Below are positions 1 through 64,000 of a stretch of DNA of 64,000 nucleotides, one piece after another. The stretch is taken from the NCBI GenBank assembly GCA_963677495.2, contig CAXXOU010000003.1, positions 416,001-480,000 on the forward strand, read 5' to 3'. Position 1 is the first letter of the stretch. Each line of letters opens with the position of its first letter. The position numbers and the translations under genes were made by a program. The notes beneath the pieces were generated by a model, which did no database searches, was not told the origin of the DNA, and saw nothing but the letters and a program-made list of their open reading frames with translations. Source of the stretch: Candidatus Cloacimonadales bacterium. Lineage in GTDB: Bacteria > Cloacimonadota > Cloacimonadia > Cloacimonadales > JAFGVF01.

Positions 1-117
1 GGCATTCCCTATTGCGGACTTAGGTTCATTTATTCTAGCCTTGGTTATGACCTTGAACTGTATAAAGAAATTGCGACACCTCGTATAAGATTAACACCAA
101 GTATTAAGTATTTGTCA

Positions 118-843
118 TCACCTGAATGCCAGATAAATTTGTAGCATAAAGGTTAGCGTTGTTATTATACCTGTATAAAGTCTCCAATTAAATCTTCTAG
201 GAGGAGGTACAACAAGGGTATCCCCGGGATAAAGGAGTAGATGTTCTCTATACTCCAAATCTTTGGAGTCTGCAAACCAGATATGCTTTAAGTTTACATT
301 AAACACTTCCCCATCTTTCCTGATAATCCTTATAGTTTTAACTTCTCTGATATTAACAATTCCTTTGGCTAACGCTAAAGCATCTGTGATTCGAATAGGT
401 TCATATATTTGATATTCACCTGCAGCATTAACATAACCAATAATATTGAGATTATGACCGTACATCTTATCGATGTAAATAGTTACGACAGGGATAGTTA
501 CATATGGCCTGAGCTGTTCTTTAATTATAGCACTTAACTGAGCAGATGTCAGACCGGCAACTTTAATACTACCAAGAAGAGGATATTCAATTCTACCATC
601 GGGTAGGACTAAGATTTTAGTCTTAGTAAACTCAATATGATCCATAACCAGGATAGATATCCTATCACCTTTTTGTAGAACATATTCATCTTCATCAACC
701 AGAACCAATGAATCAGGTAATGGGGCAACTTTTACCTCACCTTGAAAAACATCATCTTTAGTAATTCTGGGAATATAAGTACCTTGAGCAAAGATTGTAA
801 AAGTGAAAGTAGCAACTAAAAAAATCAGTAAATATCTCTTCAT
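118..843 (-). CDS. Polysaccharide export protein (Wza/Poly_export + SLBB domain)
   Basis: Poly_export motif YVLQKGDRISILV...VLPDGRIEYPLLGSIKVAGLT, then SLBB IIGYVNAAGEY...DALALAKG and LYPGDTLVVP. Start moved to ATG at 843 (MKRYLLIF, signal peptide, GAGG RBS). Confidence 0.85.
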   Translation of the reverse strand: MKRYLLIFLVATFTFTIFAQGTYIPRITKDDVFQGEVKVAPLPDSLVLVDEDEYVLQKGDRISILVMDHIEFTKTKILVLPDGRIEYPLLGSIKVAGLTSAQLSAIIKEQLRPYVTIPVVTIYIDKMYGHNLNIIGYVNAAGEYQIYEPIRITDALALAKGIVNIREVKTIRIIRKDGEVFNVNLKHIWFADSKDLEYREHLLLYPGDTLVVPPPRRFNWRLYTGIITTLTFMLQIYLAFR

Positions 844-850
844 AAGAACC

Positions 851-1936
851 TCAATTATTGATTTCATCGAATATCTTTTTTTTGTATCTAAGGGGATTTG
901 CTTCCCAGTATTTTTCACCATTATATTCAGTAATAATACCCGGGTAAGTAAACATCTTCAAGTCCTTTGATGTCATTTTTCTTACTTTATTAGATAACTC
1001 AATTGCTTGTGGTATAGCAATATTTGTTTCTGCATCATCTAATATAGCTTTACCGACCTGTCCACTCTTGAAGTAATCAAGCTGTGAAAACTTACTCCAA
1101 AGCTCGTTCATAAAACTCTTTTGCCTGGTAATCCTATTAATAGTGCCTGTTTTGTAGTCAAGTCTCCTCATCTCCTTAGCAATAAATGTAATATAGAACC
1201 AGGAAGTATAGCCGTCAATTATATGGACACCACTATTAACTCGATATTCCTTAGCGAACTCTTTTGGAATATCGACTTTTACACCTCCAATATGGTCAAT
1301 AAATTTAATCCATGCCGGTCTATCTTGAGCGAAGAAATAATCTATATCTGTCTCAGTAACCTCTGAAACAGATTGCACAAGGGCAGATGTACCACCAATA
1401 AGATACATTTCATATAAAGTTTTAACATTACCTAGAAAGTCATGAACAGATGTAAACCAAGGAAGATGAGTTGCTGAGATAATGCCATATGTGGGATACA
1501 CATCTATCAAAATGAAAGTCCTTGGTAGACCAGCATAAATGATAGTAAACCTATCTTGATCTTCAATCATTGGCGTCTTTGGCTTAGGAATTGGAGGTAG
1601 CTTAATTCTTTTAACCGGAGGAGATTTCTTCACTTTACATGGTATACAATATGACTCCCAAGCTTCTATAATCATATCAGGATTGAACCTATCAATGTCA
1701 GCATTAGGCTTCATGCCATCAGCTTTTCTTATTAACTCGTAAAGGGTCATACCTTCATACATTGGATAAACGCCTGGGTCATAAACACAGCCACCAACAC
1801 CAGCGTAGGTTATTTCCCTTTTACTACAAGATTTAGGAAATAGAAGAAATACAATAACAGCAGAAATAATCAGAAGAAAATAGATTACTGAATAGATGTA
1901 TTTACGAGTATTACTATTTTTACGTCGCTTTTTCAC
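851..1936 (-). CDS. Membrane protein with SLBB domain, Pro-rich linker and degenerate LCP (LytR-CpsA-Psr) domain
   Basis: N-terminal TM; ComEA-like SLBB VGGCVYDPGVYPM...LYELIRKADG; LCP-like FIDHIGGVKVDI, INRITRQKSF, AETNIA. GTG start overlapping the wzc stop. Confidence 0.7.
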   Translation of the reverse strand: MKKRRKNSNTRKYIYSVIYFLLIISAVIVFLLFPKSCSKREITYAGVGGCVYDPGVYPMYEGMTLYELIRKADGMKPNADIDRFNPDMIIEAWESYCIPCKVKKSPPVKRIKLPPIPKPKTPMIEDQDRFTIIYAGLPRTFILIDVYPTYGIISATHLPWFTSVHDFLGNVKTLYEMYLIGGTSALVQSVSEVTETDIDYFFAQDRPAWIKFIDHIGGVKVDIPKEFAKEYRVNSGVHIIDGYTSWFYITFIAKEMRRLDYKTGTINRITRQKSFMNELWSKFSQLDYFKSGQVGKAILDDAETNIAIPQAIELSNKVRKMTSKDLKMFTYPGIITEYNGEKYWEANPLRYKKKIFDEINN

Positions 1937-4482
1937 TATTCATCCATATCAAGTTCATCATCCAAGCCGATAAATACTTTCAACTTGTGAAGATACAGCT
2001 CAAAACCTTTCTTCTTTCTTACTCGACCGAAGTGTGTTTCAGAGTGCACTTCATTTTCAAGGATTTCATCTTCTAGTAAGAAAGTTCTCTCAACTTTAGA
2101 ACGATTCTTAACAATAGAGAGAATCTTTAAAGGATTGTATTTATTGAAGAAACTTGATTTATCGGATTGAGGACCATACTGTTTTGAATAGTAGTAGTAA
2201 CTATAATGATAATAATCTTGGTAAGTTTTATCAAATACTTCTTTAAGCATCGAGTTAGCAATAACTCCACCAATTTTTGTATCCAGTATTTGGATTTTTT
2301 TAAGTAGTTTTTTGCAGCTGATAGAAGTAGTAAACCCCATTTTAGAAGTAAGAAGAACACAATCCATTTCGTTAACAAGAACAGATGTTTCAGGGAAATA
2401 CATGGCAGCCGGTGTATCAATAATTATGATATCACAAACGGTTTTCAAGTCATTGATAATATCCTTAAATCTTTCACTATGGTAAAGATGAGCGACACTA
2501 GGAGGGCATTTACCTGTAGGTAATATCATTAAATTATCAATTCGTGTTTTCTGAATAACTTCATGAATTGCCATCTGTTCAGTCAACACTTCGGAAAAGC
2601 CGAAAGCTTTAGTTTGTTTGTAATATCTTGAGATTTGGGGATTATAGAAATCAGCATCAACTAAAAGAGTTTTAGTATTATTATTCGCCAAAGCTATCGC
2701 TAAATAGTTAGTAATGGTTGACTTTCCTTCTCCCTTGAGAGAACTAACCACAGCTATGGCATTGTTTCTTTTATTAAGAATTAGATACCTGAAGTTCAAC
2801 GCTATTTCATTAAAAACACTTCTTACAAGTTCCTGATTATGTACTTCATCATCTGTTTTCTTAGCAGTTTGTGCATCAAGTTTTAAAGGGTTAAATTTGA
2901 ATTTTGGTATTGTCCCAATTACCGGAATATTAGGATATACTTGCAGTAGCTTTTTGATGCTACTTATCTTATTGTCAAACCTGGTTAATAAGAAAACTAA
3001 TGCAACGCTAAGAGCTAGCCCAAAAGCGAATCCATTCAGAAGAGCCATAAAAAGTTTTCCCCCTAAATGATTTTTAGGGACTGTAGCTTCTTCTAGTTGA
3101 ACGATTCTGTTAAGATCTACGTTAGCACTCAATCTAACATTGTTTAGCTGATTTTGTAGGTTTGTAATAGTTAGAATTAGTGCGTTTTGCTCCCGTTGCT
3201 TTGATTTGAGAATCGAGTTTTCTTCAGGACTAAGCTCCATATCGTCAATAATCTTCCTCAGAGCATTACGCTTTTGCTTTAAAGATATTGCCTTAGTTTG
3301 GGATTCTACAAGTTTCTTTAGAATTTGCTGCTTAAGCGGATTTTGCCCGACACTTCTCATTTGAATACTTTCTTCAACACCTTCAGAAATGAGAGTTCTG
3401 ACATTGGTTATATTCTTTTTAAGACCAATGACTTTAGGGTGGTTCTCTCCGTAAATAGTTAAGGCTCTAGCCAGCTCAACTTCAAGATTCATTAGCTTAA
3501 TCTTCAAAGGTTCACTATATGTTGTCTCAGTTACGTATGTCGAATCTTCTTCATTTAGCTTATTACTTAACACTTTTATATTTGATTCTTCTGCTTCCAG
3601 ATCAACCTCAATAGAAGTAAGTGTACCTTTGAAACTATTCAATCTTTTCAGGTTATCATCAAGATTTTCCCCATAGTTTCTGAAATCATTTCTTGAATAC
3701 AGAGATTTGGTAAGCACATTCAGTGAGTCAAGATCATCCGTCTTTGCCCTAATCTGCGTTTCCAGGTAATCAATTGTTTTTGTAAGGTTTTTCCTTCTAA
3801 CATAGCTATCATAGTCTTTCAAAGCTGTGAAATAGCTATTTGCAACATCGGTAGCTAGTACCGGATCTAGTGAAGTTGAGGAGATAACTAAAATAGATTC
3901 ATTTGTAGATGAACTTGAGCATCTGATCATACCTCGTGCTGCTCTTTGAGAAACTCTTCCATTAAGGTTCTCCGCAACTAACTTTGCAACATCTGAAGAG
4001 TAAACAATTTCTACCCATGTTGCTATGTCCATTGAGTTTTTTACTATAGGCTTATTGTTGATTACCTTGAGCTCAATTGAGTCTTCCTGAATAAGAATTC
4101 TTGTACTAGTTTTGTATACAGGAATCTGTCTCGAGTGATAGACATATGCACCCACTAATCCAAGAATCGTAAAAGCCAGAATTATCCACTTGTTTCGATA
4201 AGCAACTTCCAGATATTCAATCAATGAGGGCTCACTATTTTCATTTGGATTTGAAATAAATCCTGACAATTTTGAGTCATCTTCTTCTCTAATTGGCTCT
4301 TGATCGTCTATCTTAGCATTAGATGTTTGTGAAACCTGAGTTTCGATTTGTGCTTCAGAGGAAAAAACACTTTGGGAATCTTCAGTAGTTTCATTGGAAT
4401 CATTTAAATCGAGATTATCTCTTTCTAAATCATTTTCCTTTTGCTTTCTTATTTCAGTTATTGAAAGCCGTCTTTTTGACAT
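1936..4482 (-). CDS. wzc: Polysaccharide co-polymerase / BY-kinase (Wzc-like)
   Basis: Wzz-type N-domain (YLEVAYRNKWIILAF...PVYKTSTRILI), coiled coil, second TM, Walker A SSLKGEGKST, A' LLVDAD, B IIIDTP, Tyr cluster YQDYYHYSYYYY. Confidence 0.85.
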   Translation of the reverse strand: MSKRRLSITEIRKQKENDLERDNLDLNDSNETTEDSQSVFSSEAQIETQVSQTSNAKIDDQEPIREEDDSKLSGFISNPNENSEPSLIEYLEVAYRNKWIILAFTILGLVGAYVYHSRQIPVYKTSTRILIQEDSIELKVINNKPIVKNSMDIATWVEIVYSSDVAKLVAENLNGRVSQRAARGMIRCSSSSTNESILVISSTSLDPVLATDVANSYFTALKDYDSYVRRKNLTKTIDYLETQIRAKTDDLDSLNVLTKSLYSRNDFRNYGENLDDNLKRLNSFKGTLTSIEVDLEAEESNIKVLSNKLNEEDSTYVTETTYSEPLKIKLMNLEVELARALTIYGENHPKVIGLKKNITNVRTLISEGVEESIQMRSVGQNPLKQQILKKLVESQTKAISLKQKRNALRKIIDDMELSPEENSILKSKQREQNALILTITNLQNQLNNVRLSANVDLNRIVQLEEATVPKNHLGGKLFMALLNGFAFGLALSVALVFLLTRFDNKISSIKKLLQVYPNIPVIGTIPKFKFNPLKLDAQTAKKTDDEVHNQELVRSVFNEIALNFRYLILNKRNNAIAVVSSLKGEGKSTITNYLAIALANNNTKTLLVDADFYNPQISRYYKQTKAFGFSEVLTEQMAIHEVIQKTRIDNLMILPTGKCPPSVAHLYHSERFKDIINDLKTVCDIIIIDTPAAMYFPETSVLVNEMDCVLLTSKMGFTTSISCKKLLKKIQILDTKIGGVIANSMLKEVFDKTYQDYYHYSYYYYSKQYGPQSDKSSFFNKYNPLKILSIVKNRSKVERTFLLEDEILENEVHSETHFGRVRKKKGFELYLHKLKVFIGLDDELDMDE

Positions 4483-5321
4483 TACATTTCCCTACCATGA
4501 TAAGCTAAGTCAGTGAATACCATTTCCATCGTATCCTTATCAATTAGCTTTGCTTTCTCTGCAGAAGCAACATCCATTGCAATTTTACAAGCACGATTTA
4601 TTTCCCGCGGGATGCCTGAAGTCTTTCTATAGATAACTCTCAAAGCATCTGCTGTGAAAATTCTCTGCTTTGCACCAGATACCTTCAATCTATATTCAAC
4701 ATATGAGCTGGTATCATCTGAGCTCATATGGTTTAAGTGAAATCTCATCCCGATTCTTTGGTCAACCTGAGGAAGTTTTCTAATACTTTTCATGATAGCT
4801 GGTTGTCCAATGAGAATGAGTTTAATTGGGCAAAAATAGTTATAATTAATGTTAGTTAGGTCCTTTAAGAGATCCAAGTCTTTTGCTGAAATTTTCTGAG
4901 CCTCATCAAGAAATATATATATTAAACCTTTTGTGTACAGAAGTTCATCTTCAATGTACTTTTGCAACATTTTGAAAAGGTAATATCTTTTTTTTGGTAG
5001 TTTCATTGCATCTGTATCCAGAATCTGAGAAAGCACTTCTGTAAGTATCTCATTGTAAGTGAAAGATGTTGAGTCAATGTTAACAACTATATTGTTCATA
5101 TTACTTTTTTTAAGTTCAGAAATCAGTACCATCTTAGTTATCGTTTTACCGGTTCCGATCTCTCCGCTAAGTAATCCCAGATTCATGCTTTGAGAATTAA
5201 CCACATATTTAAGTCGCTCCAAAGCTTCATAATGGTCAGTACTTTTATAAAAGAATTTTGGGTTATTATTGTCCTCAAATGGTGGTTCATTAATATTCCA
5301 AAAGCTATAATAATCTATCAA
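4482..5321 (-). CDS. ExeA/GspA-like AAA ATPase
   Basis: YYSFWNINEPPF start, Walker A GEIGTGKT, Walker B IFLDEAQ, LILIGQP, SGIPREINRAC; no C-terminal peptidoglycan-binding domain. Confidence 0.85.
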   Translation of the reverse strand: MIDYYSFWNINEPPFEDNNNPKFFYKSTDHYEALERLKYVVNSQSMNLGLLSGEIGTGKTITKMVLISELKKSNMNNIVVNIDSTSFTYNEILTEVLSQILDTDAMKLPKKRYYLFKMLQKYIEDELLYTKGLIYIFLDEAQKISAKDLDLLKDLTNINYNYFCPIKLILIGQPAIMKSIRKLPQVDQRIGMRFHLNHMSSDDTSSYVEYRLKVSGAKQRIFTADALRVIYRKTSGIPREINRACKIAMDVASAEKAKLIDKDTMEMVFTDLAYHGREM

Positions 5322-5329
5322 TATTACTC

Positions 5330-5989
5330 CTATTTTCTCTGGCTAATTTTTATTTCAACTCTTCTATTTTTATATCTATTCTCTTCACTATCGTTTGCAA
5401 CTAAAGGCTTGAACTCGCCATATCCCATTATCTGTAACTGATCAGCAGTGAAGTATCCGTTACGAATGAAGAATTTAACAATACTCAATGCTCTAGCAGT
5501 AGATAGCTCCCAATTTGAAGCATACTTATTATTGGCAATAGGTACGTTATCGGTATGACCTTCTATCCTAATTTGCCAGTTATCATCATCCTTAATAACA
5601 TTTTTAATTTCAATTGCTATTTTCATTAAAGTATCATGAGACAACCATCTAAGCTCAGCTTCTCCTGATTCAAAAAGTATCTCGCCCGGTACAGAAATCA
5701 CTTTTTCATTAATATCACCGTCAAGTTTGTTTTCAAGCGAGTCAACTATAGTCTGAGCAGCCTCAAGTTGTTTCTTCTGTTCCTCAGCTATTGTTTTCCA
5801 ACCAGTCTCAGTATCTCCAATCACGAAATAGAAAACAAAGAAGATGAGTAACAGAGTCATCATATCAGCATAAGGAACCAAAGCAGTATAGAATCCAGAG
5901 AAGTCATTATCAGGAGTGTTATTAGTACTCTCCTCAATCTCTTTAATGACTTGCTTCGATTTACCTTTAAAATCCTTAGTATTAAGCAT
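5330..5989 (-). CDS. motB: Stator B subunit, MotB/PomB-like (TM with ion-binding Asp + OmpA-like PG-binding domain)
   Basis: TM motif VPYADMMTLLLIFF; OmpA-like ILFESGEAEL, IRIEGHTDNVPI, SNWELSTARA, NRRVEI. Confidence 0.85.
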   Translation of the reverse strand: MLNTKDFKGKSKQVIKEIEESTNNTPDNDFSGFYTALVPYADMMTLLLIFFVFYFVIGDTETGWKTIAEEQKKQLEAAQTIVDSLENKLDGDINEKVISVPGEILFESGEAELRWLSHDTLMKIAIEIKNVIKDDDNWQIRIEGHTDNVPIANNKYASNWELSTARALSIVKFFIRNGYFTADQLQIMGYGEFKPLVANDSEENRYKNRRVEIKISQRK

Positions 5990-6719
5990 AGATCTTTGTT
6001 AATTCTGTTCTGATAATTTCAGAGTTGCGCTTTTCAATAACACCTGATATACCTTGAATAATAATTTCTCTAGAAATAAACTCATGCTCCGAGCGTGAAG
6101 ATATTTTACCTGCTATCGGTCTAAATATTACAACTGACAAAACTAGACCATATAGTGTAGTAACGAGTGCAAGACTCATTGCTTGCGGGATAACAGCTGG
6201 ATCAGCAATATTGCCAAGCATAGCAATCAATCCAATCACAGTACCAATCATGCCAAACATCGGAGATATATTACTCGCTACACTAAAAATCTTTGCTGCA
6301 CGTAATCCTGATCTCAGAATCGATCTACTCTCAGATTCGAGAAATTCCGAAATCCTTTCTTTAGGTATATTATCTGCTAACATAGTAATAGTTGTCAATA
6401 GAAAAGGAATGTTTTGAACTTCGTCGTATCCTTGTATCTCGATAAAGCTAAGAGTTCTGGAGTCTTTACTAACACCAACCATAATGTCTACCATATCATC
6501 ATGTGTTGTAGGTGGTGTGAAGTAAACTGAGCTCAAAGTCTTTAATGAATCCTGAAGATTAGAAATGGAGTAAGTTGCTAATAAAGCTGCAATTGTTCCT
6601 CCAAGAGTAACCAATAATGCAATAGGATCAAAGTATTCTATTAAAGTTCCTTTCGCACTAATAGCTATGAGAATTATTGCAACACTTAGTATGATACCGA
6701 TTAATGTACTTATTTTCAT
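5982..6719 (-). CDS. motA: Stator A subunit, MotA/PomA-like
   Basis: N-terminal hydrophobic helices (STLIGII; LLVTLGGTIAA), cytoplasmic loop, SPMFGMIGTVIGLIAML, AMSLALVTTLYG, PIAGKI; overlaps motB by 8 nt. Confidence 0.85.
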   Translation of the reverse strand: MKISTLIGIILSVAIILIAISAKGTLIEYFDPIALLVTLGGTIAALLATYSISNLQDSLKTLSSVYFTPPTTHDDMVDIMVGVSKDSRTLSFIEIQGYDEVQNIPFLLTTITMLADNIPKERISEFLESESRSILRSGLRAAKIFSVASNISPMFGMIGTVIGLIAMLGNIADPAVIPQAMSLALVTTLYGLVLSVVIFRPIAGKISSRSEHEFISREIIIQGISGVIEKRNSEIIRTELTKIYA

Positions 6720-6728
6720 GCTAATCCT

Positions 6729-8108
6729 TTAAAAACTTAGTATTTGACGAATCTTTCTTAATGAATAGTTAAGGATTGTATTTTTCTCTTTCTTGCTCAA
6801 CTCACCGTAAGATTCAATATCTTCTTTAATAATCATTATTGCTCGTTCTGATAGCTGTGAATAGAATTTACTCTTAATCTTAGAGTTCACGCTTGCAAGA
6901 AACTTCACGAGTTCTAGGTGGGTTAATTCAAGAGAAATCTGTTCAATCTGGACATTAGAAAGCACAAGGATATCTTCCAAAAGGAAAACTTTATCTGATA
7001 TTTCTTTAGCCTTGTATGAATCCACAAGCTGAATTGAATCGTAAAGATTCTGTGAAACTTCAAAATTGGAATTGTTAATTATTTTTGCGAGAAGTCCAAC
7101 ACCTTCGAGTTGAATGGCTTCCTTCTCCATTACTTCTAGATATTTGTTATAAAGACCTACAACCAATATTTTTAGGTCCAGTTTGAGCTTTGTTTGGTTT
7201 GAAAGCATAGCCTGAATAATCTGGTTGCGATTCTTAGTAACATGTTGGAAAAAGTTACCAGCTTTTGAAGGAGATATTTGGGAAAGAATAAATGCAATAT
7301 CTTCAGGAGTTTCCTCTTCAAGTATTTCTGCCATGTTTTCATCTGAAAGTTCTTCTAAAAAATCAAATCTTGTAGGCATAGCATCGTCTTCTTCATCTTT
7401 TAAAACTCTGACTTTTAAGGGTTCAAGAGGAACTTTGGGGTGTGAACTTTCGACCTGAGCTGTTTGAATAACATCAGGCATCTTAGCACTGCTTATAGCT
7501 TCTATGTTTGATACTTTTATCTTTCTCATCGATTTTGCAATGATTCTCATTCCGGATCTAATGTTATTTAGTAAAAGGAACATTAAGAAAATTACAATGA
7601 TAAAGAAATATAGTTGATAATTGTTTGCTTTAGGTTTACTCATTTCAGCGAGCATAGCCTCAGTTTTAATATCTAAAATATCGCCCTGAACTTCATTGAT
7701 TGTTATAATATCTCTAATCTCATTCTCAAGGAAAATTATCAATGTTTGAGATGTTTTAAGAGGTACTTTCACACTAATCTTCTTTCTTAATATCTCGGTA
7801 GGAATCACATCTTTAAGATCAGTTTCAACAATCTTGTTATCTGTCTTACCAACCGGTAAACCGGGTAAACTCATACTTGGATCATACTTAAAGTCAGATG
7901 ATTTAGCTTCGAATAGATTGTATTTCAAGTCTAAATCAACACCAACGATGCATTCACCAACAAATGGCTTAACAATATCTTCAATTCGGTTAGCAAGCTC
8001 ATTTTCAGCTTTTAACTCAGCAAGCGAACTGGTTGCTTCAGAGTTAAGATTTGCAAAAATGAACAAGATAGAAAAAATCAACAGAAGCAGTTTAATTTTT
8101 CTTATCAT
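6729..8108 (-). CDS. FliF(RBM3-like)-TM-FliG(middle + C-terminal) fusion protein
   Basis: Signal/TM; ENELANRIEDIVKPFVGECIVGVDLDL...LPGLP...KKISVKV...INEVQGDILDI (FliF ring domain pattern); TM YFFIIVIFLMFLLL; FliG-M FDFLEEL...EETPEDIAFILSQI; FliG-C KVFLLEDIL...QLSERAIMIIKEDIE. Confidence 0.75.
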   Translation of the reverse strand: MIRKIKLLLLIFSILFIFANLNSEATSSLAELKAENELANRIEDIVKPFVGECIVGVDLDLKYNLFEAKSSDFKYDPSMSLPGLPVGKTDNKIVETDLKDVIPTEILRKKISVKVPLKTSQTLIIFLENEIRDIITINEVQGDILDIKTEAMLAEMSKPKANNYQLYFFIIVIFLMFLLLNNIRSGMRIIAKSMRKIKVSNIEAISSAKMPDVIQTAQVESSHPKVPLEPLKVRVLKDEEDDAMPTRFDFLEELSDENMAEILEEETPEDIAFILSQISPSKAGNFFQHVTKNRNQIIQAMLSNQTKLKLDLKILVVGLYNKYLEVMEKEAIQLEGVGLLAKIINNSNFEVSQNLYDSIQLVDSYKAKEISDKVFLLEDILVLSNVQIEQISLELTHLELVKFLASVNSKIKSKFYSQLSERAIMIIKEDIESYGELSKKEKNTILNYSLRKIRQILSF

Positions 8109-8231
8109 CTATTCCTCCATATCTTGTATGTATTTATATCTACATGAGAAACTAGGCAAGTAAAAATTTATAATTTTTTTGTTTGACTTCACAAAAAACC
8201 CCAGCTATTAATGCAGTGATAAGGAGCGATC

Positions 8232-11200
8232 ATGTATTATAAACATACCCAAAAGACTCGTATATTAACAATATTCGTGTTATTTACGTCCCTAACTAGC
8301 CTTGTTGCAGTGATTTCTTTTAACACTTCTATTTGGAACGGTAATCATTATATTTCCGGTGAAACCTCATTTGATTATTTTTCTTATGAAGTGCAGAACG
8401 GAGATGTTAATGGTGATGGGATAGCTGATTTAATCTGCTCTGCACCCTATTCTGACTATCAGGGACGCAACTCTTCTGGTACTGTATATGTTTTTTACGG
8501 TATTTCAATTCAGCAAAACTATCAATACATTGACCTATCATCTGAGAATGCTGATGTCACAATTGTAGGTGCAAATAGCAATGATCAGTTAGGAAAATCC
8601 CTTGGAATTGGGCAAGTGAATGCAGACCTGTATGATGATATTGTTATCGGCGCTCCTTATGCTAGTTCAGATACAGTTCAACAAGTAGGTAAAGTCTTTG
8701 TCATAAGTGGTAGTAATCAGCTACCCGCGTTTATTGACCTTGCAACATACCCCGCTCAGACCTTTGAAGCTAATAACCCAAACGACCTTTTTGGCTCTAC
8801 TCTCAATCTCGTCGACCTTAACGGTGATTTAAGGCAGGAGATTGTTATTGGTGCTCCAAATGCTGATCGAGATATTGCTAATAACTGTGGTAAAACTTAT
8901 ATATTATGGAGTACAGTTACTTATCCTCTTATTAACAATATCAATGACTTATCTGATATAACAATCTTTTCCGGTCTTAATACAAATGATTTATCAGCAA
9001 CCACTTTCAGTAGTGGAAACGTTAATAACGACTCATATCAAGATCTATTGATAGCTGCACCTGGTTATGATAATGATCTTTATAACAACAGTGGTGCTAT
9101 CTATATTATAACTGGTAGATCATCGATTCCATTTCAAGAGTTTCAATTAGATAATAGTACTTATGTAACATCAACTATCAAAGGTGCAGAACAAAATGCC
9201 CAATTAGGATTATCACTTGCTTGTGGTGACTTTAATGATGACAATAATGATGATATTATTGTATCGAACTTTTGTACTGATAATGAAACAGGCAGTCTGT
9301 ATATGTATTTTGGTAGTAACTCCATACCTAATGAGTTTCAGTTAACTGAACAGAATTCCAACTTTGTAGTTTTAGGAACTGAAACTGATAACAGTTTTGG
9401 TAGTAATTTATTGATAGAAGATCTTAACAATGACCAGATTAGTGATTTAATAATTTGCACACCTGATGCTACCACATCTAATGGAGCTTTGAGTGGTAAA
9501 GTCCAAGTTCTTTATGGGCTTAGCAGCCCACCTGTTGTTATAGATTTCAATGAAAGCACTCCTGATGAAGTATATCTTGGAGCATCAAGTGATGACCTTT
9601 TCGGCACTTCTGTTACTATTTTTGATTTCAATAGTGATAACAAATTAGACATCTCTATTGCTGCACCACAAGGTCATAGTAATCGAGGAGCAGTTACCAC
9701 AGTTTACGGTGGGTTACCTTTATTCAGCAATCCAAACCCGGTAGATGAGGCAAGTGATGTTGATATTTCACAATCTGTGTCTTTCACTTTGTATGATGAT
9801 GAAGGCATAGACCTTAACTCTTTAGGTGTTACAATTGCAGGCACTTTCTATGATTTAAACAACCCTAACCTCTCTTATGCCGGGGAAGCCACAAATTATC
9901 GAATCGCGGTTACTCCACAGCAATATTTCGGATATAATCAAATTATTGATGTAACTGTAACAGCTACTGATAATGATGGATATTTGATTCCAACAACAGC
10001 TTACAGATTCTATACAAGACAAGACACAGATCCTCCATATACAAACACATGGATACCATCACCGGGAGATACTGATGTATCAGTTGATACAAACATAAGC
10101 TTCCATATTCTTGACTTGGGTGAGGGTGTCGATTTGACGACTATTGAAGTGAATGTTAATGGTGAGATCTACTATAATGGTGATCCAGGATTTAGTTATA
10201 GTGGAAGTTCCAATGACTATTATATAGAGATTGATCCAGCAAACAATTTTGGGTTCGAGCAAGTTGTTAATGTTCTTATTAACGCTTCTGATCTGGCCGA
10301 GAATCCCAATGCCATGAGCACTTTTGCCTATTCCTTCCAATGTTCACAAGATCTTGCTTCCCCTAGCTTGCTCTATATAGACCCATCGAGCCAAGAAGTA
10401 GTTGCTAGAAATCATCCCATAACAATTGAAGTTGTAGACCCGGAATCAGGTTTAGATCTATCATCTCTAGTTCTGACATTGGATGGTTCTTCTATTATTG
10501 AACAATGTGAGATTACACAGATACAGCAAAATAATGGTTATCGCTTCTACTGGAACCCGGTTCCTGACAATCTATACTCTCTAGGAGAGCATTCAATAGA
10601 GTTATATATTCAGGATAATTCCGCTAATTCCAATGCGATTGATACACTCTCAGTGTTCACGGTAGAGGCTGATTTAGAAGCTCCATATACTATCAATCAC
10701 ATTCCTGAGAAATTCAGTTTAGATAATCCAGAGAATACACATTTTAGTGTAGATATTCTTGATATTCTTTCAGGAGTTGATTTGGAGTCAGTATCGATAA
10801 ACATTAATGATTCTGAAATAATAGATTTACCAGAAACTGATGTAGTAATTATTCCAAATGGTTATAGGATTACTTACACACCATCAAACTATTTCAGTGA
10901 TATTGTAACTATTCAGATTTCTGCAACTGATTTGAATACTCCTCCTAACTTAATGCCTTTAGAGGAGTATACTTTCACATGTATACAAGATTTAGTTGCT
11001 CCCTATATTGCTGCTGCAGCTCCATCAGATCAGGAGCTGAATGTTCCACAGGATACAGATGTTTCTCTATCGCTTAGAGATGATTTGACAGGTGTAAATC
11101 CTGAATCTATACAACTATTTATTGATAGCGAAGAAGTTACAGATAATATAATTATAACTGAGTTATCTGATCAGATCGATCTTTTGTATAATCCCGATGA

Positions 11201-12908
11201 TGACTTTGATTTCAATCAGTGGGTCACAGTTAGAGTTGTATGTGCAGACTTAGCTTCCACACCAAACCCATTAGATCAAACTTACTCCTTCAAAATCATC
11301 CCGGATATTGAACCGCCATATCTGGTAAACATGATACCTGAAGATCAAGAAAGTGGTGTCGCTACTGTTGCAGAGGTTTCATTTGAAGTTCACGACGATG
11401 GACTTGGTGTTAACATAAATTCTTTGACTGTATATGAAAACAATATGCTAGTAACTACTGTATATGAGCAGATTCCAGATACAAATAATTACTTAGTGAC
11501 GTGGGAGCATGAACCTTATGAATATGGTGAAGAAGTAAACATAGTTGTTTCCGTCTCGGATATCGCAACAATACCAAATACTTTGTCTAACTTTATTTAT
11601 AGTTTTACAATCGCTGATGATGATGTGATTCCTCCATACTTTGACGGATTCAACCCGTCACCTCAGAGCATCGACGCTCCTGTTGAAACTTCAATCTCAT
11701 TAAAGATACTTGATACTGAGACTGGTATAAACAAGAATTCAATATTGTTCCACGTTAATAACCAAATTGTGGTTGATTATGAGCTGGAAGATATAGTTGA
11801 GGGAGATGCAACAGGAGTAAGGCTGTACTATCAACCTGCAACTGATTTCAACTACAATCAAACAGTAAATGTTCAAGTGTATGCTATTGATAACTCATCC
11901 AATCATAATGAAGCCAGTATAAATTACTATTTCACTACTTTATCAGACACAGAACCACCATATCTTGTTACAGCTAATCCTGCTGATGGTGAAAATGGGT
12001 ATGCTTTCTCTTTGATTTACCTTTTGTTTAGAGACGACCTTTCAGGAATAGATCCCAACTCCATAGATTTAGAGATAAATCAGGAACCTGTTTATGACTT
12101 TGAAATTGAATCAAAGTTTGAGGGTTGTGAAGTTCGTTTCCTGACAGGTAGTTTTGAAGGAAATGAAACAGTAGAGGTTTCCTATACAGTTGCCGATAGT
12201 ATAGGAAATCTTCTTCAAGGCAATTATAGTTTCAGTATTATTGAAGACATCTATGAGCCTTATTTTATCTTAGAGAATCCCATTATTGGAGACATTCAAT
12301 CTGATGATGTTTTACAAGTTGCCGTTTTAGATAAAGGAACCGGAATTGACTCTACATCGGTAAGGTTCTGGGTTAATAATCGTGAGATTCATACTTTCCA
12401 GTTAAATAGAGATGTATATTCTACTAATCCGGACTCATTAGGTTATTTATTACTTTATCCTCTAGATAATATGTACTACCCGGGACAAGAGCTCAACATA
12501 GATATTGAAGCAGAAGATAACTCATCTCCGGTAAAACTATTTGCTCAAGATAGCTTTATTACACATGTTTTTAAACAAGCTAAGGATGACAAAGTAACAG
12601 TTGTACCGGATATTATAACTCCAAACAATGATGGTTTCAATGACAATGTTAGAATTATTATACCTCTAGACTCTGGAGATGATGAAGCTGAATGCATAAT
12701 CTTCAGTTTAAAAGGCAAAAAACTTATAGAACTAAATTGCAATCCTTATAACTATTTTGATCAAGATGCGGGAACTTCCTTGCAGTACAAATCTGCTTTA
12801 TGGAAGGGAGTAAATGATAATGGAAAAGGTGTACCACCTGGAGTTTATATCTGCCAAGTAAAGGTTAATGGTAAAACACACCTTAACACAATAACGGTTG
12901 CGAAGTAG
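8232..12908 (+). CDS. Giant secreted adhesin-like protein: FG-GAP/integrin-alpha beta-propeller, tandem Ig-like repeats, type-B (CHU_C-like) T9SS CTD
   Basis: Repeated GDVNGDGIADLI/IGAP motifs in the first ~500 aa; ~110-aa repeats D..PPY....P...V.....ISF.I.D...GVD..SI; C-terminal VVPDIITPNNDGFND...WKGVNDNGKGVPPGVYI. Confidence 0.8.
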   Translation: MYYKHTQKTRILTIFVLFTSLTSLVAVISFNTSIWNGNHYISGETSFDYFSYEVQNGDVNGDGIADLICSAPYSDYQGRNSSGTVYVFYGISIQQNYQYIDLSSENADVTIVGANSNDQLGKSLGIGQVNADLYDDIVIGAPYASSDTVQQVGKVFVISGSNQLPAFIDLATYPAQTFEANNPNDLFGSTLNLVDLNGDLRQEIVIGAPNADRDIANNCGKTYILWSTVTYPLINNINDLSDITIFSGLNTNDLSATTFSSGNVNNDSYQDLLIAAPGYDNDLYNNSGAIYIITGRSSIPFQEFQLDNSTYVTSTIKGAEQNAQLGLSLACGDFNDDNNDDIIVSNFCTDNETGSLYMYFGSNSIPNEFQLTEQNSNFVVLGTETDNSFGSNLLIEDLNNDQISDLIICTPDATTSNGALSGKVQVLYGLSSPPVVIDFNESTPDEVYLGASSDDLFGTSVTIFDFNSDNKLDISIAAPQGHSNRGAVTTVYGGLPLFSNPNPVDEASDVDISQSVSFTLYDDEGIDLNSLGVTIAGTFYDLNNPNLSYAGEATNYRIAVTPQQYFGYNQIIDVTVTATDNDGYLIPTTAYRFYTRQDTDPPYTNTWIPSPGDTDVSVDTNISFHILDLGEGVDLTTIEVNVNGEIYYNGDPGFSYSGSSNDYYIEIDPANNFGFEQVVNVLINASDLAENPNAMSTFAYSFQCSQDLASPSLLYIDPSSQEVVARNHPITIEVVDPESGLDLSSLVLTLDGSSIIEQCEITQIQQNNGYRFYWNPVPDNLYSLGEHSIELYIQDNSANSNAIDTLSVFTVEADLEAPYTINHIPEKFSLDNPENTHFSVDILDILSGVDLESVSININDSEIIDLPETDVVIIPNGYRITYTPSNYFSDIVTIQISATDLNTPPNLMPLEEYTFTCIQDLVAPYIAAAAPSDQELNVPQDTDVSLSLRDDLTGVNPESIQLFIDSEEVTDNIIITELSDQIDLLYNPDDDFDFNQWVTVRVVCADLASTPNPLDQTYSFKIIPDIEPPYLVNMIPEDQESGVATVAEVSFEVHDDGLGVNINSLTVYENNMLVTTVYEQIPDTNNYLVTWEHEPYEYGEEVNIVVSVSDIATIPNTLSNFIYSFTIADDDVIPPYFDGFNPSPQSIDAPVETSISLKILDTETGINKNSILFHVNNQIVVDYELEDIVEGDATGVRLYYQPATDFNYNQTVNVQVYAIDNSSNHNEASINYYFTTLSDTEPPYLVTANPADGENGYAFSLIYLLFRDDLSGIDPNSIDLEINQEPVYDFEIESKFEGCEVRFLTGSFEGNETVEVSYTVADSIGNLLQGNYSFSIIEDIYEPYFILENPIIGDIQSDDVLQVAVLDKGTGIDSTSVRFWVNNREIHTFQLNRDVYSTNPDSLGYLLLYPLDNMYYPGQELNIDIEAEDNSSPVKLFAQDSFITHVFKQAKDDKVTVVPDIITPNNDGFNDNVRIIIPLDSGDDEAECIIFSLKGKKLIELNCNPYNYFDQDAGTSLQYKSALWKGVNDNGKGVPPGVYICQVKVNGKTHLNTITVAK

Positions 12909-12916
12909 GAGGAATA

Positions 12917-14380
12917 ATGAAAAAGATACTTATAACAACATTCGCTTTCTTCCTTATCGCTAATCTGTTCTCTTTCAATTTTGAAAAAGCCGGAATACGT
13001 AACTTCTCAATGGGTAACACTGGTATCGCTCAATCCTTTGATGCTTCAGCTGCTGTATATAATCCTGCTCTATTAGCACACATTAAAGAGTTTTCATTGT
13101 TAACTGACAATAGAATATACCTGTATGAACTTGAAAATGACCAGTTATCTTATAATTCTGTAATTGTATCTGTTCCTCTTGGCACAAAATTCAGCTCTGC
13201 TTTTTCATCTGATGTTTTTCAGTCAGACCTTTATCAAGAACTGCATCTAGGTCTGCATGCCGGTACTTTCATAAGAGGTGATAGGTTCAAAGCAGGGATA
13301 GGATTAAACTACTTTAACGCTGGATTTGGTTCAAACATCTACACTGCCAATGATCCACTTTTTGTTGACAATGATGATAGCAGTACTGCTATAGATTTTG
13401 ATTTAGGATTCGCATATTTAGTAAACAACAGATTACAATTTGGTTTAGTTGGTCGGAACCTTCTACAATCAAAACTTGCAATTGATTCAGATGATACACT
13501 GGCAAGAGAAATTGGATTTGGTGCGACCTTCAGCATAATTCCACAGTGGTTAATCGCTACAGATTTAGTGTATACTTCTTACAATGAAGAAGACTTTGAC
13601 GAGTTAATATACTCATTTGGTACCGAATACAGACTTTCAAATAACCTAGCATTAAGAGGTGGATTGAACAATACTGATTTGAGTTTTGGTTTTGGATTCC
13701 TTGTCCTTGAAAAAGAGTATTTACAAAAGTATCGTGACCCTCTAAACAATAGAAAGATGGTGAATAGTAAGTCTATTGCACTATCTGTAGACTATGGTTT
13801 TAGTTATCCTGTGCTATCAGATATGGAAATACCATATGGAAACCACTTTGTCGGACTTGAACTCAAGTTTGGAAGCTCAACAACTGATGAAGACAAGCTT
13901 GCATCTCAAATACCTCCAAGAATTCAAACTGAGTTTATCAAAGAGCCAATGAAAGCTATTGAGACCCCACAACTAGCTACAGTTGACACATTGTATATCG
14001 AGATCGAAAAAATAATAAAGGATACTGTTTATGTTGTTGATACATTGAGAGTTTTCACTGGTATATCTACTGATGAATATCTTCGCAAATCTAAAGAACT
14101 TGATGCAGTAAAGCTTGAGCTCAAAGACTATCAGGATCTTAATAAAGCTCTTATACATATTACAAACGCCACTAAATACTATTATCAAAGTGATCTTGTG
14201 AAAGCAGTAGCAGAGTGCCGTGCAGCCATTAGACTTGCTCCAAATATGGCTCTAGCCTATATAAAACTAGGTTCTATATATTACCGAATGGACGAAAAGG
14301 ATAAAGCTTTCTCAAATTGGAGAAAAGCCAAAGCTATAGACCCGAATAATCCAGAACTTAAAGCTGTCTTTAGGGAGTAA
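12917..14380 (+). CDS. PorV/PorP-SprF-like outer-membrane beta-barrel fused to C-terminal TPR
   Basis: GIRNFSMGNTGIA...AAVYNPALLA (PorV/FadL-fold N-terminus), amphipathic strands, LALRGG; TPR CRAAIRLAPNMALAYIKLGSIYY...AIDPNNPEL. Confidence 0.7.
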   Translation: MKKILITTFAFFLIANLFSFNFEKAGIRNFSMGNTGIAQSFDASAAVYNPALLAHIKEFSLLTDNRIYLYELENDQLSYNSVIVSVPLGTKFSSAFSSDVFQSDLYQELHLGLHAGTFIRGDRFKAGIGLNYFNAGFGSNIYTANDPLFVDNDDSSTAIDFDLGFAYLVNNRLQFGLVGRNLLQSKLAIDSDDTLAREIGFGATFSIIPQWLIATDLVYTSYNEEDFDELIYSFGTEYRLSNNLALRGGLNNTDLSFGFGFLVLEKEYLQKYRDPLNNRKMVNSKSIALSVDYGFSYPVLSDMEIPYGNHFVGLELKFGSSTTDEDKLASQIPPRIQTEFIKEPMKAIETPQLATVDTLYIEIEKIIKDTVYVVDTLRVFTGISTDEYLRKSKELDAVKLELKDYQDLNKALIHITNATKYYYQSDLVKAVAECRAAIRLAPNMALAYIKLGSIYYRMDEKDKAFSNWRKAKAIDPNNPELKAVFRE

Positions 14381-14603
14381 CACTATAGAGAAAACATTCA
14401 TGAATTGACATCTTTTCCCTTAAGTAAAGAGCTTGCTTATTCACGTAGGTTTCTTTTAAGGAGGTAATGATTCATTGCCTGCTACTATACTATCATTTTA
14501 CTTAATCACACACTAGCTTACTGTGTCAGAATTATAGAAACACAAGACACAGATATCAAAGCTATCTTCACCATCTTTAATAACCTTCTATTTTTCATCT
14601 TTT

Positions 14604-14772
14604 CTCATTTATTCATCCTTAAATCCCTCACTTTATTCCCTTAAAAACCTAGAATCTCGCTTGTCCCTCCCTTTAGCCTCCCTAGACCCTCCCTATGAAC
14701 CCCTAAAGTTATCCACATCGTGTGCATAACTTTTCCAAGAGTAAAACCAGTTCTTTATGAGAGGACAATGAT
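14604..14772. repeat. Intergenic inverted-repeat element (family copy) with 11-bp periodic core and DnaA-type box pair
   Basis: Right end TTTATGAGAGGACAATGA resembles the TIR of the 27099 copy; CTCCCT at 14667/14678/14689; TTATCCACA-tcg-TGTGCATAA at 14709-14729. Confidence 0.5.
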
Positions 14773-14946
14773 AGAACAAATGAACTGCAGTAAATATCTC
14801 ATACTATGCTTTACCACGAATTGTTAAGGTGTACTTGTACGAAAACCATTTCAGAGTTGAATAACTTGACCGGATAAAAGAGCTTGATATATATGAGTGA
14901 TTATATCAGTTGCTTCTGGACTGATTGGGAGAATAAAGGAGCATTT

Positions 14947-15927
14947 ATGAAGAGATCCATTGAAACTTGTAGAGGACAATTGTTGAAGTATGTATACATA
15001 TTACTGGCATTGGCTTTCATGCATATCTTAACATCATGCGAATTTGAAGATAATGAGGGAAAGTATTGGTCTGAAAATTGGATTGCTACAATGAATATTG
15101 ATGGGTCTGAGGTTGAATACCTTTACTATGGAAGGGCAGATTTACTCTACAATGGAGAATACATTATCTTCTCAACACGAGATTCAATTATGACAATTGA
15201 TCGTGATGGAACGGAAGTGGTAATAAATAGAGATGGGTTTGATGTTAAGCAAGTCACTGAAGATAAGATTGTTCTTTATGGAGCTAGTGATATTCACTTA
15301 ATGGACATTGATGGATCAAATCTAACTAATATGACAAATCATTTGAATTGTTTTGCAGGACATTCGTTTCTTTCAGAGAACTATCTGATCTATGCGAGTG
15401 GATGTGGAGACTATGTTGAAGGATTTGAATATTCATTGGAGTTGATAGATATGAAGAATAACGAAACAACTAGTTTAGGGATATCTAGCAGTGATCCATT
15501 TAGTGATTTAATACTAGTAGAAGATGAGGTTTTAGTCAGTAATAGTGGTTATTTGAAAAGTATAGATATTTCAACAAAAGATATCGAAGTTCTATGCGAT
15601 GATAGAATGGTTTCACCGAAATATGATGAAGCAAACTTAACAGTTATATATTATGATTCGCATTATGGAAGAATACGCTCATTTAATACAGAAACAAGAG
15701 AGTTTAACACAATATATAACTTTAATCCCGGAGTGAATTACTCCAAGAAAAGTACAACTTCTGATTTTGAATACATAGCACTAAGTGGTGCGTATGAACA
15801 GGATACTGTAATCAACTTGAGAACCGGCCAAAGACATAGTTTAGAAGTATATTCAGAGGGAGCAGAATTTATTGAGGATTATCGAATAATCAGCACTGTG
15901 TTGAGAAAGTTTCCGGAGGAGGATTAA
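14947..15927 (+). CDS. Lipoprotein, probable beta-propeller (TolB/DUF5050-like)
   Basis: AAGGAG RBS before ATG 14947; lipobox LTSC; repeated IATMNIDGS/IHLMDIDGSNLTNMT blades. Confidence 0.6.
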   Translation: MKRSIETCRGQLLKYVYILLALAFMHILTSCEFEDNEGKYWSENWIATMNIDGSEVEYLYYGRADLLYNGEYIIFSTRDSIMTIDRDGTEVVINRDGFDVKQVTEDKIVLYGASDIHLMDIDGSNLTNMTNHLNCFAGHSFLSENYLIYASGCGDYVEGFEYSLELIDMKNNETTSLGISSSDPFSDLILVEDEVLVSNSGYLKSIDISTKDIEVLCDDRMVSPKYDEANLTVIYYDSHYGRIRSFNTETREFNTIYNFNPGVNYSKKSTTSDFEYIALSGAYEQDTVINLRTGQRHSLEVYSEGAEFIEDYRIISTVLRKFPEED

Positions 15928-16002
15928 ATCTAGAGTTCTTTTTTCCTTGCCATAATTAATAGAATTTACTATTTTTAGACAAATTGAAGGAAAAGGGATG
16001 GT

Positions 16003-17112
16003 ATGAAAAACACATTTGGCAACAGAATACTGAAGCTACTGTCAATAATCATAGTGCTGATACTTGTATCATCCACACTTCTTTACCTATTTGAACACAA
16101 CCATCCGGACACACTTATCCACACTTTTGCTGATGCAATTTGGTGGGGAATCGTAACTGTTACAACAATTGGTTATGGTGATATCGTGCCTATCACATCC
16201 GGTGGAAGAGTAATTGGAACAATTCTAATTATCTTTGGTTTCTGTAGTTTAACAATCTTTACAGCTATTTTGGCTTCAGTGTTTGTAGAAGACAAATTGA
16301 AAGGAGCGAAGGGTTTGAAAAAAGTAAAACTAAACGGACATTTCGTGATATGTGGAATTAATAGTTCCACTGAATATATGTTGAAAGCTTTTCAGGAGAA
16401 GAAGAGTTTCAACAAGAGTATTGTGCTTGTTGGAAACCATTCTGTTGAGATATTTGAGAGTATACAGAGCAAATTCACTAAACTGAATCTACAGTTTGTC
16501 AGAGGAGATCAGACACAAGTAGAGATATTGAATCGAGCGAGTATAAGCTCAGCAGAGCGTGTGTTCATTATGAGCGATGAGCAGAACTCACGCGAGATGG
16601 CAGATGATTATACAATAGTTGTTGTTAACACAGTGAAGTATGTAAATCCTGATGTTAAGCTTACTGTTCAGCTGTTAAATGCTTCCAAGAAACATCTTTT
16701 AAGACGTTCAGGAGTGGATGAGATACTTGTTTATGATGAGTTGAGCGGATATATATTAGCAAATAACCCTGAGAGTGATTGTGCTGTATCTATAATCGAA
16801 AAACTTTTAAAAGAGTATGACCACAGTATGGAACTTATAGATGTACCTGATAAACTTGTCGGACAAACTTTCGGTGATCTGCACACACATTTTTGGGAGG
16901 AGATGAATCGGATTGCAATTGGTTTAATTGATTATCAACAGGACTTAAAACTGAATGATATATTCTCGGATGATAGTTCGGCAATTGATGAATATATAAA
17001 AGCAACTCTAGCGAAAGCGAAATCTGTGAATGCAGATAAAAATGAGTTAATAACGATACATCCTGAGAAGGATTTCCGAATCAAATCCAACCACAAAGTA
17101 TTGGTGCTATAA
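16003..17112 (+). CDS. Potassium channel protein (2TM pore + RCK/TrkA-N domain)
   Basis: Selectivity filter TVTTIGYGD; RCK HFVICG, FVRGD. Confidence 0.9.
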   Translation: MKNTFGNRILKLLSIIIVLILVSSTLLYLFEHNHPDTLIHTFADAIWWGIVTVTTIGYGDIVPITSGGRVIGTILIIFGFCSLTIFTAILASVFVEDKLKGAKGLKKVKLNGHFVICGINSSTEYMLKAFQEKKSFNKSIVLVGNHSVEIFESIQSKFTKLNLQFVRGDQTQVEILNRASISSAERVFIMSDEQNSREMADDYTIVVVNTVKYVNPDVKLTVQLLNASKKHLLRRSGVDEILVYDELSGYILANNPESDCAVSIIEKLLKEYDHSMELIDVPDKLVGQTFGDLHTHFWEEMNRIAIGLIDYQQDLKLNDIFSDDSSAIDEYIKATLAKAKSVNADKNELITIHPEKDFRIKSNHKVLVL

Positions 17113-17121
17113 GGAGTCCTT

Positions 17122-17622
17122 ATGAAACCTGATTTTTCGAAAACAAGAATATTTAAAAGCTTAGATAAAGATCAATTAGAGGTAGTGGAAGCTTATCTGG
17201 AACCTAAACAATATGTTTCTGGAGACTTAATCATTGAAGAAAATACAGAAGGTTCTCGATTATACATCCTAACATCCGGGAAAGTGTTTATTACAAAGAA
17301 TCTTGTAATGGATATTCTTGATAACCATAATGCAGAAGCAAAGCGATTAGCTACATTAACCGGTGATTTCATGCCCAGTTTTGGTGAAAACGGTCTTATA
17401 ACAAATGGTTTAAGAACTGCTAATGTTATTGCAGGAGAAGATTGCACAGTCTTTGAGCTATCCGGTGAAAACTTTGAAGAGATAGTTTCAAACAATGTTA
17501 ACATTGGATATAAGATAGTACGTAATATAGCTGATATTGTCTGTGGAAGACTTGAGCAAACAGATAAGAATGTAGTGAAATTGGCAACTGCTTTGTACCT
17601 TTCAGTTGGCGACAGGAAATAA
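17122..17622 (+). CDS. Cyclic nucleotide-binding domain protein
   Basis: IIEENTEGSRLYILTSGKV, FGENGL...RTANVIA (phosphate-binding cassette); no HTH. Confidence 0.85.
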   Translation: MKPDFSKTRIFKSLDKDQLEVVEAYLEPKQYVSGDLIIEENTEGSRLYILTSGKVFITKNLVMDILDNHNAEAKRLATLTGDFMPSFGENGLITNGLRTANVIAGEDCTVFELSGENFEEIVSNNVNIGYKIVRNIADIVCGRLEQTDKNVVKLATALYLSVGDRK

Positions 17623-17730
17623 TCGAACTGTTAAAGCTTTACGTAATTACCGTCTTTGCTCGTAAAGTCTTTGACAAATAGCACAATATCGAAAAACATG
17701 CTTGAAAGAAATTAAACTGGAGCTTTATTA

Positions 17731-18819
17731 ATGGAAGTCAATATATATCATTACTTTCTCTTATTTGGAATGTCGTTGGTGCTCGTATATGCACTAACAC
17801 CTTTTATACAAAAATTCGCAATTAACATCAACTTTGTTGATCAACCCAATGCTAGGAAAGTACATAAGAAAGCAACCCCTCTTTTAGGTGGAGCCGCAGT
17901 ATTTACCGGATTCCTGGTGATGGTAATTTTTGAAAGTATAATAAATTATCATGTTGTATTGGATAGAAATTTAGTGGGATTCTTAGCCGGTGCTTTGATA
18001 ATATTTCTTATAGGCGTGATTGATGATAAGATGGGGATGAAACCCCAGATTAAACTGATGGGTCAGATTATTTGTGCTCTAGTATTTATCTTTACTAATT
18101 ACCAGAAAGTTGAACTTATCACAATGTTTGGCTCAGAATATATTACAATTCCAATTCTTTTGATTTGGATGGTTGGCTTAATGAATGCCTTTAACTTTCT
18201 TGATAATATGGATGGTATTATTACCGGTATGGCCGGAATAATTGGATTGGGCTTCTTTGGTTTTACGATCATTAACAGTGGTAGTCAGAATGAAGTTATG
18301 CGCTTTATGGGGCTTGTCTCTTTGACTTTCTCAGGTGCACTATTTGGTTTTCTACCTTACAACTTTAATCCGGCTAAAATGTTTCTGGGTGATGCAGGAA
18401 GTATGTTTATCGGATACTTTCTCTCTTCAATGGGTATTCAGATGGCACAGTTTGCCAGCAATACAGCTCAGAACAAGTTCTATTACTTATTACCTGTTTT
18501 AATGCTTAGTTATTCTATTTTTGATATTAGTCTTGTGAGTTTCACAAGGAAAAGAGATGGCAGACATGTTATGCAAGGTGGTAAAGATCATTCTACTCAT
18601 AGAATGCATACAGTGCTGGGCTCAGCAAAAATTACAGCTATATTCATCTATATCATAAATCTACTGATTATTATTACTGCTATGATCGTTTTTAAAATCC
18701 GTTCTTTACCATTGATGATTGTCTCAACAGTAATCTTCTCAGTAGCGTTTATTATTTTTGGTTCAAAACTAGACCAAGTACCAATCGTTGTTCCTGAAAA
18801 TCAGAAGAAGAAAAAGTAA
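17731..18819 (+). CDS. Undecaprenyl-phosphate GlcNAc-1-phosphate transferase (WecA/TagO, GT family 4)
   Basis: RKVHKKATPLLGG, GVIDD, NAFNFLDNMDG, YNFNPAKMFLGDAGS, DHSTHR. Confidence 0.9.
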   Translation: MEVNIYHYFLLFGMSLVLVYALTPFIQKFAININFVDQPNARKVHKKATPLLGGAAVFTGFLVMVIFESIINYHVVLDRNLVGFLAGALIIFLIGVIDDKMGMKPQIKLMGQIICALVFIFTNYQKVELITMFGSEYITIPILLIWMVGLMNAFNFLDNMDGIITGMAGIIGLGFFGFTIINSGSQNEVMRFMGLVSLTFSGALFGFLPYNFNPAKMFLGDAGSMFIGYFLSSMGIQMAQFASNTAQNKFYYLLPVLMLSYSIFDISLVSFTRKRDGRHVMQGGKDHSTHRMHTVLGSAKITAIFIYIINLLIIITAMIVFKIRSLPLMIVSTVIFSVAFIIFGSKLDQVPIVVPENQKKKK

Positions 18820-18822
18820 CGA

Positions 18823-19563
18823 ATGCAGTTAAGAATTCTTGGGTCTGGTTCCGGGTTACCTGTAGTTGGCAAGGGACAAGCAGCTATATTAGCTGAAATG
18901 AGCATTGGTAATATTCTTTTTGACTGTGGTGAAGGAACTACATATAAACTTCTTGAACTGGAGTTTTCTCCGGATTATCTTGATGTGGTTGTGATTAGCC
19001 ACATGCATCCTGATCATGCTAGTGGTTTACCTATGCTTCTGCAGATGCTATATCTACAAAAAAGAACTAAACCCTTAACAGTCTATGTCCCTGAAGATAG
19101 AGAACGACTGTTAAGGATTCTACGTGACTTTTATCTGTTTGAAGACAAGTTTCATTTTGAATTAGCTATAAAAGAGATGAATGAGATTAGTGATGATTTT
19201 AACCAGATAAAAGCAATTAAAAATGAACATTTAATAGGTTATACATCACTTATTAAGCAATATCAACTGGATAATTCAATGAACTCATTCTCTTTCTTAA
19301 TAAGTGATGGTGGTAGAAAGTTGATATACAGTTCTGATGTTCCTGACTTAAAACATTTAAGCAAATACATAAATGATGTCGATTGTGTGATTGTAGATGC
19401 AATCCATACAACTTTAGAAGAGATTAAGAGTCTATGTGAGACCAGGATAAAAAGGATAATCCTTAATCATGGTATTACGGAAGAAATCGAACAATATATA
19501 ACTACAAGCAAGAATAATGGGGTCGAAATAGCAAATGAAGGTGAAATTATTAGTTGTACTTAG
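18823..19563 (+). CDS. Metallo-beta-lactamase fold hydrolase, RNase Z-like
   Basis: LGSGSG, LFDCGEG, SHMHPDH, YSSD. Confidence 0.8.
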   Translation: MQLRILGSGSGLPVVGKGQAAILAEMSIGNILFDCGEGTTYKLLELEFSPDYLDVVVISHMHPDHASGLPMLLQMLYLQKRTKPLTVYVPEDRERLLRILRDFYLFEDKFHFELAIKEMNEISDDFNQIKAIKNEHLIGYTSLIKQYQLDNSMNSFSFLISDGGRKLIYSSDVPDLKHLSKYINDVDCVIVDAIHTTLEEIKSLCETRIKRIILNHGITEEIEQYITTSKNNGVEIANEGEIISCT

Positions 19564-20941
19564 TTTCCTGATAATAGTTATTACCGGTTGTGAAAGAAAT
19601 AGACTGGCAACAGTTGAAACCATATATAACAAAGAGAAGTATATATCAGCAGTTCTAGCTTATGATGACTTCCTTCGTTATGCGAAGAATGGAGCATATC
19701 GAACTGAAGCAGAGATGTTTCGATCCGAAAGCTATTTGGAACTTGCAAAACTAGCACTAGAGAAAGAAAATTACGTCTTCGCTGAAAGATTAGCCATTCT
19801 AGCAAATTCAGATGAAGCAGATATTCTTCTTGCTGAAGCATACTACAAACAAGCCGAAGAGAGTTTTGGTCAAAAGGATAATGAAACCGGATGGGATTAT
19901 CTAAAAAGAATAGTTGATGTTGTTCCTACTTCTAAGTACGTACCGGAAATACTATTCAGACGTATAGAATATGATATAGATCGGACACAATCCTATAAGA
20001 AGTCTTTGCCTAATTATATGGAACTGTATAATCATTTTCCTGATTCTAACTATGAAGTATCTGCGAGAGCATTAATGGCTGGATTTGTCATTAATTTCAT
20101 CAAAGATGCTTACACAATGAGAGACGAAGTTGATGCAGATAAGGGACTTGATTTTCTTTTCGAGATAGAAAAGTATCCTATCGGAAAGAATGATGATATA
20201 TACCTAACGATATCTCATCTCTATGAAGAAAAAGCAGATTTAAATATCAGGTTCGAAAAATATCTTATAGCTAGAGAGCAATTTAATCTTGCAATGGAGT
20301 ATGCACCAAGCGAGAAAGAACGAATAAAAGAGAAGCTTGTAATGTATGCCGAAAGTTTCATAAATCGTGGAAATGAGATGGTTTCATATCGTAAATTTGA
20401 AAATGCAATCACATTATACCAAATGGCTTTTTTAATAATTCCGGATTACGAACCTGCAGCAAAGAGGATTGCTGAAATAAATGATACAATTGATGCTGTA
20501 GCTTATGCTAGAACATTGATAGACAAAGGAATATCGTTTGAAAATCTAAGAGAATATTCCAAAGCTATTCCGCTTTATGAAGAAGCATACGGTTTGGACC
20601 CTTTACCTGAATACAAAGAACGTCTTACTGTTGCAAAAAACCTGAAAAAAGCTGAGGAAAATCCGATAGAATTCGTCTCAAAAATTCTTAGAGATTACAA
20701 GAAAGGCATTTTAGATAAAAAGATTAATAGAAAGATTACTTACCTAAAAACACAGTATGAAGAGGGTGAAGTATCGGTAAGTGACTGGAAGATTATGAGA
20801 TCAACCGGACGCTATAAGTATGAAGTAAGATATGATATCTTCACTCCTGGAAGAGATTTCTTCTATGTTTGGCAAGTAAGTGTTAAAGAAAAGACAATTT
20901 TACCACTAAACAAAATTTCAGAATCACTGATGAAGGAGTAG
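19535..20941 (+). CDS. TPR-repeat lipoprotein
   Basis: Lipobox ITGC; helical TPR-like repeats (FPDSNY, AITLYQMAF, AIPLYEEAYGLDP). Confidence 0.65.
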   Translation: MKVKLLVVLSFLIIVITGCERNRLATVETIYNKEKYISAVLAYDDFLRYAKNGAYRTEAEMFRSESYLELAKLALEKENYVFAERLAILANSDEADILLAEAYYKQAEESFGQKDNETGWDYLKRIVDVVPTSKYVPEILFRRIEYDIDRTQSYKKSLPNYMELYNHFPDSNYEVSARALMAGFVINFIKDAYTMRDEVDADKGLDFLFEIEKYPIGKNDDIYLTISHLYEEKADLNIRFEKYLIAREQFNLAMEYAPSEKERIKEKLVMYAESFINRGNEMVSYRKFENAITLYQMAFLIIPDYEPAAKRIAEINDTIDAVAYARTLIDKGISFENLREYSKAIPLYEEAYGLDPLPEYKERLTVAKNLKKAEENPIEFVSKILRDYKKGILDKKINRKITYLKTQYEEGEVSVSDWKIMRSTGRYKYEVRYDIFTPGRDFFYVWQVSVKEKTILPLNKISESLMKE

Positions 20942-20945
20942 GGAA

Positions 20946-21527
20946 ATGAAAAAAGTATCGTTAGTAATTATTCTGATTGTTTGTTTGAACATAATTTTAG
21001 CAAATGAGTTTGATATAAACGAGTTCACTAATCCCTACAAATACAACTGGGAAAACTATGAACAACGAATTAGTCATAGGATTGATAGAGAGGAAAGGCA
21101 AGAACTGCTACAGATCTACAATATGAACAAACAATCAATCACATCTAACATGATCAAATCAGCCTTTGTCCCGGGATGGGGACAGATTTCTGCCCATAGT
21201 TATATTCGTGGGCAGGTGATATTAGGCGTTGAGATAGTCGCTTTAGGAGGATGTCTTTTCCTTTATACGCGTGCAATGGATAAGTATGATAAATACAAGA
21301 ATGCAACTCAGGTTGATGAAATTAATTCTCTTTATGATGAGGCATTGGAACCATACACATTATCTATGGCACTGTTAGGTCTTTATGGTCTGGTTTGGGG
21401 TTACAATCTCTATGATTCAGCTCAATCTACTGAAGGTTATAATGCTCAGTTATGGAATAAGCTATTGAAAGATAATGCTTCAAGACGAATACTATTAACA
21501 CCTACCGGAATAGAATTGAGGTTTTAA
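20946..21527 (+). CDS. Membrane/exported protein (DUF5683-like)
   Basis: Signal peptide; SAFVPGWGQI motif; WGYNLYDS. Confidence 0.55.
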   Translation: MKKVSLVIILIVCLNIILANEFDINEFTNPYKYNWENYEQRISHRIDREERQELLQIYNMNKQSITSNMIKSAFVPGWGQISAHSYIRGQVILGVEIVALGGCLFLYTRAMDKYDKYKNATQVDEINSLYDEALEPYTLSMALLGLYGLVWGYNLYDSAQSTEGYNAQLWNKLLKDNASRRILLTPTGIELRF

Positions 21528-21943
21528 TGAAGAAGTTAATAATGTTATTGATTGTATGCACGTTGTTTATTGCATGCTCACTAAAAGAAGATAATCCTTT
21601 GCACAATAAGAAAGCTCCATCAGTTATTATTTCAGATAATTGGTCTGTTACTCAGAGAAGCGGAGTACTGGTCGTAAGCTGGAATCCACTTGATATGATG
21701 GATTGTGATGGTTATTATATTTATAGAAGTCTATCACATAGTGGTCAATACGTGCGCTTAATAGATAACCCTACAAATGTTAATGGACCTGGTATACCTA
21801 ATAGTGCTGTTGAAGAGCTAGAGTTTGAGGACCATGATGTCATTAGTGGTATCTATTACTATTATAAGATTTCAGGATATAGAATTTATAGTGAAGGAGT
21901 ATTGGAAGGTTCCATTAGTGAGCCTAAGTCCGGTAGAATGTAA
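21527..21943 (+). CDS. Small lipoprotein with fibronectin type III-like domain
   Basis: Lipobox FIAC; VVSWNP, GYYIYRS, YYYKISGY. Confidence 0.6.
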   Translation: MKKLIMLLIVCTLFIACSLKEDNPLHNKKAPSVIISDNWSVTQRSGVLVVSWNPLDMMDCDGYYIYRSLSHSGQYVRLIDNPTNVNGPGIPNSAVEELEFEDHDVISGIYYYYKISGYRIYSEGVLEGSISEPKSGRM

Positions 21944-21945
21944 TA

Positions 21946-24117
21946 ATGCATCCAATCTTACAGAATCTAAATCCAGAACAACAAGAGGTAGTTACTACAA
22001 CTGAAGGTCCATTATTAGTACTTGCAGGTGCAGGTAGTGGTAAGACCAGGTCAGTTATACACCGGGCCGCTTATCTTATTTTAGAAAAGAATATTGCTCC
22101 TTGGAATATATTAATAGTAACATTTACCAATAAAGCTGCCCATGAACTTCAGGAACGACTTGAAGCACTAGTTAGAATCAACACTCAAAATCTATGGGTA
22201 GGGACTTTTCACTCTGTTTGCTTAAGAATATTGAGACGAGAATCAGAGTTGTTACCTTTCGCAACGAGAAACTTTACAATATATGATGCTGATGACCAGA
22301 AAGCATTGCTTAAAAAACTCTATAAGACACTACAGGTAGATCCCAAACTATTCAATGTAGGGAAAGTACTGAACCTTATATCAAAGCAAAAAAACAACTT
22401 GATGATGCCGAAAGACTTAGAAGTAGATATGAGCAATCCATTCTTGCGAACATTCAAGAATGTATATACTGAGTATCAAAAGCATTTAGTAGCTAACGCT
22501 GCTGTCGATTTTGATGACATAATGATATATACTTACAATATACTCAAAAACCACAAAGATATTAGAGAAAAGTACAATCGTATGTTCCCATATGTGATGG
22601 TGGATGAATATCAGGATACAAATTACCTACAGTTCATGCTTATTAAGTTACTTGCAGCAGGGAAACTAAACCTCTGTGTTGTCGGTGATGATGACCAAGC
22701 AATATACAGCTGGCGTGGAGCTACAATACGAAACATCCTTGGTTTTGAGCAAGACTTCAAGGATGCAAAGATAGTCCGATTAGAGCAAAATTATAGATCT
22801 ATTCTACCAATCTTGAAAGTAGGCAATGCTTTGATTGAGAAGAATAGTTCAAGACATCCAAAAGAACTAAGAACAGAGATTCATGGAGAGCAAAAACCTT
22901 TCTACAAAGTCTTAGATCGTGATATCGATGAAGCTAAATACGTTGCCGATAGTATACTACAAAAAGCTGAGAACGTATACAAATCATGGCAGAGTTTTGC
23001 TGTACTATATAGAACCAACTCGCAATCTAGACTTTTCGAGTCCATCTTTATGGAGCATGGTGTTCCATATACTTTAGTTGGTACAGTGAACTTCTACCAA
23101 AGAAAAGAAATAAAGGATATTTTAGCATATTTTAGAGTCATGGTAAATCCCTTTGATACTGAAAGTTGCTTAAGAATTATAAATAATCCCACCAGAGGTA
23201 TTGGCAATAAATCTATTAGCACATTAATTTCCTATGCAGCCAATCAAAAACTTTCTCTATATGATAGCATTCTACGGTTAGATGAATCTGCGAACTTAAG
23301 CAAATCTATTATTAAGAAAGTAATACCATTTAGAGATTTGCTCCTCTCATGGCAGAAACAGAGAGAAGAGGAGACTTTAAAAACATTTATTCGCAATGTT
23401 ATCACTGACTTAGGATTTATAAAAAAATATAATTCAACCAACGATCCTCAAGACTTATCTCGAGTTGAAAATATTAAAGAATTTCTTAATTCTGTTGACG
23501 AATACTGTGAAAGATACAAAAATGAGACTGGCGAAGAAGCTGTTCTTGAAGACTTTATACAAAACATAAGTCTACAAACTAATGTTGATAGAATGGCAGA
23601 CAAAAATAATTCAGTCAAACTGATGACACTTCACAATGCCAAAGGTTTAGAGTTTGATGTTGTCTATATTGTCGGAATTGAAGAAGATTTGCTTCCTCAT
23701 GCAATGTCCACCGGGAGCGAAAGCGAAGTGGAGGAGGAACGACGCTTGTTCTATGTTGGAATAACTAGAGCAAAGAAAGAGCTAATCATGACAAGATGTG
23801 ATTTAAGACGTTCCTATGGTTCATTGAATGCCAGCATGGAAAGTAGATTTATAAGTGATATACCAGATAGCTTAATCGAAAAAGAAAGTTCTTTTTCATA
23901 CCCTATTATCTCTAAAAGAAGAAGGAGTACGCGACCGAAAATTGTTCTGGAAAGTGAGAAGTTATTTAAGGTTGGCCAAAAAGTCCGTCATGAGGAGTAT
24001 GGCGAAGGTGTAATCTTGAGTGTTGACGGTAAGGATATTTCAGCTATATTAACTATATCCTTTAATACCGGAGACCTGAAAAAGATTAAAGGTTCTTACA
24101 TTGAATTAGTACTTTAA
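21946..24117 (+). CDS. pcrA: ATP-dependent DNA helicase PcrA/UvrD
   Basis: LAGAGSGKT, VTFTNKAA, VDEYQDTN, VGDDDQAIY, LEQNYRS, TLHNAKGLEF, EERRLFYVGITRA; C-terminal Tudor-like domain. Confidence 0.93.
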   Translation: MHPILQNLNPEQQEVVTTTEGPLLVLAGAGSGKTRSVIHRAAYLILEKNIAPWNILIVTFTNKAAHELQERLEALVRINTQNLWVGTFHSVCLRILRRESELLPFATRNFTIYDADDQKALLKKLYKTLQVDPKLFNVGKVLNLISKQKNNLMMPKDLEVDMSNPFLRTFKNVYTEYQKHLVANAAVDFDDIMIYTYNILKNHKDIREKYNRMFPYVMVDEYQDTNYLQFMLIKLLAAGKLNLCVVGDDDQAIYSWRGATIRNILGFEQDFKDAKIVRLEQNYRSILPILKVGNALIEKNSSRHPKELRTEIHGEQKPFYKVLDRDIDEAKYVADSILQKAENVYKSWQSFAVLYRTNSQSRLFESIFMEHGVPYTLVGTVNFYQRKEIKDILAYFRVMVNPFDTESCLRIINNPTRGIGNKSISTLISYAANQKLSLYDSILRLDESANLSKSIIKKVIPFRDLLLSWQKQREEETLKTFIRNVITDLGFIKKYNSTNDPQDLSRVENIKEFLNSVDEYCERYKNETGEEAVLEDFIQNISLQTNVDRMADKNNSVKLMTLHNAKGLEFDVVYIVGIEEDLLPHAMSTGSESEVEEERRLFYVGITRAKKELIMTRCDLRRSYGSLNASMESRFISDIPDSLIEKESSFSYPIISKRRRSTRPKIVLESEKLFKVGQKVRHEEYGEGVILSVDGKDISAILTISFNTGDLKKIKGSYIELVL

Positions 24118-24127
24118 GAGAGATAAT

Positions 24128-25084
24128 ATGAAAAAGATAATAATAATACTGTTAGTAGTGCTGGTAACAAGCACTCTTTTAGCCGATAAATATGCTGGAG
24201 AAATCTTTAGACTTCGTGCCGGAGTTAGAAACTATGCTCTTGGCAATACAGGAGTAACTGACTATAACACAACAGCTACAGCTGTTCGCAATCCTGCATT
24301 AATTCCATTCAATAATACATTTAATGCTGAGTTTATGCATGCTGAAGAGTATGATGGCTTACTCAAATATGATACAATTAGTTTTAATGGTAACTCAAAT
24401 CTGCCATTCTCAGCTGTACTCACTAGAATTGGAATCAATGACATTCCTATTACTAAGCTTGAAGATGAGGATGGAGAGCTATCTTCAATCAATAAACCAT
24501 ATGTTGATAGATATGTAGATAATAGTGATTACATCCTCTATTTCGGATATGGTCGTGTGATTAATGATAAGTTCTCAATTGGTGTTACTCCAAAGCTGGC
24601 TTACAGAGATTTAGCCGAAGAAAACGGTTATGGCTTCGGAATTGATCTTGGACTTCTATATAAATTCAATAATGATTTTACAGGGGGACTAAAGTTTAAC
24701 GATGCTTTCACCACACAAATAATCTGGGCAGATGCTGATAACGAATTAGTTATGCCATCAGCTGATCTAGAGTTTAGCTATGCAAAAAAACTATCAAAGA
24801 AAGGTTTAGATTCATTTAGACTTATAGCAATGACAGAGATAATATCTGATTTCCCTGAAGATGATATAACAGCTCAGATGGGAGACTTGGGTTTAGATTT
24901 CCATGCAGGTATTGAATATGCTCCAGTGGAAACTCTCCAAGTGCTTCTTGGATATGATGTAGATAATATCACTGCAGGTTTAGGTTTTCAATATAATAAC
25001 TACATGATTACTTATGCTTACGAGCATGAGATAGAGGAAGATTTAGACAATTCACATAGAATCTCCGCCGGAGTTAAGTTTTAA
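24128..25084 (+). CDS. PorV/PorQ-family outer membrane beta-barrel
   Basis: Signal peptide; AGVRNYALGN...NPA; GFGIDLG; C-terminal HRISAGVKF. Confidence 0.7.
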   Translation: MKKIIIILLVVLVTSTLLADKYAGEIFRLRAGVRNYALGNTGVTDYNTTATAVRNPALIPFNNTFNAEFMHAEEYDGLLKYDTISFNGNSNLPFSAVLTRIGINDIPITKLEDEDGELSSINKPYVDRYVDNSDYILYFGYGRVINDKFSIGVTPKLAYRDLAEENGYGFGIDLGLLYKFNNDFTGGLKFNDAFTTQIIWADADNELVMPSADLEFSYAKKLSKKGLDSFRLIAMTEIISDFPEDDITAQMGDLGLDFHAGIEYAPVETLQVLLGYDVDNITAGLGFQYNNYMITYAYEHEIEEDLDNSHRISAGVKF

Positions 25085-26236
25085 GTGTCGATCAAACTCA
25101 AGATTGCTATTGCCGGTATAACAGGCTCGATTGGCTCATCAGCAATTAAGATTGTACGTGAGCACAGTGACGATTTCGAGATTGTATTAGCAACTGCACA
25201 TAGCAATAGTGACAAACTTCAAACTCTATGTAACGAGTTTAATATTGATAAACTAGTTTTGACCGGTAGGCAAAAACCTACCGGTTCTTCTCTTCCTAAT
25301 AACACCTATTATGGAGCGGATGAGCTCTATACTCTCATCTATGATATTGATTATGATATATTCCTTAATGCTATGCCAGGGTCAAATGGACTCCTAACGT
25401 CGTATCATGTACTTAGAGCAGGTAGAAAACTAGCACTAGCTAACAAAGAATCATTAGTACTTGGTGGGCATCTTCTTACTGAAATGGCTAAAGCGAATGG
25501 GAATATTATACTCCCAGTTGATAGTGAACACAGTGCGCTACTCCAAGCAATTGGCAATCACAGAAATGATGAGATAAGAAAGCTACATATCACAGCATCA
25601 GGTGGAGCTTTTAGAGACTTACCTCTAAATGAATTTAAACATATAACCTTCAAAGACGCTACTCAGCATCCAGTCTGGGATATGGGAATAAAAGTTACTA
25701 TAGATTCTGCTACGATGATGAATAAAGGCTTGGAATGCATTGAAGCTAAGTGGCTCTTTAATATCGACTATGATAGAATCGATGCAATCATACATCCCCA
25801 ATCAATCATTCATTCTATGGTGGAGTTCATTGATGGTTCTATTCTCGCTCAAATGAGTAATCCATCCATGGAGCTACCTATACTTTACGCTTTTAGCTAT
25901 CCTAATCGTATTGAATCCGACAATGTTAAAACTAATCTACTTCAAATGTCTGACCTTACATTCAAGGAAGTAGATTTCAAAAGATACCCTCTCTTCAAGC
26001 TTGCCCTTGAAGTTGCAAAATCAGGTGGAATTCTTCCAACTGTTATGAATGCAGCGAATGAGGCAGCTTTAGCACTGTTTGAGCAAAACAGCCTCAGTTT
26101 TGTTGATATTTTCACAGTAGTGGATAGAACTGTCCAACAGATTGAGAATATCTCTTATCCTGAGCTGGAAACAATTCTTGACTATAACACAAAAGCATTC
26201 AATTTAGCCTTGGAGATTGGCAAGAAAATCAATTAA
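25085..26236 (+). CDS. dxr: 1-deoxy-D-xylulose-5-phosphate reductoisomerase
   Basis: TGSIG, LALANKESLV, LPVDSEHSA, TASGG, HPVWDMG, DSATMMNKGLE, NAANE; GTG start. Confidence 0.95.
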   Translation: MSIKLKIAIAGITGSIGSSAIKIVREHSDDFEIVLATAHSNSDKLQTLCNEFNIDKLVLTGRQKPTGSSLPNNTYYGADELYTLIYDIDYDIFLNAMPGSNGLLTSYHVLRAGRKLALANKESLVLGGHLLTEMAKANGNIILPVDSEHSALLQAIGNHRNDEIRKLHITASGGAFRDLPLNEFKHITFKDATQHPVWDMGIKVTIDSATMMNKGLECIEAKWLFNIDYDRIDAIIHPQSIIHSMVEFIDGSILAQMSNPSMELPILYAFSYPNRIESDNVKTNLLQMSDLTFKEVDFKRYPLFKLALEVAKSGGILPTVMNAANEAALALFEQNSLSFVDIFTVVDRTVQQIENISYPELETILDYNTKAFNLALEIGKKIN

Positions 26237-26268
26237 TAACCTAATCTCCTGAACCATAGGAGGAGATT

Positions 26269-27075
26269 ATGGTAGATAACAAAACAATCAGACAAGCGAA
26301 TCGCAAAGCCTGGAACGAGGTTATGCCCTATCACCGTAAAGCCAAAGATGAAGAATGGGATAAAGAGTTTTCCAATTCTGATTTTATTATCCAAGATAAA
26401 ATTGAACTGGAAGCACTTAAAAAGCTCAATATTATTGATAAAAACATTGTGCATCTTTGTTGCAATAACGGTCTTGAACTTCTTTCTCTTAAACGTTTAG
26501 GAGCTGGTAGATGTGTAGGCTTTGATATTGCAGATGAAGCTATCAAAGATGGTAATAGAAGAGCTGAGAAGTTTTCTATTCCTGTAGAATTTTATCAATC
26601 AGATGTATTTGAGATACCAAATGAGTATAATGAGCAATTCGATATTGTCTATATTACAATCGGAGCTTTAGTCTGGTTACCCGATTTAAAAGAGTTCTTC
26701 GCTGTTGCTAACCGGTTACTAAGAGCTAATGGTAAACTCTTCATATACGAATCTCACCCTTTCTCACAAGTTTTACCATGGGATGTAACTGCAGAAACAG
26801 GTGCTCCGGAGATTAAGTATACTTATTTTACTGAAGGCTATCAAGTCTATAATGACGGTATAGATTATTACGGAGGTGCTGACTATGTAAGCGAAGATTG
26901 CTATGAGTTTGAACATACACTAAGCACTATCCTTAATGCCATAATGAGTAATGGCTTTATTATGCAAAGCTTTGATGAGTATTCTCATGACATCTCAAAT
27001 GGATTGAAATGGGTAGAGAGTCTGGATATAATGCTTCCTCTGTCATACATTTTAGTTGCTAAGAAAGTAAAATAA
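26269..27075 (+). CDS. Class I SAM-dependent methyltransferase
   Basis: VHLCCNNG, GFDIAD, FDIVYITIGALVWLPDL, LRANGKLFIYESHP. Confidence 0.85.
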   Translation: MVDNKTIRQANRKAWNEVMPYHRKAKDEEWDKEFSNSDFIIQDKIELEALKKLNIIDKNIVHLCCNNGLELLSLKRLGAGRCVGFDIADEAIKDGNRRAEKFSIPVEFYQSDVFEIPNEYNEQFDIVYITIGALVWLPDLKEFFAVANRLLRANGKLFIYESHPFSQVLPWDVTAETGAPEIKYTYFTEGYQVYNDGIDYYGGADYVSEDCYEFEHTLSTILNAIMSNGFIMQSFDEYSHDISNGLKWVESLDIMLPLSYILVAKKVK

Positions 27076-27098
27076 CTTTTTTTAAAGACTGATTTGAC

Positions 27099-27246
27099 CT
27101 TCATTGCCCTATCATAATAACTAAGTTTTGCTATTCTTTTTCCTGTCTTCTTCAAGGCAGTCTCCTAGTAATCTGAACAGGGATTGCCCAAGAGACTCCC
27201 AGGAGTCAGAGTAGTTTTGTCGCTTTATTATGAGAGTGCAATGAAG
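27099..27246. mobile_element. MITE-like intergenic element (148 bp) with ~22-bp terminal inverted repeats
   Basis: CTTCATTGCCCTATCATAATAA (27099-27120) vs TTATTATGAGAGTGCAATGAAG (27225-27246), 2 mismatches; full-length similarity to copies at 48031 and 60649. Confidence 0.6.
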
Positions 27247-27256
27247 ATTTAATAAG

Positions 27257-27285
27257 AAAAGCCTGCTGATTGCTCAGCAGGCTTT
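27257..27285 (-). terminator. Intrinsic terminator
   Basis: AAAGCCTGCTGA-ttgc-TCAGCAGGCTTT hairpin with U-tract on the minus strand, just after the 27308 stop. Confidence 0.8.
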
Positions 27286-27307
27286 AATCTATTGTCTAAG
27301 CAGTAGT

Positions 27308-29008
27308 TTAGAAGTCAAAGATGAAATTAATATTTCTTTTCTGCTTCTTAGCTTTGATTTTATCAATCTTCAGCTGTTCTTTATCTTTCTCATGATCAAG
27401 AACCATCTGCATAGTTTCTTTCTGATAATCAAGTTTAGCTTTTTCAAGCTCAAGTTGACGCTCTTTTTCTCTTTTCTCAAGAGCAGCTTTTCTTCTCGCA
27501 GTAGCAACAGCAGCAAGCTCTTTTCTGATTTTAGAAACCATTTGAGCAGCCTCTTTAATCTCAGCATCACCGTGTGTTACAGTTGTTAGAACAGCAAGAG
27601 CATCTCTTGGATTACCTGTATTATATAAGTTCTTGGCTTCAGTAAGTCTTTCACGACTGTTTGCAGCAAGAATCTCATCGATATTGGCATCAGCGATCAT
27701 CTCATTAAAGTCACGCTTTTTAATTTTAATTTTGTTATATGATTTCTTGATAGCGTCTTTTTCGTTCTTCTTACTTAATCCCTTAGCTTCAAGTGTGTAG
27801 TTTCCTACAGCCTTGTTGTTATACTTAGTTCTTAATTCAAGAGAAACCTCAGTTGTAACCATTGTCTGCATTGCTGCAGCACCTTCAATCTCTTTCACGT
27901 CGATAACATCAACAATACCTTCAAGTAATAGAGGAGAGTTATCGCTAACGATATAACCAAGCTTAGTTACACCTTTAGAAACCTTATCATATACTTTGGG
28001 CATTCTTCTTCCCTTCGTATCATAAACGTTTAGAGTGAATGAAACAGGAGTCTTTTCAACGATCTTAAACTTAGCAGTGTCTTCGAAACCTTTTGCTTTC
28101 TTAGCATAAGCACGAGGAATTTGATACATACTGATTTTACCACGATATTTACCACGTTCGTCATTACCTAATGCTTTAAGATAAGCTTCGTAACGGCCTT
28201 CTTCATCAGTGAAACCTCGTTCAATTACCTCTTTATCCTGATAGATTGCAACAGGGATATTTGAAAGAGGTACTCTATCGCCCTTCATCTTTGTAGTAAC
28301 TTCAAAAACGATTGGGTTTTGGAGCATTGAACCTGATTTACCAACCTGGTTGTCACCTTCTACAACTTCAATCTTCATGCTTGTAACTAGATTTCTGATT
28401 TCACTATCAACTTTAGCAAAAGTGATAGTCTTATCAAGTTCATAAGGTGTACCGGAAAGGTTATCATAAAGTGATTTCTTTGAGTAGAAAACTGTAATCA
28501 TCTGCTCACAACTAACATAATCTTCAATAGCTGCAACGAGATTACCATCTTCCACAGCAGACTGAGCACTATCATAAAGAGATGTAATAGAATCCCATAA
28601 TGGGTCTAACTCTTCTCTCATAGCTGTTAAGAGCTTATCTTTTTCAAGAACAACAAGAATGTAATGTGAGTTACCTTCCTGTTCTCTCTTAACAATCTCT
28701 GCACCTTTTAAATTACCTTGAACAGTAACTTCGCTGGCACGAGACATAACTTCTGAGAAGAACTCTTCATCATTAATCTGCAAGCTTGATGTAAGAACAG
28801 AAATCTGGTCTTTCACAGTTGTTTCCATCTGACCTGCAATATTAGAGAAGGCATCCATTCTGGCTTCTTCATGAGTTGAACCCATACCACCACCTATGAA
28901 ATAGGCATTGTGAGGATAACCGGCAGCCTGTGGATTATCATACCATACCGGAGCAGCAAAGAGCATTGCTATTCCACATAGCATTAAAATAAGGGTAAGT
29001 TTCTTCAT
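27308..29008 (-). CDS. Exported protein with LPP20-like N-terminal domain and coiled-coil C-terminus
   Basis: Start at 29008 (MKKLTLIL, AGGGG RBS); PVW...YFIGGGMG...EEARMDAFSNIAGQM (LPP20-like); Ig-like VEGDNQVG segment. Confidence 0.55.
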   Translation of the reverse strand: MKKLTLILMLCGIAMLFAAPVWYDNPQAAGYPHNAYFIGGGMGSTHEEARMDAFSNIAGQMETTVKDQISVLTSSLQINDEEFFSEVMSRASEVTVQGNLKGAEIVKREQEGNSHYILVVLEKDKLLTAMREELDPLWDSITSLYDSAQSAVEDGNLVAAIEDYVSCEQMITVFYSKKSLYDNLSGTPYELDKTITFAKVDSEIRNLVTSMKIEVVEGDNQVGKSGSMLQNPIVFEVTTKMKGDRVPLSNIPVAIYQDKEVIERGFTDEEGRYEAYLKALGNDERGKYRGKISMYQIPRAYAKKAKGFEDTAKFKIVEKTPVSFTLNVYDTKGRRMPKVYDKVSKGVTKLGYIVSDNSPLLLEGIVDVIDVKEIEGAAAMQTMVTTEVSLELRTKYNNKAVGNYTLEAKGLSKKNEKDAIKKSYNKIKIKKRDFNEMIADANIDEILAANSRERLTEAKNLYNTGNPRDALAVLTTVTHGDAEIKEAAQMVSKIRKELAAVATARRKAALEKREKERQLELEKAKLDYQKETMQMVLDHEKDKEQLKIDKIKAKKQKRNINFIFDF

Positions 29009-29024
29009 TTGAGAACCCCTTTGT

Positions 29025-30302
29025 CTATTCATAAACAACTTTCAGAAGGATAAGTTTACGGTTAATATTAACTCTCTTTAAACCACCGTCAAGACCTGCT
29101 TCTTTGAAAGCTTTCTTGATTCCACGATAAACTTTACTTGATTTACCATATTTCTCAGCATCAGCCCATACGAGATAATCGATAGTCTGATCTGTTACGA
29201 TGTTTTCTTTTGATTTCTTAGACATCTCTTCAACAGCATCCATGAAAGCAAACTGAATCTCTTCAATCTCGTCCTCATCAAAACCAGTATCGATAGCTAC
29301 GATAACTTTATACTGAAGACCTTTAGCTAAATCTGTTTTCCAATAGTTATTAATTCTGTTAAGAACATTAGCGATTGGTTGACTTAAAGCTTCTTCGATA
29401 GAAACCATGATGTCACCTTTACGTTCTCTTGAATAACCAGTTTCTGTACCAAGAAGACGACCAGTTGTTGTTTCATAAGCACGAACCTGTACAGCAAATT
29501 TCTGTGCACCATAACCTGCTTCTTCAACTGAACCACTATAAGTGATATAAACGTCAGAACCGATAGATAAAGCTAATTGATAAGCATAATCTTCTTCCTG
29601 TCCACCAAGATCCATCTGAGCTTCATTAAGAGCATTGATTTGGTCCATCTGCTCTGGAACTGAAACTTCATATTGACGTGAAGTAAGATAACTTTCGATA
29701 ACTGAAGCTGAGTGTTTCACAGTAGGGTCATTTCTAAGCATTTCAACAGGATTCTGACCTTTGCTTGTAGCAGGAAGAACCATGATTACAGGATTTCCAA
29801 TAGAATCAGCAAGGTCACTTGATCCCATTACAACACCTTTAGCTGCAAGATCCTGCTTAAGGAGTCCTACATTAACTTTGTAACCTTTTGTGATTTTACG
29901 ACCTTTGCCACCATCGATAGAAACGCTTTTAAGCATCTTTGGTGATTCCCAAGAGATATACTTTGTTACGTTTGAACTTGATAAAAAGTCTTCAATTACA
30001 CTATCGAATTTAGATCTTTCATCTGCATTTGAAAGAAGTGGATCTGTTCCACCTGTAAGTACGAAGTATACAGCAGATTTTCTGCCATCTTCGAGAGCTC
30101 TTGTTACACCATTCTTTTCAACGTCTTTCTTAGCTTTTTTTGCTTTAGGAATACTTGATTTGTAAATACCGCTTGCCTGAACCATTACTTCTGATGAAGA
30201 AATTTGTTCTACGACTGATGCTTCCTTACAAACCGGAATTCCCGCCCATAAGCTAACAGACAATAAAGCTGCTATCATAACAACTAAAACTACTTTTTTC
30301 AT
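29025..30302 (-). CDS. Exported protein (DUF6175-like)
   Basis: Signal peptide; PVIMVLP, GSDVYI, VRAYETTTGRLLG motifs; GGAGG RBS. Confidence 0.5.
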   Translation of the reverse strand: MKKVVLVVMIAALLSVSLWAGIPVCKEASVVEQISSSEVMVQASGIYKSSIPKAKKAKKDVEKNGVTRALEDGRKSAVYFVLTGGTDPLLSNADERSKFDSVIEDFLSSSNVTKYISWESPKMLKSVSIDGGKGRKITKGYKVNVGLLKQDLAAKGVVMGSSDLADSIGNPVIMVLPATSKGQNPVEMLRNDPTVKHSASVIESYLTSRQYEVSVPEQMDQINALNEAQMDLGGQEEDYAYQLALSIGSDVYITYSGSVEEAGYGAQKFAVQVRAYETTTGRLLGTETGYSRERKGDIMVSIEEALSQPIANVLNRINNYWKTDLAKGLQYKVIVAIDTGFDEDEIEEIQFAFMDAVEEMSKKSKENIVTDQTIDYLVWADAEKYGKSSKVYRGIKKAFKEAGLDGGLKRVNINRKLILLKVVYE

Positions 30303-30488
30303 TTATAACCTCCATAATTATATACAGACTGTAGTAATTTCTTCTTATAACTATTGATATTAGTTTTTGTCAAGCTTTCTGTCAGCAACAAAACTAGATG
30401 TTTATTTATGATATTGCAAATGAATTAGTAAGAAGGAACATTTTTTAGAAATAAATGACAGAATCAGATTCATTAATTTGCGTTATCG

Positions 30489-30520
30489 AAAATAGGGTAC
30501 CAATTTCTTGGTACCCTATT
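30489..30520 (-). terminator. Intrinsic terminator
   Basis: AATAGGGTACCAA-tttc-TTGGTACCCTATT perfect hairpin downstream of the 30537 stop. Confidence 0.75.
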
Positions 30521-30536
30521 ACTATTGCTTAAATCT

Positions 30537-32848
30537 CTATTTCATCAACACCATTTTGCCTGTTGCTTTTTGATTTCCAGAGGAGACTTTATAAAAATAA
30601 ATTCCACTAGTCACAGGTTGATTGTTTGAATCTGTTCCATTCCAATTAACGGTATGCGTTCCTGCCAAATAGTTTTGATTTGTAAGTTCAACTATCTCTT
30701 GTCCAAGAATATTAAACACTGTCAATTTTACATTACCTGCTTTAGGGACTGTAAAACTTATTGAAGTGTCTGGATTAAAAGGATTCGGATAATTAGATGT
30801 TATTAAGTTATTTGGTATCCTGGGATTTGTATCCTCTTCATTCGGTACATGTTCTAGCGAAATAAACATTTCTACATCATCAACATACAAAGCTGCTACA
30901 CCATTGGTTGTTGCTTGAATAGCAAACCTTACTTGCTCAGTTTCTGGAATAGGAACCTGTGCTTCAAACAGAGTCCAATTAGTATCTACAAGTATCGGTG
31001 TAAGGTGAGTTGGAACAAAACTAAAGTCGTTTGGATCTAAACTACCGTCTGAGTATTTAAGATTCATTATTGCTCTGGACTCTCCCTCAAGAATATGACT
31101 CTTGGCATAAAATTTTACATCAAGAGAATCAAGATCTCCAATGTAGAATTGTGGTGTATCTAGGAGTGGAGAGATCAACCAGTCATTTGTGTCACCATTC
31201 TGTGCAGGGAATGATACTGCCATCTTTTGTCCGAAATGTGGATTAGTGCCTGCAACAAGCGGATTCACCTGGAATGGGTTTAAGACCATAAATCCTTTTA
31301 ACTCTCCATCATTTGGGAATGTTGAACCTTCATATGTTGTAGTAAAATCCTGATCTAAATCTAAAGTTACCCATGGTGTAAACTCAGTATCGAATGAAGT
31401 ATTCTCCTCAAAACTATCATTCAAATAACTAACTCTGTCTGTGTCTAAAAAATGAATCTTAGTATTAGGCAAGTAATACCTTGCTTCTCCAACCGGTGGA
31501 TATGCAATAGAAGGGACAATAGAGTTGGATGAGTAGTGTAAACTTCTAGTTGTTGATGTGGAAGTACATCTAAAATTATCAGCATTAGTTTCATGCAGAT
31601 TCGTATCCTCAATAAACGCTATAACAACATGTCTGTCATCTTCCAACACAAACGCCTGATCAAGTTCTATCTTTAGCCATGTATGCGAATCTACACTATT
31701 TACAATACCATCAAAAACAAGAGTCAAATCCTCTTCAGGAACCCATGATGTAGTACTCCAGAAGAACTCATCTTCAGTATATCCCATATATATCTGAACA
31801 TGATTTGAAAATAGTGAATAACCGGTCCAGAAATATGATAGTGCAGTAATAACATCACCCCTTGCAACTTCAACATCATGATATATTGATTGAGTATAGC
31901 TATATCTATCTTGCGGTTCCCATGGGAATCCTCCTAAGACTGACATACCGGTTCCAACTGTCATTATACTCTCATTGTCTTCAACAGTAAACGATTTAAC
32001 ACCAGTAGTAGTTGTTCCATGGGCATTCTGAGCATCTATCTTGTAATAATAAGTTACAGTTTGCTGTAGCATACCACCTAATTCACTATTAGATAATGTT
32101 TCTATTGCCGGTCCCATATACAAGATCTCAAGATCATCTTCTTCAGTTCCGAAGTATACTACATTTGACTGGGTTGAAGAGCCGTTTTGCCAGTATAATC
32201 CTGAAGTTTTATGAACATCATATGAGTTATTAACAGGATATAAATCAAAAGGCACAACAGGTGCTGTAGCTTCATAGTAATACATTCTAATCGATGGCAC
32301 TCGATTAAGGACAATACCTTGTGTCGCTGGAAATGAATTATCACTATTTCGATACTTAAGTCTTGGATTCATATAAGTATTTTTATGATAAAATACCGGA
32401 CAGCTCCATTAAAATGACCATCCTCATTAACCCAGATTATACTTAATGAATGGATACCATCGTAAGTATATGGAGTATCTAAGGTAATATTATTCCAGTT
32501 ACCATTGAATGCAATATTACCTTCAAACACAAGGTCATAACCGCTACTCTCAGGGGCAGGATAGTTACTATTATCAAAAATCGTATCTACAATTGTCTTC
32601 ATATAGATTTTCTGATTCATGAAAGTATAGAAACTAGGATTGTTACTTACGTTATATGCTATCTGATAAATAACTTTTGATTCACCTATCTCATCTTGTC
32701 GATAGATTGATTGAGACCAACCATAATCGCAGACACCACATACAGGTGTATCATAAGTCGTTGTATCTTCGGCACCTATCTCTACATAAAGTGCATTTAA
32801 GAAAATCGTAGATAATAATAGTGTAATAAATATAAGATGTCTTTTCAT
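30537..32848 (-). pseudogene. Secreted T9SS-type (CTD) protein split by a frameshift near 32370-32410 (ORFs 32369-32848 and 30537-32372)
   Basis: The upstream ORF has the signal peptide. The downstream ORF has a second copy of the same domain (SQSIY/TQSIY...KIYM/QIYM...LVFEG/LVFDG), a cleaved-adhesin-like domain (DWLISP) and the CTD SNYPNPFNP...TSGIYFY...KMVLMK. The -1 frame reads SCPVFYHKNTYMNPRL across the junction. Confidence 0.65.
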
Positions 32849-32850
32849 TG

Positions 32851-33567
32851 TTATCCTCTCAACTCACTATTAAATAGTTCTTCTAATCCCTCTGATGCTT
32901 TCAATTTCAGGTGAAGATCATAAAGAACAGACATATCAGTTGTTTCAGGATTTATCTCAATGCAGTATGCACCATTTTGCTTTGCATACCTTGGCATTCC
33001 CGCTGCAGGCCACACTACAGCTGACGTACCTATACTGATAAATAAATCCGCATTTTGAACAGTTTCAACTGCTCGATTAATTACATTTTCATTTAAACAA
33101 TCCTCAAACCAGACTATATCAGGTCTTAAAAGAGAATTACACTTCCCACATCTATAGCTTTTATAAGTACTATTTTCTCTGTCATCTATTAATCCATGCT
33201 TAGGACATCTCAATCTCCAATGACTACCATGGAGTTCTATTACATTTTCACTTCCGGCTTTCTGATGCATACCATCAATGTTTTGTGTAACTATAGACAC
33301 ATTAAACTCTTGCTCTAGTTTGCTTATAATTTCATGCCCTGCATGTGGTTGACAATCAATTATCAACCCTCTACGCATCTCATGGAACTTAAGAACTTTC
33401 ATAGGGTTTCTGTCATAAGCTCGCTGGCAAGCATACTCCTGCCAATTGTACTCGTGCCAAAGTCCTCCCTTTCCCCGATATGTAAACACACCGGACTCAG
33501 CGGACATTCCTGCCCCTGTAAAGAAAACAATTGATTTGTACTCACCCAATGACTTCGGAAAATCCAT
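32851..33567 (-). CDS. cobB: NAD-dependent protein deacylase (Sir2/CobB)
   Basis: TGAGMSAESG, TQNIDGMH, ELHGS, Zn-ribbon CxxH/CxxC, RPDIVWF, GTSAVVWPAA; start at 33567 (GGAG RBS). Confidence 0.9.
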   Translation of the reverse strand: MDFPKSLGEYKSIVFFTGAGMSAESGVFTYRGKGGLWHEYNWQEYACQRAYDRNPMKVLKFHEMRRGLIIDCQPHAGHEIISKLEQEFNVSIVTQNIDGMHQKAGSENVIELHGSHWRLRCPKHGLIDDRENSTYKSYRCGKCNSLLRPDIVWFEDCLNENVINRAVETVQNADLFISIGTSAVVWPAAGMPRYAKQNGAYCIEINPETTDMSVLYDLHLKLKASEGLEELFNSELRG

Positions 33568-33574
33568 AGATGCT

Positions 33575-35116
33575 TTAACTCCAATACTTTTTATCCAATG
33601 ATCTATACTGTATAGCTTCACTAATAAAATCGGGTTTTATATCCTTTTCCCCACTTAAATCAGCTATAGTACGTGCCACCTTCAATATTCTATCGTAAAC
33701 TCTTGCTGAGAAACCTGAATAGTCAATAGCTTTTTTTATTAAAATATGACATTCTTCATCTAAGATGCAATATTTTCTCAGCATTTTAGAGCTCATTTGG
33801 GCATTACAAAAGATGTTATCACCTTTAAAGCGATCTAACTGTATCTGTCTCGCTTTATTCACTCTTTCTCTGATATGTATCGATTTTTCTCCAGCAGGCT
33901 TAGATTTAAGCTCCTGGTAACTAACAGCAGGCACCTCAATATGAATATCTATTCTATCAAGCAATGGACCTGATATCCTAGCTCGATATCTTGTTATCAT
34001 AGGATAAGTACAATTGCATGTATGACCCGGTATTGAACAACCGAAATAGCCACAAGGACAGGGATTCATCGATGCTATCATCATGAACTGAGCCGGGAAC
34101 GCAAGACTCTGAGCTGCTCTGGAAATGGATACAATCCCATCTTCCAAAGGCTGTCGTAGCACTTCAAGAGCATTCTTCTTGAATTCAGGCAATTCATCCA
34201 AAAACAGAACTCCATTATGCGCTAAGGAAACTTCACCCGGTTTAGGAAAAGCACCACCACCAATTAACGCGATATCACTAACAGTGTGATGTGGTGACCT
34301 GAATGGTCTTGATGTAACTATTCCCTCTTTCATCTGGGAAGACAAACCGGAAACAGAGTGAATCTTTGTTGTTTCGATTGCTTCTTCCAATGTTAAATCA
34401 GGTAGAATAGTTGGTAACCTTCTTGCTAGCATTGTCTTTCCGGAGCCCGGAGGACCTACCATTATTAGATTATGTCCACCTGCAGCAGCAACCTCCAATG
34501 CTCGTTTTGAGAAATACTGCCCCTTTACATCATACATATCTACATTGAATGAGTTTAAACTATTAAACAGCTTTGTCTTATCTATGTGGTAGGGTTCTAT
34601 TTTGATTCCACCTTCAATGAACTGTACAGCTTCGATAAGTGAATCTACAGGATAAACATCCAATCCCTCAACAATAGCTGCTTCTTTCGCATTTTCAGAT
34701 GGAACAATCAACCCTCTTATGTTCTCTTTTGCAGCTTGAACAGCTATTGGCAAGACACCTTTCACCGGACGCAATGAACCATCAAGTGAGAGTTCTCCAA
34801 TAAGTGCATATTCATTAAGTCTTTGGGGTGCCATCACTTTCAAAGTTGTTAGCAAAGAGATTGCAATAGGTAAATCTAATGCCGAACCGTCCTTCTTCAC
34901 ATCAGCGGGAGCTAAGTTAATCGTATATTTAAGATTAGGTACTCGCCAACCACTATTTCTAATGGCTGCACATACTCTGTCCTTACTCTCCTTTACACTA
35001 TTTGTTGCCATTCCCACAATAGTGAATTGAGTTTGTCCTCCTCTGGAATCACTCTCAATTGTAATCCTGATCGCATCAATGCCTATGGTTGTATATGAAA
35101 CTGCCCTTCCTAACAT
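33575..35116 (-). CDS. comM: YifB/ComM Mg-chelatase-like AAA ATPase
   Basis: INLAPADVKKDG, GPPGSGKT, PFRSPHH, GVLFLDELPEF, NPCPCG, SGPLLDRIDI. Confidence 0.9.
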   Translation of the reverse strand: MLGRAVSYTTIGIDAIRITIESDSRGGQTQFTIVGMATNSVKESKDRVCAAIRNSGWRVPNLKYTINLAPADVKKDGSALDLPIAISLLTTLKVMAPQRLNEYALIGELSLDGSLRPVKGVLPIAVQAAKENIRGLIVPSENAKEAAIVEGLDVYPVDSLIEAVQFIEGGIKIEPYHIDKTKLFNSLNSFNVDMYDVKGQYFSKRALEVAAAGGHNLIMVGPPGSGKTMLARRLPTILPDLTLEEAIETTKIHSVSGLSSQMKEGIVTSRPFRSPHHTVSDIALIGGGAFPKPGEVSLAHNGVLFLDELPEFKKNALEVLRQPLEDGIVSISRAAQSLAFPAQFMMIASMNPCPCGYFGCSIPGHTCNCTYPMITRYRARISGPLLDRIDIHIEVPAVSYQELKSKPAGEKSIHIRERVNKARQIQLDRFKGDNIFCNAQMSSKMLRKYCILDEECHILIKKAIDYSGFSARVYDRILKVARTIADLSGEKDIKPDFISEAIQYRSLDKKYWS

Positions 35117-35138
35117 AATACCTCCTGGTACTTCTGTT

Positions 35139-36413
35139 TTACTCCTTTTTTAGTTTACTCCACCATTTAAGACGTTTCTCAATCTCTTTCTCGAATCCAA
35201 ACTCTGAAGGCACATAGAACTCCTGTTCCTCCATCTTATCCGGGAAACACTTTTGATACGCATATGCATTTTTGTAAGCATGGGCATATTTGTATTCTTT
35301 ACTATATCCTAAATCTTTCATCAACTTAGTTGGGGCATTTCTTAAATGCAAAGGCACTCCCATAGTGCTTGTCTTCTTTGCTAACTCTGCTGCCTGTTTG
35401 TAGGCGGTATAACAAGCATTGCTCTTGGGTGCAGTAGCAAGATAAACAACAAGCTGAGTAAGGGCAACATTTGATTCCGGCATTCCAAGCATCTTGATTG
35501 TATCTTTGACTGCAATTGCTTGAAGCAAGGCATTCGGATCTGCCAATCCCACATCTTCGGAAGCAAACCTAATCAACCTTCTGACTAAATACATTGGGTC
35601 TTCACCAGCCTCCAACATACGCGCAAGCCAATAAATACCGGCCTGAGCGTCGCTACCACGTAAAGATTTATGCAATGCTGAGACAAGATTATAATGCTCC
35701 TCCCTATTCTTATCATAAAACATTGCTTTTCTTGTGAGAATTTTACTAATCAATTCAAGTTCTGGTTCATCTTCACTACGAAGATAAGGCAGGATAGCAT
35801 CAAGATAGTTCATCACCTGCCTGCCATCTCCCCCGCTTACATCCGCAAGATAAGCAACTATTTCATCAGAAGCTGTCACTTCCAGCTTATCAAGTGCTTG
35901 TTTGATAATCTCGGTTAAGCTTTCAACAGTGTGCATCTCAAGCACGAAAACATGACATCTTGATAACAATGCAGGAATCACTTCAAAAGATGGATTCTCT
36001 GTAGTTGCACCAATAAGGATGATAGCACCTGACTCTACAAATGGTAGAAAGGCATCTTGTTGTGACTTGTTAAATCTATGGATTTCATCAATGAATAGTA
36101 TCGTACTCTTCTTATGTACTTTGAAATGGTAATCAGCTTCCTGCATCACCTGACGCACCTCTTTGATTCCGGAAAGCACAGCACTAAAATAAATAAAGTC
36201 CTGCTCACAGCTCTTCTCTACAAGCTTTGCAATCGTAGTCTTCCCACATCCGGGTGGTCCCCAAAGAATAAATGAGCTGTATTTACCCGTATCAAGCATC
36301 TGCCTGAGTAAAGAACCTGACTCCAGAATCTTGTTCTGACCCTTGATCTCTTCAAGTTCTACAGGACGCATACGCTCAGCCAATGGTACATTTCTATCTA
36401 ATTTTTGTGACAT
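35139..36413 (-). CDS. rarA: Replication-associated recombination protein A
   Basis: [62 protein letters not shown]; start moved to MSQKL (36413). Confidence 0.93.
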
Positions 36414-36582
36414 ATTCAAACAAAATATGAAAGCATAAAAAAGTCCAGTTTTCTTTCTGTGTGTACTAGTTTCCTCTGCTATAAACCTTTGGATTAACCT
36501 GTCGTCCATCACCACTTTGAAGATCTGCTATCCGAACCTTTGAAATGTTCAAAAACCTTACAAATGTACAAATCTAAGGAAG

Positions 36583-36625
36583 AAACACCCCACCGTTAAA
36601 ACGGTACCCCTCCAAGAAGGGAATT
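36583..36625. repeat. REP-like double-hairpin element
   Basis: ACACCCC-ACCGTTAAAACGGT-ACCCCTCCAAGAAGGGAATT: nested small hairpins in intergenic DNA. Confidence 0.4.
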
Positions 36626-36730
36626 GTGCTTAGCTCGCAAAACAGACAAGCTGGCAACATCACCTACGAGGTCACCGTTTGCAAGGTTTTCAACCATTCC
36701 AAAGGTGAGTGGCTGGCTTGTTCTACTGAT

Positions 36731-36903
36731 TACTCTTTCCTTCATCTTCCAGCAGTAATTCTTGGTAGACACTTGGTAAACCCTTGGCAAACACTTGGCC
36801 TATTCTTGGCCTAATTGCCAAGATTTAACCAACTTATCACCAGGATAAAACCAATTTTATATCACTAATTACTGCTGAGAGAAGCGATGTGGATAAGAGT
36901 AGT
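36731..36903. repeat. Inverted-repeat element with five CTTGG motifs at exact 11-bp spacing
   Basis: CAGCAGTAATT...AATTACTGCTG inverted repeat; CTTGG at 36761, 36772, 36783, 36794, 36805. Confidence 0.6.
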
Positions 36904-37006
36904 AATGGACAAAAGTCTGAAATCCACAAGCGATTCAAGGGATGACACCTGGTTCTACCAGACTTTTGAACACAAAAGCCCATAAATATCAGTTTGTGAT
37001 GATACA

Positions 37007-37256
37007 TGTCACCCTGAGCGGAGTTCAATGTAGTGAAACGAAATGAACGAAGTCGATAGGGTCGCTCGGATGACTTTAGTGGATTAACGTTCAGAGTATT
37101 GACTTATCTTTAGTTTTAGCTTCAGGGATAAGCTCATCTTAAGCTGGGAGACTAAAGTTTTCGGAGAGGTAAATAGTTGCTCGCCTTCGGCAAGCGAGCT
37201 CCTCCCGATGGTCGTCGGTTCGACTTCATTCGTACCTCATTTCGCTCAAGATGACA
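37007..37256. repeat. REP-like palindromic element (TGTCAYCYTGAGCG ... CGCTCAAGATGACA) with nested hairpins
   Basis: Terminal inverted repeat 37007-37020 / 37243-37256; internal GAAGTCGA/TCGACTTC and GCTCGC...GCGAGC hairpins. Confidence 0.55.
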
Positions 37257-37413
37257 GCAGGATACTCGAACTTGTTAAAGCTACGACTTGATAAATCTTC
37301 TCGACAGGTGTTCTCAAAAGAGTCGTGCTTTGTGTTACTTTCACCTAAAAAGATAAATTACTTTACATGAAACAGCTCATAATGATAATAGAATGTTTGC
37401 AAAGAGGTGAATT

Positions 37414-38622
37414 ATGATAATTAAAACTAATATATTGAACCCAATTGATAGAGAGACCTGTGAGTATAAGAGAGATGTTTATCTTACTCTAGCAGGAGGA
37501 AAGATAATATCAATAACAGATAGAATATCCGGTAAATTACCATATCATGACTACAGTGAATTTATATGTCTTCCTGGGATGATCGATTGTCATACTCATC
37601 TTTCACAATGGCGTATTAGAGGACGTTATAAAGATAACCTACTGGAGTGGTTGGATAGTTATGTGTTTCCAGAAGAGGGAAGATCATTTAATCCTGAATT
37701 TGCCAGAAAAACAGCTATAGATTTCTTTAGAAATCTGATATTGAACGGTACTACTACTGCTGCTGTTTATGTCTCAGCCTCTAAACTAGCTACTGAAATT
37801 GCCTTTGAAGAGGGAGTTAAATCAGGACTTAGACTCATCATGGGACAGGTTCAAATGGATAGAAATGCACCAGATTACCTACTACAAGATACAGAAGAAA
37901 GTCTGACTGATGCTGAGGAGCTTTGCCATAAATGGAACCAATTCACACCATTGATGCATTATGCCTTTACTCCTAGATTTGCTATAACATGTACAGGAGA
38001 ACTGATGAGTGGAATTAGTACTCTATCTGAAAAATATCATGCAAGAATTCAAACTCATCTTTCCGAGAATCTTAATGAACTGAAGAAAGTTGAAGAACTG
38101 TTCCCTGACTGTGAGAATTACACAGAAGTGTATGATAAGCATGGTTTGGTTACACCTCGAACTATCTTTGGTCATGCAATCCACTTATATGACTCAGAGG
38201 TTAAACTCTTAGCTGAGAAGGGAGCTAGAATTGCTCATTGTCCTGACTCGAACTTCTTTCTAAACTCAGGTCAATTCAAACTGGATAGGTTACAGAGTGC
38301 AGGTTTAGAGATTGGTCTTGCTTCTGATGTTGCAGCAGGAACTACATTGGACATGTTCTACCATCAGCGAATGATGCTTTATAGACAAAACACAGGGTTG
38401 TTAAGGCTCCCAGAGCTGTTCTATACTGCTACTTTAGGTGGAGCTAGAGCACTTAACCTCGAAGAGGAGACAGGCTCAATAACTGTTGGTAAGTCTGCTG
38501 ATTTAATCTTCATGGATATTAAGAACACAAAGAATGCTGATAGTATTCTTTCGGAGTTAATCTTTATATCACCATATCCATCTGTAAGCAAAGTAATGGT
38601 GGCAGGAAAAGAGGTTACTTAA
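37414..38622 (+). CDS. guaD: Guanine deaminase
   Basis: PGMIDCHTHLSQ, LLEWL...FPEE, GTTTA, TPRFAITC, QTHLSEN, HCPDSNFFLNSG, SDVAAG. Confidence 0.88.
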   Translation: MIIKTNILNPIDRETCEYKRDVYLTLAGGKIISITDRISGKLPYHDYSEFICLPGMIDCHTHLSQWRIRGRYKDNLLEWLDSYVFPEEGRSFNPEFARKTAIDFFRNLILNGTTTAAVYVSASKLATEIAFEEGVKSGLRLIMGQVQMDRNAPDYLLQDTEESLTDAEELCHKWNQFTPLMHYAFTPRFAITCTGELMSGISTLSEKYHARIQTHLSENLNELKKVEELFPDCENYTEVYDKHGLVTPRTIFGHAIHLYDSEVKLLAEKGARIAHCPDSNFFLNSGQFKLDRLQSAGLEIGLASDVAAGTTLDMFYHQRMMLYRQNTGLLRLPELFYTATLGGARALNLEEETGSITVGKSADLIFMDIKNTKNADSILSELIFISPYPSVSKVMVAGKEVT

Positions 38623-40684
38623 CTCTGATAATCTTACCTGATTGGTTACCTGAATCTGTCTTAATACTGTAGAAATATACACCTGATGGAGATGCACCTA
38701 AAGCTTTCGTATCCAACTTATATTCTCTTTGATTAAGCTCATCACCTTTATAGACTAATCTTCCTTTAATATCATAAATCTCTATTTTTCTGATAAGCTG
38801 ATTCTCAGACTTAACGTACAAGTTTTCAGCAAAAGGCATCGGGTATAGCTGTAGTGATGTTGCCGGTTGTACTTGCTCATCAATAGAAATCGCATTATCG
38901 AACTCAACAGCCCCTATATCTATGAAGTTATCAACTATTCTCTCGTTTCCATGGAAATCTGTTTCAGGAATCATAAGGTACTGAGGATTCAATGTACCTG
39001 CATTTATAGCTAATGATACTTGATTTGGCATATAGTAGTATTCTTCTTCTCCCAAAAATCCTGTTGAAGCATTAATGTTTGTGCCATCTGCAATCGCCTG
39101 ATTCACAAGGTTGTACTTCGTATAGAAAGGCTTACAGTTAACTAATTGCATATCTTCAATATATGCTGTTGTGTTATTTGTTACAATGTTATTGTAGAGC
39201 AATGGCTTTGAGTGAAAAGCATGTATAGCAGATGTTTTATAGTAAGTATCAGGGTTGATTACTGCATTGTTTGTAATAGTGTTGTTTAAGAGTTTAGGAA
39301 ACGCATAGTCAGCTCTCAAGAATGAGCCACTAACAAGTGCATAATTGTTGTATGCGACGTTGTTAGTAATTCTGACTGCTGATTCTTTAAAACAGGCAAT
39401 AACTGCACCATTACTTGCCAAGTTTTGCGTAAAAGAACAGTTCTCTATTGTTAACTTATTGAAGCTCTCAACATAAAATACACCACCATGCCCGGAATAA
39501 GCTTCACCTTCTATTGCTATATTCTTACTATTTGCAAAGTCACAATACTTGAAACTGGATGCTTCGTTTTGCTCAGAAGTATTATTAAACCTAATACCAT
39601 TCCAAGCAAACTCAGTATTCTCGTCAGGAGTGAAACTGGCACTACTCATGTGGTTGAAGTCAATCCTATTCTCGGGAGTACCTTCTGCAATAATTGCACC
39701 TTGGACATCTATATGATAATGTCCGGTAAACATGATCGTTGCACCCGGCTCTATGATAAGTGTGCTTCCTGATTCTATTGTGAAATCACTATCAATGTAG
39801 TGGATACCACCATCCCATACCGTATCTTCGGTAATGTTATCAATTCTAGCATTAGTTTCTGTTGGCAACACAAATGACTGGCATCCATAATCTGTAGCTG
39901 CGGAGTTCTGCTGATGACTAAAATTACCGTTAAAAGGATCAATAAGTTCAGGATCAAGACCAGAGATATTACTTGCTTCCGTACCGGAACCCGGCCACGG
40001 ATAAGGCTCGAATCAGCCATAATCGCAATACAATGTGAAGTGATATAATGGGTTTTGGTTTATTGCATCCCTAGAGAAGTAGGACCAGTTATCGTAGATT
40101 TGAGATGCAGGATTTGATGTACCTTGATAACTTATAGCAAAATTAGCACCAGTAGTTAAGAATACGTTTTGTTCACTGTTATATTGCAGAAAGTCATCTC
40201 CTGTGTTAACAGCATTAAAGAAGATATTGTTTCTAATTGTAATATCGTTTCCACAAGCTAAGGTTCTAATTGCATAGTCATCATTGTTATAGAAAGTAAC
40301 ATACTCAACTAAACCTGAAGGATATATTTCACTACCCGAGGATGAATTTCCATAAAACCTAAGATTACCATTGATTATAACACAATCCAATATCTCGAAC
40401 TGGATATCTGTATAAGCAATCATGATTCTTTCATGTTGTAAATCAATGACAGCACCATTCCCTATAATTTTAGTATTTACTCCAAAGTCTCCGTAAAAGA
40501 TGTCAGTCTCATTATCGAAAGTTTGCCCGAGATGCAATCCACCATAGTATGTAACACCTTGCTGAAGCACAACAAGTTTATCAAATCCTTCACCGGATCC
40601 GGCTGCATCATATGCCTCTGAAAGACGTATACTATTTAAACTTAAAGCAATTAAAGATATTACGACCAGCATTAGTTTTCTCAT
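38615..40684 (-). CDS. Secreted beta-helix protein with T9SS-type CTD; one reading frame with an in-frame TGA at 40013-40015 (probable selenocysteine)
   Basis: ORF 40013-40696 (signal peptide, start 40684) and ORF 38615-39871 share a frame, and the 47 codons between them are open (FEPYPWPG...DPELIDPFNGNFSH...). CTD LYPMPF...IYDIKGRLV...SGVYFY...KIIRVK. Confidence 0.7.
39978..40001 (-). promoter_or_regulatory. Putative bacterial SECIS hairpin
   Basis: mRNA UGA-UUCGAGCCUUA-UCCGU-G-GCCGG-GUU-CCGGU-ACGGA: GC-rich stem starting 11 nt after the UGA, with a G-first apical loop. Confidence 0.6.
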
Positions 40685-40686
40685 AA

Positions 40687-41613
40687 TCACTCCCAAATTG
40701 CAACTTCAATCAGACCACTACTATCAGCTTTTCCTCTAAACATCCCTAATGAGTTATAAGGCATTACAATAGTTCCATTGTTGTCAATGGCTATGAATCC
40801 TCCAGCTCCATCAGGAAGCTCACCAATAGTATAATCAGCAGCATCTTCAAGTCCTAATCCAAGATATGTCATCTTAGCATGAATATCATAAGCAGTACAG
40901 CCGGTCATAAATAGCTCTCCGATTCCTGTGCAAGAAACAGCACATGTTTCATTGTTCGCATAAGTTCCTGCCCCAATAATTGGAGTATCACCGATACGCA
41001 TGAATTTCTTGTTAGTCATTCCACCGGTCGAAGTAGAAGTTGCAAGGTTACCTTTAATATCCAACGCAACAGCACCAACAGTACCGAGTGAGACATTGCT
41101 ATCAGCGGTATGATCAAGAATAATCTTACCTTCTGATTTTGCCTTTAACCAAGCATTATACCGATATTCAGTATCAAAATAGTAGTTCTCTACCTGTTCA
41201 AGTCCGTGTAGACTTGCAAACTTATCTGCTCCATCTCCACATAGTAAAATATGCTCGGATTCTTCCATAACTTTTTTTGCAAGTAGGATAGGATTCTTAG
41301 TAGTTTTCACTCCTGTAACTGCTCCACACTTAAGATTATTACCATCCATAAGCGAAGCATCCAACTCATGTTTTCCATCTGCATTATATACAGCTCCCAC
41401 ACCGGCATTAAATAACGGGTTGTCCTCCATGGACCTTACCGCTTCTATCGTTGCATCCAAAGCTGTACCACCACTTTTCAAAACCAATACACCTGCTTGA
41501 AGAGCTTCAGTTAAGCCAATCTTATAGGATTCTATTCGTTCAGGGTCAGTACTTCTACTGATTACACCGGCACCACCATGTATTGCTATTGCGTATTTAC
41601 TAATCAAACTCAT
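40687..41613 (-). CDS. iaaA: Isoaspartyl peptidase / L-asparaginase (Ntn hydrolase)
   Basis: IAIHGGAG, EDNPLFNAG, ELDASLMDG, GTVGAVA, TSTGG, RIGDTPIIGAG; start 41613 with GAGGAG RBS. Confidence 0.92.
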   Translation of the reverse strand: MSLISKYAIAIHGGAGVISRSTDPERIESYKIGLTEALQAGVLVLKSGGTALDATIEAVRSMEDNPLFNAGVGAVYNADGKHELDASLMDGNNLKCGAVTGVKTTKNPILLAKKVMEESEHILLCGDGADKFASLHGLEQVENYYFDTEYRYNAWLKAKSEGKIILDHTADSNVSLGTVGAVALDIKGNLATSTSTGGMTNKKFMRIGDTPIIGAGTYANNETCAVSCTGIGELFMTGCTAYDIHAKMTYLGLGLEDAADYTIGELPDGAGGFIAIDNNGTIVMPYNSLGMFRGKADSSGLIEVAIWE

Positions 41614-42241
41614 ACTCCTCATCGAAATCAAAACGCTTATCAATTTCCTGCTTTGCTGAATGATATGAAAAGCCTTTCCTAATCAAGAATTCAAGACACT
41701 TCTGTTTATGCTTTCGCTTATCTTCAGTTCTATATCGTCTAAAAGCATAATCTGCTTTCTCTTTTAGGTTCTCTGACTCAGCAGAAGCATCATAATACTC
41801 ACTAAGAGCATAGTCAATATATTCAGGACTAATTCCTTTCTCTTTAAGCTTGTATCGAAGCTCTTTTCTACTAAGCTGACTATCTCTTCCTGAGATTACA
41901 AACATCTCAGCAAAGCGTTTGTCATTGAGGAATTTCTTTTCAAGACAGAAATCTATCAGTTGCTTTGAGAACTCATATGATAATGGTAACTCTTTTAGAA
42001 ATGTCCTTGCTTCTTTAAGAGAACGGTCTCTATAGGAAAGGAAACGGAACAGTCTCTCTCTACCGTAACGCAGCACTTCAGTCTCAAAGTCATCTATATT
42101 GTATTCACTAATCGCAAGTACACCATCATTGTCGATGAATCGTCTTAATATTTTGCCTGATAAAGTACCAATAGCCTTTCCATCACCAAATATGATATAG
42201 ATGCTCTTCTTTCCGTGTTTAAGTTCAAATGTATATTGCAT
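41600..42241 (-). CDS. recX: Regulatory protein RecX
   Basis: FLSYRDRSLKE, FLNDKRFA, LKEKGI, FLIRKGF; directly downstream of recA. Confidence 0.85.
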   Translation of the reverse strand: MQYTFELKHGKKSIYIIFGDGKAIGTLSGKILRRFIDNDGVLAISEYNIDDFETEVLRYGRERLFRFLSYRDRSLKEARTFLKELPLSYEFSKQLIDFCLEKKFLNDKRFAEMFVISGRDSQLSRKELRYKLKEKGISPEYIDYALSEYYDASAESENLKEKADYAFRRYRTEDKRKHKQKCLEFLIRKGFSYHSAKQEIDKRFDFDEEYEFD

Positions 42242-42281
42242 AAAAAAAGAAAAGTCTCACCCACTTCAAAGCAGATGAGAC
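42242..42281 (-). terminator. Intrinsic terminator between recA and recX
   Basis: Minus strand GTCTCATCTGC-tttgaa-GTGGGTGAGAC followed by TTTTCTTTTTTT. Confidence 0.7.
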
Positions 42282-42295
42282 CATAGCAGTTTTAT

Positions 42296-43327
42296 CTATT
42301 CTTCTGTATTCTCTACGTTTTCAAAGTCTTCAGGAGCCACAAGAGCTCTAACTTTATTTTCAATTTCACTCTTAAGTTCAGGATTATCATTAAAATAAAT
42401 CTTAACCTTCTCAGTACCTTGACCAAGACGTGTATCACCATATGAATACCATGATCCACTCTTTGTAATAATATTATGACTCACACCCATATCAATGAGA
42501 ATATCATTGTAAGAGATTCCCTGACCAAAGATGATTGGGAAGAGTACTGTTTTGAATGGAGGAGCAAGCTTGTTCTTAACTATCTTCACTCTTACCTTGT
42601 TTCCAAGAACTTCAGCTTCTGCACCTGTACTCTTAATAGCACCTGCATTTCTTACTTCCAGACGTACTGATGAGTAGAACTTAAGGGCTACACCACCGGT
42701 AGTTGTTTCAGGATTCACGTAAGAAGGTACTCCAATTTTCATACGAGTCTGGTTAATAAAGATTACTGCACAATTAGTCTTAGAGATAATAGATGTAAGC
42801 TTTCTTAAAGCTTGTGACATCAATCTAGCTTGAAGACCGACATGACTGTCGCCCATCGAACCTTCAATCTCCTGTCTAGGCACAAGAGCTGCAACTGAGT
42901 CAACAATTACAAGATCTATAGCGTTACTTCTTACAAGTGCTTCAACAATCTCTAATGCTTGTTCTCCACCATCCGGCTGAGATAGAAGCAAGTGGTCTAT
43001 ATCTACACCAAGATTTCTGGCATAATGTGGATCCAATGCATGCTCTGCGTCGATAAAGGCTACAACGCCACCTTGTTTCTGGCATTCAGCAGCAACATGA
43101 AGTGTCAGTGTTGTTTTACCTGATGCCTCTGCACCGTATATCTCTGTTATACGACCCTTTGGTATACCACCCATTCCAAGAGCTAAGTCAAGGTTAAGTG
43201 CACCTGTAGGTATTGTATCAACAGCAATATTCGGTTTGTCTCCCATCTGCATGACAGTACCAATACCGAACTTCTTCTCCAATTGGGTTATTGCAGTTTT
43301 CAGTGCTGCTTCTTTGTTTTTATCCAT
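42296..43327 (-). CDS. recA: Recombinase RecA
   Basis: [58 protein letters not shown]. Confidence 0.98.
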
Positions 43328-43339
43328 AATTATTCCTCC

Positions 43340-43885
43340 TCAAAGTTCATAGTCAAAGAGGGAAATATATCGTGGTCCCTTCTTTGATAAAATGCTTTTA
43401 TACAAAGTTATATCTGGTGATTTAAAGCTTAAGCCGGAAACAGGATATGACAACAAACGTTTCATAACAGGCACCGGGATTACATCCTTTATCCTACCGA
43501 GAGTTATGTGTGGTTTGTAGGCTTTAATATCTAAATCAGGGCAGAAAGTTGCCAATTCTTTGTTAAGTCTTTTCACCCATTTAGATATACCGGAATCAGC
43601 ATCAAGCTTTATCCAGACTATTTTAGGTCGGTTTGACGGTACAACTTCAACTCCTGAAATCTTAAACTCATTGCAATCAAATTCGGCTAAGCGTTCCTCT
43701 ATGATTCTGTTAATGTCATCCAATACAGCATCATTTATATCACCCAGAAAACTCAAAGTAATATGTAAATTCTCATCTTCTACCCATTTAACCCCAAATG
43801 GTATGAGTGCTTTAAAGCTGTTTATTGCTTCAATAGCTTCAAGCTTCTGCTCACTCGGGAGATTAAAGGCTAGAAATGCTCTCAT
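43340..43885 (-). CDS. thpR: RNA 2',3'-cyclic phosphodiesterase (2H family)
   Basis: MRAFLA, two HxT motifs (NLHITLSFLG, KPHITLGR), LYKS. Confidence 0.9.
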   Translation of the reverse strand: MRAFLAFNLPSEQKLEAIEAINSFKALIPFGVKWVEDENLHITLSFLGDINDAVLDDINRIIEERLAEFDCNEFKISGVEVVPSNRPKIVWIKLDADSGISKWVKRLNKELATFCPDLDIKAYKPHITLGRIKDVIPVPVMKRLLSYPVSGLSFKSPDITLYKSILSKKGPRYISLFDYEL

Positions 43886-44368
43886 CTATCGTTTATAGCC
43901 AATGTTTATTAGGAACTGCTTTCTTGCAGTGATGTCAGTATCAAGCTCAACACCTTTTGGTGAGAATCCATCAACAACTCCAAGAACTCCACGTCCTTGT
44001 TCTGTTTCTGCAAGTATTACTTCCACAGGATTAGCAGTTGCACAAAAAACAGTTGCAACTTCACGACAGCTTTTAACTGCAGGCAGAATGTTAATCGGAT
44101 AAGCATCTTTTAAGATAATTAAGAAAGTGTGCCCCGCACCAATTCTGCGAACGTTTTCAACTGCAAGCTTTACAAGCTCAGGATTGTTACCATCTTTTCT
44201 GACAAGACATGGTCCTGAGGCCTCATTAAAGGCTAAACCAAACTGTGCGTTAGGGACAGAATTGACGATTACTTCATACAAATCTTCCACTGTTTTTATA
44301 AAATGTGATTGCCCGAAAATGATATTCATCTCTTCGGGAAGCTGAATTTTCTCTACTCGAAGTTCCAT
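43886..44368 (-). CDS. Adenosine-specific kinase (DUF355)
   Basis: NIIFGQSHFIKTVEDL, AFNEASG, GAGHTF, FCATANP, GRGVLGVVDG. Confidence 0.85.
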   Translation of the reverse strand: MELRVEKIQLPEEMNIIFGQSHFIKTVEDLYEVIVNSVPNAQFGLAFNEASGPCLVRKDGNNPELVKLAVENVRRIGAGHTFLIILKDAYPINILPAVKSCREVATVFCATANPVEVILAETEQGRGVLGVVDGFSPKGVELDTDITARKQFLINIGYKR

Positions 44369-44568
44369 ATTAACTCCATATATTTTTTAATGGTACATCT
44401 AGTAGAATTAATTGTAGATTCAAGATTTATGTCAAACATTTTTTCAATAAAATTAAGTATTGCTTAATGTTCTGCTCGTTTTGTGGGAGTTTTTCTGCAC
44501 CGTAACATTATTGTGGGTCGGGAAAAATTGTCTGGTTGCCACTACTACCGGAATGAGCGTGTGATTCC

Positions 44569-44952
44569 TCATCATTGGAGTCATAGCGAGTTTCAGGTTT
44601 TTCAAAGGAGTTTGTCAGAGTGAAGTTTACGAGCGAGAACGGACTTCTTTGAGAAATCTGAAATATGTTGGAATCATAGTGATGAGACCCTACCCTTTTT
44701 CGCTATTGCTCCAACTCCCATTCGGTCGCTATGAACACAGCTACCTTAAAGCGGTCACCTGTACGACTGATAAGGAGTTTGGGGAATTGCGTTTTATGTT
44801 GAATAACTTCCTGCGTACTTGTAGTGCGAGTTACCCCACTTCCTCATAACTCGAAAGAGCTATAGGTTTTCCGCATTTCCCCGAGCTCGTAAACTCGCAA
44901 TGGTGACTGCTATGGAACTTGTAACCCGATCACCCCTGATCGGTGTCGTTCC
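44569..44952 (+). other. Extensively base-paired intergenic region (candidate structured RNA or ssDNA/REP-like hairpin cluster)
   Basis: 25-bp stem 44591-44615/44639-44663, 17-bp stem 44775-44791/44872-44888, enclosing helix 44751-44759/44902-44910; nearly all non-Watson-Crick positions are G-U on the + strand. Confidence 0.5.
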
Positions 44953-44969
44953 AGGTAAAAAACATACTT

Positions 44970-47357
44970 CTACTTCATTAATACCATTTTAGTAGTAATA
45001 CTCTTACCCCTACTCTTCATCTTACAGAAGTATATACCAGATGATACGGTTCTGTTATCATCATCTACTCCGTTCCATACAACCTTATGCTCCCCACTCT
45101 CCATCTCATCATCGCATAGTGTTTTGATTTTTTGTCCTTTCACATTGTAGATAGCAATTTCAACCTTAGATTTTGTGGGTAATGTAAATGATATGTTGGT
45201 TGTAGGATTGAAAGGATTAGGATAATTAGTTAAACTATAGGGTTCAAGACTTATAACATCATCTTGTGAATTGGTATATCCCGGAAACTCATAACACCCA
45301 ATATCGATACTACTACCATAAATCCTATCCTCACCTGCAAGATCATAAAGTGGAAATTCGTAGTTTGCAGGGAATAGGTTTAGATCCGTTGTTCCGGCAT
45401 CTATTGCAGGAGAAGGTCCCCATTCTGTATCATCTCCTGATAAGTAATAATACTCAGGGAATGCTGGATCACCACCAACAAATAAGGGGTCTGTTCCAAC
45501 TAGGTTGTTAGCACCAAAGTTAATAGGATCACCATTAAAAACAGTGTACAAGTTCTCTGAATCTGTAAAAAGACAATTATCTACATTACTATTACCTGAT
45601 AGGTCTAGCTGATAAGTATGACCTTCGTTGTTTGCAAAGATGCAATTATAGACATTGAGAGAATCTGATGTTGTTATGAAATTCTCATATACACCTTGAT
45701 TGTTAGCAAAAGTTGTATTCAGGATATTTATTGATTCGTAATCACCAAACATCAATATAGTATATGCCGATCCACTTGTAGTATTATTGGAGTAAAGACA
45801 ATTATCAATAAACAAACTAGGATTAGAATTAACATCATTATGTTGAAAAGTAGAAGTATAATCGGAAACATTAAGATAGTTATTTATGAAGGTACTGTTT
45901 TTTATTCTGCAAGTATCCTTAATCGATAGATTATAAACACCCCAAGCTGGTGTTGTACCTATTTGCTCAGTAATACAATCACGTACATATAGAGAATCAA
46001 TTTCTAAGTTGAGTAAGCCTAAATTTAAACCGGAATTAATATATGATGTATTGTTAATTAGAGATACATTGCTGATTCTTAAATCTCCTTCATAACCATT
46101 AATTGACATCGCCCCAGTAAAAAGTCCAAGATTACTGTCTCTAATTACAACATTATCTATATCTGAGTGATAAGCAGTGTATGATCCTAACCCATGTCCG
46201 TTATTAACAGTTATTGATAGATTCTCTATAGACATATTAGATTGATGTGAACCATAGGAGATACAAGCACCTACAGGTGCCTCTACCATAGAATCAGCAA
46301 AGAGATGTGTCATTTCCGGTGATACTCCATGTAATGTTGTGTTTTCTTTTAAAACAATTGTTGTATTACAGCCATTAATTATCTCAGTAAAGTCTCCCTC
46401 TAAGAGATGAACTGTTAATGGATTATCTACTGTTGGATTGATTTGCTGAAAAGCCTTCCAAGTTGTTCTTAAAGGATCTTCAGGAGTCAAACCGGAATTC
46501 GTATCATCCCCGTTCATAGAAACATATAAATCACTTTCAACAGGTGTTATATATGATTGCTGTATATCAAAAACTGGGAAAGGATTGGTTATATCAGTAT
46601 AATCATAATCAAATATATTTACGTAATACTTTGATGGTTCATGCCAAGTAAACATGTCTAAATAAATATCTTGTGTGAAAAAATGATTGTAACTCCATCC
46701 AATATCCATACCTTGAGGACTATAGTTATTGTAGATACTACAGCGATTGACTTGATCAAAAATAACATTGGAATGATCAGTCCAAGAGCTTGCAAAGCAA
46801 ACTCCTCCACCAATACATCTACCAATATTGTTGAAAATGTTAACATTGCTAATATTGCACTGTATATTGTCGTGACCAAACCAAATACCTCCTCCTTTCG
46901 ATGACTTATTCTCAAAAATGTTACAATTTTTAATAATTATATCAATATTGCTATAGCAAAAGATCCCTCCACCAAACACTTGATCACTATTTATATCATG
47001 ACTATCCCAGAATATATGCCCACTTCCACCTGTGATTGATAATCCTCTTATCTCACAATTAGTTAGGTTTTCATAACATGAAATAGTGGAATCTTCATTT
47101 AAACTACCATTGATTATAGTTAAACTTACATAGGTTGTATCTCCTGTAGTAGCTTCCAATGAACACAATGAGACATTAGATTTATTACTAAACTCAATAT
47201 TCTCATAATACATACCGGGATGTACAATCACTGTGTCACCTGCTACAGAGAAATCAATGCCTTCTTGAATCGTTGTGTAATCCATGGGGATATTAATAAT
47301 GTTGGCGAATAGTAGAATTGGTAAAAGCATTAGTAGAAATAGAAAGATTCTTCTCAT
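44970..47357 (-). CDS. Secreted right-handed beta-helix protein with T9SS-type CTD
   Basis: Signal peptide (start MRRIFLF, 47357); TIQEGID...GDTVIVHPGMYYENI; YVSMNGDDTNSGLTPEDP (DUF1565-like); DPLFV...SPAIDAG; CTD TNYPNPFNP...SSGIYF...KMVLMK. Confidence 0.8.
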   Translation of the reverse strand: MRRIFLFLLMLLPILLFANIINIPMDYTTIQEGIDFSVAGDTVIVHPGMYYENIEFSNKSNVSLCSLEATTGDTTYVSLTIINGSLNEDSTISCYENLTNCEIRGLSITGGSGHIFWDSHDINSDQVFGGGIFCYSNIDIIIKNCNIFENKSSKGGGIWFGHDNIQCNISNVNIFNNIGRCIGGGVCFASSWTDHSNVIFDQVNRCSIYNNYSPQGMDIGWSYNHFFTQDIYLDMFTWHEPSKYYVNIFDYDYTDITNPFPVFDIQQSYITPVESDLYVSMNGDDTNSGLTPEDPLRTTWKAFQQINPTVDNPLTVHLLEGDFTEIINGCNTTIVLKENTTLHGVSPEMTHLFADSMVEAPVGACISYGSHQSNMSIENLSITVNNGHGLGSYTAYHSDIDNVVIRDSNLGLFTGAMSINGYEGDLRISNVSLINNTSYINSGLNLGLLNLEIDSLYVRDCITEQIGTTPAWGVYNLSIKDTCRIKNSTFINNYLNVSDYTSTFQHNDVNSNPSLFIDNCLYSNNTTSGSAYTILMFGDYESINILNTTFANNQGVYENFITTSDSLNVYNCIFANNEGHTYQLDLSGNSNVDNCLFTDSENLYTVFNGDPINFGANNLVGTDPLFVGGDPAFPEYYYLSGDDTEWGPSPAIDAGTTDLNLFPANYEFPLYDLAGEDRIYGSSIDIGCYEFPGYTNSQDDVISLEPYSLTNYPNPFNPTTNISFTLPTKSKVEIAIYNVKGQKIKTLCDDEMESGEHKVVWNGVDDDNRTVSSGIYFCKMKSRGKSITTKMVLMK

Positions 47358-47559
47358 AATCACAACCTTTTCAGGACACAATATTTGGAAGCTTCTGCAG
47401 ATTCAAAATATTGGGTCAATGTCTTTTAGTTTATTCACTACATATATTTTCTATGTGTCAAGAATAAAAGCAAGACTTCTGGTTTATTCTTGCAGAAGAT
47501 TAACTATCATAGATTAAATTCAGGTCAGTGGAGCTTGCCGACTTCGTCGTCACAGCATC

Positions 47560-47794
47560 AGTCTTCGTTAAAAACTACGCCCCGACAGGACTCGGGAGAG
47601 TCGCAGTACAACGTAGGGCATGCAACCTGCTTGCTCACAGCTCGATAGAGCTGTATTCCCCGCGACGGAACCTGATTATATTTACTAAAGAACTTTAGTA
47701 ATTTATGCCAATTAACGTCAGTGGCGGGGCATAGCTTCGCTAAGCAGACAAGCTGGCAGCGTGTCCTACGGTTCGACATGCAACGTCGTTGTAC
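47560..47794. repeat. Cluster of REP-like hairpins including an inverted GTAG-type pair
   Basis: GTAGGGCATGCAACCTGCTTGCTC (~47613) faces GACAAGCTGGCAGCGTGTCCTAC (~47746-47769); the latter recurs at ~36645; ACAGCTCGATAGAGCTGT hairpin. Confidence 0.5.
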
Positions 47795-47935
47795 TGCTCT
47801 GCCTTAATTCCTATGAGACACCTATTGAATCCCCGTTAGCTTCCCGTTAGATCCCCGTTATAGAGAATGGGTATTGGATTGCTTTCAAATGACAAAGAAA
47901 TACATGTTAGATTTATATTGTGAGAGAGCAATCAA
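47790..47935. repeat. Inverted-repeat element (family copy) with 11-bp periodic core
   Basis: Right end ATTGTGAGAGAGCAAT resembles the family TIR; CCTAT/CCCGTTA at 47810, 47821, 47832, 47843, 47854. Confidence 0.5.
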
Positions 47936-48030
47936 ACACTAAGTCCACTCCCGCTAAATAAGTCCACAAATCTAGTAATCCGGAGCAATTGTATCCAAGC
48001 AGAAGACAATTTAATCACTATTATTATCCT

Positions 48031-48176
48031 CTCATTGCTCTATCATAATAAAGCAGAGAAAACAGTACAATTCCAAGGAGTCTCTTGGGGCTTTCTGGGG
48101 GTGAATCATAAGAAACTGTCCTGAAAGTGGGTAGAAAAGCATGAATTTTAAATCCGAATTATGAGGGTCTGATGAT
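48031..48176. mobile_element. MITE-like element, homolog of 27099-27246 (opposite orientation)
   Basis: CTCATTGCTCTATCATAATAAAGC...GGAGTCTCTTGGG...AATTATGAGGG aligns colinearly with the reverse complement of 27099-27246. Confidence 0.55.
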
Positions 48177-48232
48177 GGGCAAGTGAAACGTTAATATACG
48201 ACACCTGAATTGTAAGGATAATCTGCTAGCTA

Positions 48233-48256
48233 GGGCACAAGGTGTTGTGCCCCTAC
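48233..48256 (-). repeat. GTAG-type REP hairpin
   Basis: Minus strand GTAG-GGGCACAA-cacc-TTGTGCCC. Confidence 0.65.
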
Positions 48257-48284
48257 GAAGAGTTCGACGTACAACGTCGATGTA

Positions 48285-50579
48285 CTATTTCTCGGTCGGT
48301 ACTACAATTCCTTTGATAATGATGTTCTGGAAGAATATGAAGACCAGGAATGTTGGGATAGCTGCAATCACAAGTGCGGCAAAACCTACCCCCGATGCTG
48401 CTCTCTGCATAAGTTGGTATATACTCACCATCATTGTCCACATTGATTTATCCTGACAAACAATGAAGGCGAACATAAAGTTACGATAGGCAGCATTGAA
48501 AGCATTCAAAGCGATAACAGCCATAATAGGTTTCGAAAGTTGCATTGCGATTTGCCAGAAGAGACGATTCTCGCCGGCACCATCTACAGTAGCACTTTCA
48601 AACAGTTCTTGTGGAAGGGAATCAAAGAAACCTTTAAGTAGGAAAATGAAGTAACCGTCTGCAAGTCCGGGTAGGATAAGAGCCCAGAACGTGTTCAGCA
48701 TATTTAGTCGCTTCAATATAAGGAAATTGGGGATTCCCATAACCATAGGCGGGAACGCCATAGTAAGCATGAGTATCAAAATGATTTTGTATGATGACGG
48801 AAGCTTAAATCTACTCAGAGCATATGCTGCTAATGGATTAACGATGAGGGCTGTCACGATTGCGAGAGTAACATACACAAATGTGTTGAACATCGCTCTT
48901 CCGTTGTAGAGCATTTCATTGAGAACCATTGCATAATTTCTAGTGAGATGCTCTTTAAAGATAGATGATTTGTTATCTTTGAAGTTAAGATAATCGATAG
49001 TTAGCTTATCTAGATTTACCTCATTAAAGTCGGAATATGTCAGTTTATAAGTTGTGTTTAGAACATCAATATTCTGATATTGGTTTCGTAAGTAAGCCTG
49101 CCAATTCTTCTCTTCCAACTCAGCATCAACTTCAATAAAGATATTTGGTACTCCATTCTTTAGAAAGAGTAACCACTCAGATTTATAGCTAGCATTTTCA
49201 GGTACAGTATTGCTAGGATAGATATCGTGTTCTGACTTATAGTTAGTACCGTATATCTTATTCATTGTAGCTAAATCAATAGCGTTATCCTGTGACGGAA
49301 ATCTCTTTTTAAGATATTCTAAGAAACTGATTTGAGCTCGTGGATTGATTCTTATGTTTTTTTCATCAGCTACATTCTTAACAAAGTGCTCCCAATCACG
49401 AGCTCTAAAAGTATTACCTTTTGGGAACTCAGTGCTAAGGGCAACCTTGTCAAAACTTTCATATCCATTCCGGTAAGCCTGATTAAGTTCATCAATGTTT
49501 CCATACTTCTTCTGCAGCCAATCTCTATATCGGTACTCAACACCGGTAATATAGATATCAGCAGGAGAAACTATAGACTCAATGAAAAACGTCCAATCAA
49601 CCATTAAAGCTCCGGAAGTGGGAAGTTTCTCAGGTAACTCAATATCAGAGAAGCTAGCATACGAAGTGAAATATGTTCTGTTTAGAAGAGCAATATCATC
49701 GTACTTATCTTGTAAGAAGTTTTGATACTGTTTCATCGCAGAAGGCTTTACACGAAGATGATGAACATTAAGAGCTCTTTTAACAAAGTGATCCCAATAT
49801 GGCTGAAGCTCACCTTCAGGTCTATACATTGGAGTTACGAATTCAGCCCAGTTAGAAAGGCCCAATCCAAGGTTTTCATTAGTAAGGTTTATATCATTTC
49901 TAAATGCGGGAAGAAGTTCACTAGTCACAAAGAAGCCATCAATATCGGCATAAATCTTCTGCTCAATTGGAGCATCTTTGCTAAACTGGTTAAAACGGGC
50001 AGTGATACCTTTAAAGTCACCTGAGAATCCTCTTGAAAGGATCTCTTTCGTTTCAATGATGATTTCATCCCATGACTGCACGGAAGAGTTGTATGTCCTA
50101 TTATACTCTTCTAAAGAGTTGTTGTTCTCTTTCTTAACCATCTGTCTGAATTTACGGTTGTTTAAAGGTTCAATACCTCTACCGAAAGTTTCACTGAGAT
50201 AGTAATCAAACTGATCATGTTTCTCTCCTTCGAGTTCGAGGAACTCGAGCCAATCAACTCTTTTAGATTCGACAGGATTGTCTACGTCCTGAACGAACTC
50301 AAAGGAAAGAAATCTGTGACCATACACTTCATTCATAAGGTTAGTCTCTTCATTCATTCGAGACTCAACATGCTTTTTAAATAGCATCTCCTCATCGTAG
50401 AAGTACTTAGGTATTATACTAAAATTCTTAGAGTCAACATTACTCTTAAAAGATGCCGAAACCATTATCATAAAAGGATATATCATTGTAATTGCACCTA
50501 ATAGCAATATCAGGTGTATAGATCCGTTCAATGTTCTAACTTTAAATGACTTTCGACCAACTCTTCCAATAATCGGCAT
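48285..50579 (-). CDS. Carbohydrate ABC transporter permease (MalG-type) with a ~500-aa repeat-rich extracytoplasmic insert
   Basis: IYPFMIMVSASFK; AAYALSRF; EAA loop FFDSLPQELFESATVDGA; KGIV end; insert with repeats like YRDWLQKKYGNIDELNQAY. Confidence 0.85.
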   Translation of the reverse strand: MPIIGRVGRKSFKVRTLNGSIHLILLLGAITMIYPFMIMVSASFKSNVDSKNFSIIPKYFYDEEMLFKKHVESRMNEETNLMNEVYGHRFLSFEFVQDVDNPVESKRVDWLEFLELEGEKHDQFDYYLSETFGRGIEPLNNRKFRQMVKKENNNSLEEYNRTYNSSVQSWDEIIIETKEILSRGFSGDFKGITARFNQFSKDAPIEQKIYADIDGFFVTSELLPAFRNDINLTNENLGLGLSNWAEFVTPMYRPEGELQPYWDHFVKRALNVHHLRVKPSAMKQYQNFLQDKYDDIALLNRTYFTSYASFSDIELPEKLPTSGALMVDWTFFIESIVSPADIYITGVEYRYRDWLQKKYGNIDELNQAYRNGYESFDKVALSTEFPKGNTFRARDWEHFVKNVADEKNIRINPRAQISFLEYLKKRFPSQDNAIDLATMNKIYGTNYKSEHDIYPSNTVPENASYKSEWLLFLKNGVPNIFIEVDAELEEKNWQAYLRNQYQNIDVLNTTYKLTYSDFNEVNLDKLTIDYLNFKDNKSSIFKEHLTRNYAMVLNEMLYNGRAMFNTFVYVTLAIVTALIVNPLAAYALSRFKLPSSYKIILILMLTMAFPPMVMGIPNFLILKRLNMLNTFWALILPGLADGYFIFLLKGFFDSLPQELFESATVDGAGENRLFWQIAMQLSKPIMAVIALNAFNAAYRNFMFAFIVCQDKSMWTMMVSIYQLMQRAASGVGFAALVIAAIPTFLVFIFFQNIIIKGIVVPTEK

Positions 50580-50588
50580 TATCCAACC

Positions 50589-51026
50589 TTATTCTCTATT
50601 TGTTTTAAAAGATTCTCTTCCTTCTGTTTCGAAGATCTGGCTATAAAGGTAGCGATCTTCTTCGAGAATTATATCGATGAACTTTCTCATCTCCTCTTTG
50701 GTCAGCTCTGATTTCTTACCCAGTTCACTATATCTTTGTGAATTAGGTAATGAGTTTGGATAGTAATAAAGATGAACTCTTTTTTCTTTATTAAATTCCT
50801 TCTTGGTCCTACCAAATTTCTTCAAGGCTGTTTGTGGAAAATCCATCTCTTTATCAAATTCAATTAAATAAATACAAGTTTCATCACCACCATAATGGTG
50901 ATCACTTATTCCATGTACATAGAAAGGAGTTTCTAAGTTCTCATCTGAATAATATACATCTTCCTCTTTACTGCAACCTGCTAACAGGATCATAACTGCA
51001 ATGACTAATAACAAAAATCTCTTCAT
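50589..51026 (-). CDS. Hypothetical lipoprotein
   Basis: MKRFLLLVIAVMILLAGC lipobox; AGGAGG RBS (start 51032 or 51026). Confidence 0.65.
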   Translation of the reverse strand: MKRFLLLVIAVMILLAGCSKEEDVYYSDENLETPFYVHGISDHHYGGDETCIYLIEFDKEMDFPQTALKKFGRTKKEFNKEKRVHLYYYPNSLPNSQRYSELGKKSELTKEEMRKFIDIILEEDRYLYSQIFETEGRESFKTNRE

Positions 51027-51090
51027 AACCAATTCCTCCTGAATTGAATTAAAACACCATAAAAAATACGCCCGTAAATAGTTTCGATTC

Positions 51091-53550
51091 TTAGTGTTTG
51101 GATGTGTCTACTGTCTTAAATTCCATATTCTTCAACTTCTTGAGCTGAATTATTGTGAACCCCATTAACATCATTCCTAACATCCAGGCCATGGTAGTAG
51201 CAATGCCAAATTTAAGATAGAGATATGCTCTTTCGAAGATTAGCAGGTCTGCGACTTTTGTAGCTTCATTCGGGCCACCGAAAGTCATAACAAGGATAAA
51301 TCCGCTCTGTTGAGCAGATGCTATAAAAGCAGCTATAAACTGCATTATAATTAAAGCTTTCAAGCTTGGCACAACAATGTGACTCAGCTTCTGGAAGAAG
51401 TTGGCTCCATCAATATCTGCAGCATCGTAGAGATCATCCGGAATACCTTTTAAGGCTGCCAGATAGATTAGACAACCGGGCCCTACTCCTGCCCAAATGG
51501 ACGGTATCACAGTGCAAAGCATAGCCAGTGATTCATCTTTTATCCACTTACTCTTTTCCAGACCAAACCACATAAGGATCTGGTTTAGTCCCCCTGCATC
51601 AGATGGGTCATACAGAAGTTTCCAAAGGTAGATAACAATCACACCACTAACAACTGCAGGTAGGTAATAGATAACTCGATAGATAATTTTACCATGTGAA
51701 ACTTCCTGAAGCAATATTGCTAAAATGATAGGAGGACAGAATCCAAGACCAAGTGAGATAGCCATGTAGTAGAGAGTTCTTCCAAGTGATGCCCACCAAA
51801 CCGGATCGAAGAGTACATCAGCAAAGTTCTGTAAGCCAATCCACTCAGATGCTCCTACAAGTTGATAATCCTGGAAAGCCATCATTGAACCCATAAGCAC
51901 AGGTATATACTTCCAAAGGATAATTGATGCTATAGCAGGAAGAATCATTAAGTATGGCAACCATCTCATGCGGTTCTTCTTCTTAACTGTCCATGTTTTA
52001 TCAGGTGTAAAATACTTCCATATATGAATAAGACTGGCAATGAAAGCTGCAAAGATAATAATAGCAACAACTACTGCTACATTGTTTCTTCGCTTTCTCT
52101 CTTCCGGAGTGATCTTACCAATCATCTCCTTGTTAGTACGCATAGCACCCTTATCAAGGAGTTCACGAATCTTAGCTCTTTTCTCTTCCGGAGTTTTACC
52201 AAGCTGGTTATTCTCTTCAAGGGAGATACACTTTTCTACCGGTACAGTCATGAACTCATATACTTTCTGTGTGTTACGACCATACGGTTCAGGTTTACCA
52301 TTCTTGATAGCTTCTTCAAAGGTCTCAATCCAGCCTTGAGGGACATACTTCAAGTACTCATCATATCCATATCGTTTAAGATAAAGAGGGTTTTGAAGCC
52401 TACCGTAACCGGCTTCAATCATCACTTTCAATCTTATCTGCCTTGCCTCTTCACTATCGAAGAACTTGATATATTTAAAAGCAGCTTCTTTAACCTTTTG
52501 AGGGTCTCTATCACCAAGACCGGCATTGTTACTTTCTCCTGCACCTGCAAATATACCCATCATTCGACAATTAATCTCAGAACCTCTGACTCCGGTAGGT
52601 CCAATAGGGCATGGTGCTAATCCAAACAGGTTCGGATCCAGGTTACCACCAAGTGACTGTTGGTTCATATAACCCATTCGCATGCCAATTTTACCTTCAT
52701 CCCATTTACGTCCCCAATCACCGTCACGGATTACAAAACCCATCTGGGGGTTACCGGATGAATCAGTCCATCTGGTAGTGAGAAGTTTAAGATAGAATTC
52801 CATTGCCATAACACCAGCTTCAGAGTTGAAAGCAGCAAGCCACTCATCAGTCTCATGATCTTTCATAACAGCTTCTCCACCGGCACTCCACAAATAGGTT
52901 ATCCAGTCATATGCTGCTTGGGGACCTGATGCTAAGAACATTCCAAATGCTCCCTCTTCCGGGATGGTCATCTGTCGACTATAATCTAGCAGTTCATTCC
53001 AGTCTTTTGGAGGTCTAGTAGGGTCTAAGCCTACTTTTGCAAAGAAGTCCTTTCGGTACATCATAACTCTAACGAGTGTTTCGTAAGGTAAGCACCAAAA
53101 GTGTTCCTCTTTTTCACCGAACTTCTTGCGTTTTACAACCGGCATCACCGGTTTCTCAATACGAAGATTAAGCTCTTCCTCAGTAAATTGGTCCATGAAT
53201 TCATCAAGTGGATGTAAGAAGTTGCTTTCAATGTATGTGGCTGATTGTCTGAAATTAACATAAATAATGTCAGGTGAAACTCCACCTGCAATAGCCATCA
53301 GAGGACCGGCATCCAAATCCATGTTTTCTATTTTTATTCCGGAATATGACCTTAGCTCAATGTTGGGATACTTCTTCTGAAACGCTTTTACTACTTCAAG
53401 ATTTGCTTTACTATAGGGACTATTATCACGGGGATCAGGTAAATCAAACACCTTAACAATAATTTTGTCATCTGAGTTACCGGTTTCAGCGAATAGAGTT
53501 GTAAATAGTAATATTACAACCAGGGCAAGAATTGCCTTGGATATCCTCAT
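51091..53550 (-). CDS. Fused extracellular solute-binding protein + carbohydrate ABC permease (MalF-type)
   Basis: Signal peptide; SBP_bac_1-like FQKKYPNI, PDII, MMYRKDFFAKVGLDP..PPKDWNELL; permease WIGLQNF, YYLPAVVS, IYLAALKGIPDDLYDAADIDGA. Confidence 0.85.
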   Translation of the reverse strand: MRISKAILALVVILLFTTLFAETGNSDDKIIVKVFDLPDPRDNSPYSKANLEVVKAFQKKYPNIELRSYSGIKIENMDLDAGPLMAIAGGVSPDIIYVNFRQSATYIESNFLHPLDEFMDQFTEEELNLRIEKPVMPVVKRKKFGEKEEHFWCLPYETLVRVMMYRKDFFAKVGLDPTRPPKDWNELLDYSRQMTIPEEGAFGMFLASGPQAAYDWITYLWSAGGEAVMKDHETDEWLAAFNSEAGVMAMEFYLKLLTTRWTDSSGNPQMGFVIRDGDWGRKWDEGKIGMRMGYMNQQSLGGNLDPNLFGLAPCPIGPTGVRGSEINCRMMGIFAGAGESNNAGLGDRDPQKVKEAAFKYIKFFDSEEARQIRLKVMIEAGYGRLQNPLYLKRYGYDEYLKYVPQGWIETFEEAIKNGKPEPYGRNTQKVYEFMTVPVEKCISLEENNQLGKTPEEKRAKIRELLDKGAMRTNKEMIGKITPEERKRRNNVAVVVAIIIFAAFIASLIHIWKYFTPDKTWTVKKKNRMRWLPYLMILPAIASIILWKYIPVLMGSMMAFQDYQLVGASEWIGLQNFADVLFDPVWWASLGRTLYYMAISLGLGFCPPIILAILLQEVSHGKIIYRVIYYLPAVVSGVIVIYLWKLLYDPSDAGGLNQILMWFGLEKSKWIKDESLAMLCTVIPSIWAGVGPGCLIYLAALKGIPDDLYDAADIDGANFFQKLSHIVVPSLKALIIMQFIAAFIASAQQSGFILVMTFGGPNEATKVADLLIFERAYLYLKFGIATTMAWMLGMMLMGFTIIQLKKLKNMEFKTVDTSKH

Positions 53551-53819
53551 TAATAAATCCTCATCTTAAAATAGTTTAAATAAGAAGATTAAGCTCACAA
53601 TAACTGCGTCATTAAAGCTGATAATCCCCTTGTTGTTCGAAATATGTTAATTTCTTTTCATACTGTCAACTAATATCTGGGAATTGTTAAAGATAGTTTC
53701 AATACATGTCTAAATTCCAGCAACTTACATTGAAAAACAAAAATCATTGCTCCTCTTATACCACTCTTCAAGTAGACATCATCTATTTCCCCGTTAAAAT
53801 GATGTTTCACAAATTTGTG

Positions 53820-53991
53820 CCTTCTTCTTCCCTTCCAGTCCCGTGCCTACGACAAGTTTTCCAGAAATATTCAAGTTATCCACATCATGTGGATAAATAA
53901 TGCCATTCCACGAGAGGGTCACGAGAGGGTCACCTGTGGGAGACCTATGAAACACCTTTGTAATTCAGGGGAATGGAAGGGAAGTAGAAGG
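53820..53991. repeat. Inverted-repeat element with DnaA-type box pair and 11-bp periodic repeats
   Basis: CCTTCTTCTTCCCTTCCAGTCCC / GGGAATGGAAGGGAAGTAGAAGG inverted repeat; TTATCCACA-tca-TGTGGATAA at 53876-53896; CACGAGAGGGT x2 and degenerate units at 53909-53963. Confidence 0.6.
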
Positions 53992-54174
53992 AAAAAACAG
54001 TTAAGAAAAAAGTTGAGAAACAAGATTGGAACGATTTAATTTACTTGAATTTTTAGGACTACTATTGCAAAAAAGAGAGTGATGAGCCTTTAATATAGAC
54101 GATAATTGATGATAATAATTGACATAATTCCTAGAGAATTAAGATGAGATAATACAGATTAAATGGAGCTTAAA

Positions 54175-55320
54175 ATGAAAAAGACTTTAATATTTTTGCT
54201 ATTAGTGCTTAGTACAATGCTTGTCGCATTAAATAATGACAATTACATACCTAATGATGGTATTATCACTTTGAACGAGAGAACTCCTGGTGAGATGGAA
54301 GTTACTGTGCGAACTACTACACATAATGGAGCATATGCACCACGTCATTGCTTTGCTTTATGGATTACAAATGACTCTGATACATTTGTGAAAACTCTTG
54401 AACGTAAAGCTCTTAGTTATATGCAGCACCTTGTAAAGTTCAATCAAATGACCGGAGGAAATAGTGTTGGTGCCGTTACAGGAGCATCTTTGAACTACCA
54501 TACTACTCACAACTTAACATGGGATGGTAATGATTACAATGGTAATGAAGTCCCTGACGGTACTTACAGAATCTATATTGAGTTTACAGAATCTAACTCA
54601 TTGTTCGGAAATGTACCTGATGGTCCTTGGACAATGCTTGAGTTTGAAAAAGGAACTGAATCTTATGAAATCAATTCTGACATTGATACATATTTCCATG
54701 ACTTAAGTGTTGATTATACTGCTTTGCTTCCAGTTACTATGATGAATTTTGCAGCACAAGCCGAGAATGATCTTGTACGTGTTGCTTGGCAAGCTGTTGA
54801 ATCCAATTTAGCAGGTTATAACATCTATAGAAGTTTAACTGATAATATGAACGATGCTGTTGCAATCACATCGAATCTTATACCGGCGCAGAATATGGAT
54901 GTACCTGCAAACTACACTTTTGAAGATAATAACGTTGAAGCAGACAACACTTACTATTATTGGTTAGAAGCAATGGCAAATGATGCAAGTTCATACTTCT
55001 TCGGACCTGTGAGTGTACTTTATAGTCCAGTTTCAAATGATGAGAATGTGAATACAGTTTCTTTAGCCGAAGTGAACAACTACCCAAATCCTTTCAATCC
55101 AGAGACAACAATTAGCTTTAATCAAGAAGTTGCCGGCAGAGTGGTTGTAAAAGTTTACAATACAAAAGGGCAGTTGATAGAAACTATCGCAGATAGAAAC
55201 TTCCCTCAAGGTAAAAGCAGTGTTGTATTCAAAGCAGATGGAATGGCTTCAGGTGTATATTATTACAGTGTAGAATCCGGCTCAAACTTAATCTGGAACA
55301 GTATGGTTTTAGTTAAGTAA
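54175..55320 (+). CDS. Secreted DUF2271-like protein with T9SS-type CTD
   Basis: Signal peptide MKKTLIF; FALWITN...FVKTL...AVTGAS...WDG...VPDGTYRIYIEFTE; LPVTMMNF Ig segment; NYPNPFNP...ASGVYYY. Confidence 0.7.
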   Translation: MKKTLIFLLLVLSTMLVALNNDNYIPNDGIITLNERTPGEMEVTVRTTTHNGAYAPRHCFALWITNDSDTFVKTLERKALSYMQHLVKFNQMTGGNSVGAVTGASLNYHTTHNLTWDGNDYNGNEVPDGTYRIYIEFTESNSLFGNVPDGPWTMLEFEKGTESYEINSDIDTYFHDLSVDYTALLPVTMMNFAAQAENDLVRVAWQAVESNLAGYNIYRSLTDNMNDAVAITSNLIPAQNMDVPANYTFEDNNVEADNTYYYWLEAMANDASSYFFGPVSVLYSPVSNDENVNTVSLAEVNNYPNPFNPETTISFNQEVAGRVVVKVYNTKGQLIETIADRNFPQGKSSVVFKADGMASGVYYYSVESGSNLIWNSMVLVK

Positions 55321-55342
55321 ACTTAAGACATTAATCAATTTT

Positions 55343-55376
55343 GAAAGAGTTTGTTATGCAAACTCTTTCTTTTTTT
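55343..55376 (+). terminator. Intrinsic terminator
   Basis: GAAAGAGTTTG-ttatg-CAAACTCTTTC-TTTTTTT. Confidence 0.85.
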
Positions 55377-55462
55377 AAAAGTAAGTTTGCTATATGATAA
55401 AATTTATTAACATTTCCCTTGCCTTTCTGTTTTAAATTCGGGAGATTTGAATTAAATTATTT

Positions 55463-55915
55463 ATGAGAGTGAAAATGATATTAAAGTTAACAAATGAAGC
55501 GGAGACAACCAAGTTAGCAGAGCTTTCCGCTAAACTATTAAAACCCGGAGATTTAGTGTTCTTATATGGAGAACTTGGAGCCGGGAAAACATTTTATACG
55601 AGACACTTGTGTTCATTCATGGGTGTGACAGAAAACGTTAGTAGTCCATCCTATGTTTTGCTGAACCAGTATAAGGGTGAAGGATTCATGGTAAATCACC
55701 TTGATCTATACAGGTTAGGAGATGTGGATGAAGTTTTTGCTTTAGGCATTACTGATTTTTTATCAGATAATCTAACAATCGTTGAATGGCCTTTATTAGC
55801 AGAAGAGATATTACCCGAACCTGCAATAAAGCTCTCTTTCAAATATGATGGTGAGAGTCGAGAAGTTGAAATTGAAGGTAAGTACAAGACAGAATTGGAG
55901 GAGTTATGGAGCTAA
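55463..55915 (+). CDS. tsaE: tRNA threonylcarbamoyladenosine biosynthesis ATPase TsaE
   Basis: LYGELGAGKT, VSSPSY, HLDLYRL, IVEWP (start may be 55475). Confidence 0.92.
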   Translation: MRVKMILKLTNEAETTKLAELSAKLLKPGDLVFLYGELGAGKTFYTRHLCSFMGVTENVSSPSYVLLNQYKGEGFMVNHLDLYRLGDVDEVFALGITDFLSDNLTIVEWPLLAEEILPEPAIKLSFKYDGESREVEIEGKYKTELEELWS

Positions 55916-57756
55916 AAAAAGAGTTAGGGTTCTTTGAAGTTTTCAGCATAGCTTCCGGAGCTATGATAAGCTCAGGTATTTTTATTTTACCTGGTATTGC
56001 CTATCAACTTGCAGGTCCTTCGATATTTATCTCTTACTTTCTTGCAGGTCTTCTTGCGATGACAGGTGTTTTTAGTATCGCAGAACTGGCTACTGCAATG
56101 CCTAAAGCCGGAGGAGACTATTTCTTTATAACTAGAAGTCTTGGGGCATCTGTTGGTACAGTTTCAGGTCTTTTAAGTTGGTTTGCCCTATCCCTAAAAA
56201 GTGCCTTTGGTATTATCGGTATTGTTTTCGTTCTAAAGATGATTGTACCGGGAATTAATCCTCAATTGTTCAGTGTCATCTTTGCTGCGGGATTCGTTGG
56301 ATTAAATCTCGTCGGTGTTAAAGAAGCCGGGAAGTTCCAGGCAATACTTGTTGTTTGCTTGTTCCTGTTGATGCTAACATATATCTTGGCAGGTCTAGGT
56401 AAAATTAATGTAGAGAACTTTGTACCATTCACTCCTGTTGGGAAAGGTTATAGTACAATATTCTCCACTGCAGGATTCGTATTTGTATCATATGGTGGTC
56501 TTTTGAAAATCGCTAGTATGAGTGAAGAGATTAAAGACCCTAAAAAGAACATACCATTCGCTTTAATCAGCTCATTGGTTGTGGCAATAATCCTTTATTC
56601 TTTCATGCTTCTTATAACTGTTGGTGTTATGGGTGATAAACTTATTCTTCCTGAAAACATCGAAACACCGATAGCTCAAGCATCCAGAATGATTCTGGGT
56701 AACTTTGGTTATTGGGCTATCACAGTTGCATCTATGCTCGCCTTTATTACAACTGCTAATGCAGGTATTATGGCAGCTTCAAGATATCCTCTTGCTTTAG
56801 GAAGAGATGAACTTGTGCCTAAATTCTTAGCTAAAACTGATAAGCGAAGTGCTCCTTATGTTTCAATTATCATTACCGGTGCTTTCATTGTCTTAGCATT
56901 ATTAGTTGACCTGAATATTCTTGTAAAAGCAGCTTCGACAGTGATTATTATGAACTATATACTCTCCCATATATCTGTAATGATATTAAGAGAGAGTAGA
57001 ATGCAGAACTATAAGCCAAGCTTTAAGTCACCACTATATCCATGGGTACAGTTTATCGGGATTATAGCCTTTATCTTGCTTATTGGTGATATGGGTTCAA
57101 AAGCGATTCTCATTAGTGTCGGCTTAATAGTAATTGGTTTCATCATATATATGGCGTATGGAAGAAAACGTTCTAATCAAGAGTATGCTTTATTGCATCT
57201 TGCTGAACGCATGATGAATAAGAAGCTGACAAGTTATAACCTTGAATCTGAGCTTAAAGAGATACTTTATCAGCGAGATGAAATTGATAAAGATAGCTTT
57301 GATTACCTTGTGGAGAACTCATTAGTAATGGATATTGATGAAAAACTCAATGTTGATGAGTTGTTTAAAAAGATATCGCAGAAAATGAGTGAACATATGA
57401 AGCTTGAAGAGAGTGTAGTGCTAAAATCACTTAATGAACGAGAAGCACAAAGCCCAACAGCATTGACTCCGTTCTTGGCAGTTCCTCACCTTATTCTTGA
57501 GGGAGAAAACAGGTTCCAGATAATGCTGATAAGAACAAAGAACGGTACTAACTACTCTGAAATGTATGGAGAGGTCAAAGCCATTTTCGTCCTTGCCGGT
57601 ACAATGGATAGAAGAAATCAACATCTTCGAGCCCTTGCTTCAATAGCTCAGGTTGTACATCATAAAGACTTTGAAGAGCGTTGGCTTGCTGCTCGAGGAA
57701 CTCAGGAAATAAAAGATCTCGTTCTTCTAAGTGAACGAAATAGGAAAGGTGTATAA
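55906..57756 (+). CDS. APC-family amino acid permease fused to a PTS EIIA-like domain
   Basis: GAMISSGIFILPG, ELATAMPKAGGDY, SEEIKDPKKNIP; C-terminal LNEREAQSPTA...AVPH...HLRALASIA. Confidence 0.85.
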   Translation: MELKKELGFFEVFSIASGAMISSGIFILPGIAYQLAGPSIFISYFLAGLLAMTGVFSIAELATAMPKAGGDYFFITRSLGASVGTVSGLLSWFALSLKSAFGIIGIVFVLKMIVPGINPQLFSVIFAAGFVGLNLVGVKEAGKFQAILVVCLFLLMLTYILAGLGKINVENFVPFTPVGKGYSTIFSTAGFVFVSYGGLLKIASMSEEIKDPKKNIPFALISSLVVAIILYSFMLLITVGVMGDKLILPENIETPIAQASRMILGNFGYWAITVASMLAFITTANAGIMAASRYPLALGRDELVPKFLAKTDKRSAPYVSIIITGAFIVLALLVDLNILVKAASTVIIMNYILSHISVMILRESRMQNYKPSFKSPLYPWVQFIGIIAFILLIGDMGSKAILISVGLIVIGFIIYMAYGRKRSNQEYALLHLAERMMNKKLTSYNLESELKEILYQRDEIDKDSFDYLVENSLVMDIDEKLNVDELFKKISQKMSEHMKLEESVVLKSLNEREAQSPTALTPFLAVPHLILEGENRFQIMLIRTKNGTNYSEMYGEVKAIFVLAGTMDRRNQHLRALASIAQVVHHKDFEERWLAARGTQEIKDLVLLSERNRKGV

Positions 57757-58904
57757 TGAAGAAACTATCAGTGTTTATGTTTATTGATGCTTTAGGATGG
57801 GAGATCGTGAAGAAACATCAGTTCTTAGAAGAACTTTTACCCTACCGTAATAAAGTGAAAATGCAATTCGGTTATTCCTGCACTGCTATTCCTACTATAC
57901 TGACCGGGCAGACACCGGAAGTACATAAACATCTGAGTTTCTATTATTATAACCCCAATGATTCACCTTTTAAAGCATTTAAACTGCTTAAATTCCTTCC
58001 TGGAGTGATCTTTGATCGCTGGAGATTCAGACATATCTTTTCTAAGATTATTGCTAAAGCTTACAGATATACCGGTTACTTTGAAATGTATGCTATGCCG
58101 TTTGATAGATTACCTTACTTTGACTACATTGAGAAAACTGACCTGTTTGTTCCCGGAGGTTTATCTCCTGTACCTAATCTTGCAGATAGGCTTGAGGAAG
58201 CTGGATTACGATATCATATTTCCAATTGGAGATTATCTGAAGAGGAGAATGTTTCGAGCTTGATTAAAGATGTCTCCGAGCAAAAGATAGATTTTGCCTT
58301 TCTTTATACTGCTGCAATGGATGGTCTTTTGCATCAGGTTACCAAAGATGGAAAAGAGGTAAGGCAGAAACTTGATTGGTATGCTGAGAAGATCTATGCT
58401 CTTACTCAAGAGATGGAAAAGAATTATGATGATTATAACCTATTCATAATTTCTGACCACGGTATGACTACATTAACAGAAACTGTTGATGCTAAAAAGA
58501 TTGTGGAAGCATTACCATTGAGATACGGGAAGGATTATGTAGCTGTTTATGACTCAACTATGATTCATTTCTATTACTTCAATGATAATGCCAGAAAATT
58601 GATTAAGGATGTGATTCCTTCAATTCCATTTTCAAAGCTTCTCAAAAAGGAAGACAAAGTTAGGTATGGTATCGATTTCCCTGATAATATGTATGGAGAA
58701 GATATTGTCTTGATGGATGCAGGCGTGCAAATTGCACCTTCCGATATGGGTAGAAGTACTTTACCCGGGATGCATGGTTTTGCTCCGGAACATGAAGATT
58801 CTTATGCCAGTTTTCTCTCAAACAAGAAAGTAGATAAAGAACCTGAATGGGTAGGAAATTACTTTGATATTATGATGGACGAAATAGAGAACTTAAAGAA
58901 ATAA
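57756..58904 (+). CDS. Alkaline phosphatase superfamily / nucleotide pyrophosphatase-phosphodiesterase
   Basis: FIDALGW, GYSCTAIPTILTG, DGLLH, ISDHGM, GMHGF. Confidence 0.8.
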   Translation: MKKLSVFMFIDALGWEIVKKHQFLEELLPYRNKVKMQFGYSCTAIPTILTGQTPEVHKHLSFYYYNPNDSPFKAFKLLKFLPGVIFDRWRFRHIFSKIIAKAYRYTGYFEMYAMPFDRLPYFDYIEKTDLFVPGGLSPVPNLADRLEEAGLRYHISNWRLSEEENVSSLIKDVSEQKIDFAFLYTAAMDGLLHQVTKDGKEVRQKLDWYAEKIYALTQEMEKNYDDYNLFIISDHGMTTLTETVDAKKIVEALPLRYGKDYVAVYDSTMIHFYYFNDNARKLIKDVIPSIPFSKLLKKEDKVRYGIDFPDNMYGEDIVLMDAGVQIAPSDMGRSTLPGMHGFAPEHEDSYASFLSNKKVDKEPEWVGNYFDIMMDEIENLKK

Positions 58905-58916
58905 CATAAAGTTTAT

Positions 58917-58953
58917 AAAAAAAAAGCAGGTCAATCCGACCTGCTATTTTTTT
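58917..58953. terminator. Bidirectional intrinsic terminator
   Basis: A-tract AGCAGGTC-aatcc-GACCTGCT T-tract between convergent genes. Confidence 0.85.
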
Positions 58954-58964
58954 ATCTGTAGTTG

Positions 58965-60227
58965 TTAATATTTGTATGTAAGGGATAATGCAATAGACAT
59001 GATATCCATTTGGTAAGTACCAGGCATTTCTGCACCATATTCCATAACAGCGTCTCTTTCGTTACCAAACAAATACTCGAAACCGAAGTCAGCTGCAAGC
59101 ACATCATTGTGGAAGCCAAAACCGGTTGTTACTGCGTGATAAGTATGTGAAGGGAACAGAATATTGATTGTTTCATTTGGAGCAGGAGAAGGGTCATAAT
59201 AGTACCCTAAACGTAAATCCCACATATTATGTACAGCAAACTCATTACCAATTCTGTATTGTGTTGCATCCACCCAATCCATATGAGTATGCTTAACCCT
59301 GTCATCAATGCCTGCACCATTTAAAGTACTATCAAAATCAAGTTCAGTTTTTAGTTCATCCATTATTGACCATTCAGTATATTGAACATCCGCTGAAAGT
59401 GTCCAGAAAGGCTTAACTTTAATAGCTGTACCAAAACCAAGCATCATAGGCCAAGTTACGTAACGTGTCATCTCTGCATTCATAGTTGTATAGCCACCTG
59501 TTCCATTAGGAGCTATAAGCTCTACATCATCTTGTGTGAATGCAAAATGTACAGGAGAACGATATGTGGCACCAATACTAAACTCATTACTGAAATCATA
59601 TTTAAGACCTAAATTTACACCAAAACCGGTACCTGTTGACTCTTCATTATACTGAGTATCAATTAGACCATCCATGTCCATATCGTCGCCCATATGGAGT
59701 TCCATTATGCCATAGCTAACTTCAGCTGTTGCACCTAAAGATAATTTATCTGTAGCTTGATAAGCAATTGAAGGTCCAAAATGAGCAACCATTACTTGGC
59801 TTTCCCAATCAAAAACTTTATTCAATGCCGGTAAATTCAAGTTAGTAAGATTAGCGCCATCCCATTCAGCACCAATAGCCGAAGGAACGCATAAACCTAA
59901 ACCAATGGCCATTTGTTCATTGAGTTTGTGATTCCAGAAAGCAAATGGAGGTGGATAGTGATTAGCTTCTGTTTCAGCATCAATCATAGCAGCTTGATTT
60001 TCATATGTTAATGTAGGTATAATATCATGTACACCTAACTGAATATGGTTTCCCTGTGATGCCAATCCGGCAGGATTCCAGTAAAAAGCAGTAGGGTCAT
60101 CAGCTAAACCTACCATTGCACCACCCATACCAAAGGCACGAGCTCCAACGGTATTGAGATTAAATCCATTTGCGAAAATTGAGAAACAAATTGTAACAGT
60201 TAACAATACTAATAACATTTTTTTCAT
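58965..60227 (-). CDS. OmpP1/FadL-family outer membrane transporter
   Basis: NGFNLNTVGARAFGMGGA...DDPTAFYWNPAGL; LRLGYYYDPSPAP; terminal aromatic residue; start 60227 with AGGAG RBS. Confidence 0.85.
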   Translation of the reverse strand: MKKMLLVLLTVTICFSIFANGFNLNTVGARAFGMGGAMVGLADDPTAFYWNPAGLASQGNHIQLGVHDIIPTLTYENQAAMIDAETEANHYPPPFAFWNHKLNEQMAIGLGLCVPSAIGAEWDGANLTNLNLPALNKVFDWESQVMVAHFGPSIAYQATDKLSLGATAEVSYGIMELHMGDDMDMDGLIDTQYNEESTGTGFGVNLGLKYDFSNEFSIGATYRSPVHFAFTQDDVELIAPNGTGGYTTMNAEMTRYVTWPMMLGFGTAIKVKPFWTLSADVQYTEWSIMDELKTELDFDSTLNGAGIDDRVKHTHMDWVDATQYRIGNEFAVHNMWDLRLGYYYDPSPAPNETINILFPSHTYHAVTTGFGFHNDVLAADFGFEYLFGNERDAVMEYGAEMPGTYQMDIMSIALSLTYKY

Positions 60228-60648
60228 TGTGTAAACTCCTTTTTTCATGTCCCTTTTTTGTAAGTTATGAACTTAACATGACAATATAACTGAACTAACT
60301 TCATATTGTAAACAAATAAGTTAAGAAATTATAAGGAATCCCATTAGCATTAATGGCTTTCTACTTGCGTATTAATTAGTTACGTTGTATACAATTAATG
60401 GATTCAATTCAGAATTATTTACTTTACAATAAGCAAAATTACTTGAGCTCATATATTGCTGTCACTAATTTGACTACAGTAAACAATTTCAAATGTGATA
60501 TTCTTTCGAGGCAAAACCACTGGCATGCCACATCTGATTAAGACTTGAACAAGTTGTATTTCTTGTACGATTTAGAAGATGCAGTGAAATCACTTTGAGA
60601 AAACTGATAAGCTTTGAAATGTATCCATTCCTCCAATATTTCATCCCC

Positions 60649-60794
60649 CTCATTCCACTATCATAATTCAACACTGTTGGTTCCTACTTCCTGATGAGTC
60701 TCTTGGGCATCACTTGGGTAAAATGATTAGAGAGTATCCGGAACTTCTCAAGTTTTTGATGTGCTAAGATTAGCAATTAAGATAGTGCAGTGAA
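60649..60794. mobile_element. MITE-like element, homolog of the 27099 and 48031 copies
   Basis: CTCATTCCACTATCATAATT ... GAGTCTCTTGGGCA ... AATTAAGATAGTGCAGTGA. Confidence 0.5.
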
Positions 60795-61047
60795 TAGGAA
60801 AGTGGAGTATAGCAAAATTCTGTTAAAAATAGAGGATAATTTGGATAAAATTCCACAGATTATAGAAATTTCACCAATAATTAGTTTGTTTCCATTATGC
60901 AGGCTATTTTTAATTGTTGCGTAAACTCTTGGGGTTAAATGATATATTAATTATAATGTAATTGGAATATAAACTGCAATGATATATTGTGACATTAATA
61001 TCACTGTCTAAATTTTGATGTCGGCGAGAGGGTTTAGTAATAAACAT

Positions 61048-61087
61048 ACCATTTATCTCCACACTCCCCGGAGATAAATGGTTTTTT
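61048..61087 (+). terminator. Terminator-like hairpin oriented for a + strand transcript
   Basis: ACCATTTATCTCC-acactcccc-GGAGATAAATGGT followed by a T-tract. Confidence 0.5.
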
Positions 61088-61092
61088 ATATT

Positions 61093-61125
61093 AAAAAAAG
61101 GGATAAGCATTTCTGCTTATCCCTT
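61093..61125 (-). terminator. Intrinsic terminator of the epimerase operon
   Basis: AAGGGATAAGCA-tttc-TGCTTATCCCTT with an A-tract on the left (U-tract on the minus strand). Confidence 0.85.
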
Positions 61126-61147
61126 AAATAGATATCAATTAAAACAC

Positions 61148-62203
61148 TTAAATCTTATAGAAATCTCTATACCAGGAAATGAACTTATCGATCCCTTCCT
61201 TAATTGGTGTTTCCGGTTTATAACCTAAATCCTCAATCAAATCAGTAACATCGGCATGACTAGCCGGAACATCTCCTGCTTGTAATGGAAGCAGTTCTTT
61301 ATCTGCTTCTACTCCTAAAGTTTCTTCTATGGCATTTATGAAATCCATAAGAAGAACTGGAGAGTTATTACCAATATTATAAATTTTGTAAGGAGCTTTT
61401 GAGCTTCCAGGGTCAGGACTAACAGCAGTCCATTTTGGATTTGGTTTCGCAGGACTAAAAATAACTCGTTTTATGCCTTCTACAATATCATCCACATAAG
61501 TAAAGTCTCTTTTCATTTTTCCATAGTTAAAGACTTTGATAGGTTTTCCTTTGAGAATATTCTCTGTGAAAATGAACAGAGCCATATCCGGTCTTCCCCA
61601 TGGTCCATATACTGTGAAGAATCTAAGCCCGGTTGTTGGGATATTGTACAGAGCTGAGTAAGAATGAGCAAGAAGTTCATTAGACTTCTTACTTGCAGCA
61701 TATAGACTTATTGGATGATCTACATTATCAGAAGTACTGAATGGCATGCTTTCATTCCAGCCATAGACACTAGAGCTACTAGCATATACAAGATGCTTTA
61801 TATCATTGTGTCTCGAAGCTTCAAGAATATTGTAAAATCCGATGATATTGCTTTGTAAGTAGGCATCAGGGTTAGTAATACTATATCTAACCCCAGCTTG
61901 TGCAGCCAGATTAACAACAACATCAAACTTCTCCTGTTCAAATAGTGCCATCAGGTTTTTCTGATCAGTTAGATCAAGTTTGATAAATCTATAATTATTA
62001 TGTTTCTTACTCTGGATAAGGATATTATGCTTAATATATTGCATTTCTATACCGGCTTCATGTAGTCTTCCATACTTAACACGAAGATCATAATAGTCAT
62101 TAATGATATCTAATCCGACTACTTCAACATTCTCTAGTGTAACAAGTTTGTTTACTAAATGGTACCCAATAAACCCAGCTGTACCTGTGACTAATATCTT
62201 CAT
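61148..62203 (-). CDS. NAD-dependent epimerase (UDP-glucuronate 4-epimerase type)
   Basis: GTAGFIG, LAAQAGVRYS, YASSSSVYG, YAASKK, RFFTVYGPWGRPDMA. Confidence 0.92.
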   Translation of the reverse strand: MKILVTGTAGFIGYHLVNKLVTLENVEVVGLDIINDYYDLRVKYGRLHEAGIEMQYIKHNILIQSKKHNNYRFIKLDLTDQKNLMALFEQEKFDVVVNLAAQAGVRYSITNPDAYLQSNIIGFYNILEASRHNDIKHLVYASSSSVYGWNESMPFSTSDNVDHPISLYAASKKSNELLAHSYSALYNIPTTGLRFFTVYGPWGRPDMALFIFTENILKGKPIKVFNYGKMKRDFTYVDDIVEGIKRVIFSPAKPNPKWTAVSPDPGSSKAPYKIYNIGNNSPVLLMDFINAIEETLGVEADKELLPLQAGDVPASHADVTDLIEDLGYKPETPIKEGIDKFISWYRDFYKI

Positions 62204-62212
62204 TCTAACTCC

Positions 62213-63169
62213 TTAAATACATGAACTATCTAGTGATCTATATATATTGATAATTTTGGACGCTATAACTGTATCTTTTAAATCTTCTATCATTTCTCTA
62301 CCATTAGAGCCTTCTTGATCATTGATTAACTCTAATACCGCATCTTTGATGATTGATGAATCATATTTGACTAACCTGCATCCATTACATTTTGGTAAGA
62401 TTTCTGGAACATCTCCACAAGGAGTGGATACAACATTTGCATTACAAGCAAGAGACTCCTTAATTACATTTGGTGAGCCTTCGTAGATTGAAGTAAACAA
62501 AACTAAATTTGCTGCATTATAGTAATATACTAACTCTTCATTGGGAATGTTTTTGAAAGGGACAATTGTTACATCTAAACCAGTTTTTGCTAAACTCTCT
62601 TTTGTTAAGGAGAAATTTTTCTCTGGTCTTTCCGGATTACCAGGAAAAACTACATAGATTTTATCTGTATCCCATCCTAAGTATTCTCTAGCTGTCTTAG
62701 TTGAGATTGGTTTAAATCTTTCGAACGAGACACCGTTTGGGATAACAGAGTAATTATTGTTTTCTTTGTTAAGATGAGAAAGAAGTTCTTTAGATTTAAC
62801 AATTACATGATCGTAATACCTGCAAAACAGATTGTTGATGGATTTATGTATACTACCAATAATCTTTTGTCCTGATATCTTATTCCAAAGCAACTCTGAG
62901 CCCATCATTGACACTACTAATTTTTCTTTGGTTCTAGCAAAATGAGCAACAATACCTAAATAACCGTAATGAGCATGTATAATGTCAAATTCATTATCTT
63001 TCAGATACTTTCTTAATAATGGAATAGATTTAATATAACCTTTGATTCCACTATGTTTCAATAGATAATACTCTACTTCTATTCCTTGCTTCTTCAGAGA
63101 CTCTCCCTGATTTTTAATTATGGGAGAAAGACCTATTCTAGTACCACTGCTTACAAACAAAACTTTCAT
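62213..63169 (-). CDS. Glycosyltransferase family 4
   Basis: DIIHAHY, VIPNGV, KNF, SIYEGSPNVIKESLAC...STPCGDVPE. Confidence 0.88.
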   Translation of the reverse strand: MKVLFVSSGTRIGLSPIIKNQGESLKKQGIEVEYYLLKHSGIKGYIKSIPLLRKYLKDNEFDIIHAHYGYLGIVAHFARTKEKLVVSMMGSELLWNKISGQKIIGSIHKSINNLFCRYYDHVIVKSKELLSHLNKENNNYSVIPNGVSFERFKPISTKTAREYLGWDTDKIYVVFPGNPERPEKNFSLTKESLAKTGLDVTIVPFKNIPNEELVYYYNAANLVLFTSIYEGSPNVIKESLACNANVVSTPCGDVPEILPKCNGCRLVKYDSSIIKDAVLELINDQEGSNGREMIEDLKDTVIASKIINIYRSLDSSCI

Positions 63170-64000
63170 TAGTGACTTCTCTCTCTCTTAACGAGAATAT
63201 TGAAAATACATTTAAAGAAATATGTAAAGTCAGTCCACAATGGATGTTTTAACTTCTTAAGTAAATAGCGTTTCTCTGACTGAACAATTTCCTCAAAACT
63301 ATGAGGCATATCAGCATAGAATGGCGGTAATAATCCAGGTTTGGTTTTAATTCTCAATTCCTGTACATCTTCAGGATACAAACTGAAATAATGCTCGCTT
63401 AATGCTCTAACCCCAACCAATCCAACTTCTCCTTTAAAGAAGTTTATAAACTGAGGTAACTCATCAATCCAAAGTTTTCTAAATACTTTACCCCAACTTG
63501 TAACTCGTGGATCGTTTGCAAATTTACCTCCCTTCTGAAGGTTGTAAGTTTGAAAGATATATTTTTGAAGATATTCTGAATAAGGGTGCATTGTCCTAAC
63601 TTTATATAGGTATATGATTTTTCCATCTTTACCACGACGTTTTAACTTGATTAAAGGTCCATATGATGGATTTATATCAGCACTTGGATGTTTCACCTTA
63701 CGGGCGACTAAGTATAGTTTTGAGCCGATCTTTTTCTTCTTTATTAATTCAAACCCACAATAATACAATCGTCCAAGAACTTCTGTTTCTGAAAGTGCTC
63801 TGTTTCTACCTTTCGTAAGCGCAAAGTAAAATCCTTTAAGCAACATCATTTTTGGGAAAACTCTTCTGAACCAGAAGTCAAAGACATAAATTATACTGCC
63901 AATAAAAGGTGTAAACTTCTTCATTAACTGTTTTTTTTGTTCATGGAAGGTTTCAACATTTGCAACAAGAACACCATCTGGTTTGATAATCTCGTTCAAC
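63169..64000 (-). CDS. Bacterial sugar transferase (priming phosphoglycosyl transferase), 5' end outside window
   Basis: YKVRTMH, DPRVTSWGKVFRKLWIDELPQFIN, LVGVR, KPGL; frame open to the window edge. Confidence 0.85.
   Translation of the reverse strand, partial: LNEIIKPDGVLVANVETFHEQKKQLMKKFTPFIGSIIYVFDFWFRRVFPKMMLLKGFYFALTKGRNRALSETEVLGRLYYCGFELIKKKKIGSKLYLVARKVKHPSADINPSYGPLIKLKRRGKDGKIIYLYKVRTMHPYSEYLQKYIFQTYNLQKGGKFANDPRVTSWGKVFRKLWIDELPQFINFFKGEVGLVGVRALSEHYFSLYPEDVQELRIKTKPGLLPPFYADMPHSFEEIVQSEKRYLLKKLKHPLWTDFTYFFKCIFNILVKRERSH

Follow-up and report, generated by a model that had tools for sequence, protein, structure and literature searches.

How should one read a gene that joins two rotor proteins of the flagellar motor in one chain, next to stator genes of its own, in a genome where the other flagellar parts that we searched for find no match? 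To our knowledge, FliG and flagellar-type MotAB are regarded as flagellar parts only. The gene lies in a 64,000-nucleotide stretch of a Candidatus Cloacimonadales genome (the window), at 6729..8108 on the minus strand, and encodes a 459 aa protein (P0001, here called FliGx) whose open reading frame, Pfam matches, PDB sequence matches, structure model and fold matches describe a FliF(RBM3)-TM-FliG(M+C) fusion. An earlier note, made from the letters of the DNA, had placed a single-chain rotor at this position without stating the strand; the position and the single 459-aa protein stand, and the strand is the minus one, the plus-strand frame being full of stops. All the motifs that it quoted are present in the minus-strand translation, which contains ENELANRIEDIVKPFVG-EC-IVGVDLDL, SLPGLP, ILRKKISVKV, IRDIITINEVQGDILDI, ETPE, EGVG, VFLL and SERAIMIIKEDIE. 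FliGx is a natural, stripped-down FliF-FliG fusion, with an RBM3-type motif outside, one transmembrane helix, and the M and C domains of FliG inside; it is without RBM1/2 (the export-gate housing), FliG_N (the FliF-FliG joint) and the FliM-binding motif. Most likely, it belongs to an envelope machine of rotor-stator type that is not flagellar, for which we infer a ring, its rotation and an output.

Read along the minus strand, FliGx begins with a hydrophobic segment (residues 1-22, 8043..8108; seen in the sequence and as helix 2-22 in the model), either a signal peptide or a first membrane anchor, which holds the same position in 26/26 homologs. The periplasmic RBM3-like ring-building domain follows (25-155, 7644..8036; from VIA, Foldseek and hhalign), in which the model and the FliF alignment place an insert between RBM strands 1 and 2 (63-104, 7797..7922) and the family alignments a SLPGLP motif (80-85, 7854..7871). 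A transmembrane helix with a cytoplasmic extension (163-196, 7521..7622), recognised as a model helix and a hydrophobic run, leads to a cytoplasmic linker (197-244, 7377..7520) predicted to be disordered (pLDDT 31-43), which occupies the place of the FliF C-tail plus FliG_N. The chain continues with the FliG middle (ARM-M) domain and then the EGVG linker (245-345, 7074..7376; Pfam, fold match and alignment), and ends with the FliG C-terminal domain (346-459, 6732..7073; FliG_C and fold matches), where FliG alignment and conservation locate the torque helix LSERAIMIIKEDIES with R422, E429 and D430 (419-433, 6810..6854). The AlphaFold model of FliGx has a mean pLDDT of 71.4 and a pTM of 0.33, with the core blocks of the N-domain at about 80.

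The ring domain of FliF RBM3 type that had been proposed for the N-terminal region is borne out, as VIA, Foldseek, profile and hhalign comparisons agree on FliF. Against Salmonella FliF 232-438, residues 25-155 give a VIA Z of 12.8-12.9 (rmsd 2.5 Å over 96 residues, 20% identity), while SpoIIIAG reaches 9.0 and PrgK/EscJ 8.0-8.5; the FliF score stands about 4 units above those of SpoIIIAG, OsmC/Ohr and PrgK/EscJ. Foldseek matches to FliF S-ring/RBM3 entries range from E 3e-5 to 6e-4 (6sd1_A, E 1.4e-4). A profile built from the N-domains of the FliGx family recovers genuine FliF proteins by sequence, and hhalign of that profile against one true FliF yields E 6.8e-6 and a probability of 84.6% over FliF 232-394. 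Pfam PF08345 has no match on FliGx at E <= 0.01; the N-domains of remote fusion proteins pass the YscJ_FliF_C cut-off of 23.8 bits (P0113, 36.6 bits; P0087, 31.4; P0101, 30.9).

In the model, the domain runs through helix 29-50, strand 54-62, the insert 63-104, strand 105-115, helix 121-134 and strand 144-149, a predicted alpha-beta-(insert)-beta-alpha-beta ring-building motif with its insert at the place of the FliF beta-collar. The short collar of the earlier note is upheld in that the insert sits at the collar place and is much shorter than in FliF: it takes up about 42 residues of a 131-aa domain, the corresponding FliF region 232-438 being 207 aa long. It is of low confidence in the monomer model (pLDDT < 50 over 66-102). 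The SLPGLP motif is invariant in 26/26 and 24/24 homologs in two alignments, and its L, P and G are retained in 63, 64 and 61 of 71 superfamily members; the L031 row was left out of the N-domain alignment because of an in-frame stop in that stretch. The claimed loss of RBM1/2 is confirmed by the lack of any PF01514 (YscJ_FliF) match on FliGx at E <= 0.01. The periplasmic part has only about 130-140 residues and, at only about 130 residues, cannot span the periplasm. A 4-copy prediction of the periplasmic domain from its own alignment scored 0.39, against a mark of 0.42 and 0.00 for the controls, which speaks neither for a ring nor against one. By its likeness to FliF, FliGx would assemble into a ring.

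On the cytoplasmic side, FliG_C (PF01706) matches residues 360-445 of FliGx at E 9.8e-14 (52 bits, cut-off 23.3), HMMER aligns Aquifex FliG 3hjl with residues 249-445 (E 9e-14), and the solved-structure sequence matches are FliG chains in 11/11 cases. By fold, FliGx reaches a Z of 15.1 with Salmonella FliG; its C-domain reaches 12.5 with 1qc7_B (rmsd 1.9 Å) and 11.2 with the stator-bound FliG-C 8ucs_H (2.1 Å), and its middle domain 11.9 with FliG-M in 4fq0_C (1.7 Å over 79 aa). The Pfam score for FliG_M (PF14841) is 21.1 bits, under the cut-off of 25, and the full-length FliG equivalog TIGR00207 is not reached (70.3 bits vs 226.7; model positions 111-305 of 338). The FliG and FliF matches of FliGx are far beyond chance. 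The absence of FliG_N was correctly called, PF14842 having no match on FliGx at E <= 0.01. An MgtE_N identity of the C-terminal half was considered and rejected: MgtE_N scores 26.4 bits (residues 247-307) against 52 for FliG_C, and all 11 structure matches are FliG, so that FliG prevails over MgtE_N as the earlier note had expected.

The motif readings hold up in the alignments as well. Aquifex LKNEHPQTIA is aligned with LEEETPEDIA of FliGx, so that EHPQ does read ETPE, and E266 is the sole invariant residue of the motif among 26 homologs, which confirms its proposed decay. EGVG falls on the Gly-rich inter-domain linker of FliG, and MFxF reads VFLL in HMMER alignments that set KMFTFEDI and RMFVFEDI against KVFLLEDI. 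The torque helix is intact, SERAIMIIKEDIE being aligned with the FliG helix SKRAAKLFLEDME, and its charges are conserved, R422, E429 and D430 being invariant in 26/26 homologs. The E. coli FliG torque-helix charges facing MotA are given as R281, D288 and D289 (PMC12505986).

A MotA/PomA-like stator A subunit of 245 aa is encoded 9 nt downstream of FliGx (5982..6719, minus strand). It scores 78.5 bits with MotA_ExbB, has PomA/MotP as its best NCBIfam matches, and aligns with PomA 8brd at E 1.5e-30 over residues 1-240, in keeping with a four-TM channel domain. Its R88 lines up with PomA R88, the cytoplasmic Arg in contact with FliG; among 30 family members this position is R in 23, K in 3 and H in 4. 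Where PomA has E96 (E. coli E98), the window's MotA has Q96 in the family alignment (n=30), and acidic residues are found at position 97 in 19/30 and at position 99 in 22/30 members; the acidic MotA partner of FliG R422 is placed approximately in the family. The MotB-like stator B subunit (219 aa; 5330..5989, minus strand) overlaps motA by 8 nt and combines MotB_plug (25.6 bits) with OmpA, the peptidoglycan-binding domain (66.3 bits). It matches MotB 6ysl at E 6e-25, with the channel Asp in PYADMMT aligned with VPYADILT. From the sequence, FliGx is predicted to share a transcript with the genes of a PomA/MotB-type stator in which channel Asp, plug and peptidoglycan-binding domain are all retained. 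Four sequencing runs contain this stretch, all from one study and probably of the source sample, and no RNA run is listed among them.

With these parts, many copies of FliGx would form an inner-membrane ring through the RBM3 domain, and ion flow through a peptidoglycan-anchored MotA5B2 would push the torque helices of FliG-C and turn the ring, as in the flagellar motor and without export gate, rod, hook, filament or switch. Engineered Salmonella and Vibrio FliF-FliG fusions are described as assembling rings (mBio 2024 PMC11481574; Sci Rep 2018 PMC6079021), so ring building tolerates the joining of the two chains; PDB 8z4d/8z4g, a FliF-FliG fusion chain of 945 aa, is among the structure matches of FliGx. 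Those engineered fusions join full-length FliF to full-length FliG and are laboratory-made and flagellar, whereas FliGx is natural and minimal at 459 aa.

Alternatively, FliGx may not be a rotor at all, and may instead be a docking or regulatory protein, tethered to the membrane in few copies, that recruits the MotAB channel or gates it, within an ion-flux-driven envelope energiser or sensor comparable to TonB/TolA with ExbBD/TolQR and lacking a spinning ring. The ring is a step that we infer, the collar insert is short and of low confidence in the model, in some relatives MotB is short and lacks the peptidoglycan-binding domain, and the 5:2 motors of the Ton, Tol and Agl systems are reported to power outputs that are not rotary (PMC9389320). 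We nevertheless judge this alternative unlikely: the periplasmic domain is specifically of the RBM3 type, which forms a 33/34-mer S-ring in every solved FliF match, the stator-facing charges are invariant, and the window's MotB combines plug and OmpA domain, as stators anchored around a rotor typically do.

If FliGx forms a rotor, what would the rotor work on? Divergently from it, the plus strand encodes a giant FG-GAP/Big_5 surface protein of 1558 aa (8232..12908; FG-GAP 119 bits) and a FadL/PorV-like outer-membrane barrel with a TPR tail (12917..14380), the latter assigned from PorV_fam, its model and Foldseek. The barrel model has 14 strands (about 59-324), a flexible linker and a C-terminal TPR domain (385-486). 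Against NF033709 PorV_fam the protein scores 41.4 bits (E 1.3e-10), under the cut-off of 90, and 4 orthologs are likewise below it (35-45 bits). Its Foldseek matches include FadL (E 5.6e-12), PorV in the T9SS translocon 8gl6_F (E 4.1e-11; TM 0.58 on target) and the PorV chain 6h3i_F (E 1.7e-9). The T9SS type-B C-terminal domain of the giant protein is weak (CHU_C 21.1 bits vs a cut-off of 27; TIGR04131 E 0.058), and the T9SS labels of both proteins are weak, putative assignments.

Partner counts were taken from 34 related loci. MotA directly follows FliGx in 30/34, the remaining 4 loci ending inside FliGx, and each of the 29 loci whose DNA extends beyond motA has a MotB-like gene, recognised by tblastn in 27 and through Pfam MotB_plug alone in 2. 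The barrel+TPR gene is present in 31/34 loci and an FG-GAP-like giant protein in 28/34, its gene adjoining that of the barrel in related loci; in L021 a 2799-aa cadherin/Big_9 protein takes the giant protein's place. The earlier note did not see these conserved barrel+TPR and giant surface protein partners. A second type of module in the same phylum consists of FliGx, MotA, MotB and a stand-alone TPR lipoprotein-like protein; the TPR partner therefore recurs, and as barrel and adhesin are missing there, the adhesin is not an obligatory partner in the superfamily. Gene order suggests barrel, TPR domain and adhesin as candidate partners of FliGx, and FliGx, MotA/MotB, the barrel and the giant protein together look like an as yet undescribed machine of the envelope, assembled from parts of the flagellar motor.

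A different set of neighbours lies downstream of motB, in an operon where the motor genes are packed together with polysaccharide-export genes, adhesin and barrel being divergently transcribed. Continuing on the minus strand, we find an AAA_22 ATPase of 279 aa (4482..5321) resembling the XrtA/PEP-CTERM-associated ATPase (TIGR03015 145.5 bits, below the cut-off of 324.5), a Wzc-like protein of 848 aa in which a Wzz chain-length determinant is joined to a tyrosine-autokinase-type ATPase (1936..4482; TIGR01007 116 bits, cut-off 108), an SLBB + LytR/CpsA/Psr (LCP) glycopolymer-transferase-like protein of 361 aa identified by Pfam (851..1936), and a Wza-like export protein of 267 aa (Poly_export + SLBB; 118..921) recognised in family searches. 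The motor may thus serve polysaccharide export, with the FliGx ring and its stator energising or gating a Wzc/Wza-type pathway and with adhesin and barrel as bystanders. FliGx, MotA, MotB, the ATPase and the Wzc-like, LCP and Wza-like genes form seven head-to-tail minus-strand genes with few-base gaps or overlaps. The export set stands beside the motor genes in 11/34 loci and in three gene orders (that of the window's clade, that of two MAGs labelled Neomarinimicrobiota and of L039, and that of L020), and in L020 a sugar transferase gene lies between motA and motB. The set is absent from the other 23/34 loci within the available locus DNA, however, and the barrel+TPR (31/34) and giant protein (28/34) are far more constant than it is (11/34). 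Moreover, the five-gene modules of L028, L033 and L021 are bounded by housekeeping genes on either side, and we know of no Wzx/Wzy or synthase-type export pathway that uses a rotor. An export motor is improbable on this evidence, even if the shared operon means that the output here may be tied to the making of the surface layer.

We return to the rotor acting on surface partners, and consider its full form, an RBM3-ring of the FliF-FliG fusion that is turned by MotAB and works on barrel, TPR and adhesin partners, to be slightly favoured by the evidence. The work done in the periplasm would be passed to the PorV/FadL-like barrel, through its periplasmic TPR tail, and to the giant adhesin-like protein, and the output would be a surface adhesin that is moved, deployed or tensioned, making the module a gliding-like or adhesion device. 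A more specific version, a free-standing rotary envelope engine in which PomAB-type stators spin the fusion ring and the force runs from a TPR partner to the barrel and on to the giant adhesin, is possible, and we hold it only tentatively.

The gene content of the genome fits a motor apart from the flagellum. The source genome is 99.46% complete, and FliGx is its only FliG_C match; YscJ_FliF, FHIPEP (FlhA), Flagellin_N, FliMN_C and Flg_bb_rod have no match in it, while each of these searches gave matches in 4 flagellated control genomes. The suggestion of a ring with neither type III gate nor FliM switch is consistent with this lack of matches for FHIPEP, FliMN_C, YscJ_FliF, rod and flagellin. 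The FliGx N-domain occurs in 31/151 sampled genomes of the phylum, across 5 families, and only 2 of these 31 carriers (G001 and G020) have FlhA, which is found in 16/151 phylum genomes. The family is also present in other phyla; a homolog search with P0065 returned 4 matches, one of them named Candidatus Electryonea clarkiae. That FliGx is a functionless leftover of a lost flagellum is close to refuted, for although the phylum includes flagellated members (the 16/151 genomes with FlhA) and Cloacimonadota are listed among the lineages with high ancestral flagellar gene loss (2026 preprint PMC13277936), homologs keep intact frames of about 460 aa down to 27% identity with functional residues invariant, synteny with non-flagellar partners is kept, the family spans 5 families of the phylum as well as other phyla, FliGx and FlhA coexist in G001 and G020, and the domain loss is precise (RBM1/2, FliG_N), unlike random decay.

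We also considered FliGx as the replacement of GldLM in the T9SS of the phylum, and rejected it. SprA is present in 144/151 phylum genomes, including the source genome, and GldM_1st is over its cut-off in 0/151; with FliGx in only 31/151 genomes, the FliGx motor cannot be the general T9SS motor. The GldM/GldL models had no match in the source, L020 and L018 genomes, nor in any control genome, so that their silence does not show GldLM to be absent.

In the open-access literature that was searched, no paper reports a natural fusion of RBM3 with FliG that comes with MotAB of its own in a non-flagellar setting. With the flagellar motor core (FliF MS-ring, FliG and MotA5B2/PomA5B2), the FliGx module shares the folds of the ring domain, FliG-M, FliG-C and stator, the charged torque helix, and the plug, channel Asp and peptidoglycan-binding domain of MotB. 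It differs in that FliF and FliG are two chains in the flagellum and one here, without RBM1/2, FliG_N and the EHPQR motif, and in that the flagellar motor has an export gate, rod, filament and FliM/N, for which the FliGx genome has no counterpart; unlike the flagellar motor, the module pairs with an outer-membrane barrel+TPR and a giant surface protein. PomAB/MotAB-type stators are placed in one 'flagellar ion transporter' clade in a 2025 phylogeny (PMC12505986).

The closest published case is the FliF-FliG fusion of Chlamydiaceae (Bergeron, bioRxiv 10.1101/023564 / PeerJ 2016). As that study presents it, it is likewise a natural single chain from a non-flagellate host, with a reduced FliF periplasmic region, a TM helix and a cytoplasmic FliG-like part. 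It is described there as a protein of about 330 aa with RBM2 and a second RBM-like segment, no RBM3 or collar, and a FliG-M-like region only, and is treated there in connection with type III secretion; the fusion as described has neither a FliG-C torque helix nor MotAB dedicated to it, whereas FliGx has both.

Bacteroidota gliding and T9SS are described as using a GldLM motor, the SprA translocon, PorV/PorP-SprF carriers and the SprB adhesin (PLoS Biol 2022 PMC8986121). The points of likeness to the FliGx module are a motor in the inner membrane that runs on ions, a carrier of FadL fold encoded next to a giant adhesin with a (here putative) T9SS-type C-terminal domain, and SprA in the genome. 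In contrast to GldLM, the motor of the FliGx module would be MotAB working on a ring of FliG at the cytoplasmic face, and its barrel, unlike the T9SS carriers, has a TPR tail and a PorV family score below cut-off. The MotAB-like SiiAB of Salmonella SPI4 is encoded with the giant adhesin SiiE and said to assist its secretion (bioRxiv 10.1101/641415); as characterised in that preprint, it differs in having no FliG/FliF-like rotor, in its type 1 secretion and in its stator subfamily. Finally, the SpoIIIAG ring of the sporulation channel (5wc3) is also non-flagellar and has a ring-building motif with an insert between the first two strands, but it is a weaker match than FliF (Z 9.0 vs 12.9) and comes with no FliG and no stator.

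The significance of the locus is that a torque interface and a dedicated stator are kept in a genome without other flagellar parts, and are tied to outer-membrane and surface proteins. If the ring turns, the best-studied rotary motor of bacteria would have a new role, structural and biophysical studies would gain a minimal rotor made of a single 459-aa protein plus MotAB, and there would be a test case for whether rotor and stator could have worked together in advance of the type III export machine or independently of it. As a rotary engine, it would be a third adhesin-moving (gliding-type) machine beside GldLM/T9SS and Agl-Glt, and a living example of the flagellar rotor-stator pair without a type III export apparatus, which bears on the origin of the motor. 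Cloacimonadota are common in anaerobic digesters and anoxic waters, and for the uncultured members of this phylum the module would be a candidate attachment or surface-movement apparatus. Over positions 1-15000 of the window, promoter-like sites number 67 (61.8 expected) and terminator-like ones 8 (6.3 expected), counts that are uninformative.

FliGx is encoded on the minus strand by a single open reading frame of 459 aa (window 6729-8108), and the plus-strand frame over the same interval has many stops and is nowhere open. Every peptide string quoted in the earlier note occurs in the minus-strand translation. The AlphaFold model, built with 26 homologs as input (mean pLDDT 71.4), predicts an N-terminal hydrophobic helix (residues 2-22), then a helix (29-50), two strands (54-62 and 105-115) with a low-confidence stretch between them (63-104), a helix (121-134) and a strand (144-149), followed by a long helix that includes the membrane span (163-196), a disordered segment (197-244) and an all-helical region (249-458). 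FliGx is a fusion protein with homology in each of its parts, and the earlier reading of a single-chain FliF RBM3-like/TM/FliG rotor is supported in every testable part, the observation being confirmed.

The C-terminal half of FliGx is FliG. The Pfam model FliG_C scores 52 bits (E 9.8e-14, cut-off 23.3) against 26.4 bits for MgtE_N, FliG being a better description than the MgtE-N-type domain that the earlier note had weighed against it, and FliG_M reaches 21.1 bits, slightly below cut-off. Positions 111-305 of 338 in the NCBIfam fliG model align with FliGx 247-441 at 70 bits, far under the equivalog cut-off of 226.7. Searched by sequence, the solved structures gave 11 matches, each of them a FliG, the best being Aquifex 3hjl (E 9e-14, 249-445), and structure comparison with the model gave Z 15.1 for Salmonella FliG in the C ring, 12.5 (1.9 Å) for T. 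maritima FliG-C, 11.9 (1.7 Å over 79 aa) for FliG-M of the FliG-FliM complex and 11.2 (2.1 Å) for MotAB-bound FliG-C. Sequence alignments with solved FliG chains pair ETPE with EHPQ, EGVG with the Gly linker, VFLL with MFxF and SERAIMIIKEDIE with the torque helix. R422, E429 and D430 are unchanged in all 26 full-length homologs (27-68% identical), so that the torque helix is intact as proposed, while the suggested decay of EHPQ is borne out by E266 being the sole invariant residue of that site. The predicted loss of FliG-N agrees with the lack of any FliG_N match in FliGx.

A ring-building domain of the FliF RBM3 type makes up the N-terminal half. Below the FliG chains, the Foldseek ranking has FliF MS-ring, S-ring and RBM3 entries at ranks 14-29 (E 3e-5 to 6e-4), with 1qc7_B (a FliG C domain), PrgK and EscJ below them and SpoIIIAG lower still. 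VIA-align superposed Salmonella FliF 232-438 on FliGx 25-155 with Z 12.8-12.9 (rmsd 2.5 Å over 96 residues, 20% identity), above SpoIIIAG (9.0), OsmC/Ohr (about 8-9), PrgK (8.2-8.5) and EscJ (8.0). The insert at 63-104 corresponds in position to the FliF beta-collar, between the first two strands, and is much shorter. Searched against 1.84 billion representatives, a profile of this domain alone (24 sequences) matched 93 clusters at E <= 0.001, 47 at <= 1e-10 and 23 at <= 1e-30. Of the weaker matches, 65 were scanned with Pfam; most of these combine the N-domain with FliG_M and FliG_C, and in several the N-domain passes the cut for the FliF model YscJ_FliF_C. Three of the 65 (P0117, P0119 and P0126) are genuine FliFs, carrying YscJ_FliF and YscJ_FliF_C, and the profile match falls inside the latter; with hhalign, P0119 232-394 gave E 6.8e-6 and a probability of 84.6%. 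The RBM3 assignment made from the sequence therefore holds by fold and by profile. The SLPGLP motif of the insert is invariant among the family homologs aligned, and its L, P and G are kept in 63/71, 64/71 and 61/71 superfamily members. In-frame stops interrupt the N-domain of two homologs (locus L031, 7401-7814; G093:C409:3571-3966, a single TAG), which could reflect sequencing error, a broken copy or recoding.

A complete, peptidoglycan-anchored stator is encoded beside FliGx. The motA gene (5982-6719, 245 aa) lies 9 bases downstream and is overlapped by 8 bases by motB (219 aa), whose product combines MotB_plug and OmpA domains with the PYAD channel Asp. PomA is the closest solved relative of the window MotA (E 1.5e-30). 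MotA has R88 at PomA R88 and Q at PomA E96; among 30 FliGx-linked MotAs position 88 is R in 23, K in 3 and H in 4, and acidic residues occur at position 97 in 19 and at 99 in 22. The equivalents of T158 and T186, which are sodium-type markers in PomA, are retained, and together with PomA and MotP as best NCBIfam families they hint that this stator may use sodium.

The remaining flagellar parts are absent. In the source genome (3.41 Mb, 4 contigs, 99.46% complete) FliGx is the one FliG_C match, beside five MotA_ExbB genes; YscJ_FliF, FHIPEP, Flagellin_N, FliMN_C and Flg_bb_rod, each matched in four flagellated controls, found nothing there, as expected for the proposed ring with neither type III gate nor FliM. 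The N-domain is present in 31/151 sampled Cloacimonadota genomes (8/8 in family f1, 2/6 in f2, 17/31 in f5, 2/13 in f13, 1/1 in f15 and 0/69 in f3). FlhA occurs in 16/151 and accompanies the N-domain only in G001 and G020, so the module mostly exists without a flagellum, coexistence being possible.

Linkage of FliGx to outer-membrane and surface proteins is conserved. Our search yielded 34 related loci, nearly all from Cloacimonadota MAGs (two labelled Neomarinimicrobiota, one Cytophagia), in which neighbours were counted by tblastn with the window's proteins. MotA is found in 30/34, the other four ending inside FliGx, and MotB in 27/34; short MotB-like proteins with plug and TM and without the OmpA domain in L031 (9490-10029, 179 aa) and L037 (9579-10001, 140 aa) bring MotB to all 29 loci extending past motA. 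The barrel+TPR protein (window 12917-14380, plus strand) occurs in 31/34, two of the others beginning and one ending inside FliGx, and relatives of the FG-GAP giant protein (8232-12908, plus strand) in 28/34, L021 having a 2799-aa cadherin/Big_9 protein at that place. In the clade whose FliGx shares about 30% identity with that of the window, giant protein, barrel+TPR, FliGx, MotA and MotB lie on a single strand, and housekeeping genes border this five-gene block in three loci (L028, L033 and L021).

In the model, a 14-stranded barrel is joined by a disordered linker to a TPR domain, and the top fold matches are FadL and PorV within T9SS translocon complexes; the PorV/PorQ family matched 5/5 orthologs tested, under cut-off (E 1e-8 to 1e-12). 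Repeat domains differ among the giant proteins, and their T9SS C-terminal domain is weak to moderate (CHU_C 38.7 bits in L018, 21.1 in the window). SprA is present in the source genome and in 144/151 of the phylum sample. GldL and GldM models matched neither the source genome nor any positive control, and the GldM first-domain model exceeded its cut-off in 0/151 genomes and in no control.

Another module type of this phylum consists of a FliGx paralog, MotA, MotB and a YfiO/BamD-like TPR protein (371-379 aa), without barrel or giant protein, in two tandem copies in L046 (G127:C42, 9586-18072) and one in L047 (G112:C74, 6502-10633); the TPR partner is therefore a recurring fourth element. Three low-scoring proteins of similar length to these paralogs (P0059, P0066 and P0070) lack LPGLP; P0059 matches a 475-aa ORF of L046 in length and Pfam scores, and the other two are not tied to this type.

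We lean modestly towards reading the FliGx module as a rotor-stator envelope machine. The RBM3 domains would assemble a ring, which MotA5B2 units would rotate via FliG-C; rotation of the ring, or force on it, may then act on the TPR-bearing partner, which could pass the action to barrel and adhesin. In the window organism the motor genes are also co-operonic with the Wzc/LCP/Wza set, and the ATPase/Wzc/LCP/Wza set is found in 11/34 loci; a role of the motor in polysaccharide export is rated lower. A non-rotary docking role for FliGx is also rated lower; the stator-facing charges are conserved. Lower-rated too is FliGx as a relic.

As a rotor-stator machine, FliGx would be a minimal, naturally occurring FliF-FliG rotor that works with a stator of its own outside the flagellum, and the module as a whole has a real chance of being an envelope machine of a new type. 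The nearest published case is the Chlamydia FliF-FliG fusion, which as described retains other FliF motifs, has a FliG-M-like part as its only FliG portion and is discussed with the type III system (10.1101/023564). Laboratory-made FliF-FliG fusions assemble rings (e.g. PDB 8z4d), and PomAB/MotAB-type stators are treated as one flagellar clade in a 2025 study (PMC12505986). Our literature search found no description of a FliGx-type machine. Ca. Tenebribacter MAGs carry the module (L030 and L032); a term search of the naming paper gave no mention of MotA, FliG or gliding (PMC8542988).

Several loci contain additional genes. In L018 the gene immediately upstream of FliGx (9612-9980) encodes a single-domain CheY-like response regulator, and two such genes are present in L020 (2409-3261), which hints at phosphorelay control in lineages without FliM. 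L020 also has a 697-aa sugar transferase (Bac_transf) gene between motA and motB (12212-14302) and, downstream, a protein that combines Por_Secre_tail with an FGE-sulfatase domain. Near the barrel gene of the window, beyond a 347-aa protein without family match (14884-15927), the interval 16003-17622 holds a potassium-channel protein (Ion_trans_2 and RCK) and then a small cyclic-nucleotide-binding protein.

Language-model look-alikes, which serve as leads only, suggest similar fusions in Elusimicrobiota, Bdellovibrionota, Bacteroidota and Thermodesulfobacteriota. Remote superfamily members include one named from Omnitrophota and one from Ca. Electryonea, and in the superfamily alignment a remote subgroup (including P0093, P0098, P0113 and P0125) has G at the torque-helix Arg and Q at the following Glu.

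Follow-up and report, generated by a model that had tools for sequence, protein, structure and literature searches.

A predicted beta-helix selenoprotein with a T9SS-type sorting tail in a Cloacimonadales bacterium

Organization of the locus

The window analysed here is a stretch of 64,000 nucleotides from a Candidatus Cloacimonadales bacterium (contig CAXXOU010000003.1), whose positions are used throughout. A sequence-only reading of this DNA had described two ORFs that share one frame and are split by one TGA and 47 open codons, and translation bears this out. On the minus strand, 38615-40696 contains a single internal stop, the TGA at 40015-40013, flanked by HFTLYCDYG and FEPYPWPGSG; all 47 codons from 40012 to 39872 are open, GTG 39871 is the first possible start past the TGA, and the second half lacks a signal peptide. 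Read through from the ATG at 40684, the product has 689 amino acids, with the TGA as residue 224 and a Cys as residue 220, that is, four residues ahead of it (CxxxU), as had been noted. The features of the locus are as follows.

38615..40684, minus strand: complete gene of 689 codons and a TAA stop, containing a single in-frame TGA (translation; homologs open over the same span)
40690..40694, minus strand: GGGAG, resembling a ribosome-binding site, a function suggested by sequence; it lies immediately ahead of the stop codon (40689-40687) that ends the asparaginase-family gene upstream
40628..40684, minus strand: N-terminus resembling a signal peptide, roughly residues 1-19 (judged by eye from a basic start and a hydrophobic core)
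39872..40627, minus strand: Sec-bearing right-handed beta-helix domain, residues 20-271, across the TGA (AlphaFold2 model, structural match)
40025..40027, minus strand: Cys220 codon, TGC (homolog alignment)
40013..40015, minus strand: in-frame TGA, putative selenocysteine 224 (homolog codon column)
39978..40001, minus strand: SECIS-like hairpin at +12 to +35 from the TGA, with GUU (39990-39988) as its apical loop
39872..40012, minus strand: 47-codon bridge forming the end of the Sec domain, cap motif DP..DP.NG.....S.A..YGC (invariant residues)
39170..39838, minus strand: second beta-helix region, covering approximately residues 283-505 (weak Pfam Beta_helix match and genome paralogs)
38900..39022, minus strand: choice-of-anchor Q motif, residues 555-595 (NF041518)
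38627..38848, minus strand: T9SS type A sorting domain, residues 613-686 (PF18962, TIGR04183)

The protein thus runs from a signal peptide-like start through two beta-helices and a choice-of-anchor Q motif to a T9SS-type tail, and its conservation in the family begins at residue 20-21, just past the signal-peptide-like stretch. The C-terminal type A sorting domain that marks T9SS cargo is recognized by both PF18962 (41.8 bits, E 1.4e-10) and TIGR04183 (41.7 bits, E 8.2e-11), the anchor motif by NF041518 (26 bits vs. a cut-off of 25), and residues 363-505 weakly, below the cut-off, by Pfam Beta_helix. Many paralogs with the same beta-helix, anchor and tail are encoded in this genome. The bridge had been likened to a motif of the protein at 44970; the likeness to DP..DP..GD..SPxIDAG is visible by profile comparison but not by pairwise BLAST, which aligns only residues 401-689. 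A promoter and terminator scan stayed at chance level (24 vs. 25.2 and 5 vs. 3.8).

The TGA codon across homologs

One genome scan gave 164 homologous loci, and 479 protein matches were found. The codon counts use the best 80 of the 164 loci, which come from at least six phyla and show about 38-69% identity. The sequence-only reading had named TGA or Cys at this column as a check on its proposal, and TGA occupies it in 79/80 of these loci, a Cys codon (TGC, locus L095) in one and TAA or TAG in none, with 19/20 and 28/29 parsed loci of further, overlapping sets in agreement. The Cys220 column is itself TGA (UxxxU) in 7/80 loci; in a quick tree these form three or more separate clades with good support, and two of the rows stay unplaced. 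Such a repeated Cys-to-TGA change would be gene-killing if TGA were a stop, which argues for read-through. The family occurs as CxxxU, UxxxU and, rarely, CxxxC. P0122 and P0278 are natural full-length CEYGC proteins, and the Cys forms seen, L095 included, make up only two distinct clusters.

Among the short database homologs listed, 120/120 stop just ahead of one or the other column (102 and 18). A single-sequence search with residues 1-280 yielded 0/1815 candidates among proteins of 378-1206 amino acids, and a profile search of longer proteins found three. Locus scans with tighter alignments returned two loci, and three loci of the main family; a scan with P0142 gave tail-only matches, and G001, a one-contig genome of the same genus that has SelA, gave no match. 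Early stops lie further downstream in a few copies (L104, L079 and L247). Over 39500-40500 no base differs among four assemblies made from a single sample, which may be the source of the window itself.

At the residue level, 69 sequences keep His215, Cys220 and Sec224 as invariant columns, together with N239, P245, P250, Y266, G267 and C268 of the bridge and cap. Arg140, Thr178, Asn199 and Asn209 are likewise invariant in the Sec domain, with Asp136, Tyr137, Asp164 and Trp200 near-invariant. A distant branch keeps the Cys-plus-stop loop and has lost a long loop bearing several of these Sec-domain residues.

Selenocysteine machinery and the SECIS-like hairpin

The decoding machinery on which the selenocysteine proposal depended is complete in this genome, which encodes SelA, SelB, SelD and tRNA-Sec(UCA); its SelD gene carries an in-frame TGA of its own, and tRNA-Sec is the only UCA-anticodon tRNA called. 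A 96-nt tRNA-Cys(ACA) reported by ARAGORN (C4:243769-243864) was taken as a false call because it lacks a CCA end and is absent from the 18 RF01852 matches. SelA is present in 49/50 other carrier genomes tested vs. 93/251 in a background class sample. Of the 61 relatives, 20 are carriers; SelA is encoded by 19 of these, and SelB together with tRNA-Sec by the remaining one. Two draft genomes, G016 and G102, have the TGA form and gave no SelA match, and the genome of the Cys-form locus L095 has Sec machinery.

The hairpin begins 11 nt past the TGA and has a G+C content of 71% vs. 37% for the gene, so that its earlier description as unusually GC-rich holds. Its GUU loop lies at +23 to +25 and its energy is -13.9 kcal/mol. 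It conforms to the bSECIS consensus under an in-house bSECIS-like filter, used in place of bSECISearch. The bSECIS model places the loop 16-37 nt after the UGA, with G within the first two positions of the loop and an energy of -7.5 or below (PMC13188914, section 5), and the coding-region hairpin of this gene resembles it in having a 3-nt, G-first loop 22 nt after the UGA. None of 30 synonymous-codon shuffles of the gene matched this hairpin; the 66-nt stretch as a whole does not exceed its dinucleotide shuffles in stability (z -0.43; 59/200 as good), and among the TGA-ended frames of at least 150 codons in the genome 21/305 pass the filter, 10/305 at -12 or below. Two unrelated Sec candidates of the same genome have similar loops at +23 (GGUC and GUUU).

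Across the family the loop lies at +21 or +19, and the hairpin of this gene, at +23, is a variant displaced by 2 nt in which two family-stem pairs are broken. In low-GC3 genes a silent G at +21 is found in 11/12 (2.4 expected) and a silent C at +27 in 9/12 (2.0 expected); in high-GC3 genes the counts are 43/53 (26.7 expected) and 49/53 (22.4 expected). Within the best 80 of the 164 loci, 68 hairpins reach -7.5 kcal/mol, only 26/80 outdo 27 or more of 30 synonymous shuffles, and Trp and Ala codons fix much of the stem; hairpin energy by itself is poor evidence across the family. Locus L095, with its Cys codon, retains a hairpin. In the UxxxU members two UGAs 12 nt apart may share one hairpin, with its loop at +21 and +33. 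As to whether the hairpin would be kept in homologs, a hairpin at SECIS distance with silent-site conservation is indeed a family property; the precise form described in the sequence-only reading is peculiar to this gene.

Fold and comparison with known systems

AlphaFold2 modelled the Sec domain (69 sequences, Cys in place of Sec) as one domain continuous across the TGA, with a pLDDT of 95.3 and a pTM of 0.92. Cys220 and Sec224 are placed in a loop that directly follows the final strand of the first beta-helix. The invariant His215 is close to both in sequence. The best structural match is 7dmk (Z 13.8, rmsd 3.0, 182 aligned), with many other beta-helices within 1-3 Z of it; the matches are generic beta-helices. 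Polysaccharide lyases and tailspikes head the list, and NosD (Z 10.6) is not set apart from the lyases. The right-handed beta-helix fold of polysaccharide lyases (PL1/PL6/PL9) is present, and the model departs from a thioredoxin fold with CxxC-type spacing in both fold and spacing (CxxxU). Foldseek gave no match at E <= 0.001 with either model, a PDB sequence search gave one weak match (9rx2) on the cap motif, and the ESM Atlas returned generic beta-helix clusters at 0.91-0.93.

E. coli fdhF is the prototype of selenoprotein genes decoded by SelB and SECIS. The gene described here resembles such genes in its in-frame UGA, in the full machinery of its genome and in the Sec/Cys pairs of its homologs. 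The sequence-only reading had recognized no selenoprotein family in it, and the database comparisons concur: no NCBIfam family covers the Sec domain of this gene, the full protein (P0001) matching only tail and anchor models, and the domain is absent from a 2026 list of 119 selenoprotein families. A set of 19 Sec-domain members gave only two weak fumarate-reductase matches in NCBIfam, both in 1/19. The gene differs from the known SelB- and SECIS-decoded ones in its carrier fold, the right-handed beta-helix, a term absent from PMC13188914, and the C-x-x-x-U and U-x-x-x-U spacings are absent from the motifs of its Table 1. That table includes predicted extracytoplasmic selenoproteins, namely the TonB-dependent receptor of FCYXU type (NF049945), the GSU2204 outer-membrane barrel (NF041027), the ExtKL multiheme cytochrome (NF040886) and the SaoX/SaoB binding proteins (PMC13188914, Table 1). 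The present protein would share with them an extracytoplasmic Sec, in many cases close to a Cys; none of them is listed with a T9SS-type tail, and the 19 members gave no match to these models at E <= 0.1. Two close Sec codons and a rhodanese link recall TsoB (NF045694, UxxxxU), the Prx-like UxxU and the metal-binding UxxU (NF041115) types, from which the family differs in spacing and fold, in having mostly one Sec and in the rarity of its rhodanese fusion; the rhodanese part of P0136 matches NF045694 only weakly (24.6 bits vs. a cut-off of 805). Fold, cap motif and sorting tail are those of secreted beta-helix proteins (choice-of-anchor Q, T9SS tail; PL6/PL1 lyases, tailspikes). The Sec domain differs from these in that no Pfam or NCBIfam model scores above cut-off on it and Foldseek found nothing for it at E <= 0.001. 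Literature on selenoproteins in Cloacimonadota, T9SS cargo and beta-helices yielded no paper on this family, the families of Haft and Tolstoy 2025 being covered as given in Table 1 of PMC13188914.

Decoding of UGA224 and its alternatives

The open frame, codon conservation, machinery, hairpin and domain continuity together make it very probable that UGA224 of one 689-codon gene is read as selenocysteine. The joined beta-helix selenoprotein that had been put forward is thus a prediction on which codon column, machinery and family hairpin all agree. SelB bound to the hairpin just 3' of the UGA would deliver Sec-tRNA, and the ribosome would then continue into the C-terminal sorting tail.

A nonsense mutation or sequencing error in this genome would fit the public annotation of two fragments, but the TGA in 79 of 80 homologs and the base-for-base identity of the four assemblies leave it practically no chance, and the homolog set has already refuted it. 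It is also highly improbable that two genes are present, a secreted protein of 223 residues with CDYG at its end and a later-started protein bearing the tail. Database entries are indeed short proteins ending at the TGA column, and early termination under low selenium probably yields some 223-aa fragment. Against this stand the lack of TAA and TAG among the best 80 of 164 loci, the 47 codons without a start followed by a half without a signal peptide, the bridge as conserved coding sequence that completes the fold, and the fused Cys forms P0122 and P0278. Slightly less remote, and still very improbable, is read-through that inserts Cys or Trp instead of Sec, through leaky reading or a special tRNA, with which a Cys aligned to the TGA column and W at both columns of the database proteins P0123, P0271, P0279 and P0142 would agree. 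Nevertheless, P0271 and P0279 overrun the natural tail end with W, which fits, indirectly, gene calling with TGA as Trp; the sole UCA-anticodon tRNA called is tRNA-Sec, and the TGA form tracks SelA.

Export and possible functions

Regarding its destination, the signal peptide would take the protein over the inner membrane and a T9SS-like route would then lead it to the cell surface, as suggested by the sorting tail and by the PorV family and SprA-like genes of this genome. Since the tail lies past the UGA and is found only in the read-through product, Sec read-through would gate surface anchoring, and surface display would depend on selenium supply.

Given Sec, the most likely function, with a little under an even chance, is a selenenyl-sulfide/selenol-thiol redox centre for extracellular sulfur chemistry (reducing disulfides, persulfides or polysulfide), in which Cys220 and Sec224 would act as a pair. 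Two rhodanese domains are fused to the Sec domain in P0136 and P0277, one cluster of two proteins, and this fusion hints at a surface Cys/Sec redox or sulfur-transfer pair; it was found in 0/31 stretches of genome contigs, and gene neighbourhoods across phyla show no conserved neighbours. A rather unlikely alternative is a glycan-acting or other hydrolase or lyase in whose beta-helix groove Sec would serve as catalytic nucleophile or base, or else a Cys-Sec bond that is only structural. Polysaccharide lyases and tailspikes as best structural matches, the invariant and near-invariant Sec-domain residues, which suggest a binding site, and the second beta-helix after the Sec domain speak for glycans; the failure of Foldseek at E <= 0.001, a neighbourhood in which carbohydrate genes were not found and the distant branch that loses the long loop speak against them, and a structural bond is hard to square with the repeated gain of a second Sec. 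Less likely again is the binding of a soft surface metal (Cu, Hg, Ag or Ni) by His215, Cys220 and Sec224 for capture or detoxification, with no redox cycling. The invariance of these three columns, the higher soft-metal affinity that UxxxU would confer and NosD among the structural neighbours favour it, whereas recurring metal-resistance or transport neighbours are lacking and NosD scores no better than the lyases.

Near-total retention of Sec over Cys together with repeated gain of a second Sec points to a chemistry in which selenium makes a difference. The fuller picture may be sketched tentatively as widespread surface beta-helix selenoenzymes with a Cys/Sec or Sec/Sec loop pair for extracellular persulfide and polysulfide chemistry, in which read-through gates anchoring and one hairpin serves two UGAs in UxxxU.

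The family spans several phyla, has been split in two by databases and appears to be missing from current selenoprotein lists, and it is common (164 loci and 479 protein matches, with 120/120 of those listed cut at the UGA). If so read, the bacterial selenoproteome would gain a fold (the right-handed beta-helix), two spacings (CxxxU and UxxxU) and a location (T9SS-type surface cargo). The UxxxU members let one ask whether a single SECIS decodes two close UGAs, and the natural CxxxC, CxxxU and UxxxU series would make sulfur and selenium directly comparable in a single scaffold.

Reading frame and genomic context

Translation of the minus strand from 38615 to 40696 reveals a single internal stop, the TGA at 40015-40013. 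The sequence-only reading had joined two ORFs across this codon with Sec at residue 224 and a Cys four residues earlier, and this layout was confirmed: read-through from the ATG at 40684 yields 689 residues with the TGA at position 224 and the Cys at 220. A GGGAG and the stop codon of a gene of the asparaginase family lie just 5' of this ATG, and the 47 codons 3' of the TGA (hereafter the bridge) are devoid of any start codon. At the TGA site, no base differs among four assemblies of a single sample, from which the window itself may derive. Pfam and NCBIfam searches placed a T9SS type A tail at residues 613-686 and a choice-of-anchor Q motif at residues 555-595 and gave a weak beta-helix signal, with no match covering residues 1-280. 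The closest homologs (69% identity) belong to Candidatus Cloacimonadota. The locus is organized as follows:

37414-38622 (+), guanine-deaminase-like gene, convergent, with an 8-base overlap with the candidate gene
38615-40684 (-), candidate gene, last of the run listed next
40687-44368 (-), adenosine-kinase-like, 2',3'-cyclic phosphodiesterase, recA, recX and asparaginase-2 genes
42282-42253, terminator-like site behind recA
44970-47381 (-), secreted beta-helix protein with choice-of-anchor Q and T9SS tail, without internal stop

Similarity between the 44970-47381 protein and the candidate is limited to candidate residues 401-689. The recA-recX-asparaginase context is common to the closest relatives only, and no conserved neighbours were found across phyla.

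Conservation of the UGA column

When the bridge was used as query against 61 related genomes, relatives were detected in 20, and the codon immediately 5' of the bridge was TGA in 19 of these 20 loci (the window's included) and Cys in one. A profile scan covering a single genome for each species yielded 164 loci, the best 80 of which were kept and read in two rounds (73 parsed first, the remaining 7 afterwards); these span Cloacimonadota, Planctomycetota, Eisenbacteria, Acidobacteriota, Gemmatimonadetes and Bacteroidia, among others. Within the best 80, column 224 is TGA in 79 and TGC in one, the Sec-or-Cys pattern that the sequence-only reading had envisaged, and column 220 is Cys in 73 and TGA in seven. 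A phylum sample, which overlaps the earlier locus sets, gave TGA in 28 of 29 parsed loci (out of 30) and TGC in one, this Cys locus being one already counted. Neither TAA nor TAG occurs at column 224 in the best-80 set or the phylum sample. A quick tree of 86 rows, built after masking both motif columns, places the nine rows carrying UGA at both columns (UxxxU) on at least three separate branches (support 97 or higher), apart from two that are loosely placed.

Database proteins reflect the same column. Among the 120 short matches listed of 479, 102 end just before column 224 and 18 just before column 220. Only three longer homologous proteins were found, two bearing CEYGC and a third in which both columns are W. 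The latter and P0271 continue beyond the tail end through a W, which suggests that both are products of gene calling with TGA read as Trp. W is found at the Sec columns of P0123, P0271, P0279, P0134, P0141 and P0142 in the database, probably representing TGA=Trp calls on selenoprotein genes, a second type of annotation error.

The SECIS-like hairpin

The window hairpin begins exactly 11 nt 3' of the TGA, with an apical loop GUU at +23 (nucleotides after the TGA), in agreement with the earlier description. Taken alone it is modest evidence for a SECIS, because the 66-nt stretch containing it does not stand out from shuffled versions (z -0.43), and a bSECIS-like filter is passed by 21 of the genome's 305 long TGA-ended frames. 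The family was analyzed through 80 genes (79 loci plus the window's gene, with L084 left out). A hairpin with pairs G17-C27, G18-C26 and mostly C19-G25, whose loop begins at +21, is shared by 65 of them (loops GGA in 27, GGG in 15, GGC in 8), and the remaining 15 display an AGUUG loop at +19. Since Trp and Ala codons dictate a large part of the stem sequence, silent sites were compared with each gene's own codon use. Among 12 low-GC3 genes, silent G+21 is present in 11 (2.4 expected) and silent C+27 in nine (2.0 expected); +30 is raised too, third positions being otherwise mostly at expectation. Pair 20-24 in the 65 genes is C-G in 30, A-U in 8 and U-A in 1, and G-U or unpaired in the others. 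Folding energy alone is weak evidence family-wide, with 26 of 80 genes outperforming 27 or more of their 30 synonymous shuffles.

In the window's gene, pairs 19-25 and 20-24 are broken and a stronger stem forms, matched by none of 30 synonymous shuffles. Conservation of a hairpin at SECIS distance was upheld: silent G+21 and C+27 are constrained in the family. The register of the window's gene is shifted, with its loop at +23 instead of the family's +21 or +19. Two unrelated Sec candidates of the same genome present loops CCG-GGUC-CGG and UCG-GUUU-CGG at +23, and the hairpins agree with the bacterial SECIS consensus in section 5 of PMC13188914. In UxxxU genes the distance to the loop is +21 for the second UGA and +33 for the first. 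These two values fall within the 16-37 nt range of that consensus, so that a single hairpin could serve to decode both UGAs.

The two candidates with loops at +23 and the further ones noted in the genome are listed below, the peroxiredoxin-like and SelD hairpins being useful internal standards for the SECIS of the host organism:

C1:105417 and C1:106031 (+), tandem small secreted proteins, in-frame TGA right behind the signal peptide; hairpin loops GGUC and GUUU at +23; Cys-bearing paralog just upstream
C1:84369 (+), YCVS-TGA-G flanked by 101 and 252 open codons
C4:348629 (-), AST-TGA-GFC (UxxC), then 927 open codons; loop GGUC at +25
C1:302147 (-), peroxiredoxin-like TxxU gene (named from its motif, by eye); loop at about +18
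C1:619449 (-), SelD; hairpin loop at about +18

Sec machinery and co-occurrence

The machinery sought for the proposed decoding is complete in the source genome, where SelA adjoins SelB, SelD carries an in-frame TGA of its own and a tRNA-Sec with anticodon UCA is present. Among the 61 relatives, SelA is found in 44 and the gene (E below 1e-100) in 20, 19 of which have SelA; the other carrier, G016, shows no SelA match, yet SelB and tRNA-Sec are present. SelA was likewise detected in the genomes of 49 of 50 loci tested from the best 80, picked mainly from outside Cloacimonadota. In a sample of 251 genomes drawn from the class to which one planctomycete carrier belongs, SelA occurs in 93 and the gene in three, all with SelA, two of them carriers known beforehand. 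As these counts come from kin, non-independent genomes, no p-value is attached to the co-occurrence. The host of the Cys-form locus retains the Sec machinery, and the single-contig genome G001, of the same genus and with SelA, gave no match to the gene. In several planctomycete-class genomes (e.g. G077, G093, G344) a single open frame matches the SelA model in separate blocks (positions 1-183 and 192-366), a split suggestive of an insertion, and several carrier genomes have two SelA-like genes each.

Predicted structure and family diversity

A structure model built from 69 sequences with Cys substituted for Sec places residues 20-271 in one domain across the TGA (pLDDT 95.3, pTM 0.92; pLDDT 94 for the block holding the CxxxU motif). 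The modelled fold is a right-handed beta-helix whose best match is the alginate lyase 7dmk (Z 13.8, rmsd 3.0, 182 aligned), with many lyases and tailspikes scoring close behind; Foldseek returned no match at E <= 0.001. Cys220 closes strand 216-219 in the model and Sec224 sits in the following loop. Invariant polar positions are Tyr46, Asn76, Asp81, Cys101, Arg140, Thr178, Asn199, Asn209, His215, Cys220, column 224, Asn239, Tyr266 and Cys268. Positions 88 and 92 hold a further pair of Cys residues, found in 54 and 59 of the 69 members, respectively, and absent from the window's gene.

Tails differ by lineage, being T9SS/FlgD-like in Cloacimonadota, Eisenbacteria and Bacteroidia and dockerin-like (judged by eye) in many planctomycete members. 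A distant, shorter branch is homologous (hhalign probability 99.9, E 3.7e-37), and its database proteins frequently end in DCG or CPG. One of its loci, L149:1501-2277, presents C-G-TGA, a hairpin and an open frame beyond in a genome with SelA, in tandem with a Cys form without TGA (L150:1501-2256).

Decoding, function and novelty

Given the frame, the codon conservation, the Cys counterparts, the machinery, the hairpin constraint and the continuity of the fold, SelB would very probably direct selenocysteine insertion at UGA224. The product would then be exported via its putative signal peptide and a T9SS-like system, while termination at the UGA would leave it without the sorting tail. PorV-family genes are present in the genome, as is a SprA-like gene of 2063 codons. 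One of its ten PorV-family matches lies in the window:

24206-25081 (+), PorV-family-like gene (73.9 bits against a cut-off of 90)

Regarding function, the 220/224 pair is tentatively predicted to form a surface redox or sulfur-transfer site, since both columns accept S or Se, the distant branch varies in motif spacing, and two rhodanese domains are fused to the Sec domain in one cluster of lipoproteins. In this cluster (P0136 and P0277, 528 aa) the rhodanese domains lie ahead of the beta-helix domain, and the proteins terminate exactly before column 220. Glycan catalysis or a merely structural Cys-Sec bond, considered jointly, appears somewhat unlikely, and soft-metal binding at the site is doubtful.

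The sequence-only reading had recognised no known selenoprotein family here, and this still holds: neither the architecture nor the motif appears among the 119 selenoprotein families of Table 1 in PMC13188914, and no NCBIfam model (June 2026) matches the Sec domain. Neither 'helix' nor 'secret' occurs in the searched text of PMC13188914, and the family is absent from the compared parts of deep-Sep (PMC12013277), BSepDB (PMC13326102) and SelCysML (PMC13745706). Predicted export is shared with the TonB receptor, GSU2204, ExtKL and SaoX selenoproteins listed in PMC13188914, and the decoding mechanism is the standard bacterial one. Therefore, the novelty would appear to reside in the family and not in the kind of protein. 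The gene very probably encodes a selenoprotein of an uncatalogued, multi-phylum family of surface-sorted beta-helix proteins.
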